NCBI GenBank assembly: GCA_019844455.1 | Contig: GCA_019844455.1_3938.1 | Source of the DNA: a phage | Length of the DNA stretch: 51,650 nucleotides | Strand: one strand, 5' to 3' | Part shown: piece by piece, positions 1 through 51,650 of the stretch | Layout: every line of letters begins with the position of its first letter | How positions within the stretch are numbered: position 1 is the first letter of the stretch | Made by a program: the position numbers and the translations under genes | The notes under the pieces: model-generated | Seen by the model: only the letters and a program-made list of their open reading frames with translations | Told to the model about the DNA's origin: nothing | Databases searched by the model: none

Positions 1-1
1 A

Positions 2-817
2 GGTCGTTCACCATTACTTAATGCTTATGTACCGTGGAAGTATAAAGTTCAGATTGAAGAGTACGAAGCTGTTGGTGTTTCAAGAGACTTGGTAGGTATG
101 CCAAAGATTGGTTTACCACCAGATTATTTGGATGAAAATGCAGAACCTGAAAAGAAAGCTTTCGTACAATACTGCAAAACTGTTGTTAATGATATGATTG
201 CTAATGACAGAGCAGGTTTAATCTGGCCTAGATATATCGACCCAGATACTAAAGAGGATATTTTTGAGTTCTCATTAGTTTCTAGACAGGGTGCTAAAGC
301 GTATGATACAGGCTCTATTATTGACAGATATTCCAAGCAGATTATGATGGCATTTATGTCAGATGTTCTTGCTATGGGCCAGTCAAAATATGGTTCATTC
401 TCTCTTGCAGATTCTAAGACAAGCTTACTGGCAATGTCAGTAGACATTCTGCTTAAGCAGATTAAGAACGTAATTAACCGTGATTTAGTTGCACAGACTT
501 ACGCCCTTAATATGTGGGATGATGAAGAACATGTACAAATCACTTACGATGATATCGAAACTCCAGACCTTGAAGCAATTGGTTCTTATATTCAGAAGAC
601 TGTTGCAGTAGGTGCTTTGGAAGTTGACAAAGAACTATCTAACAAGCTTAGAGAGCATATTGGTCTTCCTCCTGCTGATGAGTCTCAGCCAGTATCTGAA
701 AAGCTTTCTCCAAATAGCCAAAGCCGTTCAGGAGATGGTTATAAGACCGCTGGAGAAGGTACTGCAAAGACACCTTCAGCGAAAGACCCAAGCACAGCAA
801 ATAAGGCAAATAAATAA
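2..817 (+). CDS. putative portal protein, 3' part (gene starts upstream of window)
   Basis: Frame is open from nt 2 with no stop; sits directly upstream of protease/scaffold-decoration-capsid genes; assignment by synteny only, no motif recognised. Confidence 0.4.
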   Translation, partial: GRSPLLNAYVPWKYKVQIEEYEAVGVSRDLVGMPKIGLPPDYLDENAEPEKKAFVQYCKTVVNDMIANDRAGLIWPRYIDPDTKEDIFEFSLVSRQGAKAYDTGSIIDRYSKQIMMAFMSDVLAMGQSKYGSFSLADSKTSLLAMSVDILLKQIKNVINRDLVAQTYALNMWDDEEHVQITYDDIETPDLEAIGSYIQKTVAVGALEVDKELSNKLREHIGLPPADESQPVSEKLSPNSQSRSGDGYKTAGEGTAKTPSAKDPSTANKANK

Positions 818-1317
818 TGGCTGAAGTTATCTCTATTTCAAATGCTACACGAGTGCATTCGTATAGGGGTGTTCTTATTATCACTGACAAATTATCTGTA
901 GAGGTTGGCTCAAGGGTCAGCCTTTCAGGTTATGTAAGTGATGGTGAAACCTCTGACGTTTTCACTATTTGCAGGTTACTTGATGCTCCAATGAGTGGGA
1001 AACCGTTTATTTCAGGAAATTGTAGTGAAATTGTTAAAATTCCATTTGACAGTTCATGCCTTTTGGGTGTAAAGTTATATAACTGCGAGAATAAACGTAT
1101 CAATGTTAATAGCATTGAAGCCGCTTTCATTACCCTCGACACTGCATTTCAATCTCCAATGACAGTTAATAAAGAAACAAACAGACTTGAATACATTTTT
1201 TCACAAAATGATTACAAAGTACTTGTCAAAGGTAAAGTATATGATATGATTGTAAATGTGGTAGATGAATCTGGTAACCATTCAACAGTCCTTAAACAAA
1301 AAGTAAGGTTTAATTAA
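817..1317 (+). CDS. hypothetical protein (head module)
   Basis: 166-aa ORF, TAATG stop/start overlap with upstream gene; no recognisable motif. Confidence 0.5.
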   Translation: MAEVISISNATRVHSYRGVLIITDKLSVEVGSRVSLSGYVSDGETSDVFTICRLLDAPMSGKPFISGNCSEIVKIPFDSSCLLGVKLYNCENKRINVNSIEAAFITLDTAFQSPMTVNKETNRLEYIFSQNDYKVLVKGKVYDMIVNVVDESGNHSTVLKQKVRFN

Positions 1318-1649
1318 TGGGAACATTAACTATTGATGGTAAGAATAAAATCCTCGCCACGCTAACCCCAACGACTATTATTTTACACAATGTAGACCCA
1401 ACGGCAGACCCTACAGCAAATAAGGTTACTCAGCCAGTGGCTATTTATTTTTCTGAACCGGATAACGGCTTAATTGCCTCAGAAGACACAGTTAATATTA
1501 CTGTTCCAGCTTCTGCAACGGTCTCACACTATAGCTTGTGGGATGCTAACGATAAATGCGTGGCAACTGGTGCTCTTAGCAAACCTCAATTCTTTGCTGA
1601 AGAAGGTATTTATGTTATCTCTTCAGTCTCTGTAGATTTAAACAAATAG
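1317..1649 (+). CDS. hypothetical protein (head module)
   Basis: 110-aa ORF, start overlaps upstream stop; no recognisable motif. Confidence 0.5.
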   Translation: MGTLTIDGKNKILATLTPTTIILHNVDPTADPTANKVTQPVAIYFSEPDNGLIASEDTVNITVPASATVSHYSLWDANDKCVATGALSKPQFFAEEGIYVISSVSVDLNK

Positions 1650-1660
1650 GGTGAGTAAAA

Positions 1661-3007
1661 ATGAGTTCGAATATCTTCAGACTTGCTGATAGATTATTCA
1701 ACCAACCTTTACTAGCCACTGAATCATTAGCTCACTCAGCAGCAACTTATGTGAATAACAGATTGCTGGGTGATGTCCAAGCAGCAGTAAACTTTGATAA
1801 ACCCAAAGGTGACGCAAGAAGTCTTTTAAAAGTAAAAGATGACATTGCTATTATCCCTATTATGGGTGGTTTAACTCATCGTATGACGTTCATTGATGCA
1901 ATGTGTACAGGTGGATTAAGCTCTTATGAGGGTTTACGTAGAGGCTTTGACGAAGCTTTAGCAGATGAGTCAATCAAGACTATTGTTCTGCATATTGATT
2001 CTGGTGGTGGTGAAGCTTCAGGTTGCTTTGAATTAGCACGTCACATCATGGCTTCAAGAGGCCAAAAGAAAATTATTGCTTATGTAGATGAGTTCGCTTG
2101 TTCCGCTGCATATGCTCTTGCATCTTCTGCTGAAGAAATTATTGCATCACCAGATGCAGATGTTGGTTCTATTGGTGTAATCATGGTTCATCAGGAATTA
2201 ACTAAGGCATTTGAAAAGAATGGCGTAACAATTAACGTCATCAAAGCTGGTGAGTTTAAAGGTATGGGTTCACCATTCCAAGCACTTTCAGAAGAAAGCA
2301 AAGAAAGACTTCAAAAGAGAATTAATGATACCTACGCAACCTTTACAGGTTTTGTAGCTGAAGCTCGTAATATCTCTGAAGAAGCTGTAAAGAATACTGA
2401 GGCGAATGTTTATTCTGCTCAGGAAGCTCTTGAACTTGGTTTAATTAACTCAATCATGTCTCAAGATGATTTCTTAAATTACTTACAAGGTTCTGAAGAG
2501 GCTCCTGTAAGTTTAAACGTTAACAATTCAGGTGAAGAAATGACTGAACAAGAAAAGCAAGAACTAGAGGCTTTGCGTCTTCAGGTTGCTCAAATGAAAG
2601 CCAAAGAACAGGAAGCTGCTTTGTCAGATTTGACTAATAAGATTTCTGCTTCTGCTGAAGCTTTTGGATTTGATGCAAAAGAAGCTGCAACGACTATTTT
2701 AGGTGCTGGTCTTGATAACCCTCTGAGTGTTCTGTTTATGAATGCTATGGAAGGTGCTAACCAGAAACTTAATGAAACTATCGCGTCCCATGCTTCTGCA
2801 ATGGAAGAAAAAGAATCAGAAATTACCAAGCTGAAAGAAACTGCTGGTGCTGTTCTTGAGCATTCTAATGCTATGGAAGAAATGGGTAATAACGGTGAAG
2901 CTGATTTGGTTGAAGAAGAAAAAGAACCAGCTAAGAATGCTTCCGAAGACACCGCTGAACAACGCAAACTGGCTCTCCAGAATGCTCTAAAATCTCTTAT
3001 CAAATAA
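1661..3007 (+). CDS. head maturation protease (S49/SppA-like) with C-terminal scaffold-like coiled-coil domain
   Basis: HIDSGGGEASG and EFACSAAYALASSAEEI motifs typical of S49 peptidases (lambda gpC-like); C-terminal ~170 aa is E/K/A-rich and helical; RBS GGGTGAG upstream. Confidence 0.8.
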   Translation: MSSNIFRLADRLFNQPLLATESLAHSAATYVNNRLLGDVQAAVNFDKPKGDARSLLKVKDDIAIIPIMGGLTHRMTFIDAMCTGGLSSYEGLRRGFDEALADESIKTIVLHIDSGGGEASGCFELARHIMASRGQKKIIAYVDEFACSAAYALASSAEEIIASPDADVGSIGVIMVHQELTKAFEKNGVTINVIKAGEFKGMGSPFQALSEESKERLQKRINDTYATFTGFVAEARNISEEAVKNTEANVYSAQEALELGLINSIMSQDDFLNYLQGSEEAPVSLNVNNSGEEMTEQEKQELEALRLQVAQMKAKEQEAALSDLTNKISASAEAFGFDAKEAATTILGAGLDNPLSVLFMNAMEGANQKLNETIASHASAMEEKESEITKLKETAGAVLEHSNAMEEMGNNGEADLVEEEKEPAKNASEDTAEQRKLALQNALKSLIK

Positions 3008-3018
3008 GGAACACAATA

Positions 3019-3396
3019 ATGGCATATCAAGGTTTTACTAAGTTAGGTAACAGAGAACCTCTGAATGATATCATTCTTTGGGAACAGATTACCCCAACAG
3101 GCCACTCTCGTAAAGAGTACACCCCACAGGCATCTACAGAGTATCGTGTAGGTGAAGTTCTGAAAGCAGATGGTACTAAGGTACAAGCTGGAGAAGAAGC
3201 CCAAGCAGACTCTGTATGTATCGTTAATTTCTACGCAGACCTGCAACTGTCTTATCATGGTCAGTTGAAAGTAGTAGGTATCCACCGTGATGCAGAACTG
3301 AAAGACCTGCTAACTCTTGAATCAAGCGTTGATGCTACTGAAGTCAAGAAAGCTCTGGCTGCTAAAGGTATTGATTTCGTACCAACTGGCCTGTAA
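3019..3396 (+). CDS. putative head decoration protein
   Basis: 125-aa ORF between protease/scaffold and major capsid genes (lambda D position); RBS AAGGAA. Confidence 0.5.
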   Translation: MAYQGFTKLGNREPLNDIILWEQITPTGHSRKEYTPQASTEYRVGEVLKADGTKVQAGEEAQADSVCIVNFYADLQLSYHGQLKVVGIHRDAELKDLLTLESSVDATEVKKALAAKGIDFVPTGL

Positions 3397-3429
3397 TAAC
3401 AATAATAAGACATTCTGGAGAATTTTACA

Positions 3430-4536
3430 ATGTTGACTAATTCTGAAAAAAGCAGATTTTTCCTTGCTGACCTGACTGGTGAAGTCCAGTCTATCCCAAA
3501 TACTTATGGGTATATTTCCAACTTAGGTCTGTTCCGTTCAGCACCAATCACCCAAACTACTTTCCTTATGGACTTGACTGATTGGGATGTTAGCTTGCTT
3601 GATGCGGTAGACCGTGATAGCCGTAAAGCAGAGACTAGCGCACCTGAGCGTGTTCGTCAAATCAGCTTCCCAATGATGTATTTCAAAGAAGTTGAAAGCA
3701 TTACTCCTGATGAAATTCAGGGTGTACGTCAGCCAGGCACTGCAAACGAACTGACTACTGAAGCTGTAGTACGTGCTAAGAAGCTGATGAAGATTCGTAC
3801 CAAGTTCGATATTACTCGTGAGTTCCTGTTTATGCAAGCTCTGAAGGGTAAAGTTGTTGATGCTCGTGGTACTCTGTATGCTGACCTGTACAAGCAGTTC
3901 GACGTTGAGAAGAAGACTGTTTACTTCGACCTTGACAATCCTAATGCTGACATCGACGCTTCTATTGAAGAACTGCGTATGCACATGGAAGACGAAGCTA
4001 AGACTGGCACTGTAATCAACGGTGAAGAAATTCACGTAGTTGTTGACCGCTTATTCTTCAGCAAACTGGTTAAGCATCCTAAGATTCGTGACGCTTATCT
4101 TGCACAGCAGACTCCACTGGCTTGGCAACAGATTACTGGTTCTCTGAGAACTGGTGGTACTGACGGCGTTCAGGCTCATATGAACACCTTCTACTACGGT
4201 GGTGTTAAGTTTGTCCAGTACAACGGTAAGTTCAAAGACAAGCGTGGTAAGGTTCACACTCTGGTGAGCATTGATAGTGTAGCAGCAACTGTTGGTGTTG
4301 GTCATGCCTTCCCTAACGTTTCTATGCTGGGTGAAGCTAACAACATCTTCGAAGTGGCATATGGTCCATGTCCTAAGATGGGTTATGCAAATACACTTGG
4401 TCAGGAACTGTACGTATTCGAATACGAAAAAGACCGTGACGAAGGTATTGACTTTGAAGCTCACTCTTACATGCTGCCATACTGCACACGTCCTCAGTTG
4501 CTGGTAGACGTTCGTTCTGACGCTAAACCAGACTAA
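3430..4536 (+). CDS. major capsid protein (lambda gpE-like family)
   Basis: 368-aa ORF in MCP position after protease and decoration genes; size and composition fit E-like capsid proteins; RBS GGAGAA. Confidence 0.75.
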   Translation: MLTNSEKSRFFLADLTGEVQSIPNTYGYISNLGLFRSAPITQTTFLMDLTDWDVSLLDAVDRDSRKAETSAPERVRQISFPMMYFKEVESITPDEIQGVRQPGTANELTTEAVVRAKKLMKIRTKFDITREFLFMQALKGKVVDARGTLYADLYKQFDVEKKTVYFDLDNPNADIDASIEELRMHMEDEAKTGTVINGEEIHVVVDRLFFSKLVKHPKIRDAYLAQQTPLAWQQITGSLRTGGTDGVQAHMNTFYYGGVKFVQYNGKFKDKRGKVHTLVSIDSVAATVGVGHAFPNVSMLGEANNIFEVAYGPCPKMGYANTLGQELYVFEYEKDRDEGIDFEAHSYMLPYCTRPQLLVDVRSDAKPD

Positions 4537-4557
4537 TATTCTTAAGGAGGGTTATGA

Positions 4558-5007
4558 ATGTGCTATACAGGCGACCCAGCCAATAACCCTCTTGATAGAG
4601 TAAGAATCCTCTGCACAGACACCAATAATGATGAAATTCTTATTGAACAGTCTGTGCTAGAGTGGTTCTATCTAGAATCTGGAAAGGATGAAAAGAAAGC
4701 AGCCATCAAAGCTCTTAAATATTTACTCTTTCAAGTAGCCAAGATGGGAGATGAGAAGGTTGGTGGTGTTTATTTACGTAACTCTTCCAGATTCAAATCT
4801 CTGAAAGCTGTTTATGATGACCTTGTTAAAAGCTCTGTTTCAGGACTACCCTATGCAGGTGGTATTAATCAGTGCGACATTGATATGCGTCGTCAAAATC
4901 CTTGCTCTGTCAAGAAATACACAGAATATGGTGATGCTGCCAGATACGAAGGCAGAGATTACTGCAACCGTGTTAATGGCGTATTTATTATCGAGCGAGA
5001 TGAATAA
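4558..5007 (+). CDS. hypothetical protein (head-tail connector region)
   Basis: 149-aa ORF with strong RBS AAGGAGGG upstream. Confidence 0.5.
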   Translation: MCYTGDPANNPLDRVRILCTDTNNDEILIEQSVLEWFYLESGKDEKKAAIKALKYLLFQVAKMGDEKVGGVYLRNSSRFKSLKAVYDDLVKSSVSGLPYAGGINQCDIDMRRQNPCSVKKYTEYGDAARYEGRDYCNRVNGVFIIERDE

Positions 5008-5489
5008 TGGTTAAAAGGGTTATTCACCCCGCTAGAGCAAAATTAGTCGGGGCTATGAAGAACTTGCAAACGGCTAATGCTCAAGTTGGGTATTTTCAAG
5101 AACAAGGTCAACATAGCTCTGGTTTTTCTTATCCTGCTTTAATGTATTTACAAGAAGTTATTGGGGTTCCTTCAGCTTCTGGTAAAGTATATCGTAGGTT
5201 GTTTGAAATCACTATGATGCTAAACAGACAGACCTTGTTAGAGCAGACTAAGAAGAATCTATATAAGCAACTTAGCAGTCTCAACACAGACCCTTCAAAT
5301 ACTTTAGAAGCATTTGCAAAGAATGCTCAGAAGGCAATTAAAAGGGGTTTTGGTAATTCTGCTATACTCCCTCCTAACGCACCTTCCACAGTCAAGAAAA
5401 AAGGCTTTAACGCACCTCTTGTTGAGACAGGTGACTTAAGGGATAGCCTTGCTTATAAAATTTCTACTAAGAAGGGTATTAAGAAATGA
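5007..5489 (+). CDS. hypothetical protein (head completion / connector candidate)
   Basis: 160-aa ORF, start overlaps upstream stop. Confidence 0.5.
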   Translation: MVKRVIHPARAKLVGAMKNLQTANAQVGYFQEQGQHSSGFSYPALMYLQEVIGVPSASGKVYRRLFEITMMLNRQTLLEQTKKNLYKQLSSLNTDPSNTLEAFAKNAQKAIKRGFGNSAILPPNAPSTVKKKGFNAPLVETGDLRDSLAYKISTKKGIKK

Positions 5490-5887
5490 GACTCTTAAAC
5501 AGACACAGCTTTGTAGTAAAGCGTAAAGTCTCTGAAGATGGTTATTACAATGATGATGGTGATTGGGTAGCTTCACAAGATATTGTAGAGGTTAACTGCA
5601 AAGGTAATATCCAGCCATATATCAAAGGTTCTGTAAAGAATGGTACACAGATTGCTTTACCGGAAGGTATCAGACTTACCGATACAAGAATTTTGTATAC
5701 GACTTACAAGCTTAGAACTTCAGATGATGTTGAGTGGAATGAGTCAGATATTGTTATGATTGATGGTCATGAGTATGAAGTATTTATGACTATGGATTGG
5801 TCACAGCAATTAGCCCACACATCCCATTATGAATATATCATTATTAGAAGGGATAAAATGAATGCAGTTAGAAACAGCAGAACTTGA
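5486..5887 (+). CDS. hypothetical protein (head-tail joining candidate)
   Basis: 133-aa ORF, ATGA overlap with upstream gene. Confidence 0.5.
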   Translation: MRLLNRHSFVVKRKVSEDGYYNDDGDWVASQDIVEVNCKGNIQPYIKGSVKNGTQIALPEGIRLTDTRILYTTYKLRTSDDVEWNESDIVMIDGHEYEVFMTMDWSQQLAHTSHYEYIIIRRDKMNAVRNSRT

Positions 5888-6461
5888 AAAAGGTCTAGTT
5901 AGAACCTTAGTGGATGTTATTGGTCACAGACTAGCTCGTGATAAAAATAATAGGCCAAATGTAATTAGAGCTTACCCTTCTGATAACGCAAATGACAAAG
6001 GTTTAAAACCTGACCAACCATTTATTACCGTGTATTGTCAAGATGCTGCAACCCCTTATGGTTGGGTTCTTGATAAGTTTGTTGAGGATGATGTAGTTTG
6101 CTACAGAATTGCTTTCCAGATTCCAGTACTAATTACGGTGAATGGTAAAGGCGCTCACAGTATTATGCTTGAGCTTAAACAACGATTAGAGATGAGTTCA
6201 GTCAGAGATTTAATTCTTGAAGAGACAGGGGCAACAGTTTTAGATACTGGAGCAATCCCGAATGACTACACTTATCTTAATACAGATTTCGAAAATTCTG
6301 CACCTCTTGTTGTAACTCTTGTAAAAAATTCAGTCCTGAAAGATGAACGTGGAAGTATTATTGAACGTGTTATTGTGGATGGTGAATTAGTTTACGAAGA
6401 AGGACAAGAGCCACCAGAATATACTATCCATCTAGATGTAGACTCCAAAGGGGTAAAATAA
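5862..6461 (+). CDS. hypothetical protein (tail completion candidate)
   Basis: 199-aa ORF directly upstream of sheath gene. Confidence 0.45.
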   Translation: MQLETAELEKGLVRTLVDVIGHRLARDKNNRPNVIRAYPSDNANDKGLKPDQPFITVYCQDAATPYGWVLDKFVEDDVVCYRIAFQIPVLITVNGKGAHSIMLELKQRLEMSSVRDLILEETGATVLDTGAIPNDYTYLNTDFENSAPLVVTLVKNSVLKDERGSIIERVIVDGELVYEEGQEPPEYTIHLDVDSKGVK

Positions 6462-7814
6462 ATGTGGAATCCAATTGTTAATGTAGATATTACATTGAAC
6501 ACCGCAGGAACTACAAGAGAAGGTTTTGGGCTGCCACTATTTTTAGCTTCAACAGATAATTTTGAAGAAAGAGTGCGTGGTTACACTTCCTTAACTGAAG
6601 TTGCTGAAGATTTCGATGAGAACTCTGCTGCATATAAAGCTGCTAAACAACTTTGGAGTCAGACTCCTAAAGTAACTCAGCTTTATATTGGTAGACGTGC
6701 TATGCAGTATACTGTATCAATTCCTGATGAAGTTTCTGAAAGTACAGATTATTCTCTAACTGTAGCTGTTAGTGGTGGAGTTTCTCAGCCATTCCAGTAC
6801 ACTGCACAGTCAGAAGATACTGCTGAGAAAGTACTACAGCAGTTTAAAACACAGATTGAAGCAGAGCCTTCTGTTAAAGACCTTGTTACCGTTAATGTAA
6901 CTGGTTCTGGCGGTTCAGCAACAATGGTAATCACCAAAGCTGGTGACAATGACTTCGTGAAGGTGACTTCTACAGCACAAACAGTATCAATTGCAAGTAC
7001 CACTGCTGACACAGCATCGACTGCTCTGGCAGCTATTGAAGCTTACTCAACTGACTGGTATTTCATTGCAGCAGAAGACAGAACTCAACAGTTTGTCTTA
7101 GCAATGGCTTCTGAGATTCAAGCTCGCAAGAAGATTTTCTTTACAGCTAACTCTGATGTAGCAGCACTGCAAGGCACAGAATTAGCTAGCGCAAATGATG
7201 TTCCAGCACAACTTGCTAAGAATAAGTACACTCGTACAGTTTGCTTGTGGCATCACACAGCAGCAGAAGATTATCCAGAAATGGCATACATTGCTTATGG
7301 TGCTCCTTATGATGCAGGTTCAATTGCTTGGGGTAACGCACAGTTAACTGGTGTAGCTGCTTCTCTACAGCCATCTAACCAGAGACCTCTGACAAGTATT
7401 CAGAAGTCAGCTTTAGATGCACGTCACTGTAACTTTATTGACCTTGATGGTGGTGTTCCAGTGGTTCGTAGAGGGATTACTTCTGGTGGGGAATGGATTG
7501 ATATCATCCGTGGTGTTGACTGGTTAGAATCAGACCTGAAAACTTCTCTGAGAGACTTGCTAATTAATCAGAAGGGTGGTAAGATTACTTATGATGATAC
7601 TGGTATTACCCGTATTCGTCAAGTCATTGAAACCTCTCTGCAAAGAGCAGTCAACAGAAACTTCCTGTCATCTTACACAGTTAATGTTCCTAAAGCCTCT
7701 CAAGTTGCTTTGGCAGACAAGAAAGCTCGTATCCTGAAAGATGTTACCTTCGCAGGTATCTTAGCAGGGGCTATCTTGGATGTTGACTTGAAAGGTACAG
7801 TGGCTTACGAATAA
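6462..7814 (+). CDS. putative tail sheath protein
   Basis: 450-aa ORF upstream of tube/chaperone/tape-measure genes; C-terminal region resembles sheath signature segments of P2 FI-type proteins (from memory). Confidence 0.6.
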   Translation: MWNPIVNVDITLNTAGTTREGFGLPLFLASTDNFEERVRGYTSLTEVAEDFDENSAAYKAAKQLWSQTPKVTQLYIGRRAMQYTVSIPDEVSESTDYSLTVAVSGGVSQPFQYTAQSEDTAEKVLQQFKTQIEAEPSVKDLVTVNVTGSGGSATMVITKAGDNDFVKVTSTAQTVSIASTTADTASTALAAIEAYSTDWYFIAAEDRTQQFVLAMASEIQARKKIFFTANSDVAALQGTELASANDVPAQLAKNKYTRTVCLWHHTAAEDYPEMAYIAYGAPYDAGSIAWGNAQLTGVAASLQPSNQRPLTSIQKSALDARHCNFIDLDGGVPVVRRGITSGGEWIDIIRGVDWLESDLKTSLRDLLINQKGGKITYDDTGITRIRQVIETSLQRAVNRNFLSSYTVNVPKASQVALADKKARILKDVTFAGILAGAILDVDLKGTVAYE

Positions 7815-7829
7815 TAGAGGTAAATTGGA

Positions 7830-8276
7830 ATGGCTATGTATCAGCAATATTCCCCTAAAGACGTTGTGTGTAGCTGGAATGGTATTGCCATTGAAGGCTT
7901 TGCCCCAGACTCATTCTTACGTCTACAGAGAACATCACCACTTGTGACACCAGTTGTAGGTGCAGGTGGTCAAGTTGCTCTGACAAGAAATGCAGACAAG
8001 ACAGGTACTATTGAGATTGAGCTAATGCAGACTTCTCTCTCTAACCAGATGCTTTCTGCAATTCAAGCTAAACAAGACAATATGGAACTTGAAGAAGATA
8101 TCTCTTCTAACTTCGTAATCTATGACCCATCAGGCTCTGTTCTGGCAACTGGTATTAATGCTTGGTTGCAGGAATTACCACAGATTGAACTTGGTCGTGA
8201 CCAGAACTCTAAGACTTGGATTTTTGGTTGTGAGAAGCTAGACTACACTTCTACAATTCCAGCGTCAAGTGTTTAA
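7830..8276 (+). CDS. putative tail tube protein
   Basis: 148-aa ORF between sheath and chaperone genes, followed by strong intrinsic terminator. Confidence 0.55.
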   Translation: MAMYQQYSPKDVVCSWNGIAIEGFAPDSFLRLQRTSPLVTPVVGAGGQVALTRNADKTGTIEIELMQTSLSNQMLSAIQAKQDNMELEEDISSNFVIYDPSGSVLATGINAWLQELPQIELGRDQNSKTWIFGCEKLDYTSTIPASSV

Positions 8277-8288
8277 TAAATCCTATAA

Positions 8289-8320
8289 GGGGGAGACTTT
8301 AAAAGGTCTTCCCCTTTTTT
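8289..8320 (+). terminator. intrinsic terminator after tail tube gene
   Basis: GGGGGAGAC / GTCTTCCCC stem (one G-U), 8-nt loop, followed by TTTTTT. Confidence 0.7.
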
Positions 8321-8348
8321 GTTTCTTTTAAAGTATTAAGGAATCACA

Positions 8349-8747
8349 ATGAAAACAGAATTTAGAGTAATTAATGGTAAGAAAGTAAATATCGTTCTGC
8401 TTGGGGCAAGAGATGGTATTAAGATGTCTATGAAGTTGGGTAAAATTGTTGTTCCAACTTTTGCACAGATGCTGTCAAGTCTGACTGATAAAGATAAGAA
8501 AGAAGCTCCAATGGTTCCATTTAAAGAACTTGTTGAAGCTTGTTTTGACAGAATTGAAGAAATTAACCTTGAAGAAATGGCTACCTTACTATTTCAAGGG
8601 GCAACTGTTGATGACTTCCCACTAAATATTGATACCTATTTCCAAGCAAACTACGGTGAATTTATTGACTACTTAGCATTTGCGCTGGAGGCAAACTTCG
8701 GAAGTTTTTTCGAAGCAAGCATTTTCAAAAGCCTAACTTCTCAGTAA
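8349..8747 (+). CDS. putative tail assembly chaperone
   Basis: 132-aa ORF between tube and tape measure genes (canonical chaperone position). Confidence 0.4.
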   Translation: MKTEFRVINGKKVNIVLLGARDGIKMSMKLGKIVVPTFAQMLSSLTDKDKKEAPMVPFKELVEACFDRIEEINLEEMATLLFQGATVDDFPLNIDTYFQANYGEFIDYLAFALEANFGSFFEASIFKSLTSQ

Positions 8748-8749
8748 AC

Positions 8750-8988
8750 ATGGGTAACACTCTACAGACACCACTAACTGATGCTGCTGTAGAGGCAACC
8801 TATGAAGAAGCAGACGAGATGAAATTTGTGCTTGCTATTTATGGTATGGAAGGGTGTAAAGAAACACTTGACCAACTCTTTGCTATGACATTCTCTGATT
8901 TATTATCATTGAGACAATTTCTTGAGATTCAGAGGTCGTATAAAGAGGAAATTGCTTACAACGAACTTAGAAGAGCAGGAAAAATGTA

Positions 8989-8989
<1 letters not shown>
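8750..8989 (+). CDS. hypothetical protein (second chaperone-position ORF)
   Basis: 79-aa ORF immediately upstream of tape measure; no frame overlap suggesting frameshift. Confidence 0.4.
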
Positions 8990-14373
<5,384 letters not shown>

Positions 14374-14374
<1 letters not shown>

Positions 14375-15843
14375 TGGCAGGATTAACTACAACAGGATTA
14401 CAAACTCTAAGATATCAGGAAATTTTTGATAATATCAAATCAAGACTTCTTAGAGATATTTCACCAAACCTTGACGTTTCTGAAGATAGCCAATTAGGTC
14501 TCTTCCTAGCTTCAATTGCAAGGTCTTTAGCAGATACACATGAGATTCTATCAGAAATCTATGACGGCGGGACAATTGACAAGGCTGAAGGATTTAACCT
14601 TGATGATATTACAGCTTTGAATGCTGTATACAGATATGTTGCTCAGGCAACAAGGGGTCAGGTTGAGTTTACTGGAACAACTGGTGCTACCATCTCTTCA
14701 ACAACAAGATTGAGAAGTACTGCTGGAAATATCTTTTATCCAGTTAACAATATTACCCTTACCCCATCATATTGTGTTGAAGCTGTTCTTGAAGTTAACT
14801 CTTTACGAACTGATGCAGATTATGTTATTATTATTGATAACGTTATTTTCTCGTATAAACCAACCTCATCAGACACAATTACCACACTACTAACTAAATT
14901 AGCAGAGGCTATTAATGGTGGTATTGTAGCAAAAGCAGAAGTCATTAATGATGGAGCCGCATTAAGAGTCTATAAAGACGAAGGTGATATCATTGCAAGA
15001 ACAAACCCTATGGTTGTCACTGCAACAATGTTTCTGACCTTTACAAAGATTACAACTATTTCAGATGTAGTAGCTGAAGAGGTTGGTGCTACCCCTGCTT
15101 TGGCTGGTACGCTTATTGAGATTGAGACAACTGTTGATGGTCTTGACAGTATTTATAACAGGTATGACTTAACAACTGGTAGAAACGAAGAAACTGACAC
15201 AGAACTTAGACAGAGATATTTAGAATCCTTAGCAGTTACTGGTGTAGGGACTTTGGATGCAATTGTAGCTGCTGTTAAAAGAGTTCAAGGGGTCTCAGAT
15301 GCTTCAGGTGTTGAAAATGATACTGAAGAGACGAACTCAGAAGGTCTTCCACCAAAATCTTTTAAGATTGTCGTAGTTGGTGGTCAAAATGATAATGTTG
15401 CTCAAGCAATCTGGGATACAAAACCTGCTGGTATTAGGGCTTATGGCTCGATTTTTGGCACAGCCTATGATTTAGGTGGTTTAGCACATAATATTTATTT
15501 TAGCAGACCAACACCAAAATACGCATTTGTTAAAGTCTCTTACTCTTTATATGATGAAGAGAGCCTGACAATCCCTGAAGAGGATATCAGAGACAGTATT
15601 GTACAAGGTATTAATGCCTACGGAAGAACTCTTAAGGTTGGTAATGACGTTATCCCTAACAGAATTTATGGGTACATCTATGACGTAATCAAAGGTATTG
15701 AGATTAATGAGGTGAAGGTAGCATTATCAAACAGCCAATCAGTTCCACCTAGTGACGAACAATATACTACAGCAAGAATTACTGTTGACGGTGACCAATA
15801 TACTGTTTGGGAAAGTAGCCAGTATACCATCACTAAGGAGTAA
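14374..15843 (+). CDS. putative baseplate J-like protein
   Basis: 489-aa ORF in canonical position between W-like and I-like genes. Confidence 0.5.
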
Positions 15844-15845
15844 TA

Positions 15846-16700
15846 ATGTTTGAAAAGATTGATAGTGTTTATTATAAAACACTTGATGAAAGAACTGTAA
15901 CACAGTTTAAAGATAAATTTATCTATACAAGTATCTTGAAAGCAATCACTGATGAGCTACAAACACTAGAGGATGTTTGCTGGCAGATGCACACAGAGAG
16001 AAATATCAGGACGTCAGTAGGTCAACAACTTGATAATATTGGCTCACTGATTAAAGTTCCTAGACCTTTAGGTGCTGATGATGAAACATACAGAGCTATG
16101 CTTTATATCCAAATCTTCCTAAGACGTTCTGATACTACTCCAACATTCTTGCAAAAAGCAATTATGACATTGTATGGTGCAACTTTCTCTCAGATTTTTG
16201 AACACATTACTCCTAAGACTGGTGGTATCGTTATCCGTATTAATACTAGAAAAAGCGTTCTTGATGCTGCATATACACTGTCAAAGATTTCTGCAACAAC
16301 CACTGGTTCCGCTGTTATCTTAAGAGATGTTACTTTAAATGGGACCGCTTGGACACCTGTAGAGGTTGCTGATTCATCACTTGCTATTGTTGATGATAAA
16401 GAGAACTGGTTTGTAACTGATGCTAACAGAGGTCTGGTAACAAATAACACTGGTGGCTCTCTGGAGTCCAACCTAGTAGGGAGTCTTGCAGATGCTGGTG
16501 TTATTGATGGTTACTTTAAGGTTGACAGAACAGCAAACTCACAGAGCGATGATTATATGACTGTAGATAGGTCTAATAATAGTGGCTATTTCATTGCTGG
16601 TAAAGAAGCTATTGCAGGTGGTGCATATGGAATCATGGCTGAGGTTGCACAAATTGTCAAAGGCAGAAAAGATAAATCACAACAAGAAGGAAATTCTTAA
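15846..16700 (+). CDS. putative baseplate/tail-fibre attachment protein (gpI-like)
   Basis: 284-aa ORF after J-like gene. Confidence 0.4.
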
Positions 16701-17002
16701 TGGCAGTTCTAAATTGGTCTACAAACGAAGTAGATACTGATGGTAATCAGTTAAAAGTTTTACCACCACCGGAAGTTCAAGAGACAGGTCTTTTAAAGGG
16801 TGAGCCTATGGGTAGACAGTGGTTCAACTATATTATCAACTACCTGCTGAATAAAGTAAATGGCACTGTTGGTGAAGTTCGTTCATATGCAACTGAGCAA
16901 CCAGATTTAGTGGCTAATGGATGGAACCTCATTAAGTCTGAGACAGGGACTGCATCAACAAGTACAAGAAACCTTTACACATATGAATATGTAGGAGCTT
17001 AA
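16700..17002 (+). CDS. hypothetical protein
   Basis: 100-aa ORF, ATGG overlap with upstream stop. Confidence 0.4.
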
Positions 17003-17004
17003 TA

Positions 17005-18180
17005 ATGGCAGTAGGTGAAATTCAAATTAGTGCCTTGCCACAAGCGGCCTTACCAATTGATTTGAGTGATATCTTCCACCTTAAGCAAGGTGTTGAGGAT
17101 AAAAGATGTACGCTTGAGCAGTTGTTAGCACCTCACGCATCTCTGAGGAATAATCCTCATGGTGTAACTAAATCACAAGTGGGTCTTGATAATGTTATTA
17201 ACTCTCTTCAATTAGTTGCAGCGAATAACTTGTCAGACATTGTGAATGTTGCTGAGGCAAGAGCAAATCTACAAATTATGTCGTCAGAGGAAGTGAATAA
17301 TTTAATTAAGAAACATATTGACGACAAAAGTAACCCACATAACACAACGAAAGCACAGGTCGGTTTAAGTAATGTTCAGAACTGGACAACATCCAATCTG
17401 TACAATGAAGATGCTGATAAGTATGCTACCGCGAAAGCAGTTAATAATTTATACAAAGCTATCCAAGCGTCATATCCAGTAGGGACTATTCACCTATCTG
17501 TTAACTCTGCTAACCCATCCACTTACTTGCTTTGTGGAGGTACTTGGGAGTTAGTTTCTAAAGGTAGAGCACTAGTTGGTTATGATACAGATTCTAGACC
17601 TGTTGGTTCAACGTTTGGTTCTCAGACTGTAGCATTAACAAATAATAATTTACCAGCACATACTCACTCTATCTATCTAACAGGTGGTGGTCATACACAC
17701 TCTGCAAGTGTATCTATCTCTAGTTTTGATTATGGTTCAAAAAGTACATCAACTTTTGATTACGGTACAAAAACGACTAATAGTGCTGGTGCTCACACTC
17801 ACACGTTTAGTGGCACAACAAGTAATGCTGGTAACCACAACCATAGAGTCCCTATGAGGGGTAATGATAGGAGTGGCACAAACGCTATTACTGCATCTGC
17901 TGATGCTGGTGTTGGTAATGCTATGTATACTGATTTAGCTGGTGCTCACACTCATAGCTTCTCAGGTACAACTGCATCATCTGGTGCTCATAGCCATACT
18001 GTCGCAATTGGTGCTCACAGCCACACCGTTAATATCGGTTCGCACAGTCATACAGGCACTGTTACTGTTTCTAGCTCTGAGCATACACACTCAGGGACAT
18101 CTGGTTCTGTTGGTGGTGGTCAAGCTTTCAGTGTTGAGCAGCCATCTTTTGTAGTATATGTGTGGCAGAGAACAGCTTAA
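17005..18180 (+). CDS. tail fibre protein with His-rich HxH repeat tip
   Basis: C-terminal half carries repeated GAHTHxFSGTT / GAHSHTV motifs and ends AFSVEQPSFVVYVWQRTA, paralogous to C-terminus of next gene. Confidence 0.7.
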   Translation: MAVGEIQISALPQAALPIDLSDIFHLKQGVEDKRCTLEQLLAPHASLRNNPHGVTKSQVGLDNVINSLQLVAANNLSDIVNVAEARANLQIMSSEEVNNLIKKHIDDKSNPHNTTKAQVGLSNVQNWTTSNLYNEDADKYATAKAVNNLYKAIQASYPVGTIHLSVNSANPSTYLLCGGTWELVSKGRALVGYDTDSRPVGSTFGSQTVALTNNNLPAHTHSIYLTGGGHTHSASVSISSFDYGSKSTSTFDYGTKTTNSAGAHTHTFSGTTSNAGNHNHRVPMRGNDRSGTNAITASADAGVGNAMYTDLAGAHTHSFSGTTASSGAHSHTVAIGAHSHTVNIGSHSHTGTVTVSSSEHTHSGTSGSVGGGQAFSVEQPSFVVYVWQRTA

Positions 18181-18190
18181 TTTCTTTACA

Positions 18191-18210
18191 GGGGCTTTAT
18201 AGCCCCTTTT
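18191..18210 (+). terminator. intrinsic terminator between the two tail-fibre genes
   Basis: GGGGCT / AGCCCC stem, TTAT loop, then TTTT. Confidence 0.65.
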
Positions 18211-18226
18211 AAGAGGAAAACTTATA

Positions 18227-20776
18227 ATGGCAGATTACAAATTGAGTCAATTAAACTCAATCGACACAATTCGTTCAGAAGACCTATTGCACATCAGAGT
18301 TAAGAAAAGACCTGAAATGTTGGGTGACGAAGACCGTAGAATGACCTATCAAGACTTCTTAGCTTCCTTCAAACTAGAAAGGTTTGTTCAGATTGCTGGG
18401 AGTAATATGACTGGGGATTTAGGTATTGTCAAGTTACTTTACGGTGGTAAGGCAGTGTTTGACCCAACAGGTTCTTCTGAGATTACTATTGGGGATATTT
18501 TAAAGACTTTTAAAATTAACTCAAATGGTCTTAAACTCACTATTGCAGATGCTTCAAGGTCAGCAACTGTTTATCATACTTTGAATAAACCAAGCCCTAA
18601 TGAGCTTGGCATGAGAACTAATGAAGAGAATGATGCAAGATATGCAAGGCTCGCTGTTACAAATACATTCTCTGGAACTCAGAACATTCAAGGTGATGCT
18701 AACTTACTTCGCCTTAGAAACCAAAATGCAAATAATGCACAATATATTGAAGGTGTAAACCTAGATGGTTCGGCTAGATGGTGGGTTGGTATTGGTAGTA
18801 ATGGTTCTGATGAAGTGAAGCTGTATAATAACAAATATAATTCAGCCTTGACTATTGCAAGCAACATCTCTGTGAATAAGTCTTTAGCAATCACTGGTCA
18901 AGTTCAACCTTCAGATTTCTCTAACTTAGATGCCAGATACTTCACTCAGACAGTTGCTAATCAGAGATTTGCACAGTTAGCTGGTAATAACACCTTTACA
19001 GGTGCTAACACATTTAGGACTATGAGTGTTATCTCAAATGCTGCTGCTATCACACTGCAATGTGCATCAGCAAACGAATCCCTGTATCTACTTGCAAAAG
19101 ATTATGAAGGTGGAAACTTATGGTATCTTGGTAAAGGTAGTTCAGGTGCTGGTGTAACTATCTACAACTATACCACTAACACCTCTTTAGTCTTAGATGC
19201 TGCTGGAGTATCAGCAAATAAAAATGTCAGAATCACTGGTCAAGTTCAACCTTCAGATTGGGCTAACATTGACTCTAGATATATTCCGGCAGCAACATTA
19301 AGTACGATTGCAAGAACTAATGCAAGGAATACTTTTAATGGTGTACAGACAGTTGTTACGGATAATGAAGGTCTGATTGTTAAAAACTCTACTCAGAATA
19401 GACCATTATATATTCGTGGTGTGGACACTACTAATGTATCAAGATGGTGGATTGGTGTTGGTGGTGCTGATACGAATGATGTTACCCTAAATAACAGTTA
19501 TTCTGGAACCCAATTGGTTCTCGGGAATACAACATCATACATTAACAAAACATTGACTATTGCTGGACAAGTTCAACCTTCAGATTTCTCTAACTTAGAT
19601 GCTAGATACTTTACGCAAAGTGCTAGTGATAGTAGATACCTAAGAATCAGAAGCACTAGCTTCAATGTGGGAAACACTGATAAGTGGGCTAAAATTGCCA
19701 CTGTTGTGATGCCACAATCAGCATCCACTGCTGTTATTGAGGTATTTGGTGGGTCAGGTTTTAATATTAATACACCAAACCAAGCAGGTAAATGTGAAAT
19801 TGTTCTGCGAACTTCAAATAACAATCCAAAGGGCTTAAATGTTGTTGCTTGGAGAACATCAGAGAACACCATTGTCAGGGATATTGGTTATGTGAATACT
19901 TCTGGAGACACCTATGATATTTACTATCTTGCTGGTACGTATCAAAACAGCACAACGACAAGGGTTCAGTCTTCTAGTAATGCAAGTGTACAGTTGTTTG
20001 AAGTCCCACAGACATTTGATGATGCTCCACAAGGTATTGTGAAGGGTACAATTGCAAAATACTACACAAGTTTGCAAAAACCAACCCCTTCAGATATTGG
20101 TGCATACACTAAAGCAGAAACTGACCAGAAGATTGCAGAAGCAATTAGTGACTCTACAGACCTGAATAAAATCTATCCAGTAGGCATTGTGACGTGGTTT
20201 AACAGTAATGTCAACCCTAACACAGCACTTCCTGGGTTAACTTGGACGTACCTGAACAATGGTGTTGGTAGAACTATTAGAATTGCAGCAGCAAACGGTT
20301 CAGATGTTGCTACAACTGGTGGTTCAGACTCTGTAACGTTGTCTGTTGGTAACTTACCTTCACACACACATAGCTTCTCTGCTACCACTTCATCATTTGA
20401 TTATGGTACTAAGACTTCTAGCACAACTGGTAACCATAACCACAACAGGGGTACTATGGAGATTACTGGTACAGTAGGTTACTTTAGAAGTGACTCTAGC
20501 AGCTTCTACACAGCAAGTGGTGCATTCACACTTGGTAGCTCAACTGCTTCTAAAGGCTTCACTGGTTCTAACTTTACTTATGGTATCCCTGCCAACTTTA
20601 ATGCGTCAAGAACTTGGTCTGGTGTTACTAATACAACTGGTAACCATAACCATACTGTAGGTATTGGTGCTCACAACCACACAGTTAGCGGTAACACAGG
20701 TGGTACTGGTTCTGGTTCAGCATTTAGTGTTACTAACCAGTTCTATAAGTTAATGGCTTGGGTAAGAACTGCTTAA
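18227..20776 (+). CDS. long tail fibre protein with internal repeats and His-rich HxH tip
   Basis: 849 aa; three copies of ITGQVQPSDFSNLDARYFTQ; C-terminus with GNHNHTVGIGAHNHTV motifs ending AFSVTNQFYKLMAWVRTA; RBS AAGAGGAAAA. Confidence 0.75.
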   Translation: MADYKLSQLNSIDTIRSEDLLHIRVKKRPEMLGDEDRRMTYQDFLASFKLERFVQIAGSNMTGDLGIVKLLYGGKAVFDPTGSSEITIGDILKTFKINSNGLKLTIADASRSATVYHTLNKPSPNELGMRTNEENDARYARLAVTNTFSGTQNIQGDANLLRLRNQNANNAQYIEGVNLDGSARWWVGIGSNGSDEVKLYNNKYNSALTIASNISVNKSLAITGQVQPSDFSNLDARYFTQTVANQRFAQLAGNNTFTGANTFRTMSVISNAAAITLQCASANESLYLLAKDYEGGNLWYLGKGSSGAGVTIYNYTTNTSLVLDAAGVSANKNVRITGQVQPSDWANIDSRYIPAATLSTIARTNARNTFNGVQTVVTDNEGLIVKNSTQNRPLYIRGVDTTNVSRWWIGVGGADTNDVTLNNSYSGTQLVLGNTTSYINKTLTIAGQVQPSDFSNLDARYFTQSASDSRYLRIRSTSFNVGNTDKWAKIATVVMPQSASTAVIEVFGGSGFNINTPNQAGKCEIVLRTSNNNPKGLNVVAWRTSENTIVRDIGYVNTSGDTYDIYYLAGTYQNSTTTRVQSSSNASVQLFEVPQTFDDAPQGIVKGTIAKYYTSLQKPTPSDIGAYTKAETDQKIAEAISDSTDLNKIYPVGIVTWFNSNVNPNTALPGLTWTYLNNGVGRTIRIAAANGSDVATTGGSDSVTLSVGNLPSHTHSFSATTSSFDYGTKTSSTTGNHNHNRGTMEITGTVGYFRSDSSSFYTASGAFTLGSSTASKGFTGSNFTYGIPANFNASRTWSGVTNTTGNHNHTVGIGAHNHTVSGNTGGTGSGSAFSVTNQFYKLMAWVRTA
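18889..19619 (+). repeat. three intragenic direct repeats (~55-60 nt) inside long tail-fibre gene
   Basis: Near-identical copies of GGTCAAGTTCAACCTTCAGATTTCTCTAACTTAGATGC at about 18889, 19233 and 19560. Confidence 0.8.
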
Positions 20777-20783
20777 TCCCTTG

Positions 20784-20812
20784 TTGACTGATTGTTAAGA
20801 TGGTGTTAATAT
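20784..20812 (+). promoter_or_regulatory. candidate sigma70-like promoter
   Basis: TTGACT-N17-TAATAT upstream of 20856 ORF; overlaps a 9-bp inverted repeat (20797-20805 / 20829-20837). Confidence 0.35.
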
Positions 20813-20855
20813 TCTTTATGGGTATTCTCACCATCTTGGCTGATGAGGTGATTAA

Positions 20856-21053
20856 ATGCCTACAATCCTAGCAATTCTTCTAAAAAATCTAGGTAGCTTC
20901 TTCTGGAAACTCATTTTATCCCTTCTAAGTGAATACATGATTGAGAAAGTGTTCTTTAAGCTTGCAAGATATCTTGCGAGTAAGACAGACACACCTATTG
21001 ATGATGAGTTCGTAGATAACTTAGAAAAAGCTTTTAAGGGGGAGAATAAATGA
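20856..21053 (+). CDS. small membrane protein
   Basis: 65-aa ORF with hydrophobic N-terminal segment, RBS GAGGTG. Confidence 0.4.
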   Translation: MPTILAILLKNLGSFFWKLILSLLSEYMIEKVFFKLARYLASKTDTPIDDEFVDNLEKAFKGENK

Positions 21054-21421
21054 AGTGGCTAGAGGATGCTTTTAAAAATAATATTGGTGCAATTGTAGTT
21101 GGTATTTTTAGTGTTATTGGGATGTATACCACGATGCAAGTTTCAAGTGGTAAGCAAGAAGTGTCTGTCACAACGAAGTTACAGCAGCTAGATAATTATT
21201 CCAAAAGTAACTATTCAGCTATTCGTGATTTACAGTCTGACATGAGACTTATTCAGTTAGGGATGGAGAATCAGAAAGTTCAGTTAGAGAATGTTAAGGG
21301 TGAGAATGCAAAACTTACCAAAACTCTTGATAAGTTCTCTGACAGTGTAAATAATCTGGCTCAATCAGTATCAGCCCTCCAAGCTATTACTGAGAAGAAC
21401 ACAAAAAGTACTGAAAAATAA
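21050..21421 (+). CDS. membrane-anchored coiled-coil protein (i-spanin-like topology)
   Basis: N-terminal TM segment (IGAIVVGIFSVIGMY) followed by heptad-rich helical domain; ATGA overlap with upstream ORF. Confidence 0.4.
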   Translation: MKWLEDAFKNNIGAIVVGIFSVIGMYTTMQVSSGKQEVSVTTKLQQLDNYSKSNYSAIRDLQSDMRLIQLGMENQKVQLENVKGENAKLTKTLDKFSDSVNNLAQSVSALQAITEKNTKSTEK

Positions 21422-21428
21422 AGTTTAA

Positions 21429-21453
21429 GGCTCCCGTAAAAAGGAGCCTTTTT
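21429..21453. terminator. bidirectional intrinsic terminator between convergent operons
   Basis: GGCTCC / GGAGCC stem with 8-nt loop, T-run on plus strand and A-run (T-run on minus) flanking. Confidence 0.7.
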
Positions 21454-21457
21454 GTTT

Positions 21458-22357
21458 CTACTTACCTACTGACAGAGGTGCTTCAATCTTTCCTGCATGT
21501 TGGTAGTTGTAAATGCCACCAATAAAATCACTTGCAGTAAGGTGTTTTAGGTCACTTAGTGTGTTAAGTGGTACACCAATCTCAAAAGTAGGTGCATGGA
21601 ACTCTTCATTGTTCATCAGTTCATAAACCTGCTTCATATGGTTCTGATAAATCTGGGTATCCCCAAAGACACCTATCAAGTACCGTGGAGTGTATCCAGT
21701 CATCTTACAAAGAACTTCTAAGATGAAACCATAAGACGCAATATTAAACGGAAGTCCTAAAAAGGTGTCTACTGAACGTTGATACCACTGTAAGTCAACT
21801 TCACCCTCATTAGTGATATAAATCTGAAACAGAACATGACAAGGTGCTAAAGCCATTGAGTTTGCTGCAATATCTGCTGCATTCCAAGCATTAACAAGCA
21901 TGTAACGGTCTGTGATATCACCCTTCATCTTCGTTACTAAGGTCTCTAGCTGGTCTACAACACAACCATTATGACCTTCAAAGTCTCTCCACTGAACCCC
22001 ATAGATTCTCCCACCTGCATCTTCTAACCAATCTTGTTCAGAAGAATAATTAGAACTTAACCAGCGTTTAAAATCATCTGACCAGATAGTCCAGCGTTCC
22101 CCATCATTTTCACCCCAAGTGCGATAACGGAGTTCACCAAGCTTATTCTCGCCGTTCAGGAACCATAAAGCTTCCCCAATAACTTGCCGTGTAAACACCT
22201 GTTTAGATGTTAAGAGCGGGAAACCAGTCCTCATATCAAAACGAAACTGAGGTGGAGCAAAAGCAGAGATAACATCTCCAGTTCGTGTAGTACGCAGTTC
22301 ACCAACGGATAAAACATGGTTCAGGATATTTTTGTAACTTGTATCTGCTTGTGACAT
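21458..22357 (-). CDS. thyA: thymidylate synthase family protein (ThyA-like)
   Basis: Catalytic PCH motif (LAPCHVLFQIY) and DTFLGLPFNIASY with the dUMP-specifying Asn retained. Confidence 0.85.
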   Translation of the reverse strand: MSQADTSYKNILNHVLSVGELRTTRTGDVISAFAPPQFRFDMRTGFPLLTSKQVFTRQVIGEALWFLNGENKLGELRYRTWGENDGERWTIWSDDFKRWLSSNYSSEQDWLEDAGGRIYGVQWRDFEGHNGCVVDQLETLVTKMKGDITDRYMLVNAWNAADIAANSMALAPCHVLFQIYITNEGEVDLQWYQRSVDTFLGLPFNIASYGFILEVLCKMTGYTPRYLIGVFGDTQIYQNHMKQVYELMNNEEFHAPTFEIGVPLNTLSDLKHLTASDFIGGIYNYQHAGKIEAPLSVGK

Positions 22358-22358
22358 A

Positions 22359-22904
22359 TCAAAAGTGTCCTTTTACTTGTGGAACATAAATTTCAAAAGT
22401 TGCTTTACCATCCTCTGATGGTTTTGACTGTACCTTTGTAAACACACGGTTATCATACAGCTTCTCAAAGAAGTTTTCAAAAGGTAAATGCACAGTGGCC
22501 TCTTCAGTAACTTTATGGAAAACAGTATGGAACACCACACTAGCATACGGTAAAGCATTGACAAGGATACCTGCACCACCAATTACAAAGACATCTTCAT
22601 CAATAGAGCTATCAAGATACTTCAAAAATGCTCCAAATGACTCTTTACTGGCTTTAGCATACATTACATCATCTTTGCCAAAGTCTATACCTAAGTATGG
22701 TACAGAATTTGTTAAGATGAGGTTTGCACGTTCTGGTAAAGGTTTACTACCCAGAGTCTTAAAAGTCTCATTACCCATGACTACTAAGTTATTTTTAGTG
22801 AGTCTCTTAAACTCTTGCATATCCTGTTTATGTCGAGGCCACGGCATACCAGTTGGAGTACCAAACTCACCATTTTCACCACTTGCAAAGATTAATTTAA
22901 TCAT
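22359..22904 (-). CDS. folA: dihydrofolate reductase
   Basis: MIKLIFA...GMPW...LVVMG...VFVIGGAGI pattern typical of DHFR; adjacent to thyA as in T4 frd-td. Confidence 0.85.
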   Translation of the reverse strand: MIKLIFASGENGEFGTPTGMPWPRHKQDMQEFKRLTKNNLVVMGNETFKTLGSKPLPERANLILTNSVPYLGIDFGKDDVMYAKASKESFGAFLKYLDSSIDEDVFVIGGAGILVNALPYASVVFHTVFHKVTEEATVHLPFENFFEKLYDNRVFTKVQSKPSEDGKATFEIYVPQVKGHF

Positions 22905-23161
22905 TTTGTAAACCCTTTCTTAATGAACCAGTTAATAACATTCTTCACAGCTTTATTGCTGTGATAGATTAAGTGTGGTGTAGGTTGGTATGAACCATAG
23001 GCCCAGAATGATAGATGCTCACCACAACCAACACATGTCGTACTCTCTTCAGCTATATGACCATTAACAATCACATGAACTTCACCTTGTAAGTCTGTAC
23101 ACCCACAATGTGGACATCGGATAGGTGTTCCATCAGACTCATAGCAGTGTTCAATTTTCAT
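22901..23161 (-). CDS. small zinc-ribbon protein
   Basis: 86 aa with CPHCGC ... CVGCGEH cysteine pairs; ATGA overlap with folA start; RBS GAGGT. Confidence 0.5.
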   Translation of the reverse strand: MKIEHCYESDGTPIRCPHCGCTDLQGEVHVIVNGHIAEESTTCVGCGEHLSFWAYGSYQPTPHLIYHSNKAVKNVINWFIKKGFTK

Positions 23162-23677
23162 CTATTTAACCTCAAAAACTGGTTCAAGAACCAATATAAA
23201 GTCTACACAGTCATCTTCTTCATCCAGAATACCATCAAAGTTCTTAGGAACGAAGTCGAAGAGGTTCATCACAAAACAGTCAGAAGTAACCTTTATAGTT
23301 CCTCCCATGTTCTCTACAGTTAACACTGTACGACTTTCTTTTACCTCCCTCAGAAGATTACCCACAAAGTCATCTAAGAAGTACTTCATCAATGACTTAA
23401 AACCTTTAGGATAATCTGTACCAGAGTATGTTTCAATCTGAGGTACAAGCTTAACATCTATACTAGTCTTTGTTAAGAATGTGTTAGAGAACATACTATC
23501 AGGTAGCTTACAAACAGTCTTTCCAGTACCTTCATGTTCAATCTCAACAAAACCAGCTTCGTCGCCACATGTAACTATTTTAAAAGATGCTTCATTCTCA
23601 TACTGTGAAGCCATAAACTTTTTAAGCATTTCTTTAAGGAAATCTGCATGAGCATCTTGTAAGTAGATATCAATCAT
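23162..23677 (-). CDS. hypothetical protein
   Basis: ORF with AGGTGA RBS 6 nt before ATG at 23677 (track start at 23683 is TTG); acidic C-terminus. Confidence 0.5.
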   Translation of the reverse strand: MIDIYLQDAHADFLKEMLKKFMASQYENEASFKIVTCGDEAGFVEIEHEGTGKTVCKLPDSMFSNTFLTKTSIDVKLVPQIETYSGTDYPKGFKSLMKYFLDDFVGNLLREVKESRTVLTVENMGGTIKVTSDCFVMNLFDFVPKNFDGILDEEDDCVDFILVLEPVFEVK

Positions 23678-23690
23678 AATCAATCACCTA

Positions 23691-24050
23691 TTATGGGAAC
23701 AAGCACTTAATGTCATCGTTTTTAAAAACGAAACTTGTGTAGTTGTGACCTTCAACATCCAGCCAAACAGCCTGAACATCTACACCATCAAGGTTGTGGT
23801 AAAGTTCTTTGATGAAGTGGTCTTTCACAATCTGGCTGCTAGTTGTTTCCAGCTTAATGTTCGAGATTGCTGAACCTACAGCCATATAGCCCATGACACG
23901 TTTCTTCTCAGTATGCTTAATCTTACCATCTTTGTAAGCCATAATGAGATTGGAGAGAATCTTCACACCATAATACTTTTCAAGGTGAGTGGGTACGCCA
24001 TAAAAACCTAATGCGAAGTTTTCAGAGTGGATAATGTTTTCACGTTTCAT
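23691..24050 (-). CDS. hypothetical protein
   Basis: 119-aa ORF, RBS AAGG. Confidence 0.5.
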   Translation of the reverse strand: MKRENIIHSENFALGFYGVPTHLEKYYGVKILSNLIMAYKDGKIKHTEKKRVMGYMAVGSAISNIKLETTSSQIVKDHFIKELYHNLDGVDVQAVWLDVEGHNYTSFVFKNDDIKCLFP

Positions 24051-24051
24051 A

Positions 24052-24351
24052 TTAATCTGCCAACCTTAAATTAAAATTAACACCAAATTTTTCACAAACT
24101 TCCAACATATACTCAAGGGAGACGTTACCAGTGAGATGGATTATGTTGGATACACGAGCCTGAGAGATACCACAAATTTTAGCGACTTGCTCTTGAGAAA
24201 GACCTCTGGATTTAATCTCTCTCTTAAAACGATGTGCAACGAAATCTCTCATTTCGTCTACATCCATTGGACAAATATAACTCTCCATTTCAGCCTCTCT
24301 ATCAGCCTCCCAATCATCTTGTGGGGCATAAGGGTCAAAAACCTCATTCAT
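24052..24351 (-). CDS. XRE-family helix-turn-helix DNA-binding protein
   Basis: C-terminal LSQEQVAKICGISQARVSNI HTH; likely ATG start at 24351 (MNEVFDP) overlapping the upstream gene's stop (ATGAATGA). Confidence 0.65.
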   Translation of the reverse strand: MNEVFDPYAPQDDWEADREAEMESYICPMDVDEMRDFVAHRFKREIKSRGLSQEQVAKICGISQARVSNIIHLTGNVSLEYMLEVCEKFGVNFNLRLAD

Positions 24352-24556
24352 CTTTCTTCTTCCGTTTGCGTGAAGTGTCAATCAATGAATCTATGTTTGT
24401 AGCCCTAACCTTTTCACGTTCATCATTAAGATAATCATCAAGAGCCTTTTCAATCTGTGAATCATCTTGACAGATAACTGTAAAGACTGTAAAGCCGTCT
24501 GTATCGTCAATTACCTTACCATAACCGCTTCTGGGATGTAACTTTTTAAGAGCCAT
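24344..24556 (-). CDS. small protein translationally coupled to HTH gene (weak HicB-like resemblance)
   Basis: 70 aa; segment YGKVIDDTDGFTVFTV...IEKALDDYL loosely resembles HicB-type antitoxin N-domain; basic tail RKRKKKDE. Confidence 0.4.
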   Translation of the reverse strand: MALKKLHPRSGYGKVIDDTDGFTVFTVICQDDSQIEKALDDYLNDEREKVRATNIDSLIDTSRKRKKKDE

Positions 24557-24557
24557 A

Positions 24558-24941
24558 TCAAATACCTGTGCAGCTTCTGTTTTCTAAGAAATACTCAACA
24601 CCATACATAGCTTTTTGCATCAAATCTTCTTTAAACTGAATACGATGATTGAGCATAGCCTGTACATCAATATCATCAGGGTGCTTCTCTTTAATGTTTG
24701 CAGATTGCAGGAAATACTCTGCAAGAACACGATACTGATAGTCAGTTACCTTATCAGTCATCTCTGTTAAAGACTCTTCAGAGATTGGTTTAAGTAGTTC
24801 ACCTTTAGATAGGGCAACACCTTTAACAATCTGGCAAGTGTCTTCTGGAACACCTGATAAGTCCACATTTGGAAGTTCTGTTGCACTAACTGGTAAACTC
24901 ATTGCCATAACCGTTGCAGCAGCTAATAAAATCTTTTTCAT
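24558..24941 (-). CDS. secreted/periplasmic protein with signal peptide
   Basis: MKKILLAAATVMAMSLPVSA signal peptide; two Cys in mature part; RBS GAGGT. Confidence 0.55.
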   Translation of the reverse strand: MKKILLAAATVMAMSLPVSATELPNVDLSGVPEDTCQIVKGVALSKGELLKPISEESLTEMTDKVTDYQYRVLAEYFLQSANIKEKHPDDIDVQAMLNHRIQFKEDLMQKAMYGVEYFLENRSCTGI

Positions 24942-24986
24942 AATGACCTCAAAGTTATATTAAATTTTGTATTACATTGAGTATAA

Positions 24987-25033
24987 AAATAAGCTATAAC
25001 ACCTGACTTGTCAACAGACTTTATAGCTTATTT
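24987..25033. repeat. 13-bp perfect inverted repeat flanking a TTGACA-containing 21-nt spacer
   Basis: AAATAAGCTATAA (24987-24999) and TTATAGCTTATTT (25021-25033); on minus strand followed by T-rich tract. Confidence 0.7.
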
Positions 25034-25189
25034 GGCAGATTTTTTATAAGGCTACTGCCATCCTTCCATACCAGACCACACTATGCAAAACCAGACTTCA
25101 CATCACATTACCGTGCAATACATGACTTAAAAACCCTCTTAGAAGACTCTTAAGTGATGCTGGTGAGTACCCGTTGGTTTATGCTGCGC

Positions 25190-25217
25190 AGTATACTCAC
25201 CAAATTTTCTATGTCAA
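25190..25217 (-). promoter_or_regulatory. candidate sigma70-like promoter (minus strand)
   Basis: Minus strand reads TTGACA-N16-TATACT; would transcribe toward the 24941 gene through a ~240-nt leader. Confidence 0.35.
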
Positions 25218-25372
25218 CAACTTTATATAAAAGTCCTGATAGCTATATGTGTTACAAAACAGAAGACTGTGAACAAGACACCCATTGCAAAGGATGTGTT
25301 CAAAAGTTTACTTGTTATGTAAGACAATACAAAGACAACTAATGCAAACAGAATGATTGTGCTTAACATAGT

Positions 25373-26473
25373 TTACTCATAATCCCTGATAACGAGACCA
25401 ACAGGGAACTGTAAAGACCCCTTACGAGTCATCTTCTGGAACTGAACCGTTAAAGGTTTCCCGATAAACTCTTCAGGATGCTCAGCAAGATACTGTTTCT
25501 TCTCACGAGTAGTCTTCCATGAGACATCTACAAAGACGTTAGGAAGAGTCTCTACAACGAACTTGCCATGACCACGTTTATCGGTCTTTACACCAGTCAC
25601 TTTAAACTCTTCAGTGTGCATCTTCTTATGCTTAATCAAGAAGTATGAACGGTGACAACACTCATAGAAAGATTCTTCAGAGATTGAACGGTACATTGCA
25701 CCTTCAAACTTAGCTTCAACCCACTTATCATGAGCTTCATCAAACTCTTCCCAAGAATTTACACGGATAGTCTGTACAGGAACCACTCTACAGGTATCCC
25801 CAAGCTCAACAATAGGTGAACTATCAATAACTTCACGACGCTCAGGCCAAGATTTTGAATTGTCACAGATATCATACCAGTAGAATTTAAGAAGGTGACG
25901 GTCTGGATTGTCAGCATTCTTAATCATAGATACAATATCTTCTAAGTCCCAACCATGAGCATAAATCTCACCATCAAAGTCTTCAACTTGTGGATGTAAT
26001 TTAAGCAACAAAAGCAAATCTGGGATTAGTTCTGTTGGAACGTTGTAAACAGTATTCTCACGAGAATAAGCCGTGAAACTAACTGAATCAGCATCTCTTG
26101 AAATTCTACAACGGACACCATCAAGTTTTGGTTGAGCATCAGCAGGGAACTTCAAATACTTTGCATGACTAACCTTTGCAGCATCATGAGCAAGCTGTAC
26201 ACCTACCTTCTCAGTATTCTGTGCAGACTCTTTTGTGTAAGCATAACCTTTACGGTCAACTTGCTTTTTATACTTAGCAGCAACTTCAAAGAGAGCTTGC
26301 TGTTCAGCATTACGCTCATTCTTTTTACCGATGTTTTTAGGTTCTGCTGTATACTCTTCAAACATCATCTTGCCATTTTCTTTACCGTAGGTTGTAATAA
26401 CTTTGTCACCTACAGCAACACATGACCAAACGTTGAAGGAACCATCTTTATTTTGTTTGTACAGAATTGTCAT
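25373..26473 (-). CDS. ATP-dependent DNA ligase
   Basis: Motif I KLDGVR (PKLDGVRC); size ~366 aa typical of small phage ATP ligases; RBS GAGG before second ATG (MTILYK). Confidence 0.75.
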   Translation of the reverse strand: MTILYKQNKDGSFNVWSCVAVGDKVITTYGKENGKMMFEEYTAEPKNIGKKNERNAEQQALFEVAAKYKKQVDRKGYAYTKESAQNTEKVGVQLAHDAAKVSHAKYLKFPADAQPKLDGVRCRISRDADSVSFTAYSRENTVYNVPTELIPDLLLLLKLHPQVEDFDGEIYAHGWDLEDIVSMIKNADNPDRHLLKFYWYDICDNSKSWPERREVIDSSPIVELGDTCRVVPVQTIRVNSWEEFDEAHDKWVEAKFEGAMYRSISEESFYECCHRSYFLIKHKKMHTEEFKVTGVKTDKRGHGKFVVETLPNVFVDVSWKTTREKKQYLAEHPEEFIGKPLTVQFQKMTRKGSLQFPVGLVIRDYE

Positions 26474-26666
26474 TTTTAACCTCTGAGTGATACCAAGTAT
26501 TGCAAGCATTACATGCGTAAAGCTCTAAGTCATTTTTATCTGGTTTATGGAAACAGTTTGACCCACAACGACACCGGAATAGCTTACCATCAACACGAAG
26601 AATAAATGTTTCAAGCTCACCATCTTCTGTAAGAACTGCGTTCTTAAATTTATCTTCTACAGTCAT
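26448..26666 (-). CDS. small zinc-ribbon protein
   Basis: 72 aa with CRCGSNC ... CNACN cysteine clusters. Confidence 0.45.
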   Translation of the reverse strand: MTVEDKFKNAVLTEDGELETFILRVDGKLFRCRCGSNCFHKPDKNDLELYACNACNTWYHSEVKNDNSVQTK

Positions 26667-26869
26667 TTTCTCTTACCACCAATCTCTACGTCGATAACTT
26701 GAACATCGCCAGCAACATCAAACTTATGAATGATGCTTTCCACAGTGTAAGTCCAACCATCAATGCGAACCAACTCACCTTCTCGTGGGACGATTGGATT
26801 ACGTTGAGCTACGGTTGTAGTGGAGTGAACAACATCATAACGATAGGTATAGTTTACTAGGACTTCCAT
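26663..26869 (-). CDS. hypothetical small protein
   Basis: ORF 26663..26968 trimmed to internal ATG (MEVLVNY) to avoid 89-nt overlap with lipoprotein gene; start uncertain. Confidence 0.35.
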   Translation of the reverse strand: MEVLVNYTYRYDVVHSTTTVAQRNPIVPREGELVRIDGWTYTVESIIHKFDVAGDVQVIDVEIGGKRK

Positions 26870-26879
26870 CGTGAAAACC

Positions 26880-27137
26880 TCACTCAATAACCGTAGTATG
26901 TGATTGTCCATTTTTGCCATAGCTGTAAGATGTTGTTGTTTGAGAGTTTGGACATCTGACAACAACAATATCCCTGCTTATAGCGTCACCATTGAGTTTG
27001 TAGATTTTGCAGTCTTGCATCTCTGGAGGTAGGCTGTAAGAAGCATCTTTGTTTTCATAAGAAGGGTTGCAGCCAGCCAGAAAAATTACTCCAAGTGCAA
27101 CCATTACTTTCACACAACTCTTAATCTTATTGTTCAC
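26880..27137 (-). CDS. putative lipoprotein
   Basis: GTG start; signal peptide with lipobox FLAGC (MNNKIKSCVKVMVALGVIFLAGC). Confidence 0.55.
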   Translation of the reverse strand: MNNKIKSCVKVMVALGVIFLAGCNPSYENKDASYSLPPEMQDCKIYKLNGDAISRDIVVVRCPNSQTTTSYSYGKNGQSHTTVIE

Positions 27138-27273
27138 GATAGTCTACCTCTCTGTATGTTTTTAAATAGTGGGTGATGAGTTCTGGTAATTCACTACGTT
27201 TAACGTTTGAACGAAGAAGTGTCCAGTCAAAACCTTTACCAACCCTTCCCCAGAGACTGTACAGTTTCTTCAT
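27127..27273 (-). CDS. candidate small basic protein (46 aa), not in ORF track
   Basis: ATG at 27273 forms ATGA overlap with stop of upstream 77-aa gene; MKKLYSLWGRVGKGFDW...; below 60-aa cutoff. Confidence 0.3.
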   Translation of the reverse strand: MKKLYSLWGRVGKGFDWTLLRSNVKRSELPELITHYLKTYREVDYREQ

Positions 27274-27503
27274 ATCAACTCCAGAATATCAATACGTTCA
27301 CCCTTAAGGACTCCTGTACGGTCTCTTGCAATCTTACCGTCAACGATAAGGATATGCGCGACCTTTAAAGCCTCACGATTAAAACCTTTTAAGAACTTGC
27401 TAGGCATCACGACAATGGACATCTCCTGAATCAACTCTGGAGTATAGCAATTGTCATGAAGTTGCTGAATAACGTCTGCAAGTGTCATTTTTGGTGTCTC
27501 CAA
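27270..27503 (-). CDS. hypothetical small protein
   Basis: 77-aa ORF in compact co-directional cassette. Confidence 0.45.
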   Translation of the reverse strand: METPKMTLADVIQQLHDNCYTPELIQEMSIVVMPSKFLKGFNREALKVAHILIVDGKIARDRTGVLKGERIDILELI

Positions 27504-27694
27504 TACTCAATGTCAATAAGTTCTTGTGCAATGCTTTTCAGATTACCTTTCAAGAAAACCTTCTCAGAACCTGAAAGAGATGAATTGTCAATTAACCTGT
27601 TCATTCTCTCAAACAACTTCTGCTTACGGTTCTTGATAGTTTCCTTTGAAGCACCTTTCATCATTGCTGCATGGGTTCTTCCACGGTGACTCAT
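27485..27694 (-). CDS. hypothetical small basic protein
   Basis: 69-aa ORF, Lys/Arg-rich. Confidence 0.4.
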   Translation of the reverse strand: MSHRGRTHAAMMKGASKETIKNRKQKLFERMNRLIDNSSLSGSEKVFLKGNLKSIAQELIDIEYWRHQK

Positions 27695-27745
27695 AAGCCC
27701 TCCTATACAAGATGTAGTATAAGGTACTCTTCCCTGAGCACCTTG

Positions 27746-28297
27746 TCAACTTAGTTTTGCAAACTCTCCGTGGAGTTTCATAGCAGCTTCACAGTAAGCT
27801 TTATGGGCTTCTTCTGGTGTGTCAAACATACCAAGATGATAGTTTTTACCTTGTAAACGTATCATTGCTCGAAACCTTTTACTTATCTTCTGTACACCTT
27901 TTGGCAACCCAGATGGGGACTCTCTTGACCGATTGCAAGAGTTTTGTGAAGCTGTACAAACCCTTAAATTCAAGTACCTATTGTCCCAACCGTCCCCATT
28001 CTTATGGTCAACCTGTAAGGTTTTATCAGGTAGATATCCATCCATATACAAGATAACTAAACGATTTGCTTGGTAACCCCTTCCATCAATCAGCAACTGA
28101 ACTGACTTGTGTCCATCAGTATTTGTTCTGTAGTTTCCAGCCCTCTTACCTCCAAATCTAGAGTTAAAGTTTGCATTACCTTCTCTAAACTTCCAAGTAA
28201 AGACCCCTGTTTCGGGGTCGTAGTCCAATAGCTCCTTAAGACGAATTTCTGTAATCATTTCAACACCATCAATGTACTTCCAACCAGCTCTTACCAA
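27746..28297 (-). CDS. HNH homing endonuclease with C-terminal AP2 DNA-binding domain
   Basis: HNH core VDHKNGDGWDNRYLNLRVCTASQN; AP2-like KRFRAMIRLQGKNYHLGMFDTPEEAHKAYCEAA; immediately downstream of DNA polymerase; start may be ATG at 28258. Confidence 0.8.
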   Translation of the reverse strand: MVRAGWKYIDGVEMITEIRLKELLDYDPETGVFTWKFREGNANFNSRFGGKRAGNYRTNTDGHKSVQLLIDGRGYQANRLVILYMDGYLPDKTLQVDHKNGDGWDNRYLNLRVCTASQNSCNRSRESPSGLPKGVQKISKRFRAMIRLQGKNYHLGMFDTPEEAHKAYCEAAMKLHGEFAKLS

Positions 28298-30968
28298 CCT
28301 TACCTGTGCCAGTTACAAGCGTCTCACTCTTCAAACCTAAATTCTTAGATGCCTGACCATACATCCAGTCAGTTATGGCTTTAACTTCTTGAGTCATACT
28401 TTCTGGGCATTCCCAACTGTTTTCATCGTGGTATGCCAGCAAAAGCCTAGCACCAATTGCTGGTTTTCGTCCATTTAATTTTGTCAATCCTTCTTCACAT
28501 GCTCTTCTACAAGCAAGGTTAATTGCCTCATTTTGAATCTGAGCCTCTGAACCCATGAGCAAATAATTCAATAACTTATGTGGAGATTTACACCACAACC
28601 AAGCTCCAGCAACCTTTACAAAACCCCCTTTAGAGATTGCAGCAGTCTTACCAAACACCTCTTCAAGTGCCTTTTTAGTCGCTTTGTAGTCAGCTTCCAA
28701 GTTATCTAATAGTTTCTTAATCTTTGGCAAACGCACAAAGTAAGTCTGTTTAGTTAATGCACCTTCCTGAGTAGTGGCCGCCTTAATAGTTTTAGCAAAC
28801 TTCTCATCACCTGCACCGAACAGCAGTGCATAGATACCATTCTTAGCTTTCTTACGACCTTTGCTAATCTCATGAAGAAGATTCTCATCCTGAGTAGCTC
28901 GACAAGTCAAGATATCCTGCTCATCATTCAAGCTAAAGTAAATACTGTTCAGTGTATGTGCATCAGTCCCTGAATAGACAACGTACAGGTCATTCTCAGA
29001 GTCATAGCGAAGGTACTTATCAACCTCTGGGTTTAGGTACTCATCAAAATGTTTGCAGTAATAGCGTCCATCTTCTTGACGAATAAACTCAATCTCTTCT
29101 TTACCTTGCGTTACCGCTTTGGTGAAGTCTTTGTCACCCATAAAGTTACAAAGGAGAACTAGCTGGGCTGAGTTCATGTCTACAGAGACAACATTAGTAC
29201 CTTCTTCACAAATCCACACTGCCCTCATTGGTTCCCCATAGACAGCCGCACCAGACGGTACGTTTACAATACCATATTGTGTCATACGTCCAGTTGAAGT
29301 ACCAAATACCATTGCACCAGCACTAAGGCGACCATCTGGACGAATCTGGTTTAGCCAACCTTTTTCATCATCCTTTGAGTTCTCAATGGTTCTGCGTCGG
29401 TGCATCAAAGTATAGTATTTAGCAATCTTCTGTCCAAGCTCACCTTCAATCGTATCATAAGAAGATTCAGTAAGTTTTGGTGAAGTACGGATTAAGCAAG
29501 GTTCAAGCAAATCCGTGTACTTCTTCACAGACCAGTTATGTTCGATGTACTGGACACCTTCGTGTTCAACATAACTCAACCCACACCGTTCAACCATCTC
29601 CTGCCACTTAGGATGCTTTGTAATCATCTTTTTGTTGTCTTTGAAACGACAAACTTTGACAGGGCGACCGTCTGAATCTTTCTTGTAGTTCCAGTCATCT
29701 GGAATCCAACCAACTGATTTCAAGTAGTCTTTAACAACTGCTACCTGAGTCATACGAGAAACTTCAAACTCAATTGGTGTATATGGTGCATCAATCAATC
29801 CTGTGTAGCGACTTGACTCAAGCTCAAAGTGGTTAACAACATGACTGTTATAGTACTTCACAGTTTTAACTGTTTTTACTGGCTTCCAGTCTTTGCATTT
29901 CTTACCAATCTTTGCATTCAACTCATTGCAAATTGCACGAGCATCCTTCATTGCTACAAAACCCTCCTTGTACTCTTCACCAGTTACAGAGTTGGTTGGT
30001 GTATAGCAATTTCTCTTTTCAATGTTAAAAATCTTTGTAGTTGGCTTACCAAATGGCTTGATTTCATATGTCTGCATCTCACCGTTACGTACCTGCTGAC
30101 GATACTTTGTCTTAGGGTACTTGGTAATTCTCTTCAGTCCATCTGCGTGACCAAATGCTTCAACATACTCATTCCAAGCTTTTGCAAACTCTTCTCCAGT
30201 GACTTTACCTTTGGTCTTAATAGTTGGAGGAAGATGTGGTTCAACTTCTGAAGCAAGCTCATTAGTCAACTTGTCAAGTTCCTTTACATGGAACTCCATA
30301 AGCTCTTTATCAGCTTTCCAACCATTGATAGCTTGTTGACTCATCCAGAAAGATGTTTCTTTAGCTCGCATATAGGTTTCATAAGTGTCTATGCCACACT
30401 TCTTTAGCTTGAGATACTCATTATCCAGTGCGCGTTTAGTTTTGGCGTTAATACGGATATCTTCCACAACACGAGTGAAGATTTCTGCATTCCACACACC
30501 CCAATGTTCAATCTCTGGTTTACGGACACCAACACGAGCACCCCATGCAGCCAAGCCATGAGCACCTTTATAGCCTTTTGGAGTTGGTCTATCCATCCAC
30601 TGAACACGAGACTGGATAAGAGAATCCTGAAAGAAATTACTCCACGGCTTACACTTTGGATTATCAAAGTTCCATAAATCAGGTGCAATGTGATTGAAAA
30701 CCCACCAGTCATAACCCAGACCATTATGGATGCAAAGTCGTTTTGCCTTTAACGCAAACTCAATACCTTCACGCAAACCACCCTTGATGTACTTGGTGTA
30801 TTTGTGACCGAGGATAGGCTCATCTGTAAAGACCCATACAGGTGGCTCTTCATCGTCAGATTTATAGTCTGCGAAAGCCATTACGTGCACTTTAGTGAAC
30901 TCAAGGAGTAAACCATCAGTTTCTGTATCACCAACTAAATGTAAGTTTTTAAAATCTACGTTTTCCAT
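28269..30968 (-). CDS. DNA polymerase, family A (Pol I-like) with 3'-5' exonuclease domain
   Basis: Exo I motif VGDTETDGL; motif B-like KKAKNGIYALLFGAG; motif C LLAYHDENSWE; RBS GAGGGAG before ATG at 30968 (MENVDF). Confidence 0.85.
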   Translation of the reverse strand: MENVDFKNLHLVGDTETDGLLLEFTKVHVMAFADYKSDDEEPPVWVFTDEPILGHKYTKYIKGGLREGIEFALKAKRLCIHNGLGYDWWVFNHIAPDLWNFDNPKCKPWSNFFQDSLIQSRVQWMDRPTPKGYKGAHGLAAWGARVGVRKPEIEHWGVWNAEIFTRVVEDIRINAKTKRALDNEYLKLKKCGIDTYETYMRAKETSFWMSQQAINGWKADKELMEFHVKELDKLTNELASEVEPHLPPTIKTKGKVTGEEFAKAWNEYVEAFGHADGLKRITKYPKTKYRQQVRNGEMQTYEIKPFGKPTTKIFNIEKRNCYTPTNSVTGEEYKEGFVAMKDARAICNELNAKIGKKCKDWKPVKTVKTVKYYNSHVVNHFELESSRYTGLIDAPYTPIEFEVSRMTQVAVVKDYLKSVGWIPDDWNYKKDSDGRPVKVCRFKDNKKMITKHPKWQEMVERCGLSYVEHEGVQYIEHNWSVKKYTDLLEPCLIRTSPKLTESSYDTIEGELGQKIAKYYTLMHRRRTIENSKDDEKGWLNQIRPDGRLSAGAMVFGTSTGRMTQYGIVNVPSGAAVYGEPMRAVWICEEGTNVVSVDMNSAQLVLLCNFMGDKDFTKAVTQGKEEIEFIRQEDGRYYCKHFDEYLNPEVDKYLRYDSENDLYVVYSGTDAHTLNSIYFSLNDEQDILTCRATQDENLLHEISKGRKKAKNGIYALLFGAGDEKFAKTIKAATTQEGALTKQTYFVRLPKIKKLLDNLEADYKATKKALEEVFGKTAAISKGGFVKVAGAWLWCKSPHKLLNYLLMGSEAQIQNEAINLACRRACEEGLTKLNGRKPAIGARLLLAYHDENSWECPESMTQEVKAITDWMYGQASKNLGLKSETLVTGTGKVGKSWLEVH

Positions 30969-31028
30969 TTTTACTCCCTCTAAAATCATTAACCTCATAC
31001 ATTACTGCAAAAAATTATAAAAAGCAAG

Positions 31029-31058
31029 TTGACAATGTACTTGACAAGGTGTTAATCT
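31029..31058 (+). promoter_or_regulatory. weak candidate promoter in divergent control region
   Basis: TTGACA-N18-TAATCT; tandem TTGACA hexamers at 31029 and 31041. Confidence 0.25.
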
Positions 31059-31164
31059 TTGCGAAGTGGGTTTTTACTTAAAAGGTTACTTAACAGTTTA
31101 ACTATACAGATACTTTAAAACTCTTAAAAGATTATTTAATAGCTTTTAAAAAGCTTTAAAGTAT

Positions 31165-31181
31165 AACGTATAGAATACGTT
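31165..31181. repeat. perfect 7-bp inverted repeat AACGTAT-AGA-ATACGTT (operator-like)
   Basis: Palindrome 45 bp upstream of first plus-strand gene; overlaps TAGAAT hexamer. Confidence 0.6.
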
Positions 31182-31225
31182 AAGATAAAAGATTAAAACT
31201 TAATAGTTACTTAAAAGAGGCTTAC

Positions 31226-31648
31226 ATGCAGAAAATGTTTGTTCACCCAGACATAGCTGACTTTGTTAGAGCTTTGCAGAAGTTGGAAGAACTTGACATT
31301 GCTGCTCAACGGGAATATGCTCACCATCACAGGAGAATGGTTGATATACAACATGAAATAGAGTTGTCTGAAAACTATGAAGATGACTTAAAATGCTCTG
31401 TATTTGAGCATATGAAAGATGTTGCTACAGCGAGACGTAAAGCTAAAGACACAGTTGCTTTACTAGATTCTCTTAAAAAGAGGTTGCAAAGTGGTACAGA
31501 CCTGTGTAATCTAGCGTCACTGATTAATGATGTTGAAACTTCTTGGGATAGACATTACTATCCACGTTCTGAAAAGACACTTGACTTTTCTTCATCCGAA
31601 AACTTAAAATGTTCTAGAAAGAAACTTAACCAACTGAGAGAGAAATAA
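31226..31648 (+). CDS. hypothetical early protein
   Basis: 140-aa ORF, RBS AAGAGG; first gene after divergent control region. Confidence 0.5.
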   Translation: MQKMFVHPDIADFVRALQKLEELDIAAQREYAHHHRRMVDIQHEIELSENYEDDLKCSVFEHMKDVATARRKAKDTVALLDSLKKRLQSGTDLCNLASLINDVETSWDRHYYPRSEKTLDFSSSENLKCSRKKLNQLREK

Positions 31649-31649
31649 T

Positions 31650-32462
31650 ATGAATACTACTGTAGACCAGATGCTTGAAGAAAAAGGTATTGACGAAGCT
31701 TTCTTAATCAATGCCGTAGAAAGCATGGCTATGATTCTTCGTGGAAACAACTACACAGAACAGTTTATGCCTGCAAGCTATAACCTGCCTAAAGACAAGT
31801 CTGATAACGGTGCTTTTGCAGAACAGGTTAATATGATGCTGTGTGACAAAACACTTGCTTTAGCATCTATTGTTGTAGGTGTTGATGCTCTTGCAGAGTT
31901 CATTTTTTATGAGATGCAGAAAAATGACTATATTGCCATGACCTCTGAAGAAAAAGACTCGCTATTGCTCTTAGATAATAATGAGCTAGTTGACCTGTTA
32001 ATTTCGTCAACGAGTGCTGTTATGGCTGCTCTTGAGAAGCGCATGGAAGAGAAGCTGTCACGATATGAAAAACTTGATTGGGGTGTAGAAGAGTTAAACC
32101 CACGAATCAAAGAGATTATCCAGCAAACTAAAGATTCTTTAGAAGAAGCTGTGAAAGATGATTCTGTAGCTGATGTAGAACCACTACAGGTGAAGGTTGC
32201 TCTGATGATTCCAGCTATTTCTACAATGATGAATATCGTTGCACTAATCCAACTTTCTCAGATGTTGGGAGTAACCATTGAGTTCGTTGAGGAAATGACT
32301 GGCGGTGTGAGTATGCAAGCAATCAATGATGTTTTGGTAAGCATCGGTGCTTCAATCATTGAAGAGAAGCTTCGCATTAACTTCGGTGATGATTTTGTTA
32401 AGCAAATCTCAGCTATGGCTGAAAAAGAACACTCACAGATTAATACTAACCAACTACACTAA
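31650..32462 (+). CDS. hypothetical acidic early protein
   Basis: 270 aa, strongly Glu/Asp-rich; RBS GAGAGAG. Confidence 0.5.
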   Translation: MNTTVDQMLEEKGIDEAFLINAVESMAMILRGNNYTEQFMPASYNLPKDKSDNGAFAEQVNMMLCDKTLALASIVVGVDALAEFIFYEMQKNDYIAMTSEEKDSLLLLDNNELVDLLISSTSAVMAALEKRMEEKLSRYEKLDWGVEELNPRIKEIIQQTKDSLEEAVKDDSVADVEPLQVKVALMIPAISTMMNIVALIQLSQMLGVTIEFVEEMTGGVSMQAINDVLVSIGASIIEEKLRINFGDDFVKQISAMAEKEHSQINTNQLH

Positions 32463-32480
32463 GTCTTTATAAAACTTACA

Positions 32481-32504
32481 AGCCTCCTTAGCTGGGGGCT
32501 TTTT
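32481..32504 (+). terminator. intrinsic terminator
   Basis: AGCCTCC / GGGGGCT stem (one G-U) followed by TTTT. Confidence 0.6.
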
Positions 32505-32523
32505 AGTAATTAAGGGAGATAGA

Positions 32524-33267
32524 ATGAGTAATATTATCGCATTTACTGGAAAGGCACGTTCTGGAAAAGATACCTCATGTTCTATTGTGAAGAACATCTT
32601 AGAGGATGAGTACGGATACAATGTTGCAGTAATGGCCTATGCAGACAACCTTAAACTCTCTGCTTCAAAGATATTTGACCTGACTTGGAATGACCTGTAC
32701 GGTGAAACTAAAGAAACTCCACAGGTTTTTGATTTATCATACCATGAACTGATGTTCAAAGTCACAGAAGCTATGGAGTTTACCTTCAGAGGTGAACGTT
32801 ACCATGATGACTTCAAACTCATGTCAGAGTTGACCGGACGATTAATTATGGAACTAAAGAAGGTCGCTAAACCGACTCTATTGACACGTCTGGGATTTAG
32901 CAAAAAGTATAAATTCTCATCAAGACAAATTCAACAGATTTGGGGTACTGAAGTTATCCGTAAAGTTATGGGTGACAAATTCTGGGCTAAAGACCTAGAA
33001 AAACGAATGGCAAATTTCTTTGACGTTTGCTCACTTAAGAATCAAGACGGTGTTGTTTTAATCAGTGACTTAAGATTTGACTCTGAAGCTGAGTGGCTGA
33101 GCAGATTTGCACACCAAACTATCGAAGTAAAAAGAGACAATGTGGATAAGGTTTCGTCACATGTTTCAGAAAATGGGATTTCTACCAAATATGCGCGTGA
33201 CATTATTCATAATAATGGTACTCTTGCAGACCTTGAAAGCAAGTTAAGAGCTATCCTTAAAATTTAA
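32524..33267 (+). CDS. deoxynucleoside monophosphate kinase (T4 gp1-like)
   Basis: N-terminal P-loop AFTGKARSGKDT and overall resemblance to T4 gp1; RBS AAGGGAG. Confidence 0.7.
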   Translation: MSNIIAFTGKARSGKDTSCSIVKNILEDEYGYNVAVMAYADNLKLSASKIFDLTWNDLYGETKETPQVFDLSYHELMFKVTEAMEFTFRGERYHDDFKLMSELTGRLIMELKKVAKPTLLTRLGFSKKYKFSSRQIQQIWGTEVIRKVMGDKFWAKDLEKRMANFFDVCSLKNQDGVVLISDLRFDSEAEWLSRFAHQTIEVKRDNVDKVSSHVSENGISTKYARDIIHNNGTLADLESKLRAILKI

Positions 33268-33275
33268 AAGAGAGC

Positions 33276-33476
33276 ATGAAGATGAGAGTAAAAGATAATT
33301 TCAAAGTTATTGACCATCGTTTAGTGGAACTCTCATCTCTTTCCAATGAGGTAATGATTGAACGTCTTAAGAGAGTTGAATCACGAAGGAAAGAGATTGC
33401 AGATGAAATCCATGAACTGGACAAGATTGAAAATGGATTGAAGGCAGAACTACAACGAAGAGGTGCTAATGTCTAA
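33276..33476 (+). CDS. hypothetical small coiled-coil protein
   Basis: 66-aa ORF overlapping start of primase-helicase. Confidence 0.35.
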   Translation: MKMRVKDNFKVIDHRLVELSSLSNEVMIERLKRVESRRKEIADEIHELDKIENGLKAELQRRGANV

Positions 33477-35454
33477 AGGTCGTAAATTGAAAGAGGCTGG
33501 TCAGTTTGTTGGTCATTGTGCATGTCCACGTTGTGGTTCATCAGATGCTGGTTCAATCTATCATCATGACGATGATTCTTATTCAATGACTTGCTTTAGT
33601 TGTAACAAAGGTTTCCCAGAGTGGGATTTTGATAAAGGACAAATCGTGAGCACTTATTCTACTGGTTCAGACAATAAAAACCGTACTTTCCGTGGAATGG
33701 ATTTAGACGATGTGAAAGAAAACCTTGAAGCAATGGACTTAAAGGATAGGAAGATTCCTGCAAAAGTCCTTGAACGCTTAGGTATCAAGGTTGACATTGA
33801 CAGTGATGGTGAAATTGATGCGCACTTCTATCCAACTTACAAACGTAATGAAGATGGTAAGCTAGAACATGTTGGTTACCGTGTTCGTCATCGTTACCCA
33901 GAAGACCATCCAAAAGAGCACCTACGTGGTAAGCTAAAAGACTTTTCTGGTGGTGTTGGAGACATTAAAGGTGAACTGGCAATGTTCGGTTCATGGATTG
34001 CTCCAGAAGGTGGTAACCGTCTATTCATCTGGGAAGGTGAGATGGAATGTGCGACAGCAATCTATATGACCTCTCTTGCGATTAAAGACAAGTCTCGTCG
34101 TAAGAATTACTGTCATGTATCTGTTCCGTCAGGTGCAAACATCAAGTCTATCAAAGATAACTATCAGTACATCACATCATTTGATGAGATTTACTTGTGC
34201 TTTGATAATGATGAAGCAGGTGCTAAAGCTACCAAAGAGGCTGCTGGTATCTTACCTATTGAGAAGGTTCGTTTATTCCAGTATCCAGAAGGTGTAAAAG
34301 ACCTTAATGAATGGTGGACAAAGTTCTATAAAGAAAAAGACACAGTTCTTGAAGGGTTTAAGCAGCGTATCTACAATGCACCTCGTTATTGCCCTGCTGG
34401 TATCAAGAACTTTGCAGATGGTTTTGAGGCAATGAAGAATCGTGGTCAGATTCCATTGATTCCTTTCCCAGAGTCTTTCGGGGATTTGAATAGACTGACT
34501 TATGGTGGTTATGGTTTAGGTGAGATTACGACTATTGCAGCACCATCTTCAGTAGGTAAGTCAGCTTACACTCGCGAGATGATTTATTCAGCTTGGAAAG
34601 AAACTGATTACAATATCGGTGTAATTCCTGTAGAAGATACTTACGAAGAACTTATGGAAATGCTCTGTGCAATCCACCTGAGCAAGCAGATTTCTGAGAT
34701 TCCTTATGACGAACGTGATTGGGATGAATTGAAGGAGGCACACGCAGAACTATCTAAAGGTCGTCGTATCCACATCGTAGACCATCAAGGGGCAATTGAC
34801 CAAGATAACTTGCTGGAGTTTGTTGACTATCTTGTTAACAGCCTAGATTGTAAGATTATCATTCTTGACCCTATTACATTGGCTCTGTCACGTTCAGATA
34901 CGGATGAAGAGGAAGTTTTGTCTGAGCTATTGCGTCGTTGCAAACGCTACCAGTATGCGCAGGTAAACGTATGTCACGTTCGTAAGAGTGCAGGTGGTCA
35001 GAAAGCTAACTCTGAAGGTGGGGATATCTCTGAAGAGGATATCAAGGGTTCTGGTGCGTATTTCCAGATTTCCATGAATAATATTTTGTTAATGCGTAAC
35101 AAGGTTGACCCAGACCCTGTTAAGAAAAACTTGACAAAAATCAAGTTAACTAAATGTCGTCGTCACGGTAAGTCAACGGGTATTGCTGGTCATACTTGGT
35201 ACAATCCAGATACAGGACGTCTTATCAAAGCTTCTGGATGTGGAGTTGACATTGATGGTGCAGCAGAAAATATTCGTCAACAGTTTGGTATTGGTGAAGC
35301 TGAAGACCATTACGATGACTCTTTGCCACATTATGAGGATGAAGTGTTTGACCGTGAGACTGGTGAAGTTTATACTGAAGAACAGCGTCAAAGTTCAACG
35401 ATTCCACCTGTATTAAGTGAGGATGCAGATGACTGCCCGTTTGAAACTGAGTGA
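33469..35454 (+). CDS. DNA primase/helicase (T7 gp4-like)
   Basis: N-terminal zinc ribbon CPRCGS...CFSCN; TOPRIM-like FDNDEAGAKAT; DnaB-like Walker A APSSVGKS. Confidence 0.85.
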   Translation: MSKGRKLKEAGQFVGHCACPRCGSSDAGSIYHHDDDSYSMTCFSCNKGFPEWDFDKGQIVSTYSTGSDNKNRTFRGMDLDDVKENLEAMDLKDRKIPAKVLERLGIKVDIDSDGEIDAHFYPTYKRNEDGKLEHVGYRVRHRYPEDHPKEHLRGKLKDFSGGVGDIKGELAMFGSWIAPEGGNRLFIWEGEMECATAIYMTSLAIKDKSRRKNYCHVSVPSGANIKSIKDNYQYITSFDEIYLCFDNDEAGAKATKEAAGILPIEKVRLFQYPEGVKDLNEWWTKFYKEKDTVLEGFKQRIYNAPRYCPAGIKNFADGFEAMKNRGQIPLIPFPESFGDLNRLTYGGYGLGEITTIAAPSSVGKSAYTREMIYSAWKETDYNIGVIPVEDTYEELMEMLCAIHLSKQISEIPYDERDWDELKEAHAELSKGRRIHIVDHQGAIDQDNLLEFVDYLVNSLDCKIIILDPITLALSRSDTDEEEVLSELLRRCKRYQYAQVNVCHVRKSAGGQKANSEGGDISEEDIKGSGAYFQISMNNILLMRNKVDPDPVKKNLTKIKLTKCRRHGKSTGIAGHTWYNPDTGRLIKASGCGVDIDGAAENIRQQFGIGEAEDHYDDSLPHYEDEVFDRETGEVYTEEQRQSSTIPPVLSEDADDCPFETE

Positions 35455-35524
35455 TAGTTATAAAAGAGATGGGTTCATACCCTTCTTTGAAGAAAAAAGT
35501 TTAAATAAATTTCAGGAAGAGTGT

Positions 35525-35553
35525 TTGACAAAGATTGATAGGTTCTATAGAAT
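35525..35553 (+). promoter_or_regulatory. candidate sigma70-like promoter
   Basis: TTGACA-N17-TAGAAT just downstream of primase-helicase stop. Confidence 0.45.
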
Positions 35554-35706
35554 GCTCCTCATGAAATGCGATGGGGAGGTTGCTATAAAAGAAGATTCCT
35601 ACCAAAGCACGATTACAGTCATCATTACACTGCCTCAGCATAATATTAGTTGGCTGTTTATAATTAAAGAAAATGTGTTTGAATATCAAGTATATCGGAG
35701 AATATC

Positions 35707-35853
35707 ATGAAACACTCTAAAGCATTTGAAAAAGTTTTTGGGGATTCCTTAAAATCCACTGCTGGAAAACCAGCAAAATACTATGAAGAGAAGCGTGTAA
35801 GAACTGGAAAAACTGCACGTAAAGCGGCTTCTAAAGATAAGCACAACTTCCAG
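35707..35853 (+). CDS. candidate small basic protein (48 aa), not in ORF track
   Basis: ATG..TAA ORF MKHSKAFEKVFGDSLKSTAGKPAKYYEEKRVRTGKTARKAASKDKHNF; below 60-aa cutoff. Confidence 0.3.
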
Positions 35854-35863
35854 TAATTAATGT

Positions 35864-35892
35864 TTGACAATAGAGTATCAACAAATTAGAAT
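35864..35892 (+). promoter_or_regulatory. candidate sigma70-like promoter
   Basis: TTGACA-N17-TAGAAT 37 nt upstream of SSB-candidate start. Confidence 0.5.
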
Positions 35893-35928
35893 TGGTACTC
35901 TTCATAAATTGAGATAGAGGTTTAAATA

Positions 35929-36786
35929 ATGTCTAAAGTTGTTAAAATGAAAGCTCCGGTAGAGAAGTACAACGGTACTGAACGTCAAACTCTGCGTTAC
36001 CTACTGAAAGATGTCTGGTTTTATTACCTGAATACTTCACCACGTCCGGGAAAAGGTAAGTCTATTGATAAGAAATTCCCAGGCAAAGACTGTAACTACA
36101 GCGTATCAATTCTGGCAGAAGACGGTAACAAACTGTTTAAAGAGTTTACTAAGTCTAAGAAAAATCCAGAAGGTTGGGATAAAGTCACTACTGAAGCAGT
36201 TGATGCAGACGACTTCGAAGAGAAGTTTGGTTGTAAACCACCTTTTGAAGCAGACACTTACTACATCTTGAAAGTAAGTCGTGCAGCAGCTTATAAAGAT
36301 GGTGCTGTATGGACAGCTAAACAGTCATTCCCTGTTATGCTTATTGAAGAAGTAAATGGTAAGCGTGTAGCTGTTAAGCAGCCGATGAAGAAAATCAAAG
36401 CTCAAGCATCTGATAAACATGAAGATGATAAGAACTATGATGTAATTCATCCAGATATTGCAGTTGGTAACGGTTCTTTTGGTAGTGTGATTCTTTCTAC
36501 TCACTTCTACACTTTTGAGAACAATGTTCTGACAAAACCTATTCAGGAACAGTTTATCATTGATACTCTTGTACCTTACACTGGTGGTAACGGTGCTAAC
36601 GGTGAACCTGAACTGGATGAAGACGAACTAGCTATGCTTGGTCTTGATGGTGTCGAAGATAACGGTGAAATCACTGAAGAAGACGCAACAGACCATAAAT
36701 CTTCGAATGAGTCTGATGATGGTGATGATGAAGATTTGCCAGACCCAGATGACGAAGAAGATGAAGACTTCGATACAGAAGACTAA
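35929..36786 (+). CDS. putative single-stranded DNA-binding protein with acidic C-terminal tail
   Basis: 285 aa; C-terminal 60 aa extremely acidic, ending EDEDFDTED (T7 gp2.5-like tail); own promoter; globular part not confidently aligned. Confidence 0.45.
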   Translation: MSKVVKMKAPVEKYNGTERQTLRYLLKDVWFYYLNTSPRPGKGKSIDKKFPGKDCNYSVSILAEDGNKLFKEFTKSKKNPEGWDKVTTEAVDADDFEEKFGCKPPFEADTYYILKVSRAAAYKDGAVWTAKQSFPVMLIEEVNGKRVAVKQPMKKIKAQASDKHEDDKNYDVIHPDIAVGNGSFGSVILSTHFYTFENNVLTKPIQEQFIIDTLVPYTGGNGANGEPELDEDELAMLGLDGVEDNGEITEEDATDHKSSNESDDGDDEDLPDPDDEEDEDFDTED

Positions 36787-36848
36787 TCTTTAAAAGTTAC
36801 TTTAAAGCCCTGTACTTAGTATGGGGCTTTTTCATATGGAGAGTCACA

Positions 36849-37889
36849 ATGGAGAAGTACACGCTAACAAAACTTCCCGATTCAGTTACACATGTCTTTA
36901 TTGACTCTGATAGTATTGCCTATAAAGGTGCTTGTGTAGTTGAGAAAGCAAAATATAAGTATGTCAATAAACTCACAGCAGAAGAATCTGAACCATTTGA
37001 TAATGCAAAAGATGCGGCAAGATGGTTAGCAGACCAGAGAATCCTTGTGGAAGAACTTGGCCTGACATTTGATGAAGATGAATGGGAAAGACAGACTTGG
37101 AAAGAAGCTAAGAGTGAAAAAGAAGCTATCATGGCTACTCAGCAGGTTCTTCAGGAATGGCTTAAGGTTGTTGGTAAAGAAAGAACTTGGGTAGGTTACT
37201 TAACAGAGAAGGGTGTACATAAACATAAAGACATTAAAGGTCTTGAGCACCAATATCAAGGTAACCGTAAAGAGGCTGTCACACCAACACACTTAGTTGC
37301 TTGTCGCGAATATCTTCTGTCAAGACCAGAGTTTAAACTCTTAAAGGGTGGCTTCGAAGCCGATTCCATCGTAATTGCTAAAGCTGAAAAGATGGGTAAG
37401 AAGGCTGCTCTTATGAGTATTGACAAAGACCTTCGACAAGCTGAAGGTACTTATTGTATTGATATGACTTATGAAAAGTCACCACTAATTTTTATTGCTG
37501 ACAATAATGTTGGTGATATCTGGGATTGTCCTATCAAATCAAAACCAAAAGCTGCAAAAACAGTTGGTGTAGGTTTTAAATTTTTGTGTTATCAGGCTGT
37601 TGCTGGAGATAATGCAGACAACTACTTCGGCCTTAAAGGTGCTGGAAAAGTAGCTGTGATGAATGCTTTAGAGGGTAAAGAGACCTATAAAGAGTGTCTT
37701 GATGCTATCTATGAACTCTATGCTAAAAAAGAGTCTTACACCTATGTGTCATGGGATGGACAGACTGTTACCAAAACACCATTAGAGTTAATGGAACAAC
37801 ATTTCTGGATAGCATATCAAGAGAGAAATCCAAAAGATAATTTCTCTTTTAAGAAATATAATTGGGAGCCGTGTATGAATGAAGATTAA
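36849..37889 (+). CDS. putative 5'-3' exonuclease (T7 gp6-like)
   Basis: Acidic clusters FIDSDSIAY, SIDKDL, AGDNADNYFGLKGAGK resemble FEN/T7 gp6 metal-binding and H3TH motifs; RBS GGAGAG. Confidence 0.55.
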   Translation: MEKYTLTKLPDSVTHVFIDSDSIAYKGACVVEKAKYKYVNKLTAEESEPFDNAKDAARWLADQRILVEELGLTFDEDEWERQTWKEAKSEKEAIMATQQVLQEWLKVVGKERTWVGYLTEKGVHKHKDIKGLEHQYQGNRKEAVTPTHLVACREYLLSRPEFKLLKGGFEADSIVIAKAEKMGKKAALMSIDKDLRQAEGTYCIDMTYEKSPLIFIADNNVGDIWDCPIKSKPKAAKTVGVGFKFLCYQAVAGDNADNYFGLKGAGKVAVMNALEGKETYKECLDAIYELYAKKESYTYVSWDGQTVTKTPLELMEQHFWIAYQERNPKDNFSFKKYNWEPCMNED

Positions 37890-38376
37890 AGGATTTGGCA
37901 ATTGTCCCACCTATGGTCATTGGGTATCTTTGTGTGGGGAAGTTGACCCCACTAAACATTTTGGTTTTGTCTATTTAGTATACTGTAAGAAAACCGGACA
38001 ATATTATATCGGAAAGAAACAACTTAATAGTGTGACCAAAAGAAAAGTTGCTGGCAAGACTCGGAAGAAGGTAGTCACTAAGGAAAGTGATTGGATGACT
38101 TATGAGACTTCTTCTGAGTATATTAAAAAAGATATTGAGAGCTTTGGAAAAGAATTTTTTGACTTTTACATTATCCAGACCTACTGCACAAAAGGTGGGC
38201 TAGTTTATGGTGAAGCAAACCTTCAACATAAATTCGATGTAATGACAAAAAGGATTGACTCTAAGCTCAGACTCTTCTACAATGCCAATATTGCAGCAAT
38301 TAAGTTTATTACTAAAGAAACTTATGAAGATGCTGAAAAAAGAATCCATAAGGTAATGAAAGCAAATTGTGCTTGA
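37879..38376 (+). CDS. GIY-YIG domain nuclease (possible homing endonuclease)
   Basis: FGFVYLVYCKKTGQYYIGKK matches GIY-x10-YIG spacing; start overlaps last 11 nt of exonuclease gene. Confidence 0.5.
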   Translation: MKIKGFGNCPTYGHWVSLCGEVDPTKHFGFVYLVYCKKTGQYYIGKKQLNSVTKRKVAGKTRKKVVTKESDWMTYETSSEYIKKDIESFGKEFFDFYIIQTYCTKGGLVYGEANLQHKFDVMTKRIDSKLRLFYNANIAAIKFITKETYEDAEKRIHKVMKANCA

Positions 38377-38397
38377 TAACTATTGAGAGAGAATAAA

Positions 38398-38646
38398 ATG
38401 TTTAACAAAAGTAAAGCTGTGAGTCATGTAGCAAAAGTTGACAGCAAGATTGAAGAACTTGGGCGCATTCTTGCAAATGCCAGAGAGTCAATAATTAGAG
38501 AAGTTGAAGCTGTTGAATCTCAAATGCAGCACCTAATGCTTAAACGTCAAGAGCTACGTGAGCATCTGGAATATATTGAAACACGAGAGCTAAAGGTTAA
38601 CAGATATTTTAAGGAGTCCAAATGTTTAACTCAAGAGAATCAGTAA
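38398..38646 (+). CDS. hypothetical small coiled-coil protein
   Basis: ATG at 38398 with GAGAGAG RBS (track start 38383 is TTG). Confidence 0.4.
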   Translation: MFNKSKAVSHVAKVDSKIEELGRILANARESIIREVEAVESQMQHLMLKRQELREHLEYIETRELKVNRYFKESKCLTQENQ

Positions 38647-39377
38647 AAAACTGGAATCTTCGTTGTGGGAACACTCAAAAGCAACCTTACAGTAATGAGT
38701 ATTGGGAATCTTTGAAATCTCAATCTCTATGTATGCTTGAAGAAGCAAAAGAGCTTGTAAAAGCAATTGAAGAGAAAGACCCCATTGAGACACTTGATGC
38801 TCAGGCAGATTTGCAATATGTCCTTGACGGTTTGATTTACCTGTCACAACATGACCATAATGGTGCTATGGAAGCTGTTTGCCATAATAATGACCTGAAG
38901 TATACAGACGACTATGAAGAAGCTTTAAAGCGTCTTGCAGATATTGAGAAGCGTACTGGTCAAGAGTGTATCATCAGAATGTCAGTAGTTGATGGTAAAG
39001 AGTGGTATGCGATTGTTCGTGCAGCCGATGGGAAGATTATGAAGCAATCAAATCTCCCTAAAGTACAGCTTGGTGAATACATTGTAGAGCTTGAAAGCCA
39101 AGAACTTTTTGTGGTAGTATCTGAGACATGCGTTATCTGCAAAGGTATTGTATGTAGCTTAAAGGATTTGGGTGTAGATGGTTTTGTAGAAGTTAATCCA
39201 ATTACCTCTAAAGCAGATAAAGATTTCTGTAAAGAGAATGGACTATGGATTGCAGATATTGTCTACTATGATGGTGAGCAGTTCCATGTAACCTCATACC
39301 CGAAACTGAATTATGATGCTAATAACCTGAAGTGCTGGTTAAAAGGGGTTGGTTATAATGGATTCACAGAACATTAA
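38622..39377 (+). CDS. MazG-like nucleotide pyrophosphohydrolase domain protein (putative)
   Basis: N-terminal EEAKELVKAIEEKD...TLDAQADLQYVLDGLIYLS fits the EExxEL...D-helix pattern of all-alpha NTP pyrophosphatases; RBS AAGGAG. Confidence 0.45.
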   Translation: MFNSRESVKNWNLRCGNTQKQPYSNEYWESLKSQSLCMLEEAKELVKAIEEKDPIETLDAQADLQYVLDGLIYLSQHDHNGAMEAVCHNNDLKYTDDYEEALKRLADIEKRTGQECIIRMSVVDGKEWYAIVRAADGKIMKQSNLPKVQLGEYIVELESQELFVVVSETCVICKGIVCSLKDLGVDGFVEVNPITSKADKDFCKENGLWIADIVYYDGEQFHVTSYPKLNYDANNLKCWLKGVGYNGFTEH

Positions 39378-39681
39378 TAAAGAAGGTGTGGCTCAGAAGA
39401 GCCACTTCTCAAACTACAATATTTCTATGACGGTGTTTATGAATGACCCGTTACTTGAGAAGTATGGTGAGACTCCAGATACACTTCTGGATAATGAACA
39501 AGTTTTAAAAGCAGTCCTGTACAAATACGGGATTGATATTGAGAAAGAGTATTCTTTTGAAATCTGTCAACACAGGAATACTTTTGGTAAAGTTGTAATG
39601 GCTCCACTCTTCATGGGTGTAGAAAGAACTGACTATGGTTGGTTATATCTAAAAAGAAACTTGGAGAAATACCGTGTCTAA
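39358..39681 (+). CDS. hypothetical protein
   Basis: ATG at 39358 with AAGGGG RBS. Confidence 0.4.
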   Translation: MDSQNINKEGVAQKSHFSNYNISMTVFMNDPLLEKYGETPDTLLDNEQVLKAVLYKYGIDIEKEYSFEICQHRNTFGKVVMAPLFMGVERTDYGWLYLKRNLEKYRV

Positions 39682-40006
39682 AGCAAAAAAGTTATCTTAT
39701 GATGACATTATCTCAGGTGCTAAATTAGGTGTTGATAGTATCGGACAAGATGTTAAGCACGGAGACACAGTTATGTACTGTGACGACCGAAGAGGCAGAA
39801 GTGCAATCTTGTTTGGAAGAGTTGTTTGCAAGATGCGAGGTAATTACGTTGTTGAAGACATGAATGTGGATGTCACAAAACAGCTTGAAATAATTATGAA
39901 TAGTAATATATCATGGTTCGTCAATTGTATGCACACTTCGTCAGTCACAAAGGTAAGTGATAAGTTTTACGATATGTGGCAGAATGAGCAAATTTTCAAG
40001 ATTTAA
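39674..40006 (+). CDS. hypothetical protein
   Basis: GTG start with GGAG RBS; 110 aa. Confidence 0.4.
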   Translation: MSKAKKLSYDDIISGAKLGVDSIGQDVKHGDTVMYCDDRRGRSAILFGRVVCKMRGNYVVEDMNVDVTKQLEIIMNSNISWFVNCMHTSSVTKVSDKFYDMWQNEQIFKI

Positions 40007-40012
40007 ACTAGG

Positions 40013-40035
40013 GAGCCTCTTCGGAGGCTCTTCTC
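40013..40035 (+). terminator. stem-loop/terminator upstream of nrdA
   Basis: GAGCCTC-TTCG-GAGGCTC perfect 7-bp stem with tetraloop, followed by T-rich TTCTCATCTG. Confidence 0.5.
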
Positions 40036-40052
40036 ATCTGTAGGATTCAAAA

Positions 40053-42287
40053 ATGATTAAGACAATTAAAAAATCAAACGGTACAGTAGTAAGCTTTGAC
40101 CCAGAAAGACTGAATAAGTGGGCATCATGGGCAGATAAGCGTGGAATTATCTGGTCAGAAGTCACTATGGAAGCTATGAAGCGTGTCTATGAAGGTTGCA
40201 CTACAAAAGAGATGCACCAAGCTATGATTGATGTTTGTGTTGATAAACAAACTCAAGAGTACTCAGACATGGCTGGACGGCTACTTCTGGGTATTATCTA
40301 CAAAGAAGCCTTTGGAGGCTTTACTAAGGTTCCTACGCTGGTTACCTTCGTTAAAAATATGGAGAGAGCAGGACTTTGGGAGAAGATGGATTATTCACAG
40401 GAAGAACTTGAATACCTGCAAGGCTACATCGTGCACTCAAAAGATATCTCTTACGGCTATGCAGTGTTGAAACAGTTCAGAGACAAGTATGGTATCCGTG
40501 ATATTAAAACGGGAAGACTTTTTGAGTCACCACAATTTATGTTTATGGGTATGGCTATGAAAGCCTTTGAGAAGCAACCAAAGCACCGTAGACTGCAAGA
40601 TGTTATCAAGCTGTACACTTACCTATCTGACCTGAAGATTAACGCCCCTACACCTTATTTAAACGGTTTAAGAGCAACTAAATCAGGCTATGCGTCATGC
40701 TGTTTGATTAAGGCAAATGACACTGCCGAATCTCTCGGTATTGCTGCAAAGGTTGCTTATGACATGACTACAAAGCAAGCTGGTATCGGGATGCTGATGG
40801 AGACTCGCACTATTGGTGATGGTATCCGTCAAAACACGATTGAGCACATGGGTAAGCTGCCTTATTATAAGCTTGTACGTTCATCTGTAGAGGCAAACAA
40901 ACAGAAGAGTCGTGGTGGTTCAGCTAATAACTTCTACACTGCTCTAGACCCGCAGATTGAAGATTTACTGCGTTTGAAGCACCCTACAACGGTTCCTTCT
41001 AAACGTATTAATGAGATGGACTACTCATTCGGTACAAACGATTATTTCTGGCAGTGTGTTCAGTATGATACGGATTGGTTGCTATTCTCTTACAGAGATG
41101 CACCAAAACTCTATGACATGTTCTACACAGCATCTGCTGATGAGTTTGCTATGGCAGTTGGTCACGCAGTACATTCAGGAGTTAAGCACAGACGAGTAAA
41201 GGCTCGTGAAATTGCCAAGCTGTTTATTCAACAGCGTTATGCTACAGGTCGTGTGTATCCATTCTTCACTAACAATGCGAACACACATACACCATTTAAA
41301 GAACCATTGAAGATGTCAAATCTTTGTATGGAAATTGTGTTGCCAGTGTATGGTTTTGAGAAAGAGACAGACCTTTACAGAGACGATGCTGTGAAAGAGG
41401 ATGGTGAGGTGGCTCTTTGCTTCCTAGCTAGTTTGGTTGCAGGGAGAATTTCAGAAGATGAATACGCTGACGTTGCTTATTATGCTCTTGCAATGGTTGA
41501 CTCCGTTATTGACCTTATGGATTATCCGTATCCGTCGATGCGTAACCATGTTCAGAAGCGTCGTTCTGTTGGGATTGGCCTTACAAATGTGGCTCATTAC
41601 CTTGCGAAGAACTACGTGAACTACTCTTCACGAGCAGGTAAAACGAAACTTCATGAACTGGCAGAGATGCACTCTTACTATCTGCATGAAGCCTCTCTGA
41701 GACTTGCTAAAGAGCGTGGCGTTCCAGAATACATGAAGTTCACTAAGTATCCTGAAGGCTGGGTTCCTCCGAAGACATCTAACAGGAAGATTGATGAGAA
41801 GCATGATGCAAAACTTCGTTATGATTGGGATGACTTAGCACAACGTATTAAAGAAAATGGTGGAATCCGTAACTCTGTATTAGAAGCTTACATGCCTAAT
41901 GAGAGTTCTTCACTGGCAACTAATACGACAAATGGCTTGTATCCAATTCGTGACTTTATTTTAACTAAAAAGTCTGCAACTGGTAACGTACTGTTTATTG
42001 TTCCAGATTATGAAGAGTTGAAGTATGTCTATGAAATTGCTTGGGATATTGACACCTTTGACCTAATTGATTGTTATGCAATTGTTCAAAAGTTCACTGG
42101 TCAAGCTATCTCTTCAGATTTCTATGTTGACTACGCAAAAGCGAAGAAGGTATCATTGGCTCAAGCTTTGAAGTATATGATTTATGCCAACTCAGTAGGT
42201 ATGAAAACCATGTACTACCTTAACAGCCGCATTGGTGTAGGTAAATCTGCACTGCAAGATGCTTATTGCGAGGGTTGTGGTGTTTAG
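40053..42287 (+). CDS. nrdA: ribonucleotide reductase class I large subunit
   Basis: N-terminal ATP-cone (KSNGTVVSFDPERL), active-site SNLCMEI, C-terminal Cys pair CEGCG; 744 aa. Confidence 0.9.
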   Translation: MIKTIKKSNGTVVSFDPERLNKWASWADKRGIIWSEVTMEAMKRVYEGCTTKEMHQAMIDVCVDKQTQEYSDMAGRLLLGIIYKEAFGGFTKVPTLVTFVKNMERAGLWEKMDYSQEELEYLQGYIVHSKDISYGYAVLKQFRDKYGIRDIKTGRLFESPQFMFMGMAMKAFEKQPKHRRLQDVIKLYTYLSDLKINAPTPYLNGLRATKSGYASCCLIKANDTAESLGIAAKVAYDMTTKQAGIGMLMETRTIGDGIRQNTIEHMGKLPYYKLVRSSVEANKQKSRGGSANNFYTALDPQIEDLLRLKHPTTVPSKRINEMDYSFGTNDYFWQCVQYDTDWLLFSYRDAPKLYDMFYTASADEFAMAVGHAVHSGVKHRRVKAREIAKLFIQQRYATGRVYPFFTNNANTHTPFKEPLKMSNLCMEIVLPVYGFEKETDLYRDDAVKEDGEVALCFLASLVAGRISEDEYADVAYYALAMVDSVIDLMDYPYPSMRNHVQKRRSVGIGLTNVAHYLAKNYVNYSSRAGKTKLHELAEMHSYYLHEASLRLAKERGVPEYMKFTKYPEGWVPPKTSNRKIDEKHDAKLRYDWDDLAQRIKENGGIRNSVLEAYMPNESSSLATNTTNGLYPIRDFILTKKSATGNVLFIVPDYEELKYVYEIAWDIDTFDLIDCYAIVQKFTGQAISSDFYVDYAKAKKVSLAQALKYMIYANSVGMKTMYYLNSRIGVGKSALQDAYCEGCGV

Positions 42288-42300
42288 TTTTAACAACTAT

Positions 42301-42320
42301 GAGGGTCGTAAAAGACCCTC
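42301..42320 (+). promoter_or_regulatory. stem-loop between nrdA and next ORF
   Basis: GAGGGTC-GTAAAA-GACCCTC perfect 7-bp stem; no downstream U-tract, so not a classical terminator. Confidence 0.4.
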
Positions 42321-42342
42321 TAAAAATAACTTTGGAGAGAGT

Positions 42343-42600
42343 ATGAAGGACTTAATAGAAAAACATGAGCGACCAATATACTTGCTCTACAAACCCCGCA
42401 AAACATTGTACTATGTGAGCAGCACAGGTATCATGATAAAGCAGAATGATGACTTATGGGTCACTGGAGCCTCTTACATCTCTACAGCAGATGGTAAAAT
42501 CTACGCAAGACCTTATGAGATGTTTAACAAAGAAAATTGGGAAGTTTTAGACAGAAAACAAGCCTTAGAAATGATAAAGAAAGGAGAAATCACGCTATGA
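42343..42600 (+). CDS. hypothetical protein between nrdA and nrdB
   Basis: 85-aa ORF from ATG with GGAGAGAG RBS; ATGA overlap with nrdB start. Confidence 0.4.
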   Translation: MKDLIEKHERPIYLLYKPRKTLYYVSSTGIMIKQNDDLWVTGASYISTADGKIYARPYEMFNKENWEVLDRKQALEMIKKGEITL

Positions 42601-43670
42601 TTAACCAGCACCCAATCTTTTTAGGTGGTGAGAGAAAAACTTTTGACTCACTTAATAAACACTACCCAAAAATCTTTGAACTTTATAAACAACAAAAAGC
42701 ACAAGACTGGTCAGAAGATGAGTTCCCTTTTGAACAATCACGTCTTGATTTTGAGAGTGTCCCAGCATCAATGTCAGGTGTAATGCTTGAGATTCTTAAG
42801 TGGCAATGGGAAGCAGATACTCAAGTTGCTAAGAGTTTAGCGTTTGCTTTTGCACCATTCATCTCTGATGACATTTATGCAACTGCAATTATGAAGCAGT
42901 CTGAGATTGAAAACTTACATGCTCTGACTTACTCAGAGATTGTAAGGCAATGTATTAAAAACCCTGAAACAATCTTAGATGAGATTAACCAGAACATTGC
43001 TGTACAAGACCGATTAAAAACTGTGAATCGTGTTCTTGAAGAATTGCTGGATGAAGGTATAAACTATCGACTGAGTTATGTCCGTGACTCACTTCTGGAC
43101 AAAGACCCTTTACACTTCCATAAAGTGATTCTGAAAGGTCTATTTGCAGTGACTGCACTGGAAGGTATATCTTTTATGGCATCCTTTGCATGTACTTTTG
43201 CACTTGATGCTCAAGATAAATTTCAGGGTATTGCTCAAGCTGTCCAGAAAATTATGCTTGATGAAATCCTTCACACTAAAATTGATATTGAAGTTTTAAA
43301 AGAAACTTTAAGAGATGATGAGTGGCAAAAAGCTTTCCAACAAATTCTTCCAGAGATTAAAGTAATCTTAGATGAAGTAGTTGAAAGTGAAGAAAAATGG
43401 TCGTATTATATCTTCTCCGAAGGACGTGCTGTAGTTGGTTTAAATACAAAGCTTCTTCATGAGTGGGTTTACTATAATGCTGCCCCACTGTATGATATGT
43501 TTGGCATTCCCAGAGATTTTGTAGCTCCTAAAGAACCACCTTTGAAGTATATGATTAAGAAGATGGAAATTGATAAAGAGCAGAATGCTAATCAGGAGCA
43601 ACAGAACGGTGCGTATTTATTGAATACTGTTGTAGATGATTTGAATAGTGGATTTTTAGAGGTTCCTTAA
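42597..43670 (+). CDS. nrdB: ribonucleotide reductase class I small subunit
   Basis: Ferritin-like R2 pattern incl. FACTFALDAQ...IMLDEILHTKID; RBS AAGGAG; follows nrdA. Confidence 0.85.
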   Translation: MINQHPIFLGGERKTFDSLNKHYPKIFELYKQQKAQDWSEDEFPFEQSRLDFESVPASMSGVMLEILKWQWEADTQVAKSLAFAFAPFISDDIYATAIMKQSEIENLHALTYSEIVRQCIKNPETILDEINQNIAVQDRLKTVNRVLEELLDEGINYRLSYVRDSLLDKDPLHFHKVILKGLFAVTALEGISFMASFACTFALDAQDKFQGIAQAVQKIMLDEILHTKIDIEVLKETLRDDEWQKAFQQILPEIKVILDEVVESEEKWSYYIFSEGRAVVGLNTKLLHEWVYYNAAPLYDMFGIPRDFVAPKEPPLKYMIKKMEIDKEQNANQEQQNGAYLLNTVVDDLNSGFLEVP

Positions 43671-43912
43671 TGACTTATGTAATTTACTCCAAAACTGGAT
43701 GCCCTCAGTGTGAGACTGCAAAGAATTTTGCGAAAGCTCGTGGTATTGACCATGTTGTGAGAATGTTAGGGCAGGATTATGAACTGTCAGACCTGATGGA
43801 TATTGCACAGATGCCAGTTCGTCAGATGCCATTCATCATGAAAACTGACGGTCAAAACTTAAAACCTGTTGGAACGCTACAGAATTTTATGGCAGAGGTG
43901 AATAATGCTTAA
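43670..43912 (+). CDS. glutaredoxin/NrdH-like redoxin
   Basis: 80 aa with CPQC active-site motif near N-terminus; TAATG overlap with nrdB. Confidence 0.7.
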   Translation: MTYVIYSKTGCPQCETAKNFAKARGIDHVVRMLGQDYELSDLMDIAQMPVRQMPFIMKTDGQNLKPVGTLQNFMAEVNNA

Positions 43913-44111
43913 ACGCCTTTGGGAAGGTTTGGTTGTTGATGCACCAGCCATTGTGATTGGTATGCTTGTTGTTAACCTATTTACTGATTTTGAACAAGGT
44001 TCATTGTTTGGAGCCATGCTATTATGGGTTATCTTTGAAATATTAGAGATACAGCTAGGCATCACTGAAAAACTAAGAAAACTCGTTTCAAAGTTTTCTA
44101 AAAAGATTTAA
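43905..44111 (+). CDS. small membrane protein
   Basis: 68 aa, two hydrophobic segments; RBS GAGGTG. Confidence 0.4.
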   Translation: MLKRLWEGLVVDAPAIVIGMLVVNLFTDFEQGSLFGAMLLWVIFEILEIQLGITEKLRKLVSKFSKKI

Positions 44112-44118
44112 AATGAAA

Positions 44119-44140
44119 GGGTCTCTTCGGAGACCTTTTT
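44119..44140 (+). terminator. intrinsic terminator
   Basis: GGTCTC-TTCG-GAGACC stem followed by TTTTT. Confidence 0.7.
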
Positions 44141-44159
44141 AGCATGTAAAGGGGCAATA

Positions 44160-46304
44160 ATGAACAAAGTACAGATTATTAAAAAGAATGGCTCACTTGA
44201 AGAACCTGATATCAAAAAAGTTTTAGCAGCAGTAACTAAGTCAGCTAACAGGGTTGGGTATAGAGAACTTCCACCAGATGTTACCCAAGCTCTTGAGTCA
44301 GCATTTATGAGGATTCTGGTAAAGTCCACTAAGCAGAATAATTTACTAATCTCGGTAAATGATATTCACAGTATTGTTGAGGGTGCTTTGGCAGAAGTTA
44401 ATCACGAGATTTATGAGTCTTACTCAACATATAGAAATTACCGTAAAGAGGTTGCTCAAAATTGGGATGCACTCTACCAGAAGACTAAAGATACACTCTT
44501 CTTAGGTGACCGTGAAAATGCTAACTTTGACAGCAGTTTAATTTCTACGAAAGGTTCAATTATCCGTGGTTACCTGACTAAAGAAATCTTTAAACAGTAT
44601 CATCTAACACCAGAGGAACTTGAAGCCATTGAGAAAGGCTTTATCTATATCCACGATTTGAGAGACCTGATTTTTGGTGGTATTAACTGTTGCCTGTTTG
44701 ACATTGGTAAAGTACTAAAAGGTGGCTTTGAAATGTCCGGCATTGAGTACTGTGAACCTAAATCTGTACTGTCAGCATTGCAGGTTATTGGTGACGTAGT
44801 ACTTTCAGCAACTGCACAGCAATTTGGTGGTTTTACTTTAGCAGAGATTGATAAGGTACTTGTACCGTATGCTAAGAAGTCTCTACGCTATCATGCTGAG
44901 AAAGCAGCATCTTACGGTATTCCTAAAGAACATTACCATAACTATGTCATGGAGCAGCTACAGATTGAATTAACTCAAGGCTTCCAGTCACTAGAGATGA
45001 AACTAAATACTGTACCTTGCAGCCGTGGTGATTTTGCATTCACAACTTTAACATTTGGGCTACTTGACTCAGATATGTCTAATGAAGACAACCGACTACA
45101 ATACATGATTGCAAGTACTCTCCTAGATGTTCGTATGAATGGACAAGGTAAGAGCAAAAAACCTGTTGTATTCCCTAAACTGGTTTATATCTATGACCAG
45201 AAGAGACATGATGAAAATATCTGTCAAGGTCACCTGTACAGTAAAGCTATTGAGTGTTGCTCTAAAGCGATGTATCCAGATTTCTTAAGCGTATCTGGTC
45301 ATGGTGCTGTAGCAGAAGCTTTTGAGCGTTCTGGCAAGGTAATTTCACCGATGGGTTGCAGAGCCTTCTTATCTCCATATCTGAATGAGGATGGGGAAGA
45401 GTTCTATGTTGGTCGTGCTAACATTGGCGCTGTATCTTTGAACTTGCCAATGATTTACCAGTATTCTAAAGAGAATGGTTTAGATTTCTGGAAAGAGCTT
45501 GATAAGTACCTAGAGATGATTCGCAGCTTCCACAAGAAACGCTACGAAATGATTGCTAATATGCCAGCAAGTTCTAACCCTCTTGCGTTCACACAAGGTG
45601 GTCTGTACAAAGGAACTAAGAAACCTACTGACAAGGTTGGTTGGGATATTGTGAAGTCCTTCACAGCTTCTTTTGGTGTTACTGCGCTTGATGAGTTGTC
45701 TGTTCTTGCTGAAGGTAAACGACTTCATGAAGTTGGAAGCTATAGTTTTGCATATGATGTTCTGGCATACATTAACATGAAAACCGAAGAGTTTAAAAAT
45801 GAAGATGGCTTCTTATATGCCGTCTATGGTACTCCAGCAGAATCACTATGTGGGACTCAGCTAAAACAGTTCAGAGATATGTTTGGGGTTATCAAAGGTG
45901 TTTCCGATAAGGAATACTTTACAAATAGTTTCCATATGAATGTTGCAGCAGACATCTCACCATTTGAGAAGCAGGACTTAGAAGAGCCATTCTTCCATAT
46001 CTGTAGAGGCGGTAGAATCCAGTATGTAAGAGTAGCTAACCCAGAAAACTTAACAGCACTTAAAAGTTGTATTACAAGAGGTATGTTGAAAGGTTTCTAT
46101 CAGGGACTTAACTTTGACTTAGCAATCTGTGAACATTGTGGTAACAGGCCAAAGGCTGATGTTGAAGAATGTGAAGTTTGCCACTCACATGATATCTCTG
46201 TGATTAACAGGGTGTGTGGGTATCTTGGATGGACTAAGATTAAAGGTGAATCCCGAATGAACGATGCAAAAATCGCTGAGATTCGTGACAGAGTTTCTAT
46301 GTAA
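44160..46304 (+). CDS. nrdD: anaerobic ribonucleoside-triphosphate reductase (class III)
   Basis: N-terminal ATP-cone, C-terminal zinc ribbon CEHCGN...CEVCH and glycyl-radical motif RVCGYLG. Confidence 0.9.
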   Translation: MNKVQIIKKNGSLEEPDIKKVLAAVTKSANRVGYRELPPDVTQALESAFMRILVKSTKQNNLLISVNDIHSIVEGALAEVNHEIYESYSTYRNYRKEVAQNWDALYQKTKDTLFLGDRENANFDSSLISTKGSIIRGYLTKEIFKQYHLTPEELEAIEKGFIYIHDLRDLIFGGINCCLFDIGKVLKGGFEMSGIEYCEPKSVLSALQVIGDVVLSATAQQFGGFTLAEIDKVLVPYAKKSLRYHAEKAASYGIPKEHYHNYVMEQLQIELTQGFQSLEMKLNTVPCSRGDFAFTTLTFGLLDSDMSNEDNRLQYMIASTLLDVRMNGQGKSKKPVVFPKLVYIYDQKRHDENICQGHLYSKAIECCSKAMYPDFLSVSGHGAVAEAFERSGKVISPMGCRAFLSPYLNEDGEEFYVGRANIGAVSLNLPMIYQYSKENGLDFWKELDKYLEMIRSFHKKRYEMIANMPASSNPLAFTQGGLYKGTKKPTDKVGWDIVKSFTASFGVTALDELSVLAEGKRLHEVGSYSFAYDVLAYINMKTEEFKNEDGFLYAVYGTPAESLCGTQLKQFRDMFGVIKGVSDKEYFTNSFHMNVAADISPFEKQDLEEPFFHICRGGRIQYVRVANPENLTALKSCITRGMLKGFYQGLNFDLAICEHCGNRPKADVEECEVCHSHDISVINRVCGYLGWTKIKGESRMNDAKIAEIRDRVSM

Positions 46305-46314
46305 AACTTGACAT

Positions 46315-46352
46315 GGTGGTGTGAGTCTTGATAGGCTTACATCACCTTTTTT
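46315..46352 (+). terminator. intrinsic terminator after nrdD
   Basis: 11-bp stem GGTGGTGTGAG / CTTACATCACC (two G-U), 10-nt loop, followed by TTTTTT. Confidence 0.55.
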
Positions 46353-46458
46353 ATTGGATGTTAGATATGGCAGAGAGTATTATTGGGTTGTTCATAGGTT
46401 CTGTCTTACTAGGGTTCTTTTTAGGACTCTCTTATTGTGAATTAAGAGGCAAGTTAAA

Positions 46459-46659
46459 ATGTTTAAAATATCAAAAGCGTTGATATACATTCTCCACATT
46501 CTAATCTTCTTCTTTGGGGTTAGTGTTATGGTATGGGGTTTTTCAGACCCACAATGGAGTTTCGCATATCAGGGTCAGATGGATTTATGGTCATGCTTCA
46601 AACCATTTTTAGGGTTAGTCATAGCATTCAGTGCATTGCCAACTAAGGTGAAATTATGA
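46459..46659 (+). CDS. small membrane protein
   Basis: 66 aa, two hydrophobic helices; RBS AAGAGG. Confidence 0.4.
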   Translation: MFKISKALIYILHILIFFFGVSVMVWGFSDPQWSFAYQGQMDLWSCFKPFLGLVIAFSALPTKVKL

Positions 46660-47051
46660 TTAAGTTGAACAAAAAACAGTTAGAGTGGATTAAAGATTAT
46701 GCCTCAGAGTGTGGCTCTTGCGAAAAGAATCACGTAAGATATTCAACATTCCATACAGCCTTTACATTATATCTCAGCGAAAACGTTCTAGCTGATTCTG
46801 TAGAAGATGGTGTGTCATTACCTAATGAGTTACTTGATAAATTAGCTGTAGTTACTGGAACTTGGTCTGAAGAAGATGGTCATGAGTTATCTGATGATGT
46901 TGTCTTCTACAGTCTTGAAAATATTATGAATCCAGAGTATATTGCACTAATGACCTGTGCACAAGACTGTGTAATCTTGCAGGATTTCATCAAGAAACAC
47001 TGCGAAGAATTTATTACTAAACAGGTTCCTTGTCAGGTGGTGTTTGAATGA
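46656..47051 (+). CDS. hypothetical protein
   Basis: 131 aa, Cys-containing, ATGA overlap with neighbours. Confidence 0.45.
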   Translation: MIKLNKKQLEWIKDYASECGSCEKNHVRYSTFHTAFTLYLSENVLADSVEDGVSLPNELLDKLAVVTGTWSEEDGHELSDDVVFYSLENIMNPEYIALMTCAQDCVILQDFIKKHCEEFITKQVPCQVVFE

Positions 47052-47347
47052 GTAAAACAATTCGAAGAAAAGGTTTAAAGAACGTTCATGGACTCTATGA
47101 GTGGAGAAATGAGGTACGTAACAGAGAAAATGCTTCAGATGTCTACTTCCATTCTGATATGATGTCCAGAAAAGGTGGCTCTTACGACTTCACAAGCCAG
47201 CCTTGTAGAGAGATTAAGAAGGCCACTAAACGTCTTACAAGAACACAAATAAGGCAGCTTTCTAAGACATCCTTCTTAGATGAAGATTTTGATATTGATA
47301 GCAAGTCTCCAAAGAAAGCCGCTAAGAACACTTATATGTATTGGTGA
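47048..47347 (+). CDS. hypothetical basic protein
   Basis: 99 aa, Lys/Arg-rich; ATGA overlap. Confidence 0.45.
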   Translation: MSKTIRRKGLKNVHGLYEWRNEVRNRENASDVYFHSDMMSRKGGSYDFTSQPCREIKKATKRLTRTQIRQLSKTSFLDEDFDIDSKSPKKAAKNTYMYW

Positions 47348-47356
47348 GGTAACTAG

Positions 47357-47842
47357 ATGAATTACATGGAGATTCGACCATTTGACACAGCTAATGGTGA
47401 AGGGGTTCGTGTAAGCCTCTTCGTAGCTGGTTGTAAGCATCACTGTGAAGGTTGCTTTAATAAGGAATCTTGGAAGTTTAATGCTGGTAAAGAGTTCACT
47501 TATGCAAACCTTTATGGCATCATTAAGTTAATGGATGATAATGCCATCAGTGGGCTGTCAATACTTGGTGGAGAACCTCTAGATGATAGAAATATTCAAG
47601 AGGTTACCAACATATGCAAACGTATTAAAACCGTTTACCCAGAAAAATCTATCTGGCTCTGGACAGGTTTTCAGTTACATGAAAAAATTCACCTTGATGT
47701 GATGAAATATGTTGACGTGGTGATTGATGGTAAGTATGATTCATCTAAACCAACAGTTAAACCGTATCGTGGTTCAGATAACCAAAACCTCTGGAGAAAA
47801 GAGTACGGATGGCAAGGTGATTGTCAGTGGAGAGCAGAGTGA
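47357..47842 (+). CDS. nrdG: anaerobic ribonucleotide reductase activating protein (radical SAM)
   Basis: CKHHCEGC (Cx3Cx2C) radical-SAM cluster near N-terminus; ~160 aa typical of NrdG. Confidence 0.85.
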   Translation: MNYMEIRPFDTANGEGVRVSLFVAGCKHHCEGCFNKESWKFNAGKEFTYANLYGIIKLMDDNAISGLSILGGEPLDDRNIQEVTNICKRIKTVYPEKSIWLWTGFQLHEKIHLDVMKYVDVVIDGKYDSSKPTVKPYRGSDNQNLWRKEYGWQGDCQWRAE

Positions 47843-47892
47843 TTATTCTGGCAAATGGACTAAGGTATAACTCCAATTGGTATCACTGAAGA

Positions 47893-47909
47893 AGAACTTC
47901 ATAAGTTCT
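47893..47909 (+). promoter_or_regulatory. perfect hairpin downstream of nrdG
   Basis: AGAACTT-CAT-AAGTTCT; weak U-tract so function uncertain. Confidence 0.3.
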
Positions 47910-47924
47910 GTATTAAACTTTAAT

Positions 47925-47938
47925 GAGAGAGAGAGAGA
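47925..47938 (+). repeat. (GA)7 dinucleotide tract serving as purine-rich RBS region
   Basis: GAGAGAGAGAGAGA directly upstream of ATG at 47945. Confidence 0.8.
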
Positions 47939-47944
47939 CTAAAA

Positions 47945-48211
47945 ATGGGAATTTTAGGTAATATGAAAGCTGGATTCTTGAAGGCACTGGCAAAAGCAGC
48001 AGCAATTGTTGCTATGACTGGAAAGCAGGTCGGTGTGGATGCTTCAGCGGTTGCACAGGTTCTTACAAGCCAAATTGAACAGCAGCCTTACATCTATGTA
48101 GGCCGTGGCAAAGGTGGTAAGAAACAAGCCCACCGTCCGTCTGGTGCAGCAGCTATTAAACGAGCAGCTAAGAAAGCTCGTAACCGTAAACGTAATAAGA
48201 AGGCTAAATAA
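47945..48211 (+). CDS. hypothetical protein with hydrophobic N-terminus and highly basic C-terminus
   Basis: 88 aa ending KRAAKKARNRKRNKKAK. Confidence 0.45.
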   Translation: MGILGNMKAGFLKALAKAAAIVAMTGKQVGVDASAVAQVLTSQIEQQPYIYVGRGKGGKKQAHRPSGAAAIKRAAKKARNRKRNKKAK

Positions 48212-48213
48212 CC

Positions 48214-48525
48214 ATGAGCAAAATCTATAACACTCGTAAATTACAGATTGCAATCCTGTGCCAGTTTATGGCTGATAAGCACAACTCACACTATTGTGGT
48301 ACAGGTTTCCTTATGCAAGGTCGTGGCTACATTAGCTTCAAAGAAGCTGTGAAGATGTACAATGAGCACCCTGAAGATGACAAAGAGTTGAAACAACTGA
48401 AGCTTACTTATGACAAGAGGCGTAAGAAAATTGTATGCTTGAACAACCTTATCAAGCAAACTGAAAACGTTTATGATGCAATTGGTGAAGAGGGTTTCTT
48501 AAAAGTCTTGAAAATAGCTCAGTAA
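48214..48525 (+). CDS. hypothetical protein
   Basis: 103-aa ORF followed by strong terminator. Confidence 0.45.
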   Translation: MSKIYNTRKLQIAILCQFMADKHNSHYCGTGFLMQGRGYISFKEAVKMYNEHPEDDKELKQLKLTYDKRRKKIVCLNNLIKQTENVYDAIGEEGFLKVLKIAQ

Positions 48526-48538
48526 ATGTATATGATTA

Positions 48539-48562
48539 GGGAACTGTAAAGGTTCCCTTTTT
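48539..48562 (+). terminator. intrinsic terminator
   Basis: GGGAAC / GTTCCC stem, 7-nt loop, then TTTTT. Confidence 0.7.
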
Positions 48563-48576
48563 ATTTTGGAGATAAT

Positions 48577-49092
48577 ATGTATCTGTCAAATCTGAAACGT
48601 TCTGCTGCAATGTCAGTGTTAAGACTCAGTTTTGAGGAACGTCAAGAGTTCATTGACTCCCACCAATACGACCCTTCCAACTCCAATCACATGATTCTCT
48701 GGAATCGTGAGAGTACTCGTGAAAGAGCATTATTTCGATATTACCCACACTACACCATAGATAATCTGTATGAATGTTTTGTTGTGAAGAACACCATTAC
48801 AGTACTCAATAAACTTTGCAGATACACAGGCAGTCAATCCTTCACATTAGGTCATCACAAACCTGTTACAAAAGGTGGTGAACATCACTGTGCAAACTGG
48901 TTTATCCAAACTAAAGCTGATAACCAGAAGCAAGGAGATAGCCTCCTAAGTATCCCTAAGATGACCTATGAAGAGCAAGAGAAATATATCAAAAATAATA
49001 TGCCAGATGTGCTTGACAACAACTATACAGATTTGGCAATATCTCTCCTGTTGAAGTTCGAGACAGTTTATAGGGCAACTTATAATGGCTAA
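48577..49092 (+). CDS. putative HNH-family endonuclease
   Basis: GHHKPVTKGGEHHCANW resembles HH-x2-P-x3-GG-x5-N HNH core; RBS GGAGA. Confidence 0.45.
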   Translation: MYLSNLKRSAAMSVLRLSFEERQEFIDSHQYDPSNSNHMILWNRESTRERALFRYYPHYTIDNLYECFVVKNTITVLNKLCRYTGSQSFTLGHHKPVTKGGEHHCANWFIQTKADNQKQGDSLLSIPKMTYEEQEKYIKNNMPDVLDNNYTDLAISLLLKFETVYRATYNG

Positions 49093-49363
49093 AGAAAAGT
49101 GGCAGATTTTACCATTAGTCAGTGAAGGAGGTAATGGTTGTGAAATGTACATGATACGTGGTCATGTTCCAGAGCCAATTGCACTTGAGATGGTAAACAA
49201 CTTTACAGATGGTTCTTACAAAGACTTAGGCGAACCAACTGTCAAGCAACAATGGGTTAAACCTGTACCAGACAGCACAGGTAACTGTAGTGTACTTTAT
49301 CACGTTGTAGACCCTGCAAAATGCAAATCTGCAATGGCAGTAACAAACGTAACTTTTGATTGA
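49085..49363 (+). CDS. hypothetical protein
   Basis: 92-aa ORF. Confidence 0.4.
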   Translation: MAKEKWQILPLVSEGGNGCEMYMIRGHVPEPIALEMVNNFTDGSYKDLGEPTVKQQWVKPVPDSTGNCSVLYHVVDPAKCKSAMAVTNVTFD

Positions 49364-49374
49364 GAGAGAAAACT

Positions 49375-50256
49375 ATGAAAACATCTATCCGTGTTACAGT
49401 TCATTCACCAACTAAAGGAACTCATGAAGAAGAGTTTAACATCATCCAATTTCCTTCTGGTGAGATTGGTGGACACTTTTCGCCAGAGTTTGTTGATTTC
49501 ACTGCTTATGCAGCATCATCCATCAACAATGTGATTATGATTGTAAAAGGTTATGATAAGGATACATTGTTTGCTGTGGCACTTGCTAAAGAAGCAATTG
49601 ATGATTTAATTCCTCATGATTATGCTTTAAAGACTGTCATCTTTTACTACTTACCAAATGCACGTTATGACCGTCACATGTTTAAAGGCGACGCAGCAGC
49701 TTTAAAGGTTTTTGCTAAACAGGTAAATGCAATGGGATTTGGTGCAGTCTGTGCAGTTGACCCTCACAGCTATGTACCAGATAACCTGTTTAACTGCTTC
49801 CAGAGTATTCCTCAAAAGGAAATTGCAGTCCACTATGCAAATGACCCACTGATTGATTACTTAGTAGCCCCAGATGCAGGTGCTGCTAAGAAGATTGCAG
49901 AGACTGCTAAAGAGGTGGATAAACCATATATCACAATGTCTAAAGTACGCAACCTTAAGACTGGTGAAATTACTGGTATGCGAATTCTTGATGATGTTGA
50001 TTTGACAGATAAAACCGTCATGATTCTGGATGATATCTGTGATGGTGGTCGAACCTTCATAGAAGCAGCTAAACATCTTCGTGAAGCAGGTGCAAAACGT
50101 GTGGAACTCTATGTAACACACGGTATCTTCTCTAAAGATGTTGAAAACCTTCTTGACAATGGCATTGACCACATCTACACTACAAACTCTTTAGGGGAAG
50201 CTAAAGACCGTGGCTTAACACATTATGGTCAAGTTACTGTAGCAAACCTTGATTGA
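49375..50256 (+). CDS. prs: ribose-phosphate pyrophosphokinase-like protein (Prs family; possible ADP-ribose pyrophosphokinase)
   Basis: Prs-like domain order incl. FPSGEIGG, YLPNARYDRH, AVDPHS, and PRTase loop MILDDICDGGRT; ATG at 49375 with GAGAGAG RBS. Confidence 0.75.
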   Translation: MKTSIRVTVHSPTKGTHEEEFNIIQFPSGEIGGHFSPEFVDFTAYAASSINNVIMIVKGYDKDTLFAVALAKEAIDDLIPHDYALKTVIFYYLPNARYDRHMFKGDAAALKVFAKQVNAMGFGAVCAVDPHSYVPDNLFNCFQSIPQKEIAVHYANDPLIDYLVAPDAGAAKKIAETAKEVDKPYITMSKVRNLKTGEITGMRILDDVDLTDKTVMILDDICDGGRTFIEAAKHLREAGAKRVELYVTHGIFSKDVENLLDNGIDHIYTTNSLGEAKDRGLTHYGQVTVANLD

Positions 50257-50265
50257 AACTTTATA

Positions 50266-50286
50266 GGGGCTTAAAAGCCCCATTTT
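50266..50286 (+). terminator. stem-loop/terminator between Prs-like and NAMPT-like genes
   Basis: GGGGC-TTAAAA-GCCCC followed by ATTTTG. Confidence 0.5.
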
Positions 50287-50301
50287 GAGAGAGATTAAAA
50301 G

Positions 50302-51650
50302 ATGACTAAATCACTTTATGCAGTACCAGCAGGTTTAAACGCAGATGCTTACAAATCTGGTCATGTTTACCAGTACCCTAGTGCAACAGAGTACTTGATG
50401 TTCAACCTGACACCACGTAGTGATAAATGGTTTAACAGCCCTTTAGCAATTGACGGTGTAGTGGCTTTTGGTATTCAACGTTTTGTTAAAGATTACTTGA
50501 TAGACCACTGGAATGCCACTTTCTTTGAACGTGATAAAAAAGAAGCCATTGATGAAATCTTAGAAGTCATGAATGGTGTTCTGGGTAAAGATGCTATCGG
50601 TCGAGAGCATTGGGAAGCACTTCACGACTTAGGTTATCTACCAGTTGAAGTATACGCTGTAGAAGAAGGTACAGTTGTTCCTATGCGTGTACCAATGATT
50701 GTCTTCCAGAACACTGTTTCAGGTTTCCATTGGGTAGCGGGATATCTGGAAGATGCTTTCTCTGCTGAGATTTGGAAGGCTTGTACCATTGCAACTATTG
50801 CATTGCATTATAAACGCATCTGTAAGAAGTGGGCTGACCTTACTTGCGACAATGACTTACATTTACCTTATCAGTGCCATGACTTTGCTATGCGTGGTAT
50901 GTCCGGCTTTACTGATGACGCATTTAACGCTGTAGGCCACTTAACCAGCTTTAAAGGGACTGATAGCTTCCCCGCTGTATATACAGCTAAACGCATCTAC
51001 GGACAGTCTTACCCAGTCTCTGATATTGGTGGTTCTGTACCAGCCACTGAACATTCTGTAATGTGTGCAAACATTGCTTGGGAAGGTGGTAACGAGTTGA
51101 TTGAAGAAGAAAGACGCTTTAAAGGTGAGTTACAAACCTTCCGTCGTTTCTTAACAGAAACTTACCCAACTGGTATTGCAAGTGTTGTTTCAGATACTTA
51201 TAACTTCTGGAGAACTGTATCAGTCATATTGCCAGAACTCCGTAAAGAGATTATGGAACGTGATGGCAAACTGGTAATTCGTCCTGATTCTGGAGACCCT
51301 GTACATATTGTCACAGGATACAAAGCAATCCATTTAGAGTGTGCTAAAAAGGCTTATTACGAACACCTAAGTAAGCTGGAAGCCAGCGACACAATGCTGA
51401 ATGCTGTTCTGAACATGAAGCTTGAAAACATCAATTATGGTATTGCTGGATGGCTACTGTCAGAAGGTTACGAAATGGTTGTTGACAGAGAAGACTTTGA
51501 AGTTGCTGATACAGTGCTGTTGAAAAATGCTTATATGGTTGGTTCTGCAAACGTTGTAACACGTCCTGTAGCAGAGATTGATGGAGCTATTAAGACCCTG
51601 TATAACATCTTCGGAGGGACTATCAACTCCAAAGGTTTTAAGGTACTGGA
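50302..51650 (+). CDS. nadV: nicotinamide phosphoribosyltransferase family protein (NAMPT/NadV-like), 3' end beyond window
   Basis: DAYKSGHVYQYP, FAMRGMSG, SFKGTDSFP, SVPATEHS, VVSDTYNFW, IRPDSGDP match conserved NAMPT segments; frame open to window end. Confidence 0.8.
   Translation, partial: MTKSLYAVPAGLNADAYKSGHVYQYPSATEYLMFNLTPRSDKWFNSPLAIDGVVAFGIQRFVKDYLIDHWNATFFERDKKEAIDEILEVMNGVLGKDAIGREHWEALHDLGYLPVEVYAVEEGTVVPMRVPMIVFQNTVSGFHWVAGYLEDAFSAEIWKACTIATIALHYKRICKKWADLTCDNDLHLPYQCHDFAMRGMSGFTDDAFNAVGHLTSFKGTDSFPAVYTAKRIYGQSYPVSDIGGSVPATEHSVMCANIAWEGGNELIEEERRFKGELQTFRRFLTETYPTGIASVVSDTYNFWRTVSVILPELRKEIMERDGKLVIRPDSGDPVHIVTGYKAIHLECAKKAYYEHLSKLEASDTMLNAVLNMKLENINYGIAGWLLSEGYEMVVDREDFEVADTVLLKNAYMVGSANVVTRPVAEIDGAIKTLYNIFGGTINSKGFKVL

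Follow-up and report, generated by a model that had tools for sequence, protein, structure and literature searches.

Two neighbouring baseplate fibres of a Felixounavirus, each very likely with a T4 gp37-type tip and a head of its own

Two consecutive genes between positions 17005 and 20776 of the window (the whole 51,650-nucleotide stretch of phage DNA analysed here) end in a histidine-rich module, which raises the question of what these two proteins are, whether their tips stem from duplication or from exchange, and whether they confer two receptor specificities. The window is a piece of a Felixounavirus genome with 97.2% identity to Escherichia phage KEP3 and the same gene order; across the region, the DNA identity to wV8 is 96.6%, again with the same gene order. 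Both open reading frames lie exactly where the initial annotation had placed them, downstream of a small ORF:

16700..17002, + strand: 100-aa ORF, matching PHROG 4141 end to end, with the position and length of bas63_0025
17005..18180, + strand: gene of the short tail fibre (STF, 391 aa), with Bas63 gp26, Felix O1 gp76 and wV8 gene 82 as orthologues
18227..20776, + strand: gene of the long tail fibre (LTF, 849 aa), with Bas63 gp27, Felix O1 gp77 and wV8 gene 83 as orthologues

The assignment of both proteins as tail fibres is borne out by homology to the T4 gp37 tip structure 2XGF, by the Pfam families Gp10_C and gp37_trimer and by orthology to gp26 and gp27 of Bas63 (Escherichia phage JohannRWettstein). 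The STF shows a global identity of 77.6% to Bas63 gp26 and 76.9% to Felix O1 gp76, and matches the tail fibre family PHROG 2097 (E=3.7e-138); the LTF is 63.2% identical to Bas63 gp27 and 72.9% to Felix O1 gp77, and matches PHROG 4277 end to end. The synteny with bas63_0023-0029 is perfect, as the seven flanking genes agree in order and size, the shared order being wedge 2, wedge 1, platform, STF, LTF, ORFs of 65 and 123 aa and thymidylate synthase. The 65-aa and 123-aa ORFs downstream of the LTF gene have hydrophobic N-termini. By position and length, the 100-aa ORF is the orthologue of Bas63 gp25, which forms the baseplate platform of the long fibre, since bas63_0025 has been named the LTF platform (PMC12609058). 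The STF and LTF pair is present in all 29 related IMG/VR loci as well as in Bas63 and Felix O1; 29/29 of the IMG/VR relatives have an intact STF, interruptions of the LTF ORF are confined to L003 and L020, and both fibre genes are under purifying selection (dN/dS 0.04-0.14 outside the heads). In Felix O1, gp77 and, at 9% coverage, gp76 were detected in virions (PMC3185647). Taken together, it is very likely that the two ORFs encode the short and the long baseplate fibre of a Felixounavirus, each with a T4 gp37-type tip and a distinct head.

Cryo-EM of Bas63 (Sci Adv 2025) has resolved STF and LTF as trimers together with their attachment sites and has revealed a gp37-like collar, an HxH needle and a head in both fibres (PMC12609058); the HHxH at residues 692-695 of Bas63 gp27 reproduces the numbering used there. 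By orthology to Bas63, each fibre of the present phage would thus be a homotrimer with its conserved N-terminus fixed to the baseplate, the STF being attached to the wedge and the LTF to the platform built by the 100-aa ORF just upstream. The two phages differ in that Bas63 has 7 and 6 HxH motifs versus 9 and 4 here, in both heads, and in the LTF, which comprises 784 aa with a head of 32 aa in Bas63 versus 849 aa with a head of 67 aa here.

The histidine-rich region of the STF can be divided as follows:

17425..17688, + strand: collar domain spanning about aa 141-228, within which the first HxH lies (LPAHTHS, aa 219-221)
17689..17844, + strand: ascending needle strand, aa 229-280, bearing three HxH (aa 230, 264, 278) as well as two FDYG(S/T)K repeats
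17845..17946, + strand: head (turn), 34 aa, aa 281-314, the predicted receptor-contacting tip
17947..18090, + strand: descending needle strand, aa 315-362, with HxH at aa 315, 329, 338, 347 and 360
18091..18177, + strand: C-terminal segment, aa 363-391, ending AFSV...VWQRTA, 91% conserved

The collar scores 68.1 bits against Pfam Gp10_C (PF21939; cut-off 27) over aa 154-276 and matches T4 gp10 chains in the PDB search (E=3e-6). STF aa 145-362 matches the T4 gp37 tip 2XGF (chain residues 17-227) with E=2.4e-26, including a gapless block of 103 columns in which HxH falls upon HxH throughout with identical spacing. The ascending strand is aligned with HxH 1-3 of T4 gp37 and the first four descending motifs with HxH 4-7 (spacing 14, 9, 9 in both proteins), so that all seven iron-binding HxH of T4 are matched (7/7) by the STF, which has 2 extra. 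In T4 gp37, iron is bound by these seven motifs, whose histidines are indispensable (PMC6957217). The C-terminal segment may return to the collar and close it, in line with the chain doubling back to the collar that was reported for the Bas63 fibres (PMC12609058).

The LTF is organized in a comparable manner, albeit behind a long shaft:

18647..19636, + strand: shaft, aa 141-470, three gp37_trimer-type repeats
19637..20086, + strand: beta-sandwich domain, aa 471-620, a second hypervariable region (conservation 0.20-0.31)
20087..20443, + strand: collar and ascending needle, aa 621-739, carrying two HxH (aa 713, LPSHTHS; aa 737) and a single SSFDYGTKT repeat
20444..20644, + strand: head cassette, 67 aa, aa 740-806, the predicted receptor-contacting tip (conservation 0.24-0.32)
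20645..20773, + strand: descending needle with two HxH (aa 807, aa 816), followed by the closing C-terminal segment AFSV...AWVRTA

The shaft matches Pfam PF20744 in 3 stretches (E=9.5e-78) and contains the direct DNA repeat family D1 at 18875, 19217 and 19544. The beta-sandwich domain is modelled by AF2 as a monomer with pLDDT mostly 73-91, and Foldseek pairs it with the WceF tailspike-like protein 6TGF (E=1.5e-6). The collar reaches 24.2 bits for Gp10_C (PF21939), just below the cut-off of 27; it aligns with the STF collar (BLASTP), and PF21939 is carried by many LTF homologues. Collar and ascending needle are 88-93% conserved, the descending needle and closing segment 93-99%. LTF aa 707-828 matches 2XGF with E=1.1e-6, its HxH motifs being arranged two up and two down with the last three aligned to those of T4, and the C-terminal segment aligns with the T4-type gp37 C-terminus AFNYIVRLA. 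We also observed that lambdoid prophage Stf proteins of E. coli (Pfam Collar PF07484 and Phage_fiber_2) are 44-46% identical over 92% of LTF aa 470-849, a likeness covering the beta-sandwich domain, collar and needle, whereas their N-terminal attachment domains differ.

The motifs on which the initial annotation had drawn are present (AHTHSF and twice GAHSHTV in the STF; SHTHSF, GNHNHTV and GAHNHTV in the LTF), as is the SSFDYG(S/T)K segment in both fibres, which terminate in AFSVEQPSFVVYVWQRTA and AFSVTNQFYKLMAWVRTA, respectively. HxH occurs 9 times in the STF and 4 times in the LTF, and all histidines within the last 200 residues belong to such motifs (18/18 and 8/8). Shuffled sequences contain on average 1.5 (STF) and 0.28 (LTF) HxH, the observed count being reached in 0 and 1 of 20,000 shuffles, and among the other ORFs of at least 100 aa in the window none has more than 2; the enrichment in both fibre tips is non-random. 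The simple composition of these segments (G, S, T, H) and an AF2 monomer pLDDT that stays under 50 in most of the distal needle and head (LTF aa 743-805) would be compatible with low-complexity, disordered linkers devoid of a defined metal geometry. However, a trimer with interdigitated chains is expected to score poorly when modelled as a monomer, and these models neither support nor refute the trimer geometry. Given the register-exact alignment to a crystal structure whose HxH motifs bind iron, and HxH positions that are nearly invariant across 44 diverse homologues and across the genus, we regard disordered linkers as highly improbable.

The tips had been described as being of the T4 gp37/gp12 type. 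The first half of this designation is supported by the homology of both fibres to 2XGF; the second is not, as neither fibre matched a T4 gp12 chain in the PDB search at E<=1, the T4 baseplate entries 5hx2 and 5iv5 being hit through gp10. The resemblance to the gp37 tip extends to register and spacing of the HxH motifs, the FDYGTK repeat, the 34-aa length of the STF head and the C-terminal AF..VR.A pattern. In contrast to T4 gp37, the STF has two additional collar-proximal HxH and the LTF only four HxH, and the tip is mounted here on a baseplate fibre made of a single protein rather than on the distal subunit of a four-protein fibre. By analogy, the chain would leave the collar as an outward needle, turn at a small head and run back as a needle to the collar, with the HxH motifs of outgoing and returning strands facing the trimer axis. 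Six histidines contributed by three chains would then hold one metal ion, Fe2+ in T4, so that the STF could accommodate up to nine metal sites and the LTF up to four. This stack of metal ions would serve as a structural rivet rather than as the receptor site, and specificity would reside in the head at the turn.

How similar are the two tips of this phage? The term near-identical overstated their likeness: the C-terminal BLASTP alignment (221 columns, 37 gaps, E=1e-16) shows an identity of 31%, at the DNA level the likeness is limited to His-box stretches of 54 and 37 nucleotides (81-84%), and the segments between ascending and descending HxH runs (34 versus 67 aa) are 16% identical; the heads of STF and LTF are unrelated. 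Since the genes are adjacent and have common motifs and C-terminal residues, one could envisage a recent tandem duplication within the genome that left the short ORF as a decaying remnant. The protein identity of only 31% and the absence of DNA similarity beyond 54 nucleotides speak against a recent duplication. Likewise, a remnant is at odds with the occurrence of both genes, with an intact STF, in all 29 relatives, Bas63 and Felix O1, with a dN/dS of 0.04-0.13 outside the STF head (0.04-0.06 in aa 1-140) and with the STF visible on the Bas63 baseplate (PMC12609058). We therefore rejected this scarcely tenable reading as refuted by the conservation and selection data. From the earlier suggestion of module exchange or duplication, exchange is directly shown by mosaicism and by a head common with T-even gp37, while recent duplication is not supported.

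The heads are among the least conserved fibre segments in the 29 relatives: conservation of the STF drops to a minimum of 0.38-0.48 at aa 281-320 (30 sequences), that of the LTF to 0.24-0.32. Moreover, the LTF head type tracks the isolation host (Escherichia 37, Shigella 20 and Salmonella 1 records, hosts as written in the database records). Both observations are in line with the proposed role as host-range determinants. Comparison with the tips of related phages, which had been recommended to detect a horizontally acquired copy, revealed mosaicism in the LTF. Relative to KEP3, 40 of the 49 mismatches within window positions 20000-20900 fall between 20437 and 20689, forming a cluster between the second (20435) and fourth (20672) HxH of the LTF; the head cassette is only about 85% identical to KEP3 and wV8 inside an otherwise 99%-identical gene. 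The same cassette shows 99% nucleotide identity to Pr103Blw, where the 143-aa tip is 100% identical. It also has counterparts in gp37 of T-even phages, namely Tequatrovirus CJY920 (77% protein identity) and Mosigvirus vB_EcoM-ZQ3 (70%), identities that span aa 19-112 of the 143-aa query (LTF aa 725-818). These gp37 proteins have a head of the 67-aa type with FDYGTK and GNHxH flanks, but differ from the LTF by more descending-strand HxH turns and by T4-type collars and shafts. Judged by these sequence comparisons, the LTF head is an exchangeable cassette delimited by HxH boxes, with boundaries at 20437-20689.

Among the relatives, the STF has several unrelated head types. In Felix O1, both fibre C-termini of which were found to be similar to T4 gp37 in 2010 (PMC3185647), the two heads are 94% identical to each other, in contrast to 16% here; across Felix O1 and L016/L019/L021, STF and LTF carry the same head with 81-100% identity. 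These data bear on the question whether the fibres divide their labour as in T4, with the LTF responsible for reversible host recognition and the STF acting as a gp12-like, irreversible second-step binder of the conserved LPS core. The STF is shorter, more conserved overall than the LTF and attached directly to the wedge in Bas63 (PMC12609058), and the BASEL paper draws the short fibres by such an analogy, calling their role unexplored (PMC8594841). Yet the STF tip is of the gp37 type, neither fibre matches gp12 in the PDB search, its head varies like a host-range determinant, and the presence of one and the same head on both fibres argues against fixed roles as variable recognizer and core binder. 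We therefore consider such a split rather unlikely. Because the STF and LTF heads are unrelated, it is plausible that this phage has two receptor specificities, as had been surmised; it probably carries both, most likely directed at LPS or other surface structures of E. coli and Shigella.

The expression of the two genes depends on how the intergenic region is read, as it contains a potential secondary structure:

18190..18207, + strand: intergenic hairpin of 7 bp with a 4-nt loop, AGGGGCT-TTAT-AGCCCCT, centroid -12.9 kcal/mol

The stem comprises 5 G-C pairs and is invariant among 16 representatives with a variable loop. The hairpin is annotated as a rho-independent terminator in the wV8 record and as terminator t76 in the Felix O1 paper (PMC3185647 Table 2). 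An efficient intrinsic terminator, which would render the LTF much scarcer than the STF or allow its separate regulation, would fit the conserved GC-rich stem and both annotations. However, an intrinsic terminator is defined by a GC-rich hairpin with at least about 5 U directly behind it, whereas this stem is followed by no more than four U, here TTTT, the tract is lost in three lineages (1-3 U in Sf13-like, L025 and L027), and a consensus terminator scan did not call positions 18190-18207. Furthermore, only about 19 nucleotides separate the hairpin from the LTF start codon, including the Shine-Dalgarno sequence AAGAGG at 18211-18216, so that a promoter would not fit. The protein data point in the same direction: up to six fibres are present on the baseplate in the Bas63 particle classes (PMC12609058), and in Felix O1, where genes 76 and 77 stand together in the transcription table, gp77 is abundant in virions (PMC3185647). 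Efficient termination thus appears improbable. The terminator said to separate the genes is a real hairpin, but probably a weak or leaky terminator at best, or an mRNA hairpin. As there is no room for a promoter between hairpin and start codon, the LTF would most simply be expressed by read-through, and the two genes co-transcribed.

T4 gp37 requires the chaperone gp38, and the side tail fibres of lambdoid phages are paired with the assembly protein Tfa. In ZQ3, a gp38 chaperone gene follows the gp37 gene, and the Tfa proteins of lambda and HK97 were among the gp38 homologues found. In the present phage, no gp38/Tfa gene was found adjacent to the fibre genes or elsewhere in the window, the best tblastn score obtained with ZQ3 gp38 being E=1.8; records bearing the name 'Felixounavirus', of which there are 14, apparently do not occur among the listed name groups of 363 phage records with a gp38/Tfa match. 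The assembly of these fibres must therefore differ from that in T4.

The conserved HxH and FDYGTK boxes flanking the heads would also act as homology joints at which head cassettes are exchanged by recombination. Such exchange is seen between related phages and with T-even gp37; within a single genome, it is seen between STF and LTF in the Felix O1 lineage. As a tentative though serious possibility, the boxes would, besides being metal ligands, represent portable recombination joints common to Felixounavirus LTFs, T-even gp37 and the two fibres of one genome, the present phage with its two unrelated heads and hence two specificities would be a product of this exchange, and the needles would fold independently of a gp38/Tfa chaperone by an unrecognised assembly route.

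The architecture, the relationship to T4 gp37 and the terminator annotation have already been published with the Felix O1 genome in 2010, the wV8 annotation and the Bas63 cryo-EM study in 2025, and the details reported here leave the current understanding unchanged. Their practical additions are the exact boundaries of the LTF cassette (20437-20689) and the same head circulating in T-even gp37, and further the occurrence of one head on both fibres of Felix O1 as opposed to two different heads here. Phages of the wV8/Felix O1 type are used to type E. coli O157 and Salmonella and to control them biologically, and attempts to predict or re-engineer the host range of these phages would naturally target the heads.

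The window encodes two adjacent tail fibre genes, the short tail fibre (STF) and the long tail fibre (LTF), with HxH motifs at the following positions:

17005-18180, + strand, STF ORF, 391 aa; nine HxH motifs at aa 219, 230, 264, 278, 315, 329, 338, 347 and 360
18227-20776, + strand, LTF ORF, 849 aa; four HxH motifs at aa 713, 737, 807 and 816

Both reading frames and all motifs quoted in the initial annotation were recovered. In the last 200 residues of either protein every histidine is part of an HxH motif. Shuffling with preserved composition yielded on average 1.5 (STF) and 0.28 (LTF) HxH motifs, and the observed counts were reached in 0 of 20,000 and 1 of 20,000 shuffles, respectively, while all other ORFs of at least 100 aa in the window contain at most two.

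Among all PDB sequences, the best match of both fibres is 2XGF, the receptor-binding tip of T4 gp37 (STF, E=2.4e-26; LTF, E=1.1e-6). The STF aligns with T4 gp37 in a 103-column block with zero gaps and, when the preceding block is included, 7 of 7 T4 HxH motifs land on HxH motifs of the STF with identical spacing (34, 14, head, 14, 9, 9). The head, the turn between the outgoing and returning strands of the needle, comprises 34 residues in both proteins (third to fourth T4 HxH). The STF carries two extra collar-proximal motifs, LPAHTHS and SEHTHS. The seven HxH motifs of T4 gp37 bind seven iron ions, lined up on the axis of the trimer, through histidines described as essential (PMC6957217). Moreover, the C-terminal AFSV...W.RTA common to STF and LTF aligns with the T4-type C-terminus AFNYIVRLA, which fits a chain returning to the collar, as reported for the T4 and Bas63 fibres (PMC12609058). 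In Pfam, the gp10-type collar Gp10_C (cut-off 27) scores 68 bits in the STF and 24 bits, slightly under the cut-off, in the LTF, which carries three gp37_trimer repeats; both proteins fall in tail-fibre families of PHROGs. A tip of the T4 gp12 type, which had been named alongside gp37, was rejected, since neither fibre matched gp12 in the search of PDB sequences.

The 4.8 kb region is 97.2% identical with Escherichia phage KEP3 and 96.6% with the wV8 group, and matches 258 phage records; nearly all of these belong to Felixounavirus, the Felix O1-like myoviruses that infect Escherichia, Salmonella and Shigella, and 79 of the matching records are Salmonella phages. Genes 82 and 83 of wV8, annotated as tail fibre proteins, are the counterparts of the two ORFs. 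Bas63 (Escherichia phage JohannRWettstein, MZ501086.1) was found via its long-fibre tip: window positions 14374-21421 are collinear with bas63_0023-0029 with equal ORF sizes, and the STF and LTF share 77.6% and 63.2% identity with gp26 and gp27, respectively. Residues 692-695 of gp27 read HHxH, in agreement with the published numbering (PMC12609058). Cryo-EM of Bas63 identified gp26 as the 430-Å short and gp27 as the 630-Å long tail fibre, both trimers whose N-terminal domain binds the baseplate and which end in a T4 gp37-like collar, an HxH needle (seven motifs in gp26, six in gp27) and a head (PMC12609058). The 2010 Felix O1 genome paper had noted that the C-termini of gp76 and gp77 resemble T4 gp37, detected gp77 and, at low coverage, gp76 in virions, and listed a terminator, t76, between their genes (PMC3185647). 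Thus, homology to 2XGF and orthology to Bas63 confirm tail fibre genes with HxH tips of the T4 gp37 type, a finding that is correct and already known, because these two studies describe the same features; published descriptions cover both genes, their gp37-like tips, the needle of either fibre and the annotated terminator. As a side observation, Felixounavirus fibre sequences also occur under the names of Campylobacter phage, Pseudomonas aeruginosa and Staphylococcus hyicus (MG065664/MG065668, entitled 'Campylobacter phage A132/A126', and the proteins P0005 and P0023/P0024); these entries are probably mislabelled or contaminated.

An AF2 monomer model of LTF aa 470-849, built on a 44-sequence alignment, shows a confident beta-sandwich at aa 471-615 and a pLDDT <50 over most of the distal needle and head, which is to be expected if the chain becomes ordered only within the interdigitated trimer; metal geometry in the trimer lies outside what a monomer model can probe. 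Foldseek of this model against the PDB returned only beta-sandwich matches of the tailspike N-terminal type, 6TGF (E=1.5e-6) and 5W5P; 2XGF was absent from these matches because the needle was unmodelled. The modelled sandwich thus resembles the N-terminal domains of tailspike-like proteins. It lies within a second hypervariable region (aa 471-620, window 19637-20086; conservation 0.20-0.31), which could serve as a further domain for glycan binding or as a spacer.

T4 gp37 requires gp38, and in Mosigvirus ZQ3, whose gp37 bears the same head as the LTF of the window, the gp38 gene comes next. A tblastn search of the 51.6-kb window with a single gp38 query gave no gp38/Tfa homologue, a weak negative that leaves room for distant homologues and for a gp57A-type chaperone. 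Likewise, the 14-record Felixounavirus name group was not among the groups listed for the 363 phage records matching gp38/Tfa with a single query. Hence both fibres share the gp37-type tip with T4, yet differ from it in that no gp38/Tfa is detectable with this query. The LTF gene is followed by:

20856-21053, directly downstream ORF, 65 aa, hydrophobic N-terminus, 'holin' in some records
21050-21421, next ORF, 123 aa, hydrophobic N-terminus, 'holin' in some records

Between the latter and the convergent thymidylate synthase gene, we observed a bidirectional terminator-like hairpin with T-runs on both strands (21427-21450, AAGGCTCCCGTAAAAAGGAGCCTT), the counterpart of Felix O1 t79/t80.

The two fibre genes are separated by a further hairpin, read and folded by hand:

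18190-18207, hairpin AGGGGCT-TTAT-AGCCCCT, centroid -12.9 kcal/mol

The wV8 record places a "Rho-independent terminator" between genes 82 and 83, and the initial annotation had likewise proposed a terminator, which may allow differential expression. The hairpin is real. Among 16 representatives the stem is invariant while the four loop bases vary freely, which suggests selection for structure, though with no covariation it is no proof. Its strength as a terminator was overstated, as the U-tract comprises four residues at most (TAGAAA, TATAAA or TATTAA replaces it in three lineages) and a consensus terminator scan did not call it. The Shine-Dalgarno sequence AAGAGG starts 4 nt past the stem, and the LTF AUG follows at 18227. 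As this spacing leaves no room for a promoter, the LTF is most simply made by read-through. Judged from the sequence, the element most likely either acts as a leaky terminator or stabilises the mRNA, and strong differential expression of STF and LTF appears unlikely.

The tips had been described as near-identical. The BLASTP alignment of STF and LTF spans 221 columns, has 37 gaps and is 31% identical (E=1e-16). Their DNA is alike only in two His-box stretches, one of 54 nt and one of 37 nt (81-84%), and their heads share 16% identity. Given this protein identity and the lack of long DNA repeats, a recent duplication in this genome was rejected. Apart from the wordings "near-identical" and "terminator", the initial observation is real and its interpretation supported.

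Both fibre genes are present in 29 of 29 Felixounavirus loci from IMG/VR, with 7-9 HxH motifs in the STF and 4-7 in the LTF. Scored against the window, conservation reaches 0.9 or more in the N-terminal and collar parts and drops to 0.38-0.48 at STF aa 281-320 and to 0.24-0.32 at LTF aa 741-800, exactly the segments between outgoing and returning HxH runs; the alignments contain several unrelated head types. Outside the heads dN/dS is 0.04-0.14 in both genes, indicating purifying selection, and therefore neither gene, including the short one, is a remnant; within the heads, where non-homologous cassettes are compared and dS is saturated, the ratio is uninterpretable. The LTF collar and C-terminus (window 20087-20434 and 20672-20773) show an unusually low dS of 0.25-0.6 versus 1-2 in the STF and the rest of the LTF, consistent with homogenisation by frequent recombination flanking the head cassette. 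Two loci have an interrupted LTF frame (L003, 7223-9593, 541+259 aa; L020, 7218-9561, 453+311 aa), so that either the gene is disrupted or the sequencing introduced a frameshift. In Bas63, L022, L024, L026 and L028, and in L025, L027 and L030, the outgoing STF strand carries extra FDYG(T/S/N)K repeats (up to four) instead of HxH turns. Gain and loss of repeats thus changes how long the needle is and how many putative metal sites it has.

The LTF gene is mosaic. Against KEP3 and wV8, shaft and mid domain are 99% identical and the 150-nt bin with the head 85%, whereas against phage Pr103Blw the pattern is inverted, with a 99% identical head and much of the shaft unalignable or at 81-92%. Within window 20000-20900, 40 of 49 mismatches to KEP3 fall in 20437-20689, between the second (20435) and fourth (20672) HxH of the LTF. 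Module exchange, as initially proposed, thus holds at the level of head cassettes. The same LTF head also occurs in gp37 of Tequatrovirus CJY920 (77% protein identity) and Mosigvirus ZQ3 (70%); FDYGTK and GNHxH boxes flank it in all three, whereas the collars of CJY920 and ZQ3 are T4-type. In two loci (L009, L010; about locus 9300-9570) the LTF head is nearly identical to that of T4 gp37 (...NTNAAGNHSHTFSF), another cross-family head transfer. The head type of the window's LTF was found in 64 phage records, among them 37 from Escherichia (many of these with an O157 or another STEC host), 20 from Shigella and one from Salmonella. Head type tracks the host, since Salmonella accounts for 1 of 64 records as compared with 79 Salmonella phages among the region matches.

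In Felix O1 (L083, NC_005282, 9901-13466) and three further Salmonella-lineage loci (L016, L019, L021), STF and LTF bear the same head (GRYGGDSIGGK.RV.VSGT.Q) with 81-100% protein identity; at DNA level, the two genes of Felix O1 match at 81% across 270 nt. This implies that the STF and LTF genes of a single genome have exchanged sequence, of which we found no statement in the portions of the literature on these phages that we consulted. In these phages, the shared head would imply one receptor specificity on both fibres.

Follow-up and report, generated by a model that had tools for sequence, protein, structure and literature searches.

The best sequence and fold matches to the XRE-family protein described here, which corresponds to ORF85 of phage Felix O1, are XRE/Cro-C1 repressors of the HipB or HTH_37 type (PF13744, PDB 2a6c), small repressors with which it shares a five-helix HTH_3 domain, a long first helix, and a strand-like C-terminal segment. 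It differs from them in that it adds a 34-residue N-terminal tail, highly acidic, highly conserved, and not found in other proteins, and in that it has neither a HipA-type nor any other toxin partner. Like the C proteins (controllers) of R-M systems and the Aca repressors, ORF85 is a small XRE helix-turn-helix (HTH) protein encoded inside the operon that it presumably regulates, and its gene, as theirs do, sits in an operon whose small accessory genes follow a strong promoter. In contrast to the C-protein and Aca systems, ORF85 is not accompanied by a conserved C-box-like or inverted-repeat operator, the operon is long and runs into the genes for dihydrofolate reductase (DHFR) and thymidylate synthase (TS), and no R-M or anti-CRISPR gene was recognized. 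By analogy, an Aca-like or controller-protein-like role may be the closest functional parallel for this protein.

Two toxin-antitoxin systems also offer points of comparison. In Vibrio, the HigA2-type antitoxins are encoded in a layout in which a small gene comes first and is followed by the gene for a tailed protein with a C-terminal XRE domain. The genes for ORF86 and ORF85 share with HigB2-HigA2 and HigBA this arrangement of a small upstream gene that overlaps a gene for an N-tailed, C-terminal-XRE protein; unlike HigBA, ORF86 was not RelE/HigB-like in any search, the pair lacks an autonomous promoter and shows no mobility, and it was not found outside one phage subfamily. In HicB of the E. 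coli YdcQ type, a C-terminal HTH can be aligned with that of ORF85, but the N-terminal HicB domain is undetectable in ORF86 and HicA is missing.

The pair lies on the minus strand, as do all features given below, of a 51,650-nucleotide stretch of phage DNA (contig GCA_019844455.1_3938.1), here called the window. A sequence-only reading of the window had described a 70-aa open reading frame ending inside the start of a gene for a protein of about 100 aa with a C-terminal XRE-type HTH, and both parts of that description are borne out. Read from the sequence, the small-protein gene, ORF86 (24344..24556), encodes 70 aa (MALKK...KKKDE) and belongs to PHROG 4473, for which no function is assigned (E 2.5e-45). 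The XRE-family gene, ORF85 (24052..24351), encodes 99 aa (MNEVFDPY..., with its ATG at 24351), belongs to PHROG 1373, "transcriptional regulator" (E 1.2e-25), and carries Pfam HTH_3 at residues 43-93. Dozens of Felixounavirus genomes, among them those of Escherichia phage KEP2, Salmonella phage Meda, and relatives of Felix O1, match region 23600-25400 at 94-96% identity, and by nucleotide identity the source phage is itself a Felixounavirus. The two genes correspond to Felix O1 ORF86 (hypothetical protein, NP_944937) and ORF85 ("transcriptional regulator," NP_944934) and to genes 36 and 35, respectively, of phage Bas63, so the pair has been annotated for years. No functional study of either gene was found in those parts of the Felix O1 and Bas63 literature that were covered. 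The pair is thus a conserved and already annotated combination of a phage XRE regulator and an orphan small protein.

Two start codons have been used for ORF85. The Felix O1 RefSeq record has a 109-aa version that begins at an upstream TTG, and most other database records use the ATG. The ATG at 24351 appears to be the better start, because most records use it, because a Shine-Dalgarno-like GGAAG (GGAGG in relatives) lies 7 nt 5' of it within the small gene (24359..24363), and because in the most distant relative stop codons close the ORF85 frame eight codons upstream of the ATG, which also means that there is no conserved N-terminal extension. In comparisons between genera, ORF86 and ORF85 approach saturation at synonymous sites (pS 0.53-0.82) and differ little at non-synonymous ones (pN 0.11-0.31), a pattern of purifying selection that identifies both as genuine genes.

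The stop of ORF86 and the start of ORF85 overlap by 8 nt, ATGAATGA, at 24344..24351 (...AAG AAA GAT GAA TGA / ATG AAT GAG), and the ORF85 reading frame is +1 relative to that of ORF86. Seven of the eight divergent lineages aligned retain the overlap; the eighth and most distant, L004, has TAAgATG, a 1-nt spacer in place of the overlap. We found no conserved RNA structure around the overlap (z -1.7, no covariation), and the single Rfam match there is at chance level (E 0.15). The pair belongs to a minus-strand operon of eight genes that runs from one or more promoters through ORF87, ORF86, ORF85, ORF84, ORF83, ORF82, and DHFR to TS. The ORF87/ORF86, ORF85/ORF84, and DHFR/TS junctions are 1-nt spacers, ORF83 and ORF82 abut with a 0-nt spacer, ORF82 and DHFR overlap by 4 nt, and only ORF84 and ORF83 are set apart, by 7-13 nt depending on the start codon chosen. 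Since nearly every junction is equally tight, translational coupling would be a property of the operon as a whole and is not special to the pair.

ORF87 (24558..24941), the first gene of the operon, lies 1 nt upstream of ORF86 and encodes a 127-aa protein with an N-terminal signal peptide; its PHROG, 4332, is without an assigned function. ORF84 (23691..24050; 119 aa; PHROG 4116) starts 1 nt past the ORF85 stop. No Pfam family was found in ORF87, ORF84, or ORF83. Further downstream, ORF82 encodes a zinc-ribbon protein, described as Lar-like and conditionally essential in the PhageMaP preprint on Bas63 (PMC11482910). Its match to Pfam Lar is weak (E 0.069).

The distribution of the pair is regular. 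The small protein is present in 260 phage records and the HTH protein in 261 (two Zymomonas records among them), always in one copy each, and both genes occur in essentially the same approximately 260 Ounavirinae genomes, always adjacent and in the identical place. This synteny is shared by Felixounavirus, Suspvirus, Mooglevirus, and unclassified metagenomic relatives, and ORF87 and ORF84 likewise co-occur with and adjoin the pair through all lineages sampled. An exhaustive search found no relatives of the small protein outside the Ounavirinae, and the searches run with the HTH protein found no full-length relative outside them. In the Erwinia relatives (Kolesnikvirus) and Yersinia phage P778 the genes ORF87 to ORF84 are missing, and the ligase gene is followed by one to three unrelated open reading frames and then by DHFR/TS. 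The whole ORF87-ORF82 block is missing there between ligase and DHFR/TS, which marks it as an accessory cassette found in the enteric branch and not as part of the replication core.

Sensitive profile and fold searches were run with both proteins; they gave an XRE fold for ORF85 and no HicB-like or toxin-like match for ORF86. In ORF85 the five-helix XRE/HipB-like DNA-binding domain, delimited with AlphaFold2 (AF2) and Foldseek, spans codons 35-93 (24073..24249), with the HTH proper at residues 53-72 (QEQVAKIC-GIS-QARVSNIIH) followed by a short C-terminal segment, VNFNLRL. Pfam HTH_3 (PF01381) matches residues 43-93 at E 4.9e-10 and 39.7 bits against a cut-off of 23 bits, and HTH_37 (PF13744) is just above its cut-off (28.2 bits against 27). 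In the AF2 model, residues 31-90 contain four helices at pLDDT 85-93, and the N-terminal approximately 30 residues, at pLDDT 57-60, contain one short helix at 13-23. The best Foldseek matches are 2a6c, HipB, DdrO, C proteins, and HigA2, at query-normalized TM scores of 0.45-0.61, with further matches to SinR, C.Esp1396I, C.AhdI, and C.BclI. Among PDB sequences, ORF85 matches 2a6c (6e-5) and, weakly, M. tuberculosis HigA2 (7ewc, 1.9e-3), and the PADLOC models for R-M "control proteins" match it weakly (5e-5 at about 21 bits). The recognition helix, ISQ(A/S)(R/Q)VSNI, is nearly invariant across genera. Because the matches to antitoxin-type HTH domains (HipB, HigA2, HTH_37) are equaled by those to R-M controllers and SinR, ORF85 is best described as a generic XRE protein: an ordinary XRE-type DNA-binding protein that, as judged from these comparisons, has no privileged link to antitoxins and is most likely an operon-encoded XRE/HipB-like regulator.

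ORF86, in contrast, is a lineage-specific small protein. It has a basic N terminus, a core of an acidic beta-hairpin and a helix, and a basic C-terminal tail; its AF2 model is of low confidence (pLDDT 61), with strands at 15-19 and 22-25 and a helix at 32-69, and a Foldseek search with this model returned nothing with an E value below 5. Searches against Pfam, PHROGs, NCBIfam, PADLOC, and PDB sequences gave no match to a toxin, HicB, or defense family, and PHROG 4473 is the only family into which it falls. Among 1.84 billion representative proteins, a profile search recovered its own family and only one other protein, a 2,646-aa cadherin-repeat protein whose match to the hairpin region we judged to be spurious. 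Weak matches to DUF406 (E 0.023) and to YrbL also appeared, far under cut-off. ORF86 may be either a partner of ORF85 or an independent small effector.

A new point that emerges from the alignments is the uneven distribution of constraint within the two proteins. The most constrained segment of ORF86 is its C-terminal tail, codons 50-70 (VRATNIDSLIDTSRKRKKKDE; 24347..24409), which carries a +6 basic tail at its tip. Its pN is 0.02-0.04 among enteric-phage lineages and 0.17 to the most distant lineage, L004, compared with 0.13-0.42 among lineages for the N-terminal part of the protein (0.27-0.42 from the source phage). In ORF85 the corresponding segment is the acidic N-terminal tail, codons 1-34 (FDPYAPQDDWEADREAEMESY; 24250..24351), with 12 D/E, 1 R, and conserved aromatics; its pN is 0.01-0.03 among most enteric lineages, 0.11 to L010, and 0.28 to L004, and the rest of the protein, the HTH domain included, is less constrained than the tail (pN 0.17-0.29). 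In both tails synonymous sites are free to change (pS 0.38-0.81 in that of ORF86), which puts the constraint at the level of protein and not of an RNA or DNA element. The ORF85 tail motif was not found in other proteins, and a search with the joined tails for fusions or other contexts returned the same two families only. The two most constrained segments thus flank the gene junction and are of opposite charge, which hints at a partnership between ORF86 and ORF85 or at a shared, possibly host, target. The greater conservation of the acidic tail relative to the HTH domain could mean that ORF85 serves mainly to bind protein and not an operator.

No promoter is dedicated to the pair. The closest plausible intergenic promoter of sigma-70 type, TTGACA-17-TATTTT (24986..25014), precedes ORF87 and is annotated as a promoter in phage ASO1A. 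In a leader alignment of this promoter, TTGACA and TATAC(T/C) do not vary across 7 lineages. Two weaker matches that a promoter scan found inside the coding sequence of the pair are no more than expected by chance. About 175 nt further upstream lies a second, near-consensus promoter, TTGACA-16-TATACT (25190..25217; 11/12). Several relatives have this promoter type directly before their ORF87 homolog.

Around the -35 box of the nearer promoter there is a perfect 13-bp inverted repeat, AAATAAGCTATAA / TTATAGCTTATTT, with its arms 21 nt apart (24987-24999/25021-25033) and unique within the window, which the sequence-only reading had put forward as a binding site for the HTH protein. The comparison of lineages speaks against such an operator. 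The repeat is present in the source phage, SUSP2, Sf18, and L004, which share one promoter type, and absent from four lineages (L002, L003, L007, and L010, the four including Michonne and ESh22) that have a different promoter arrangement and an almost identical recognition helix. As RNA, it forms a hairpin (-15.8 kcal/mol, z -3.2) with a U-run behind it, and the diverged copy in L004 (-16.9 kcal/mol, z -3.2) preserves the stem by a single compensatory change and two G-U changes. A terminator-like element that overlaps the promoter fits these observations better than a protein operator does. No recurring palindromes were found within the window (no 6-mer inverted repeat occurs at least three times), and the half-site of the inverted repeat is no more common there than expected by chance. 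An AT-rich leader motif, tATAcAaAAtTTt.ATATAgG (24954..24974), just 3' of the TATACT, is shared by every lineage as a conserved element and occurs once in the window (its position-weight matrix finds the motif alone), with a dyad symmetry that is imperfect and inconsistent between lineages. Among the elements looked for, this motif is the sole, and weak, candidate for an operator.

Our results lead us to favor, tentatively and at somewhat less than an even chance, a reading in which ORF86 and ORF85 are a co-transcribed pair of an accessory operon, with ORF85 acting as an XRE regulator of host-type promoters and ORF86 possibly as its partner, and not as a toxin-antitoxin module. The two proteins would be co-transcribed and probably co-translated and would therefore be made at a fixed ratio. 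As a dimer, ORF85 would occupy an operator in at least one of the phage's host-type (sigma-70) promoters, the simplest target being the promoter of its own operon, and would limit or time the expression of the operon after infection, as R-M controllers or Aca repressors do. The basic C-terminal tail of ORF86 and the acidic N-terminal tail of ORF85 might contact each other or a common target. In Felix O1 only host-type promoters were found, and neither a phage RNA polymerase nor a modifier of the polymerase; its temporal regulation is stated as not known, and the expression of the neighboring genes ORF83, ORF84, ORF87, and ORF88 peaks at 25 min (PMC3185647). ORF85 and ORF86 are not among the genes listed in the RT-PCR table of that study (PMC3185647).

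Speaking for such a regulator are the XRE domain, the confident five-helix model that matches operator-binding repressors, and the host-type promoter ahead of the operon, together with the matches to the PHROG "transcriptional regulator" family and the PADLOC control-protein models, the near-invariant recognition helix, the purifying selection, the co-occurrence of the two genes, the accessory nature of the block, the exclusively host-type promoters reported for Felix O1, and the constrained tails flanking their junction. Speaking against it are the lack of a recurring palindrome, the inverted repeat that is not conserved with the HTH and resembles a terminator, the poor symmetry of the leader motif, the low confidence of the ORF86 model, and the acidic tail of ORF85 being better conserved than its HTH domain. 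Felix O1-type phages are widely used for the typing and biocontrol of Salmonella and E. coli, and ORF85 is an obvious candidate for the regulator of transcription timing in these phages; if ORF85 and ORF86 do act together, they would provide a simple handle on the expression program of this phage group.

A first alternative, which we consider unlikely, is that the operon is an anti-defense or host-takeover cassette in which ORF86, and/or ORF87 and ORF84, is the effector and an Aca-like ORF85 damps a strong early promoter without any partnership with ORF86. The layout recalls that of acr-aca loci, with a strong host-type promoter, small, fast-evolving, lineage-specific proteins, and an HTH gene. 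Moreover, the N-terminal part of ORF86 evolves fast (pN 0.27-0.42 from the source phage to the other lineages), the accessory block is one that Kolesnikvirus and Yersinia phage P778 lack, and the same operon holds the Lar-like ORF82, conditionally essential in Bas63 according to the preprint (PMC11482910). However, ORF86 is without similarity to known anti-defense proteins, neither ORF86 nor ORF85 is mentioned among the counters or triggers of defense in the text on the Bas63 screen (PMC11482910), and an inverted-repeat operator conserved with the HTH was not found.

It appears similarly improbable that the two genes are unrelated neighbors brought together by operon packing alone, with ORF85 acting, by way of its acidic tail and/or its HTH, as a takeover factor on host DNA, a nucleoid protein, or the polymerase and ORF86 working independently. 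Since all junctions of the operon are tight, the overlap carries no special information, and in the most distant lineage there is none; in addition, the acidic tail of ORF85 is more constrained than its HTH domain and no phage operator was found, both of which this explanation would accommodate. Against it stand the co-occurrence and adjacency of the two genes through all sampled lineages, although ORF87 and ORF84 share that pattern, and the position of the two most constrained segments, opposite in charge, on either side of the junction.

A more elaborate version of the regulator proposal, to which we would give only a small chance, is a two-protein switch in which the basic tail of ORF86 binds the acidic tail of ORF85 and thereby turns its DNA binding on or off, so that the pair would be the missing temporal regulator of early-to-middle transcription in these phages.

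The sequence-only reading had offered the pair as a toxin-antitoxin-like module or regulator cassette, and our findings treat the two halves of this label differently: "regulator cassette" is reasonable for a small protein and an overlapping XRE-type HTH protein encoded by a virulent phage, while the toxin-antitoxin architecture, whether of the HigBA or the HicAB type, is not supported. It would be very unlikely for ORF86 to be a toxin neutralized by the N-terminal tail of ORF85 in the manner of HigBA2, in a type II module for abortive infection or superinfection control. Such a module would have the gene order seen here, a small gene followed by that of an HTH protein with a conserved, probably disordered N-terminal tail and a C-terminal XRE domain. 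The oppositely charged, constrained tails would also suit it, as would the weak matches of ORF85 to antitoxin HTH domains (HTH_37; HipB, HigA, PezA), the NCBIfam ones among which are far below their cut-offs (the best antitoxin models score 20-23 bits against cut-offs of 47.7-290). On the other side, ORF86 belongs to no toxin family in Pfam, NCBIfam, PADLOC, the PDB, or the 1.84 billion representative proteins, and its predicted 70-aa hairpin-plus-helix structure looks unlike RelE/HigB or HicA. The pair is embedded in a long operon of eight genes without a dedicated promoter, and its distribution is neither patchy nor mobile, with one copy per genome in strict synteny and no homolog found in bacteria or on plasmids. 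The toxin-antitoxin reading thus fails on toxin identity, on operon autonomy, on distribution, and on the scores of antitoxin models. We conclude that the pair is very probably not a toxin-antitoxin module and that the overlap reflects the tight packing of the operon; as a toxin-antitoxin or HicB lead, it does not hold up.

The idea that the pair is a split HicB, with ORF86 as the N-terminal HicB domain and ORF85 as its DNA-binding domain, possibly rejoined by frameshifting, can hardly be right and is, at the level of sequence, effectively refuted. The weak resemblance of ORF86 to the HicB N-terminal domain on which it was built was not reproduced: no Pfam HicB or UPF0150 match appeared at an E value of 1 or below, and hhalign comparisons of the ORF86 family with E. 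coli HicB and with a seven-member HicB profile (E. coli hicB and six phage HicB homologs) gave a probability of 0.14% each. The low-confidence AF2 model of ORF86, two strands of a hairpin and one long helix, retrieved no HicB in Foldseek, there is no HicA-like gene nearby, and no fused ORF86-ORF85 protein was found in 5.8 billion proteins. A +1 frameshift fusion, for which the +1 frame of ORF85 would be suitable, was considered and rejected, as the junction has no slippery site and a fused homolog is lacking. What the reading does have in its favor is an alignment between the HTH of ORF85 and the C-terminal one of E. coli-type HicB (hhalign 86%, E 5e-6, 53 columns), and this alignment is a generic XRE similarity that is expected of any XRE domain.

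Ahead of ORF87, the first gene of the minus-strand operon, lies a non-coding stretch of ~280 nt (24942-25222) that carries two tandem promoters and matches no family in Rfam. The upstream, near-consensus promoter (TTGACA-16-TATACT, minus strand) is embedded in a hairpin at 25161-25202, the 5' arm of which falls within the promoter spacer and the -10 box, with the 3' arm ~25-30 nt downstream. The complementarity of the two arms is kept across lineages despite wholly different arm sequences in each (5'/3' pairs: TGGTGAGTA/TACTCACCA, CCGGTAGTT/AACTACCGG, CATAGCAAGT/ACTTGCTATG, CCTGACGGGT/ACCCGTCAGG and TAGTGGGT/ACCCACTA), and the arms show strong covariation. An RNA initiated at this promoter could not form the hairpin that embeds it. 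Promoters of the same hairpin-embedded type also stand upstream of the ORF87 homologues in four related phage loci (L002, L003, L007, and L010).

A further hairpin of 14 bp, which the annotation of phage ASO1A lists as a terminator, stands between the two promoters (~25115-25155), and because of this position the upstream promoter might yield a short RNA of ~60-80 nt. The inter-promoter spacer of SUSP2 and Sf18 is occupied by G/T-rich GGT repeats. At the downstream promoter, the -35 box is surrounded by a 13-bp inverted repeat (24987-25033) whose hairpin fold (z -3.2) leads into a U-run, and this hairpin is preserved in a diverged relative through one compensatory and two G-U changes. The repeat is probably a terminator that overlaps the promoter and would act on transcripts reading through from either the ligase gene or the upstream promoter.

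In the more distant Erwinia phage Ea_Tu10 (L019, 5591-6705) and Yersinia phage P778 (L020, 5546-6760), one to three unrelated ORFs separate DNA ligase from dihydrofolate reductase (DHFR)/thymidylate synthase, and the genes ORF87 to ORF84 are absent from this interval in both phages; these genes are a cassette confined to the enteric-phage branch. In Suspvirus, Mooglevirus, and some metagenomic relatives, the homologues of ORF84 and ORF83 are separated by an additional gene coding for 163-167 aa (L002, 3842-4333; L003, 2405-2908; L007, 3348-3851; L008, 3342-3842), which shares a 16-nt overlap with the end of ORF84 and is absent from the window.

Within the operon, ORF87 (24558-24941, minus strand, 127 aa; PHROG 4332, function not assigned) starts with a typical signal peptide (MKKILLAAATVMAMSLPVSA/TE), and two of its cysteines are conserved. 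Its product is likely a periplasmic protein of a lytic phage and could serve, for example, to modify the envelope or exclude superinfecting phages. Among metagenomic versions of ORF86, the 70-aa protein, P0005, P0006, P0007, and P0009 either carry in-frame tandem duplications (FTVFTVFTV; DGFTDGFT) within the predicted beta-hairpin or have lost 12 residues of the helix, and the C-terminal tail is unbroken in all of them. [quoted passage not shown] Its orthologue in the model phage Bas63, gene 32, was termed Lar-like in the PhageMaP preprint (PMC11482910), where its essentiality in DH10B fell below that seen in three further hosts.

Two small minus-strand ORFs lie at the ends of the ligase gene. 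Directly 3' of it, a very hydrophobic 48-aa ORF (25223-25369) probably encodes a two-pass membrane peptide; the annotations of Bas63 (as gene 38) and Michonne include it, that of Felix O1 does not. The other, a cysteine-rich 72-aa ORF (26448-26666), overlaps the ligase gene start and is the positional counterpart of Bas63 gene 40, which the PhageMaP preprint (PMC11482910) reports as one that triggers the hhe defence system.

Follow-up and report, generated by a model that had tools for sequence, protein, structure and literature searches.

The gap at positions 30969 to 31225, which separates the minus-strand DNA polymerase gene (ATG at 30968) from the plus-strand operon beginning with the ATG at 31226, is best explained as a compact divergent control region with two back-to-back promoters on the left and an array of octamers on the right. 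We suggest that the array is a helically phased, DNA-level binding platform for a putative protein, located just downstream of an early promoter, and we put the probability of this explanation as a whole at roughly 0.45. The window, meaning the whole stretch of 51,650 nucleotides analysed here, comes from a Felixounavirus, a Felix O1-like phage, and the gap corresponds to the divergent region known in Felix O1 as "gene 96-97". The Felix O1 genome paper (2010) assumed early promoters in this gap and recognised none, and it described the temporal control of transcription as unknown. A first-pass annotation of the window had proposed that the gap, flanked by the polymerase gene and an early operon, is a divergent control region; the gene context and the Felix O1 paper bear this out, the operon being one of early replication genes. 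No small open reading frames are present within the gap. The features of the region, resolved by comparison among Ounavirinae, are as follows.

30966 to 30978, minus strand: start of the polymerase gene, with the ATG at 30968-30966 and the ribosome-binding site GGGAG at 30978-30974, read from the sequence.
30999 to 31027, minus strand: candidate polymerase promoter, with the predicted -35 TTGCTT at 31027-31022, a 17-nt spacer, and the -10 TAATGT at 31004-30999.
31019 to 31028, plus strand: AAAAAGCAAG block, invariant in 19 unique sequences.
31029 to 31034, plus strand: TTGACA, the -35 hexamer of the operon promoter P97, a 6/6 consensus match kept in all relatives examined.
31041 to 31046, plus strand: second TTGACA, inside the P97 spacer.
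31050 to 31058, plus strand: extended -10, TG(t)TAATCT, with the TG at 31050-51 and the hexamer at 31053-31058, 18 nt of spacer from 31034.
31064 to 31074, plus strand: predicted transcription start (31064-31066, placed from the -10) and conserved initial transcribed sequence AAGTGGGTTTT.
31077 to 31217, plus strand: octamer array of about 13 degenerate copies, head to tail, consensus CTTWANAG, from unit segmentation.
Array units 1 to 4: 31077 CTTAAAAG, 31089 CTTAACAG, 31102 CTATACAG, 31113 CTTTAAAA.
Array units 5 to 8: 31123 CTTAAAAG, 31135 TTTAATAG, 31146 TTAAAAAG, 31154 CTTTAAAG.
Array units 9 to 11: 31166 ACGTATAG, 31177 ACGTTAAG, 31184 GATAAAAG.
Array units 12 and 13: 31199 CTTAATAG, 31210 CTTAAAAG.
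31164 to 31182, no strand assigned: perfect dyad TAACGTAT-AGA-ATACGTTA, embedded in the array, from the inverted-repeat listing.
31215 to 31228, plus strand: Shine-Dalgarno sequence AAGAGG at 31215-31220, continuous with the last octamer, followed by the operon ATG at 31226; GAGG and ATG are invariant.
31226 to 31648, plus strand: first operon gene, encoding a 140-aa all-helical protein (PHROG 4039, unknown function).

The plus-strand operon is probably transcribed from P97, a presumably strong sigma70-type (host-type) promoter with a predicted start near 31065. The -10 hexamer TAATCT matches the consensus at 3/6 positions, with A2 and T6 present, and is TG-extended; A2 and T6 are found in all relatives (TAATCT, TAGTCT, TAGGCT, TACATT, TATCCT, and TAACTT). 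A consensus promoter and terminator scan left P97 below threshold because the -10 matches only these three positions, and the same scan found no terminators and nothing terminator-like in the leader. The annotation of the related phage AYO145A marks a promoter at the same site, with 3 mismatches. The pattern TTGAC(A/T)-17/18-TAnnnT is kept in six lineages (SUSP2, Moogle, Arno18, FIfi106/L064, PMBT37/L065, and L066), and it persists where the polymerase is only 60% identical and the neighbouring protein is down to about 39% identity. Between genera, the promoter block is 87 to 95% identical, compared with 54 to 65% at third codon positions. The A-tract of the AAAAAGCAAG block, at about -41 to -45 of P97, is UP-element-like, and the complement of the block supplies the -35 of the candidate polymerase promoter. 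Within the initial transcribed sequence, AGTGGGTTTT is almost invariant. RT-PCR timing in Felix O1 showed genes 96, 101, and 105 to be transcribed within 5 min of infection. P97 is proposed from sequence conservation as a concrete promoter where the Felix O1 genome paper recognised none.

Both TTGACA hexamers reported by the first-pass annotation are present. The second is invariant in three genera and occurs also in the paralogous promoters P45 and P26, being absent in the Kolesnikvirus-like relatives and in L066; there is no usable -10 at 16 to 18 nt downstream of it. Another tandem-TTGACA match in the window, at 50141-50170, lies inside a coding sequence and was discarded.

On the minus strand, the open reading frame list offers a longer polymerase frame reaching 30998; the Suspvirus and Mooglevirus records annotate a start equivalent to 30968, and the ribosome-binding site and ATG used here are invariant among the 19 unique sequences. 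The polymerase is annotated as family A. The first-pass annotation found no clean sigma70 promoter for this gene; a weak candidate does exist, with each hexamer matching the consensus at 3/6 positions, and its position is conserved. Its spacing and the TAnnGT form of its -10 (TAATGT, TAAGGT, TAGTGT, or TAGGGT) are kept in Felixounavirus, Suspvirus, and Mooglevirus, while the spacer sequence differs, suggesting a weak candidate promoter back-to-back with P97.

The array occupies about the first 150 transcribed bases, counted from the predicted start, with a mean period of 11.1 bp, or about one DNA turn. The repeats listed earlier are real: CTTAAAAG is present three times, at 31077, 31123 (given before as about 31122), and 31210, TAAAAGATTA twice, at 31125 and 31186, the near-palindrome GCTTTTAAAAAGC at 31142-54, and, at 31165-81, the inverted repeat AACGTAT-AGA-ATACGTT, whose arms lengthen to 8+8 when 31164-82 is taken. 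The repeat count was nevertheless too low, as about 13 tandem units emerge once degenerate copies are included. The autocorrelation of the array sequence peaks at lag 11 (z = 3.0), and the period is 11 to 13 bp in every lineage. Strict CTTWANAG occurs 6 times in 31076-31217, compared with 0.03 in 20,000 composition-preserving shuffles of the segment, and CTTAAAAG has 14 copies in the window compared with 3.9 expected, none of 100 shuffles reaching 14. The array is also the densest motif cluster of the 51.6-kb window, with 9 relaxed matches per 170 bp where no other place has more than 3. A both-strand EM motif search collapsed to the degenerate palindrome YTTWWAAR and was left unused.

The sequence is low in complexity and AT-rich, with a G+C content of 20%, which would fit a spacer of no specific function in which slippage or duplication produced the repeats. 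We regard this as hardly credible, given 81 to 95% identity between genera against 54 to 65% at synonymous sites (81 to 87% for the array itself, against the same range at third codon positions) and at least 99% identity in 176 of 259 records across 501 bp with the gap in the middle. The octamer cores are far more conserved than the spacers, with 68/80 invariant columns compared with 19/42 (p = 7e-6), the variation falling mostly at the W and N positions, and the architecture is kept alongside a polymerase of 60% identity.

The dyad within the array covaries among the 19 unique sequences, with A:T replaced by T:A in 7 and C:G by T:A in 3 and no pair broken, and it is lost as a dyad in Arno18 and the Kolesnikvirus-like relatives. 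We rejected it as a repeated operator, since it is present as a single copy in the window and nowhere else in a related genome.

The octamer words are not confined to the gap. The first-pass annotation had named a lack of the motifs upstream of other genes and in relatives as grounds against its reading; copies are found elsewhere in the genome of the phage and relatives conserve them, and that objection falls away. In AYO145A, the words also follow two paralogous tandem-TTGACA promoters, P26 and P45, each with an A-tract upstream equivalent to that of the AAAAAGCAAG block, and all three promoter-linked arrays are in sense orientation. In relatives they fill the 581-bp terminal repeat, as defined by PhageTerm, and its flanks in both orientations, with CTTAACAG and its complement CTGTTAAG at exact 11-bp steps. 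This gene-free region carries dozens of octamer copies, and its arrays contain 29 TGTTA, mostly at 11-bp steps. The terminal repeat was placed via the Pr103Blw record; the UAB_Phi87 record does not begin at the physical end. In relatives, some 50 kb separate the counterpart of the window array from the genome ends, and the sister arrays adjoin or occupy the terminal repeat. The sharpest arrays are those in the terminal repeat, beyond convergent terminators, where promoters are not above chance.

In the intergenic DNA of the window outside this region, the motif density is 5.8 compared with 1.2 per kb, about fivefold enriched. This enrichment, together with the undescribed timing mechanism of Felix O1 transcription, would be the case for the octamers as middle or late phage-specific promoter elements, as had been proposed. 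We reject this as highly unlikely, because in every relative the octamers form a phased array downstream of a sigma70-type promoter. The copies are tandem at one-turn spacing rather than single at a fixed distance upstream of genes, and most other intergenic copies in the window are found at terminator hairpins, either within or next to them, instead of where promoters would be, in some cases forming the hairpin loop (for example GGGGCTTAAAAGCCCC), with dozens more in the gene-free terminal repeat.

The two other functions that had been suggested, operator elements and an origin-like region, are both live readings. In the binding-array explanation that we prefer, a sequence-specific protein would bind one octamer per turn and polymerise cooperatively along one face of the DNA. 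As the array is directly downstream of the start site, the bound protein would throttle or time transcription of the replication genes, and the occupied array may also favour the overlapping polymerase promoter. Since the same word is found at two paralogous promoters and in the terminal repeat of relatives, the binder would probably be a phage factor acting throughout the genome. The anatomy, phasing, conservation, paralogy, and helix instability of the region are observed, whereas the transcription start, the binding of a protein, and the regulatory effect are predicted. The agreement of the array period with the DNA helical repeat, and the same words in the terminal repeat and behind the two paralogous promoters, argue for recognition at the DNA level. 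On the other side, the -10 of P97 fits the consensus at only 3/6 positions, the sense orientation of the three arrays and the octamers in terminator loops fit recognition at the RNA level equally, extreme AT-richness alone could account for the instability of the helix, and phased A-tracts could act by intrinsic curvature without a dedicated protein.

The adjoining proteins offer no obvious binder. The 140-aa protein is restricted to Ounavirinae, with only 9 homologue clusters, all of them from relatives, and its gene always adjoins the array. Its AlphaFold model shows long helical hairpins (pLDDT 72.5) and, by structure search, no DNA-binding fold, with no significant structural match and no sequence match in the PDB, which counts against the binding array. 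A sub-threshold Pfam match to a small terminase (E = 0.048) is not evidence for such a function. The next operon protein, annotated as a "minor tail protein", has a model too poor to judge its fold (pLDDT 53.5), and with this reservation no initiator or DNA-binding domain is recognisable in the proteins adjoining the array. In favour of the binding array, a Cro/C1-type helix-turn-helix protein is encoded in the neighbouring polymerase gene cluster (24055-24351, minus strand). A T7 gp4-like primase-helicase with Toprim_2 and DnaB_C domains (PHROG 239) is encoded at 33463-35451.

TGTTA is an ArcA half-site, and the terminal-repeat arrays of relatives share it at exact 11-bp steps. In the gap, TGTTA is found at 31091 (minus strand), inside one unit of the array, and at 31050, in the promoter spacer. 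As a precedent for the binding array, ArcA-P binds two to five direct repeats with an 11-bp centre-to-centre distance and represses by occupying promoter regions (PMC3798270). The array resembles operators of ArcA-P and the OmpR/PhoB family in its head-to-tail degenerate direct repeats at about 11 bp, and the proposed cooperative occupation has its counterpart in ArcA-P. Unlike ArcA sites, there are about 13 repeats here and dozens in the terminal repeat, and TGTTA is present in only one array unit.

Many short, helically phased repeats at the promoter of the operon's first gene, with further arrays elsewhere on the replicon, are also reminiscent of iteron and centromere arrays, such as the P1 incC-repA iterons and the parC site of plasmid R1, where ten 11-bp repeats are bound by ParR. 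The present units differ in being 8-bp cores in 11-bp repeats rather than 17- to 22-bp iterons, and they belong to a virulent phage whose genome has terminal repeats; the proteins adjoining the array include none that is Rep- or ParR-like.

A formal parallel exists in T7, where C(C/T/A)TAAAG heptamers recur at exact 13-bp steps in bases 175-355 (autocorrelation z = 9.2). This "SRL" array occupies the stretch from the terminal repeat to the early promoters, and its word resembles the CTTTAAAG, CTATAAAG, and CTGTAAAG variants; in relatives of the source phage, the octamers fill and flank the terminal repeat. The period is 13 rather than 11 bp, however, and the T7 array is upstream of early promoters, whereas the window array is downstream of one. 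As the T7 short repeats have, to our knowledge, no settled function either, the likeness is one of form rather than of mechanism.

A transcription-activated origin is a competing explanation that is compatible with the binding array and that we consider doubtful. Here, transcription from P97 by host RNA polymerase would run into the most easily melted DNA of the genome, and an R-loop or the opening of the duplex would give the primer and the loading site for the primase-helicase and the polymerase, with the octamers as accessory iterons or merely the form taken by an AT-rich unwinding element. Whether lengths of 60, 100, or 150 bp are taken, no duplex in the window is less stable than the array (-161 kcal/mol compared with a mean of -192, sd 6.3), and this is so in the complete 87-kb AYO145A genome as well; at the Arno18, FIfi106, and PMBT37 loci, stability is likewise lowest in the homologous segment. 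A conserved promoter is directly upstream, the T7 gp4-like primase-helicase and family-A polymerase flank the site, which is at the divergence point of two replication gene clusters, and helically phased tandem direct repeats with an AT-rich unwinding element are features of iteron-type origins. The T7 primary origin, where the tandem promoters phi1.1A and phi1.1B lead into an AT-rich region, and the T4 origins oriF and oriG, where a promoter and a downstream unwinding element give R-loop priming, likewise have a promoter firing into the least stable AT-rich DNA by replication genes. The likeness to T7 extends to the T7-type primase-helicase and family-A polymerase, and the tandem -35 hexamers recall the tandem T7 promoters. 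Unlike these origins, the promoter is of the host sigma70 type and not phage-polymerase or MotA dependent, the AT-rich part is more than AT-rich DNA, consisting of a conserved word arrayed in order at 11 bp, and the module has two paralogues; as promoter plus array are found at two other places and the words in the terminal repeat, several origins would be needed. The interval 30969-31225 contains no DnaA boxes, IHF sites, or GATC. GC skew, which had been proposed as an origin test, gave no independent support and is uninformative, since its minimum coincides with the coding-strand switch and the third-position skew is about zero in three of four transcription units. A search of the literature found no replication data for this phage group.

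Recognition in the RNA leader is rather improbable in our view. The roughly 160-nt AU-rich 5' UTR would then carry CUUWANAG sites for an RNA-binding protein, acting autogenously as in T4 gene 32, or for the ribosome or S1 as a translation enhancer, and the dyad would be a hairpin. The array lies in sense between promoter and start codon in all lineages and in the three paralogous modules, its last unit runs into the Shine-Dalgarno sequence, and octamers form terminator hairpin loops. The two compensatory pairs of the dyad are what a hairpin would show, and the predicted fold of the leader is slightly better than that of shuffled sequences (z = -1.96). Covariation is found in no predicted helix other than the dyad, however, an outer helix between the 5' end and the ribosome-binding site is unsupported, and comparing 30800-31400 with Rfam under permissive settings gave only noise, with nothing near a gathering score. 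The 11-bp period is that of the DNA helix and has no obvious meaning in RNA, and the sharpest arrays are those of the terminal repeat described above. The T4 gene 32 operator is an unstructured AU-rich leader with repeated UUAAA/UAAA words that is cooperatively bound by the gene product, and the present leader resembles it in being AU-rich and in its repeated UUAAA-containing words, which continue to the ribosome-binding site. Here, no 5' pseudoknot was found, there is no indication that the first gene product binds nucleic acid, and the octamer words are also present in untranscribed-looking terminal DNA at the period of the DNA helix.

A more far-reaching version of the DNA-level explanation, which we offer as speculative and unlikely as it stands, is that the octamer word phased at 11 bp serves as a phage-wide address label read by a single dedicated putative protein. 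The label would fill the terminal repeat and its flanks and follow the three tandem-TTGACA early promoters. The Ounavirinae-only helical protein, or the small terminase that seems to be missing from these phages, would be candidates for the reader, which would couple early-promoter shut-off, or origin firing at the most easily melted site of the genome, to genome-end processing. In a variant, the arrays would capture a host response regulator such as ArcA-P.

In the literature on Felix O1-like phages, covering start-site maps, transcriptomes, origins, and iterons, we found no prior description of a promoter-plus-array element. The analysis supplies a cis-element defined by its coordinates, consensus, phasing, and sister arrays, which may act as an operator array, as an unwinding element or origin, or in connection with the genome ends. 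Felix O1 is a classical phage of diagnostics and biocontrol. If the array is the platform of a dedicated protein or an origin, it would give a handle on regulation and replication across an entire subfamily of phages for therapy and biocontrol, and it would be a site to avoid or to exploit in phage engineering.

The 257-bp gap (30969-31225) between the minus-strand polymerase gene and the plus-strand replication operon matches, with its flanks, 256 phage records, nearly all of them Felixounavirus (Felix O1, wV8, and similar), with a top identity of 99.7%. The minus-strand gene is annotated as DNA polymerase in relatives, where the plus-strand order is a 140-aa hypothetical protein, a "minor tail protein," a dNMP kinase, a T7 gp4-like primase-helicase, an exonuclease, and nucleotide-metabolism genes. 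Because of this gene order, the gap corresponds to the Felix O1 "gene 96-97" intergenic region. In the Felix O1 genome paper of 2010, divergent promoters in this region were assumed to start early transcription, no promoter-like sequence was recognized there, and the temporal control of transcription was called unknown. Transcripts of Felix O1 genes 96, 101, and 105 appear within 5 min, and the later record AYO145A (NC_028825.1) has two weak promoter matches annotated inside the gap. The sequences recorded as "Campylobacter phage A132" (MG065664.1) and "Staphylococcus phage SA1" are 87-100% identical to Felixounavirus genes; both entries are probably mislabelled or contaminated.

The gaps of Felixounavirus, Suspvirus, and Mooglevirus were aligned and compared with those of distant Ounavirinae (Arno18, FIfi106, PMBT37, and three metagenomic contigs), located via the polymerase and the 140-aa protein. 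All compared gaps share the plan TTGAC(A/T), 17-18 nt, and then TAnnnT (TAATCT, TAGTCT, TAGGCT, TACATT, or TATCCT, frequently TG-extended), and in every one this promoter, here named P97, is oriented away from the polymerase.

Elements of the divergent control region
31029-34, plus strand: P97 -35, TTGACA
31050-58, plus strand: P97 TG-extended -10, TG(t)TAATCT
directly before the -35, plus strand: P97 A-tract, invariant
31027-31022, minus strand: candidate polymerase -35, TTGCTT
31004-30999, minus strand: candidate polymerase -10, TAnnGT
31164-82: dyad, TAACGTAT-AGA-ATACGTTA, taking the place of about two array units

Judging from the hexamers, transcription from P97 would start near 31065. 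The P97 spacer contains a second TTGACA, without a usable -10 of its own, which is invariant in the three genera and absent from the most distant relatives. Between genera, the P97 block is 87-95% identical, compared with 54-65% for the flanking genes at third codon positions. The distant Kolesnikvirus-like contigs L064 and L065, and also L034 and L035, have a second good sigma70-type promoter downstream of the array (TTGACT-18-TAAGAT or TATGAT, TG-extended), about 60-30 nt before the first gene in L064 and L065, so that two tandem promoters bracket the array; in the window, the dyad occupies the corresponding position.

Downstream of P97, an array of about 13 units (31077-31217), each with a (W)(W)NAG end, follows at spacings of 12, 13, 11, 10, 12, 11, 8, 12, 11, 7, 15, and 11 bp (mean, 11.1). 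All motifs named in the first-pass annotation are present, to within one base of where it placed them, and their repetition exceeds chance, with 14 copies of CTTAAAAG in the window against 3.9 expected. The strict octamer CTTWANAG occurs six times in 31076-31217, the densest motif cluster within the window, compared with 0.03 times in shuffles of the same AT-rich segment. The autocorrelation has its peak at lag 11 for the window and for Moogle, and at lag 12-13 for Arno18, a Kolesnikvirus-like contig, and the distant relative L066; all these relatives carry their own array version between promoter and start codon (CTTAACAG, CTTTAAAG, CTTTATAG, CTTTTAAAG).

Among 19 unique sequences from the three genera, 68 of 80 columns are invariant in the octamer cores versus 19 of 42 in the spacers (p = 7e-6), and within the cores variation falls at positions four and six, where the consensus has W and N. 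As the cores are kept and the spacers are not, selection acts on the word and not on base composition alone. Genera share 81-87% identity across the array, and 176 of 259 records reach at least 99% identity over 501 bp centred on the gap. In contrast to the near-identical gap, the protein encoded two genes downstream falls to 38% identity. Nearest-neighbour energies place the weakest 60-, 100-, and 150-bp duplexes of the window in the array (150-bp duplex, -161 kcal/mol; window mean, -192, SD 6.3; next segment, -172). In the complete 87-kb AYO145A genome, too, no segment is less stable than the array, and the homologous segments are the stability minima within the Arno18, FIfi106, and PMBT37 loci.

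Many records call the second operon gene (31650-32462, plus strand) "minor tail protein," although it lies within the early replication operon. The gene changes rapidly although near-invariant noncoding DNA lies close by: its product is 85-95% identical within the genus and 38% identical to Mooglevirus-like homologues. The protein has no Pfam or PDB match and a poor AlphaFold model, and the annotation is probably wrong.

The motifs recur elsewhere and are conserved in relatives, in paralogous modules, the terminal repeat, and the distant Ounavirinae arrays. A scan of the complete AYO145A genome revealed two paralogous promoter-plus-array modules (13445-13643 and 24175-24350), each with an A-tract, tandem TTGACA 12 bp apart, a TAnnnT -10, and then CTTAAAAG-type units. 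The 24.2-kb module occupies the genome's second divergent junction, published as Felix O1 "P41," upstream of the tRNA and structural gene block; the other module is at 13.45 kb. The octamer words recur densely, together with their complements (CTTAACA, CTGTTAAG, CTTGTTAG), in a 1.5-kb gene-free stretch (AYO145A 14880-16350), where TGTTA returns every 11 bp exactly (autocorrelation z = 11.5 at lag 11), forming two oppositely oriented blocks with the switch in orientation near 15.3 kb. When the PhageTerm-defined ends of Pr103Blw are mapped, this stretch proves to be the 581-bp direct terminal repeat together with the DNA on both sides of it. Three CTTAACA units at 11-bp spacing open the physical left end, and Arno18 has an equivalent gene-free region with CTTAACAG words. 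Most other intergenic octamers of the window lie inside or beside terminator hairpins, some of whose octamers have further octamers 11 bp off; their presence there may be coincidence or a shared recognition feature.

Related loci outside the gap
MW481326.1 1-1212: Pr103Blw terminal locus
MW481326.1 87384-88421: Pr103Blw terminal locus
18191-18206: Rho-independent terminator hairpin, loop plus closing pair forming the octamer GGGGCTTTATAGCCCC
48539-48557: the same, GGGAACTGTAAAGGTTCCC
50266-50281: the same, GGGGCTTAAAAGCCCC

We rejected the first-pass suggestion that the octamers are phage-specific promoters, as they stand in tandem after a conserved promoter and are abundant in gene-free terminal DNA.

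The 50 bp adjoining the polymerase start are the gap's least conserved part (10 of 38 columns invariant; identity, 61-77%). The first-pass annotation saw no clean sigma70 promoter for the polymerase, but a minus-strand TTGCTT, a 17-nt spacer of varying sequence, and TAnnGT are found at fixed positions across the three genera. With three of six consensus matches in each hexamer, this pair is a plausible weak candidate promoter for the polymerase; its -35 abuts that of P97, and therefore both promoters would compete. The polymerase ORF (28269-30998, minus strand) is readable from ATG 30998 or from 30989, the AYO145A annotation. ATG 30968, the annotated start in Suspvirus and Mooglevirus, has a strong RBS (GGGAG), and the conserved candidate promoter lies upstream of it; the gene is probably over-extended by 7-10 codons in many records. 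An HNH endonuclease with an AP2 domain is encoded immediately downstream of the polymerase (27749-28297, minus strand), and in Kolesnikvirus-like relatives an inserted homing endonuclease separates the polymerase start from the control region (L034 1968-2444; L035 2038-2517). Homing endonucleases appear to have a hotspot at this polymerase locus.

The dyad is a single copy in the genome. Its pairs show two compensatory changes and no broken pair among the 19 unique sequences, and its symmetry is therefore functional, although relatives beyond the three closest genera do not keep it as a dyad. Its possible roles are a hairpin or an operator for a dimeric protein. The polymerase cluster encodes a 99-aa Cro/C1-type HTH (HTH_3) protein (24055-24351, minus strand), the only recognizable DNA-binding regulator in the examined part of the window and a candidate reader of this 17-19-bp dyad.

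Iteron and centromere arrays are repeats laid out at one site per turn, and the array has the form of iteron origins, but the proteins encoded beside it show no recognizable initiator domain. With the sites of ArcA-P, which binds 2-5 repeats at 11-bp spacing (PMC3798270), it shares form and not sequence. The closest formal analogue among those checked is the T7 left end, where C(C/T/A)TAAAG heptamers repeat every 13 bp exactly, in the interval that separates the terminal repeat from the early promoters; these resemble the octamer word but differ in period and position. We argue for recognition of the array at the DNA level, because its period is the DNA helical repeat, its cores are selected, and its word is found in the terminal repeat. 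By analogy, its reader is likely a putative protein that would bind one octamer site per helical turn and spread as a filament along one DNA face, and such a filament, sitting just past the start site, would block transcription of the replication operon or set its timing. Among possible binders, the Cro/C1-type HTH protein was considered; the 140-aa neighbor is a helical-hairpin protein without a fold match, with homologues in Ounavirinae only.

The main rival, which is compatible with a binding array, takes the array and P97 as a replication origin. P97 would fire into the DNA that melts most easily, flanked by genes of a T7-like replisome, a layout shared with the T7 primary origin and T4 oriF/oriG, but the gap has no DnaA or IHF sites. 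Cumulative GC skew, which the first-pass annotation proposed as a check, does reach its minimum at 31 kb, but this coincides with the strand switch and cannot test an origin; in AYO145A the third-codon-position skew is +0.14 (bootstrap, 0.07-0.19) in the polymerase-to-thymidylate-synthase cluster and about 0 in the other three of the four transcription units. Action in the RNA leader is supported in part, as the array is always in sense orientation, its last unit is fused to the ribosome-binding site, octamers occur in terminator loops, and the dyad covaries. However, an RNA reading leaves the helical period and the terminal-repeat arrays unexplained, covariation is confined to the dyad, and the element belongs to no curated Rfam family.

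No description of Felix O1-like arrays was found in the literature searched, and we rate the element as new to that literature, its kind, phased repeat arrays at promoters or origins, being known. The element brings the regulation of Felix O1 and the start of its replication within reach of defined experiments.

Follow-up and report, generated by a model that had tools for sequence, protein, structure and literature searches.

The window, a 51,650-nt stretch of phage DNA that represents ~60% of the genome, ends in two adjacent genes, adps and namat, which lie on the same strand (Table 1). Their source is a FelixO1-like coliphage, a Felixounavirus, as the DNA of the window is 95-98% identical to that of SP22, wV8 and related phages, and SP22 is the best hit (97.9%) among the 249 FelixO1-like phage records with a match to the region. 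The gene order, from nrdD to nrdG followed by four small ORFs, adps and namat, is the same as in Escherichia phage JohannRWettstein (Bas63), and the two genes are the positional orthologues of bas63_0079 and bas63_0080. In Pfam and PHROG scans, the flanking ORFs of the window and its relatives matched only families of unknown function. A consensus scan of 48500-51650 for promoters and terminators returned sites no more often than in shuffled sequence.

Table 1. Features of the adps-namat locus, with positions in the window.
Feature	Position	Strand	Basis
TTGAGAGAGA, purine-rich Shine-Dalgarno-like motif, 5 nt before the ATG of adps	49360..49369	+	sequence reading
adps, predicted ADP-ribose pyrophosphate synthetase, Prs family, 293 aa and stop	49375..50256	+	family matches, orthology, residues
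Divergent-allele patch, N-terminal 180 codons of adps	49375..49914	+	sliding-window identity to Bas63
GC-rich hairpin between the genes (stem GGGGCT/AGCCCC, 6 bp; loop, 4 nt), then ATTTTG	50266..50281	+	RNA fold
TTGAGAGAGA, second copy, 7 nt before the ATG of namat	50285..50294	+	sequence reading
namat, predicted nicotinamide ADP-ribose transferase, 5′ 1349 nt, codons 1-449 of ~593	50302..51650	+	family matches, orthology
Selectivity-clamp loop (SCL), codons 39-50, R-S-D-K42-W43-F-N-S-P-L-A-I	50416..50451	+	identical to Bas63
Ounavirinae-specific insertion 1, Namat residues 258-275	51073..51126	+	absent from SPbetaL1 and FADO Namat
Ounavirinae-specific insertion 2, Namat residues 344-427, ~77 extra residues	51331..51582	+	absent from SPbetaL1 and FADO Namat

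The adps gene opens with ATG at 49375. A preliminary description of this DNA had placed a Prs-family protein of 294 aa here; the family is borne out by PHROG, Pfam and NCBIfam, but the length is 293 aa, and 294 codons are reached only if the stop is counted. An alternative TTG start at 49360 was dropped since the relatives all annotate an 882-nt CDS; this TTG also sits within the purine-rich Shine-Dalgarno-like motif and is thus disfavoured. Adps matches PHROG 619 ‘ribose-phosphate pyrophosphokinase’ (E 8.7e-97) as well as PF00156 and PF14572, but the Pfam matches span residues 160-274 only, and the Pfam Prs N-terminal domain was not detected in the protein. With 121 bits Adps passes the cut-off of the broad NCBIfam subfamily model TIGR01251 (113 bits), whereas it falls below that of every NCBIfam Prs equivalog, the best being NF002095 (103 versus 296 bits). 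In sequence, Adps is identical (100%) to that of SP22 and 79% identical to bas63_0079. Its match to the biochemically characterised Adps of Bacillus phage SPbetaL1 (36%, 99.8 bits) is closer than that to E. coli Prs (29%, 61 bits). The ATP-site and catalytic motifs are those common to the Prs family: K190 aligns with the catalytic lysine K162 of SPbetaL1 Adps (K197 of B. subtilis Prs), and F26, G29, E30, R97, D99, R100, H131 and D219-D220 are invariant in the Adps alignment.

Exactly 45 nt (50257-50301) separate the two genes, and the spacer folds into a GC-rich hairpin, in agreement with the gap and stem-loop noted beforehand. In its 61-nt context the RNA hairpin, GGGGCU-UAAA-AGCCCC, reaches -12.9 kcal/mol (z = -2.6), and one of 200 shuffled sequences folds as well. 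It is retained in SP22 and Bas63 with a single substitution, which falls in the loop. The consensus scan did not call the hairpin a terminator, as only four T residues follow. In some relatives, an HNH homing-endonuclease gene fills the spacer and the hairpin is missing. Each gene is preceded by a copy of TTGAGAGAGA, and both copies probably act as ribosome-binding sites: the adps-proximal copy overlaps the TGA stop codon of the upstream ORF (49085-49363), and the namat-proximal decamer is kept in SP22 and Bas63.

The namat gene starts with ATG at 50302, and its reading frame stays open as far as the window reaches. The NAMPT-like gene of the preliminary description therefore stands as to family, with the correction that it is cut by the window end, ~144 C-terminal residues lying beyond it. 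Namat matches PHROG 16547 (E 1e-152) and PHROG 448 (E 6e-145), both ‘nicotinamide phosphoribosyl transferase’, together with PF04095, PF18127 and NCBIfam NF006629 (E 2e-98). These NAMPT-family matches, like the Prs-family matches of Adps, are far beyond chance. Namat is 98% identical to bas63_0080 and, over the shared part, 98% identical to its SP22 counterpart. It scores higher against the crystallised SPbetaL1 Namat (43%, 299 bits) than against an Nmnat-associated, NARP2-type Nampt (28%, 115 bits). The full-length Bas63 Namat likewise finds SPbetaL1 Namat in the PDB with 430 bits versus 178 bits for Xanthomonas Nampt and 144 bits for human NAMPT. The comparison with Prs/NadV and Adps/Namat sequences proposed in the preliminary description, made here by profiles and pairwise scores, places Adps nearer to SPbetaL1 Adps than to E. 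coli Prs and Namat nearer to Namat than to Nampt.

The residues that are diagnostic for Namat were inspected individually. The catalytic core D15, Y17, F195, R198, D221, H251, R327 and D329 is fully kept; it corresponds to D13, Y15, F189, R192, D215, the catalytic His, R306 and D308 of SPbetaL1 Namat (PMC12774641). In the selectivity-clamp loop, the third residue is required to be Arg, Lys or Tyr, and S40-D41-K42-W43 of the window Namat constitutes the Lys-type loop of Bas63. When this third residue is Lys, as exemplified by Bas63, the next residue stacks on the adenine (PMC12774641). The selectivity-clamp helix (SCH) is defined by GS-X-phi-X-phi-X-phi-TRD, a motif in which the X residues are aromatic. 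Its site lies ~40 codons past the window end at codon 449, and the C-terminal quarter of Namat, comprising the SCH and part of the NAD+ site, was read from the relatives. All six full-length Ounavirinae orthologues carry GSYTYQY(M/L)TRD, with Met in SP22, Bas63 and Mushroom and Leu in Sf14 and SUSP1.

This arrangement corresponds to a published system. NARP1 was defined on bas63_0079/bas63_0080 of Bas63, and its criterion is an Adps-clade Prs homologue with a Namat homologue within 10 genes (Osterman et al., bioRxiv 10.1101/2024.02.11.579819). In the window, adps and namat are neighbours on the same strand, 45 nt apart. The same study lists SP22 and wV8 in its Tables S1/S2 as ‘Namat within 10 genes: Yes’ and ‘Adps-associated’ (bioRxiv 10.1101/2024.02.11.579819). 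The gene pair is very likely the two-gene NARP1 operon (adps-namat) of Felixounavirus. The preference of the preliminary description for a NARP1-type module over classical salvage is upheld by the orthology to the Bas63 operon, by the diagnostic residues inside the window and by the lack of an NMNAT gene at the locus.

By analogy with the characterised homologues, the pathway would be triggered when a NAD+-depleting defence (SIR2-HerA, Thoeris, DSR1, DSR2 or SEFIR) splits NAD+ and so releases ADP-ribose and nicotinamide. Adps would then move the beta,gamma-diphosphate of ATP to the 1″-OH of ADP-ribose, yielding ADPR-pyrophosphate (ADPR-PP), and Namat would exchange the pyrophosphate for nicotinamide to give NAD+ directly. 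Such a route would bypass both the NMN intermediate and NMN adenylyltransferase. Genetic and biochemical data on the homologues agree with this scheme. Bas63 devoid of genes 79-80 is ~20-fold more sensitive to SIR2-HerA; ADPR-PP was seen by LC-MS only when wild-type Bas63 met the defence, and the deletion abolished it (bioRxiv 10.1101/2024.02.11.579819). The deletion of the FADO operon (DSR2) and the knock-in of the SPbetaL1 operon (Thoeris) provide further evidence of anti-defence activity, and enzymology and structures have been published for the DyoEdafos homologues as for those of SPbetaL1. The systems named as defeated are Thoeris, DSR1, DSR2, SIR2-HerA and SEFIR (bioRxiv 10.1101/2024.02.11.579819); the preliminary description was right to list Thoeris and DSR, but CBASS, which it added, is not named in the paper. 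Orthology suggests that the operon would likewise protect the source phage from NAD+-depleting defence.

The annotation of the relatives implies a different route, in which a true PRPP synthetase and a NadV/NAMPT enzyme make NMN, which is converted to NAD+ via the host NadR or PncC/NadD. In nearly all GenBank records, the first product is named ‘ribose-phosphate pyrophosphokinase’ and the second ‘nicotinamide phosphoribosyltransferase’; both genes were read in this way in the Felix O1 genome paper, and the TIGR01251 score would fit such a reading. SPbetaL1 Namat also retains the formation of NMN from PRPP in vitro, and the window Namat may keep some of this classical activity. However, the Prs equivalog scores and the undetectable Prs N-terminal domain of the window Adps speak against a true PRPP synthetase. 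Purified SPbetaL1 Adps converted ADPR and ATP to ADPR-PP with no measurable Prs-type product, from which Osterman et al. conclude that it is not a Prs; Bas63 Adps, according to the authors, purified poorly (bioRxiv 10.1101/2024.02.11.579819). Namat offered ADPR-PP and PRPP together formed NAD+ only, which points to a preference for ADPR-PP. Moreover, wild-type Bas63, in which ADPR-PP accumulates, overcame SIR2-HerA even in a host deficient in pncC and nadR (bioRxiv 10.1101/2024.02.11.579819), so that NMN adenylyltransferase is dispensable, which answers the refuting condition set in the preliminary description. Classical salvage has already been refuted for the Bas63 orthologue, and we consider it highly improbable for the window operon.

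An NMN adenylyltransferase or Nudix enzyme encoded elsewhere in the genome could instead complement a Nampt that makes NMN from PRPP, as in the NARP2 pathway of Vibrio phage KVP40. Namat does belong to the NAMPT superfamily, and the window covers only about three-fifths of the genome. Nevertheless, Pfam and PHROG scans of the four upstream ORFs in the window and of the ORFs that follow the operon in Bas63 and SP22 revealed no domain of the NMNAT, Nudix, Macro or RyR type. None of these genes appears in the annotation of Bas63, which was covered over the whole genome for NMNAT and Nudix. In five relatives, no NMN adenylyltransferase gene lies downstream of the operon, where the preliminary description would have taken one, together with canonical Prs activity, as evidence for ordinary salvage. 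Together with the lower identity of Namat to the Nmnat-associated Nampt than to SPbetaL1 Namat and with the listing of wV8 and SP22 as ‘Adps-associated’ rather than ‘Nmnat-associated’ (bioRxiv 10.1101/2024.02.11.579819), this leaves a NARP2-type system hardly credible. With no gene for an NMNAT, Nudix, Macro or RyR protein nearby, the locus is a minimal two-gene NARP1.

Within this NARP1 operon, the first half of adps stands out. Sliding-window identity to Bas63 drops to 57-79% in the DNA of the patch compared with 90-97% in its flanks; at the protein level, the first 180 residues are 68% identical to Bas63, while residues 181-293 are 96% identical. The window carries the wV8/SP22-type allele and not the Bas63 type. 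Since synonymous sites in the patch are saturated and omega is ~0.11, positive selection on the Adps N-terminus was rejected, and the pattern indicates an old, long-separated allele that was moved by recombination. Such divergence from the tested Bas63 allele raises the question of whether the wV8/SP22-type Adps, although derived from NARP1, has shifted in specificity or regulation through its N-terminal half, for example towards ADPR-1″-phosphate or a cyclic ADPR product. Defences with non-canonical products do exist (aRES). The omega value, however, reflects ordinary purifying selection, and the Prs-family catalytic motifs are invariant in both alleles and in Bacillus-phage Adps. In addition, phages in the known cases deal with such products by means of further genes (Adpp, RyDEP), neither of which was found here. 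A shift of this kind is thus very unlikely, and the wV8/SP22-type Adps probably shares the substrate specificity of the tested homologues.

The second variable part of the operon is formed by the two insertions in Namat. Insertion 1 (18 aa) is longer in Mooglevirus and Suspvirus, to which the Felixounavirus sequence is 28% identical. Insertion 2 is also missing from the NAMPTs of solved structure. By tblastn, it was found in 254 phage records, nearly all of which are Ounavirinae by organism name, and always inside namat. Between genera it is 42-44% identical, in comparison with 77-90% for the Namat core. The two lineage-specific surface insertions together (28-44%) thus evolve far more rapidly than the core. 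No Pfam domain matched insertion 2. A single-sequence AF2 model of a 95-aa segment spanning it (mean pLDDT 67) comprised three confident helices and, after them, a beta region of poor prediction quality. The best Foldseek match of this model in the PDB reached only E 0.57, so that insertion 2 was given no fold. It is conceivable, though doubtful, that the Namat insertions and the Adps N-terminal alleles are variable modules that add a further layer of arms race to NARP1. These modules might serve to escape a host factor by which the NARP1 enzymes are bound, inhibited or sensed, or might instead mediate transient docking of Adps and Namat to channel the labile ADPR-PP. We did not find the insertions or the diverged Adps alleles discussed in the literature consulted; they pose small questions for enzymologists.

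The operon in the window is a rediscovery of the published NARP1, already described in the same phage genus. There is nothing new in its core, because the orthologous Bas63 operon defined the system and SP22 and wV8 have been catalogued. The papers refer to the phage by its strain name, Bas63, which is why Felixounavirus and NARP1 were not found together in the literature. The practical value of the assignment lies partly in annotation, as every annotated record among the matches listed still has ‘ribose-phosphate pyrophosphokinase’ for the first gene and ‘nicotinamide’ or ‘nicotinate phosphoribosyltransferase’ for the second. Phages of the FelixO1 type are also widely used in the biocontrol and therapy of Salmonella and E. 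coli. A minimal NARP1 predicts that they withstand SIR2-HerA, DSR, Thoeris and SEFIR-type defences. They should stay sensitive to aRES-type defences, whose cleavage of NAD+ gives ADPR-1P, because neither Adpp nor any Macro or RyR gene is present in or beside the operon.

Among known systems, bacterial Prs (EC 2.7.6.1) and NadV/NAMPT (EC 2.4.2.12) share with the window proteins their folds, chemistry and ATP-site and catalytic motifs. In both pathways, pyrophosphate is transferred to the C1 hydroxyl of a ribose and then displaced by nicotinamide. They differ in that the predicted substrate is ADP-ribose instead of ribose-5-phosphate and in that the window Adps scores under the Prs equivalog cut-offs. 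KVP40-type NARP2 also employs a phage enzyme of the NAMPT superfamily to restore NAD+ under NAD+-depleting defence, but it proceeds from PRPP through NMN and an adenylyltransferase, whereas the window operon has no Nmnat gene nearby. The Adps/Namat core is common to NARP1-AP of Vibrio phage Gary, which adds the Macro-domain phosphatase Adpp, and to RyDEP NARP1 of mycobacteriophage DyoEdafos, which adds a RyR-domain glycosidase; the window operon has neither a Macro nor a RyR gene.

SPbetaL1 NARP1 consists of Adps (gene 190) and Namat (gene 191; PDB 9w5w and 9w5x) (PMC12774641). It resembles the window operon in pathway, gene order, the catalytic lysine (K162 for K190), the Namat core and the SCH motif of the Ounavirinae orthologues, while Adps is just 36% and Namat 43% identical. 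Clamp-loop stacking would involve Lys-Trp in the window Namat, with a loop longer by 4 residues, compared with Arg40 in SPbetaL1, and the Ounavirinae Namat has two extra insertions of 18 and ~77 aa. The SPbetaL1 genes abut without spacer or hairpin, unlike the window genes with their 45-nt gap. The closest system is the NARP1 of Bas63, from which the window operon differs in the N-terminal 180 residues of Adps, which belong to the other, deeply diverged allele (68%). Both share the genus, genomic position, two-gene layout, 45-nt spacer and hairpin, a Namat of 98% identity with the same clamp loop, and the C-terminal 113 residues of Adps at 96% identity.

The source of the window is a Felixounavirus, a FelixO1-like myovirus. 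A 2.6-kb segment spanning the gene pair matches 249 phage records, best Escherichia phage SP22 (97.9%), followed by wV8, O157 typing phages and others, and the upstream 24-kb stretch is ~95% identical to the same phage group. These records annotate the pair as PRPP synthetase and nicotinamide or nicotinate phosphoribosyltransferase, and the Felix O1 genome paper interpreted both genes as nucleotide and NAD precursor metabolism. The adjacent Prs-like (adps) and NAMPT-like (namat) genes of the preliminary description are present with a stem-loop in their 45-nt spacer, while the length of the first protein is corrected from 294 to 293 aa. The adps product matches PHROG 619 'ribose-phosphate pyrophosphokinase' (E = 8.7e-97), Pfam PF00156 and PF14572 (residues 160-274) and NCBIfam TIGR01251 (121 bits; cut-off 113). 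The namat product matches PHROG nicotinamide phosphoribosyltransferase families (E = 1e-152 and 6e-145), Pfam PF04095 and PF18127, and NCBIfam NF006629 (E = 2e-98). The opposite strand carries only short, spurious ORFs across the region. The repeated decamer is probably a ribosome-binding motif common to adps and namat; in Salmonella phage Mushroom, namat is preceded by the related AGAGAGAGA.

Features of the gene pair, with spacer genes of two relatives in the coordinates of their own records
Feature	Coordinates	Strand	Description
adps	49375-50256	+	ORF from ATG 49375, stop codon ends at 50256; product 293 aa
adps-namat spacer	50257-50301	+	45 nt
Spacer hairpin GGGGCU-UAAA-AGCCCC	50266-50281	+	61-nt context -12.9 kcal/mol, z = -2.6
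Decamer TTGAGAGAGA, two identical copies	49360-49369 and 50285-50294	+	5 nt and 7 nt before the adps and namat starts, respectively
namat	50302-51650	+	ATG 50302, open through the last base of the window; 449 aa inside the window
Namat insertion 1	51073-51126	+	Residues 258-275, 18 aa
Namat insertion 2	51331-51582	+	Residues 344-427, ~77 aa extra
Spacer HNH/AP2 gene, Salmonella phage Mushroom (L008)	2391-2882		492 nt
Spacer HNH/AP2 gene, phiSUSP1 (L010)	1446-1937		492 nt

The two-enzyme phage pathway outlined in the preliminary description is NARP1, in which Adps and Namat make NAD+ from ADP-ribose (ADPR) and nicotinamide (Osterman et al., bioRxiv 10.1101/2024.02.11.579819). NARP1 was discovered on genes 79-80 of the BASEL phage Bas63 (JohannRWettstein), a Felixounavirus (10.1101/2024.02.11.579819). 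In the Bas63 record, bas63_0079 and bas63_0080 lie at the same genomic position as the window pair, in the order nrdD, nrdG, four small ORFs, bas63_0079-bas63_0080, small ORFs and rIIA/rIIB. The window Namat is 98% identical to bas63_0080 across all 449 residues, and the window Adps is 79% identical to bas63_0079 and 100% to the SP22 protein. Supplementary tables of the preprint list the SP22 and wV8 proteins as Adps with 'Namat within 10 genes: Yes' and as 'Adps-associated' Namat (10.1101/2024.02.11.579819).

Deletion of genes 79-80 from Bas63 reduced plating on SIR2-HerA cells ~20-fold and deepened NAD+ depletion, and wild-type Bas63 overcame SIR2-HerA even when the host had neither pncC nor nadR (10.1101/2024.02.11.579819). 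ADPR-pyrophosphate (ADPR-PP) was seen only when operon and defence were together. Purified Adps of the Bacillus phage SPbetaL1 converted ADPR and ATP to ADPR-PP and yielded no measurable Prs-type product, from which the preprint concludes that it is not Prs (10.1101/2024.02.11.579819). Purified Namat offered ADPR-PP and PRPP jointly made NAD+ only, and activity was lost on the substitutions K162A and R306G.

The comparison of both proteins with classical enzymes, proposed in the preliminary description, placed them with the Adps/Namat references. The window Adps scored 99.8 bits against SPbetaL1 Adps (36% identity) versus 61 bits against E. coli Prs (29%), and fell below every NCBIfam Prs equivalog cut-off. 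The window Namat scored 299 bits against SPbetaL1 Namat (43%) versus 115 bits against the Nmnat-associated Nampt of a Cronobacter phage (28%), which is of the NARP2 type. Searched against the PDB, the Bas63 Namat orthologue scored 430 bits with SPbetaL1 Namat, 178 with Xanthomonas Nampt and ~144 with human NAMPT.

At the residue level, K190 of the window Adps aligned to SPbetaL1 K162. ATP-site and catalytic motifs shared by the Prs family (F26, G29, E30, R97, D99, R100, H131 and D219-D220) showed no variation in an alignment of E. coli Prs with two Adps of Bacillus phages and both Felixounavirus Adps alleles. Residues D15, Y17, F195, R198, D221, H251, R327 and D329 of the window Namat are equivalents of SPbetaL1 core residues. 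Crystal structures of Namat revealed a NAMPT-like catalytic core and an adenine-binding 'selectivity clamp' with two parts, the variable loop SCL and the helix motif SCH, a conserved GSXphiXphiXphiTRD, with Bas63 as an example of an SCL Lys followed by a stacking residue (PMC12774641). The clamp loop of the window Namat, S40-D41-K42-W43, is the same as in Bas63. The window ends, at codon 449, before the SCH motif; in relatives the motif is intact, as GSYTYQYMTRD in SP22, Bas63 and Mushroom and as GSYTYQYLTRD in Sf14 and SUSP1.

The preliminary description took an NMNAT gene directly after the pair as a sign of ordinary salvage. In SP22, Bas63, Mushroom, Sf14 and phiSUSP1, namat is followed by two or three small ORFs; rIIA comes next in all but SP22, whose record ends before it. 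Pfam scans of these downstream ORFs and of the four upstream window ORFs gave no hit to NMNAT, Nudix, Macro or RyR, the flanking ORFs fall in PHROGs of unknown function, and the whole Bas63 genome has no annotated gene of these kinds. The operon is therefore a minimal two-gene NARP1. We rejected NARP2, which uses Nampt and Nmnat via NMN, as no NMNAT/Nudix partner was found in the flanking ORFs or the Bas63 annotation, and likewise NARP1-AP (Macro phosphatase Adpp) and RyDEP-extended NARP1 for want of a Macro and a RyR gene, respectively. Orthology, gene content and residues, together with the literature on orthologues and homologues, support the NARP1-type interpretation.

By analogy with those orthologues and homologues, on which chemistry and phenotype rest, NADase effectors would release ADPR, and Adps would move pyrophosphate from ATP onto its 1'' hydroxyl. 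Namat would then put nicotinamide in place of that pyrophosphate, giving NAD+. The Adps allele of the window presumably behaves like the characterised ones. Lacking an Adpp gene, the phage is predicted to gain no protection against aRES-type cleavage, whose product is ADPR-1''-phosphate.

Relative to Bas63, the first 540 nt of adps (49375-49914) form a mosaic patch. DNA identity drops sharply from ~95% to 57% at the start codon, ranges from 57 to 79% within the patch and returns to ~90% near 49850. Codons 1-180 show 68% protein identity to Bas63, with saturated synonymous sites and omega ~0.11. Together these values point to an old allele moved by recombination; recent positive selection on this part was rejected on the saturation and low omega. 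Alignments of adps to different relatives begin at nt 1, 54 or 276, and thus at least three 5' variants exist in the genus.

The stretch between adps and namat is a homing site: many relatives, Mushroom and phiSUSP1 among them, have a 492-nt homing-endonuclease gene of the HNH/AP2 type exactly there in place of the hairpin, which is therefore dispensable to the operon. A second divergent patch (48270-48560; 57-62% DNA identity to Bas63, flanks ~92%) spans most of a small ORF (48214-48525; DUF7390, PHROG 4462, both of unknown function). The window nrdD (44160-46304) is a single uninterrupted 714-aa ORF, whereas Bas63 nrdD (record L002, 1610-4496) is annotated as a two-piece join split by a homing-endonuclease segment (bas63_0068). 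Bas63 also carries a small ORF after nrdG, bas63_0074 (276 nt, L002 ~5997-6272), which is absent from the window, leaving a ~240-nt alignment gap at 47861-47893.

The two Namat insertions occur in Ounavirinae but are absent from the Namats of SPbetaL1 and FADO and from NAMPTs with solved structures. All tblastn hits to insertion 2 lay in namat; they came from 254 phage records, nearly all Ounavirinae by organism name. The insertions evolve much faster than the core, with identities of 28% and 42-44% from one genus to another against 77-90%. They matched no Pfam domain; a single-sequence AF2 model of the larger one gave three helices (pLDDT 67), and a Foldseek search of the PDB with it matched nothing. 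Word searches of PMC12774641, which reports the Namat structures, turned up no mention of the insertions. The remaining novelty is limited to these variable modules, the Adps N-terminal allele and the Namat insertions; the system itself is already known from the same genus, with closely related proteins and an Adps identical to that of SP22.

What the first reader, a model, noticed from the sequence alone, without database searches (positions are those of the whole stretch)
49375..50256. Prs-like protein has non-canonical substrate-binding loops
Canonical class I PRPP synthetases carry an invariant ribose-5-phosphate loop D-x-x-D-T-G-G-T and a flexible-loop Q-x-Q-G-F-F-D element after the DLH catalytic histidine (E. 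coli Prs: VDLHAEQIQGFFD, DDMIDTGGT). Here the corresponding segments read AVDPHSYVPDNLFNCF and LDDICDGGRT. The catalytic His and the PRTase fold signature are kept, but the residues that contact the ribose 5-phosphate differ. That is what one would expect if the acceptor were a bulkier ribose derivative such as ADP-ribose rather than ribose-5-phosphate.
Basis: partly seen in the sequence, partly recalled or inferred. Interest (0 to 1): 0.6.

Follow-up and report, generated by a model that had tools for sequence, protein, structure and literature searches.

The report
Phage ADP-ribose pyrophosphate synthetase (Adps, NARP1)

Summary
The ORF at 49375-50256 (293 aa) carries AVDPHSYVPDNLFNCF and LDDICDGGRT where E. 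coli Prs has VDLHAEQIQGFFD and DDMIDTGGT. The window comes from a Felixounavirus, 97.9% identical in nucleotides to E. coli phage SP22. The gene is the positional orthologue of bas63_0079 of phage Bas63 (79% aa identity). The next gene (from 50302, cut by the window end) is 98% identical to bas63_0080. These two genes are the founding NARP1 operon (Osterman et al.). Adps makes ADPR-PP from ADP-ribose and ATP, and Namat joins ADPR-PP to nicotinamide to give NAD+. The window protein keeps every residue that the 2026 ICP1 Adps structures implicate: F26, R97, H131, D167, K190, D219, D220 and the C222-T227 PP loop. It also lacks the canonical C-terminal helices. The DD[IL]CD loop and DPHS are family-wide signatures, and 74 of 80 viral loci carrying the loop have a Namat-like gene downstream. 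Two caveats apply. The segment after the His is not an R5P contact and is also degenerate in R5P-using archaeal class III enzymes. The altered loop binds the ATP donor in Adps rather than making room for ADPR. Verdict: already known, low interest.

The parts
49375..50256 (+). adps: ADP-ribose pyrophosphate synthetase (PRPS-like), 293 aa
   Evidence: It is 100% identical to the phage SP22 protein and 79% identical to Bas63 gp79 (Adps) at the same genome position. Pfam gives PF00156 and PF14572. The AlphaFold model has pLDDT 92.2, and its best PDB matches are PRPP synthetases with TM 0.72-0.78.
49362..49369 (+). Shine-Dalgarno-like GAGAGAGA, 6-13 nt upstream of the adps ATG
   Evidence: Read directly from the sequence. 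The same GAGAGAG precedes the namat ATG.
49753..49800 (+). Residues 127-142, AVDPHSYVPDNLFNCF: catalytic His131 inside the Adps-type D-P-H-S motif, followed by a degenerate former allosteric-site/PROSITE-signature segment
   Evidence: D129, H131 and S132 are invariant in 48 homologues. H131 aligns with ICP1 H121 and E. coli H131. H121A lowers ICP1 activity.
49642..49701 (+). Approximate RF-loop region (residues ~90-109) with P94, R97, D99, R100 and F103
   Evidence: R97 aligns with ICP1 R87, an ADPR adenine contact. F103 lies one position from ICP1 F92. P94, R97, D99 and R100 are invariant. The loop boundaries are inferred by offset from ICP1 L80-P99.
49936..49986 (+). Catalytic beta-hairpin (residues 188-204) with the essential Lys190 (nt 49942-49944)
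   Evidence: It aligns with the ICP1 A183-L199 hairpin, and K190 aligns with ICP1 K185. K185A abolishes ADPR-PP formation. K190, R192 and G197 are invariant. The model has strands at 185-192 and 199-204.
50026..50055 (+). Residues 218-227, LDDICDGGRT: D219/D220 (distal-ribose contacts) and the PP loop C222-T227 (ATP-donor phosphate binding in Adps)
   Evidence: It aligns with ICP1 D212, D213 and the C215-S220 PP loop. The family signature is DD[IL]CD[GA][GA]x[TS]F. All canonical Prs examined have DDxxDT[GA]GT instead.
50266..50281 (+). Conserved intercistronic hairpin GGGGCUUAAAAGCCCC in the 45-nt adps-namat spacer
   Evidence: Fold energy -12.9 kcal/mol, z = -2.9. The stem is kept in Bas63 and in lineages whose proteins are only ~75% identical. 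Its role is not established; it could be a partial terminator or a stabiliser.
50302..51650 (+). namat: nicotinamide ADPR-transferase (NAMPT-like). The first 449 of ~593 codons are present; the gene is cut by the window end.
   Evidence: It is 98% identical to Bas63 gp80. Pfam gives PF18127 and PF04095.

Best explanation
[quoted passage not shown] When a host defence NADase (SIR2-HerA/Nezha, DSR1/2, type I Thoeris and similar) splits NAD+ into ADP-ribose and nicotinamide, Adps transfers the beta,gamma-pyrophosphate of ATP to the 1''-OH of the terminal ribose of ADP-ribose. This yields ADPR-pyrophosphate and AMP. The downstream enzyme Namat then replaces the pyrophosphate with nicotinamide and regenerates NAD+. 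The enzyme is a PRPP-synthetase fold that has been repurposed. The ADPR adenosine lies in the ancestral nucleotide site (F26, R97, F103) and its distal ribose in the ancestral R5P site (D219, D220). The remodelled PP loop (C222-T227) and the beta-hairpin carrying K190 hold and align the ATP donor. The C-terminal helices and the allosteric sites of housekeeping Prs are lost, so the enzyme is not feedback-controlled as Prs is. Shown here: orthology, synteny, the fold, and conservation of every implicated residue. Shown in the literature for homologues: the chemistry and the anti-defence phenotype. Inferred: that this particular allele has the same activity.
For: The window is a Felixounavirus. 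Gene order from nrdD through nrdG to the 171-aa ORF, the 92-aa ORF, the Prs-like gene and the NAMPT-like gene matches Bas63 genes 67-80. The protein is 79% identical to Bas63 gp79, and its partner is 98% identical to gp80. Bas63 genes 79-80 are the genetically and metabolomically defined NARP1 operon, and the SpbetaL1 and ICP1 homologues make ADPR-PP in vitro. The protein is 37% identical to ICP1 Adps. All ICP1 functional residues map onto identical residues, except that the aromatic contact F92 sits one position off, at F103. DPHS and DD[IL]CD are invariant in the family. Of 80 viral loci carrying the loop motif, 74 have a Namat homologue downstream on the same strand; at least three of the six exceptions have under 1.5 kb of downstream sequence. 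The literature figure for this adjacency is 97%. The protein fails every NCBIfam Prs equivalog cutoff (for example 103 against 296 bits) and only just passes the broad TIGR01251 subfamily model (121 against 113 bits; E. coli Prs scores 423). The C-terminal alpha11-alpha12 segment of canonical Prs is absent, which the ICP1 paper calls a defining signature of the family.
Against: No assay exists for this allele. The tested Felixounavirus enzyme (Bas63) differs at 33% of positions in the N-terminal 150 residues. The Bas63 protein itself was never purified; the in-vitro chemistry comes from homologues that are much more distant. ICP1, the only one aligned here, is about 37% identical over the matched region. 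The PP loop here (GGRT) differs from that of the solved ICP1 enzyme (GAAS), so the donor contacts are inferred. Residual activity on R5P is not excluded for this protein.
Confidence: 0.93

Rival explanations
1. It is a genuine, if divergent, PRPP synthetase that supplies PRPP to a phage NAMPT to make NMN, which host NadR or PncC then converts to NAD+. This is the database annotation.
For: Every GenBank record annotates the pair as ribose-phosphate pyrophosphokinase plus nicotinamide phosphoribosyltransferase. Pfam, PHROG and TIGR01251 name it this way. The fold and the catalytic His, Lys and Asp residues are those of Prs.
Against: Bas63 still overcomes SIR2-HerA in a host lacking pncC and nadR. 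ADPR-PP appears only when genes 79-80 are present. The purified homologue gave no measurable product in the PRPP-synthetase-type assay. The R5P 5-phosphate loop DTGGT is replaced. All Prs equivalog cutoffs are failed. No NMNAT motif G.F.P.H.GH was found in the window or in the 24-kb Bas63 stretch, though this covers only part of each genome.
Confidence: 0.03
2. It is a promiscuous pyrophosphokinase. ADPR is the main acceptor, but this allele also accepts R5P or other ADPR-like ribosides, so it feeds both NAD+ and nucleotide synthesis.
For: The acceptor ribose site (D219, D220, H131) is ancestral and unchanged. Namat itself keeps PRPP-dependent NMN synthesis in vitro. The N-terminal domain, which supplies the adenine contacts, comes in deeply divergent alleles.
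Against: SpbetaL1 Adps gave no measurable product in the PRPP-synthetase-type assay, and Adps cannot use ADPR-1''-phosphate. In Adps the ancestral ATP site is occupied by the ADPR adenosine and the donor site is rebuilt, which makes the canonical R5P/ATP geometry unlikely.
Confidence: 0.06
3. It is a catalytically inactive PRPS-associated-protein-like subunit that only scaffolds or regulates the NAMPT-like enzyme.
For: The structure search also returns human PAP39, a non-catalytic PRPS paralogue, at similar scores.
Against: All catalytic residues are invariant (K190, H131, D167, D219, D220, R97). The ICP1, SpbetaL1 and DyoEdafos homologues are active enzymes.
Confidence: 0.01

Closest known systems
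Adps of E. coli phage Bas63 / JohannRWettstein (bas63_0079, QXV81770.1), NARP1 (Osterman et al., bioRxiv 10.1101/2024.02.11.579819)
   Same: Same genus, same genome position, same length (293 aa) and the same 45-nt spacer with the hairpin before namat. The C-terminal domain, PP loop, beta-hairpin and all mapped catalytic residues are identical. The Namat partner is 98% identical.
   Different: The N-terminal 150 residues are only 67% identical, with nucleotide identity of 64-76% against ~95% in the flanks and saturated synonymous divergence. This is a different, ancient N-terminal-domain allele.
Adps of Vibrio phage ICP1 (UniProt F1D1Q1): apo, ADPR/ATP and ADPR-PP/AMP structures (PMC13586617)
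   Same: PRPS-like two-domain fold. F18/R87/H121/D161/K185/D212/D213/C215/D216 correspond to F26/R97/H131/D167/K190/D219/D220/C222/D223. The DPHS motif is shared, the C-terminal alpha11-alpha12 is missing in both, and a Namat gene lies downstream in both.
   Different: Identity is 37% over residues 65-274. The PP-loop tail is GGRT here against GAAS in ICP1. The donor-capping F223 of ICP1 is E230 here. The N-terminus is poorly alignable.
Class I PRPP synthetase (E. coli Prs, human PRPS1)
   Same: Same fold (TM ~0.74-0.78). The catalytic His, the Lys of the catalytic loop, the ARxDR motif and the DD of the PRTase motif are shared. The chemistry is also shared: pyrophosphoryl transfer from ATP to a ribose C1 hydroxyl.
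   Different: About 20% identity. DLHxxQxQGFF is replaced by DPHS plus unrelated sequence, and DTGGT by DGGRT with Cys in place of Ile/Val. The C-terminal helices are absent. Equivalog cutoffs are failed. In characterised homologues the acceptor is ADPR and not R5P.
Class III archaeal PRPP synthases (S. solfataricus 4TWB, T. volcanium 3LPN/3MBI, M. jannaschii 1U9Y)
   Same: These are the best sequence matches among solved structures (E = 4e-18 to 4e-12). They are similar in length (~285-290 aa), have no C-terminal extension, and the segment after the catalytic His is likewise non-canonical.
   Different: They keep the R5P loop D-D-I-I-S-T-G-G-T and use R5P (my own knowledge of the literature). 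No Namat partner was examined for them.
NARP2 (Vibrio phage KVP40 Nampt + Nmnat)
   Same: Also a phage NAD+ restoration pathway built around a NAMPT-family enzyme.
   Different: NARP2 consumes host PRPP, needs an NMN adenylyltransferase and has no Adps. Here an Adps is present and no NMNAT motif was found in the sequence examined.

Membership tests
Adps (NARP1 ADPR-PP synthetase) | Sequence placement with experimentally defined Adps proteins rather than with housekeeping Prs | tested here: met
   It is 79% identical over the full length to Bas63 gp79 and 37% identical to ICP1 Adps, against ~20% to E. coli or human Prs. No phylogenetic tree was built here; the published tree places Bas63-type proteins in a well-supported Adps clade.
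Adps (NARP1 ADPR-PP synthetase) | A Namat (NAMPT-like) gene in the immediate vicinity (97% of the clade) | tested here: met
   The NAMPT-like ORF starts 45 nt downstream and is 98% identical to Bas63 Namat. In addition, 74 of 80 motif-bearing viral loci have a Namat homologue downstream.
Adps (NARP1 ADPR-PP synthetase) | Remodelled PP loop, conserved across Adps homologues, in place of the canonical DTGGT | tested here: met
   The window has DDICDGGRTF and ICP1 has DDICDGAASF. C222 and D223 are invariant in 48 homologues.
Adps (NARP1 ADPR-PP synthetase) | Catalytic beta-hairpin lysine (ICP1 K185) and the acceptor-site residues R87, H121, D161, D212, D213 | tested here: met
   K190, R97, H131, D167, D219 and D220 are all present and invariant.
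Adps (NARP1 ADPR-PP synthetase) | Loss of the C-terminal alpha11-alpha12 module of PRPS | tested here: met
   The alignment ends ~22 residues before the E. coli Prs C-terminus and no equivalent helices are present.
Adps (NARP1 ADPR-PP synthetase) | Enzymatic activity: ADPR + ATP gives ADPR-PP + AMP, with no PRPP from R5P | not testable with these tools
   This is known only for the homologues SpbetaL1, ICP1 and DyoEdafos in vitro, and for Bas63 in vivo.
Adps (NARP1 ADPR-PP synthetase) | PRPS-like hexamer (trimer of dimers) | not tested
   Only a monomer was modelled.
Class I ribose-phosphate pyrophosphokinase (Prs) | PRPP-synthase signature D-[LI]-H-x-x-Q-x-Q-G-F-F (PROSITE PS00114, pattern recalled from memory) | tested here: not met
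   The window has D-P-H-S-Y-V-P-D-N-L-F. All five canonical sequences examined carry the signature.
Class I ribose-phosphate pyrophosphokinase (Prs) | R5P 5-phosphate loop D-T-[GA]-G-T | tested here: not met
   The window has D-G-G-R-T preceded by Cys.
Class I ribose-phosphate pyrophosphokinase (Prs) | Curated family score cutoffs (NCBIfam) | tested here: inconclusive
   It passes only the broad subfamily model TIGR01251 (121.3 against 113 bits, residues 87-292). It fails all equivalog models, for example PRK00934 at 103 against 296 bits.
Class III archaeal PRPP synthase | Retained R5P loop S-T-G-G-T despite the missing allosteric signature | tested here: not met
   S. solfataricus and T. volcanium have DDIISTGGT, and the window has DDICDGGRT.

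The most novel reading that the evidence does not exclude
The Adps N-terminal domain behaves as an exchangeable cassette. At least three deeply diverged allele classes (65-78% aa identity, saturated synonymous sites) sit on a nearly constant C-terminal catalytic domain and Namat, and natural recombinants exist. This domain carries the adenine contacts and forms the hexamer core. The pattern could therefore mark an unrecognised layer of the NAD+ arms race, such as host factors that target Adps, or alleles tuned to different ADPR-derived acceptors, rather than neutral mosaicism.
Probability: 0.1. Interest if true: 0.5.

Novelty: already known. Interest (0 to 1): 0.15.

Why it matters
The finding adds nothing new about the system. 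NARP1 was described in 2024 in a phage of the same genus, and structures of both enzymes were published in 2026. Its practical value is for annotation. More than a thousand phage records, including all close relatives of this window, still call the gene "ribose-phosphate pyrophosphokinase", and NCBIfam TIGR01251 still admits it. The invariant DPHS and DD[IL]CD motifs, together with a downstream NAMPT-like gene, give a simple rule to re-label these genes as anti-defence genes. The operon here has only two genes, with no Macro-domain Adpp and no RyDEP accessory gene upstream. The genes downstream of namat lie outside the window and were not checked. If none is present there either, this phage should counter ADPR-producing NADases but not aRES-type defence, which yields ADPR-1''-phosphate.

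Tried and rejected
1. Solved Adps structures. The ICP1 Adps coordinates (codes given in PMC13586617) are in neither the PDB sequence copy nor the Foldseek library. Both return only PRPP synthetases, so I could not superpose the model on the ADPR/ATP complex.

2. Motif-to-family test. The related-loci scan used the DD[IL]CD[GA]G[RG] loop itself as its search pattern. Those 80 loci therefore cannot test whether the motif defines the family. I used them only to ask whether motif-bearing genes sit next to Namat.

3. Phage-encoded canonical Prs. I looked for these as controls. Most high-scoring hits are bacterial contamination in 'phage' assemblies or come from jumbo phages. The four I used all carry the canonical motifs, and the Microcystis phage record has no NAMPT gene annotated in the flanking 3 kb. 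The huge-phage record is unannotated and its flanks were not searched.

4. Accessory genes. I looked for Macro-domain (Adpp) or RyR-domain (RyDEP) genes among the four ORFs upstream of adps and found none.

5. Positive selection. I considered it as the cause of the divergent N-terminal half and rejected it. Synonymous sites are saturated (pS 0.80), so this is an old allele moved by recombination.

6. Start codon. I rejected TTG 49360 in favour of ATG 49375.

I reran it without them.

8. The tRNA and Rfam scans of the window found nothing.

Full report
**What is there**

The finding covers an ORF on the + strand from ATG 49375 to the TGA at 50254-50256, encoding 293 aa. A GAGAGAGA ribosome-binding-like run lies 6-13 nt upstream of this ATG. 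The alternative TTG at 49360 overlaps the stop of the preceding ORF and is not the start annotated in relatives.

I read the E. coli K-12 prs gene from its genome record. Four other canonical Prs sequences carry the same two motifs.

**Where the window comes from and what the neighbours are**

The region is 97.9% identical in nucleotides to Escherichia phage SP22, and 96-97% identical to wV8, HY02 and many other Felixounavirus phages. The protein is 100% identical to the SP22 product.

A second ORF begins at 50302, forty-five bases downstream, and runs off the end of the window with 449 codons visible. It is NAMPT-like, with Pfam PF18127 and PF04095. Upstream lie nrdD (44160-46304), nrdG (47357-47842) and small ORFs of unknown function. 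The window holds no tRNA gene and no Rfam family.

**Identification**

The literature library holds the description of NARP1, the 'NAD+ reconstitution pathway 1'. It was discovered in BASEL phage Bas63 (JohannRWettstein), genes 79-80, which had been annotated as prs and nicotinamide phosphoribosyltransferase.

I located that genome (MZ501086, a Felixounavirus) in the phage collection. Its gene order from nrdD through nrdG to a 171-aa ORF, a 92-aa ORF, gene 79 (293 aa) and gene 80 (593 aa) is the same as in the window. The window protein is 79% identical to gp79 with no gaps. The downstream ORF is 98% identical to gp80.

The published evidence is as follows.
- Deleting genes 79-80 sensitises Bas63 to SIR2-HerA.
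- ADPR-pyrophosphate appears only in defence-expressing cells infected by the wild-type phage.
- The phenotype does not need host PncC or NadR.
- Namat converts ADPR-PP and nicotinamide to NAD+ and prefers ADPR-PP over PRPP.

**Residue-level check against the solved enzyme**

A September 2026 paper reports Vibrio phage ICP1 Adps in apo, ADPR/ATP and ADPR-PP/AMP states. I fetched the ICP1 gene and aligned it with the window protein, Bas63 gp79 and canonical Prs. Every residue the paper implicates has an identical counterpart here, with one near-miss.

| ICP1 residue | Window residue | Role in ICP1 Adps |
|---|---|---|
| F18 | F26 | ADPR adenine contact, from the neighbouring protomer |
| R87 | R97 | ADPR adenine contact |
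| H121 | H131 | Acceptor-site residue conserved with PRPS; H121A lowers activity |
| D161 | D167 | Acceptor site |
| K185 | K190 | Essential hairpin lysine |
| D212/D213 | D219/D220 | Distal-ribose contacts |
| C215-S220 | C222-T227 | PP loop |
| F92 | F103 | Aromatic contact; the window residue is one position off |

The C-terminal alpha11-alpha12 module of canonical Prs is absent, which the paper calls a defining signature of the family.

An AlphaFold model built on 48 homologues is confident (pLDDT 92.2). It matches PRPP synthetases with TM 0.72-0.78, the best match being human PRPS1 with ATP and R5P. Confidence is lower exactly in the RF loop, the beta-hairpin and the PP loop. The ICP1 coordinates are not in the libraries available, so a ligand-level superposition could not be done.

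**Are the loop variants a family property?**

In 120 database homologues and two curated alignments (35-81% identity), the following positions are invariant: D129, H131, S132, D219, D220, C222, D223, G225 and T227. The consensus motifs are DPHS and DD[IL]CD[GA][GA]x[TS]F.

A scan of viral contigs found more than 570 loci encoding such proteins. Of the 80 retrieved, 74 carry a Namat homologue downstream on the same strand. At least three of the six exceptions have under 1.5 kb of downstream sequence. This agrees with the published figure of 97%. Because the scan used the loop itself as its pattern, this result tests co-occurrence with Namat and not the specificity of the motif.

NCBIfam places the protein only just above the broad TIGR01251 cutoff (121 against 113 bits; E. 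coli Prs scores 423). It falls far below every Prs equivalog cutoff. This explains why all database records still call it ribose-phosphate pyrophosphokinase.

The conclusion, ADP-ribose instead of ribose-5-phosphate, is right. Two points of the argument are not.

First, the segment after the catalytic His is not the flexible loop and not an R5P contact. From my own knowledge, it belongs to the PROSITE signature and allosteric-site region. The best sequence matches among solved structures are archaeal class III PRPP synthases, which use R5P, and they also lack it: S. solfataricus has VVEPHKPEELSYF and T. volcanium has TVDIHDEKTLSY, while both keep DDIISTGGT. So that change tracks loss of allosteric control, which the ICP1 paper documents for Adps, and not acceptor choice.

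Second, according to the ICP1 structures, ADPR lies on the conserved ancestral surface. Its adenosine occupies the old ADP/ATP site and its distal ribose the R5P site. The altered PP loop now grips the phosphates of the ATP donor. The loop substitution therefore rewires donor binding rather than enlarging the acceptor pocket.

**Rival explanations**

- A genuine PRPP synthetase feeding a NAMPT. The Bas63 genetics and metabolomics, the lack of any product from the homologue in the PRPP-synthetase-type assay, the lost DTGGT loop and the failed equivalog cutoffs all speak against this.
- Residual promiscuity towards R5P or other ribosides. This is not excluded for this allele but has no support. 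Adps does not accept ADPR-1''-phosphate.
- An inactive PAP39-like subunit. The invariant catalytic residues exclude this.

**Things noticed on the way**

- The adps gene is a domain-level mosaic. Nucleotide identity to Bas63 is ~95% in the flanks and in namat, and drops to 64-76% between about 49,370 and 49,820 (residues 1-150). Synonymous sites there are saturated, while the C-terminal domain has dN/dS of 0.10. At least three N-terminal allele classes and natural recombinants exist.
- A GGGGCU-NNAA-AGCCCC hairpin in the adps-namat spacer is conserved even in lineages with ~75% protein identity.
- Some relatives carry an HNH homing-endonuclease ORF between the two genes.
- Bas63 nrdD is interrupted by an intron carrying a homing endonuclease, whereas the window's nrdD is intact.
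- One PHROG profile is matched by both Adps and Namat in adjacent, non-overlapping parts, which suggests fused versions exist.
- The four ORFs upstream of adps contain no Macro-domain (Adpp) or RyR-domain (RyDEP) accessory gene, so on the upstream side this is the minimal two-gene NARP1. Genes downstream of namat lie outside the window.
- In Cronobacter, a chromosomal Adps-like/NAMPT-like pair sits next to a divergently oriented NrtR-type regulator (NUDIX plus WHD_NrtR).

**Verdict**

The sequence observation is real and the functional guess is correct, but the system is already described: genetically in a phage of the same genus, and biochemically and structurally in homologues. I score novelty as 'already known' and interest as low. 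The remaining value is in correcting the annotation. The N-terminal-domain allele mosaic is a minor open point.

Noticed in passing
window 49370-49820 (Adps residues 1-150) against L007:14747-15200: adps is a domain-level mosaic. Identity to Bas63 falls from ~95% in the flanks to 64-76% in nucleotides (67% in amino acids) over the N-terminal domain only. Synonymous sites are saturated (pS 0.80), while the C-terminal domain has dN/dS of 0.10. At least three N-terminal allele classes exist in Ounavirinae, together with recombinants such as P0002, which combines a Bas63-type N-terminal domain with a window-type C-terminal domain.
   Followed up: partly
window 50266-50281: A GGGGCUUAAAAGCCCC hairpin lies in the 45-nt spacer between adps and namat (-12.9 kcal/mol, z = -2.9), followed by AUUUUG. 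The stem is conserved in Bas63 and in lineages whose proteins are only ~75% identical. It could be a partial terminator, an attenuator or an mRNA stabiliser inside the 'operon'.
   Followed up: partly
L014:4891-5382 (also L017): In some close relatives (Adps 96% identical) a 163-aa HNH-type homing-endonuclease ORF (motif EIDHIDLDKSNNKLENLRL) is inserted between adps and namat and replaces the hairpin spacer.
   Followed up: partly
window 44160-46304 against L007:8631-11517: The window's nrdD is one uninterrupted 714-aa ORF. Bas63 nrdD is annotated as joined from two pieces, with a homing-endonuclease gene (bas63_0068) inside. The intron is therefore absent here.
   Followed up: no
window 48577-49092 and 49085-49363: The two ORFs immediately upstream of adps (171 aa, phrog_3500, with a weak HNH-like match at E = 1e-4; and 92 aa, phrog_4726) have no known function, are syntenic with Bas63 gp77/gp78, and overlap by 8 nt. 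Neither has a Macro or RyR domain, so no known NARP1 accessory enzyme lies upstream.
   Followed up: partly
window 49375-50256 and 50302-51648 against phrog_12872: A single PHROG profile of 547 positions is matched by Adps (profile positions 49-224) and by Namat (positions 235-339). This suggests that fused Adps-Namat proteins exist in some phages.
   Followed up: no
L094:4082-7353 (Cronobacter malonaticus chromosome): A chromosomal Adps-like gene (its family's loop reads DDLCDAGGTF; ~48% identity over the C-terminal domain) is followed by a NAMPT-like gene, called as two pieces. It sits next to a divergently oriented gene for a NUDIX + WHD_NrtR regulator, in an ordinary chromosomal neighbourhood (crp, prk, kefB). 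NrtR regulators respond to ADP-ribose (my own knowledge), so this looks like a host-side, ADPR-regulated NARP1-like operon.
   Followed up: partly
window 47861 and 48231-48521 against L007: Relative to Bas63, the window lacks a ~100-200-nt segment after nrdG, where Bas63 has bas63_0074. It also carries a strongly divergent allele (55-73% nucleotide identity) of the 103-aa DUF7390 ORF at 48214-48525.
   Followed up: no
window 21000-31000: This is a block of minus-strand genes with negative GC skew (-0.13 to -0.21), between two plus-strand blocks. It includes a 909-aa ORF at 28269-30998. I did not examine it.
   Followed up: no
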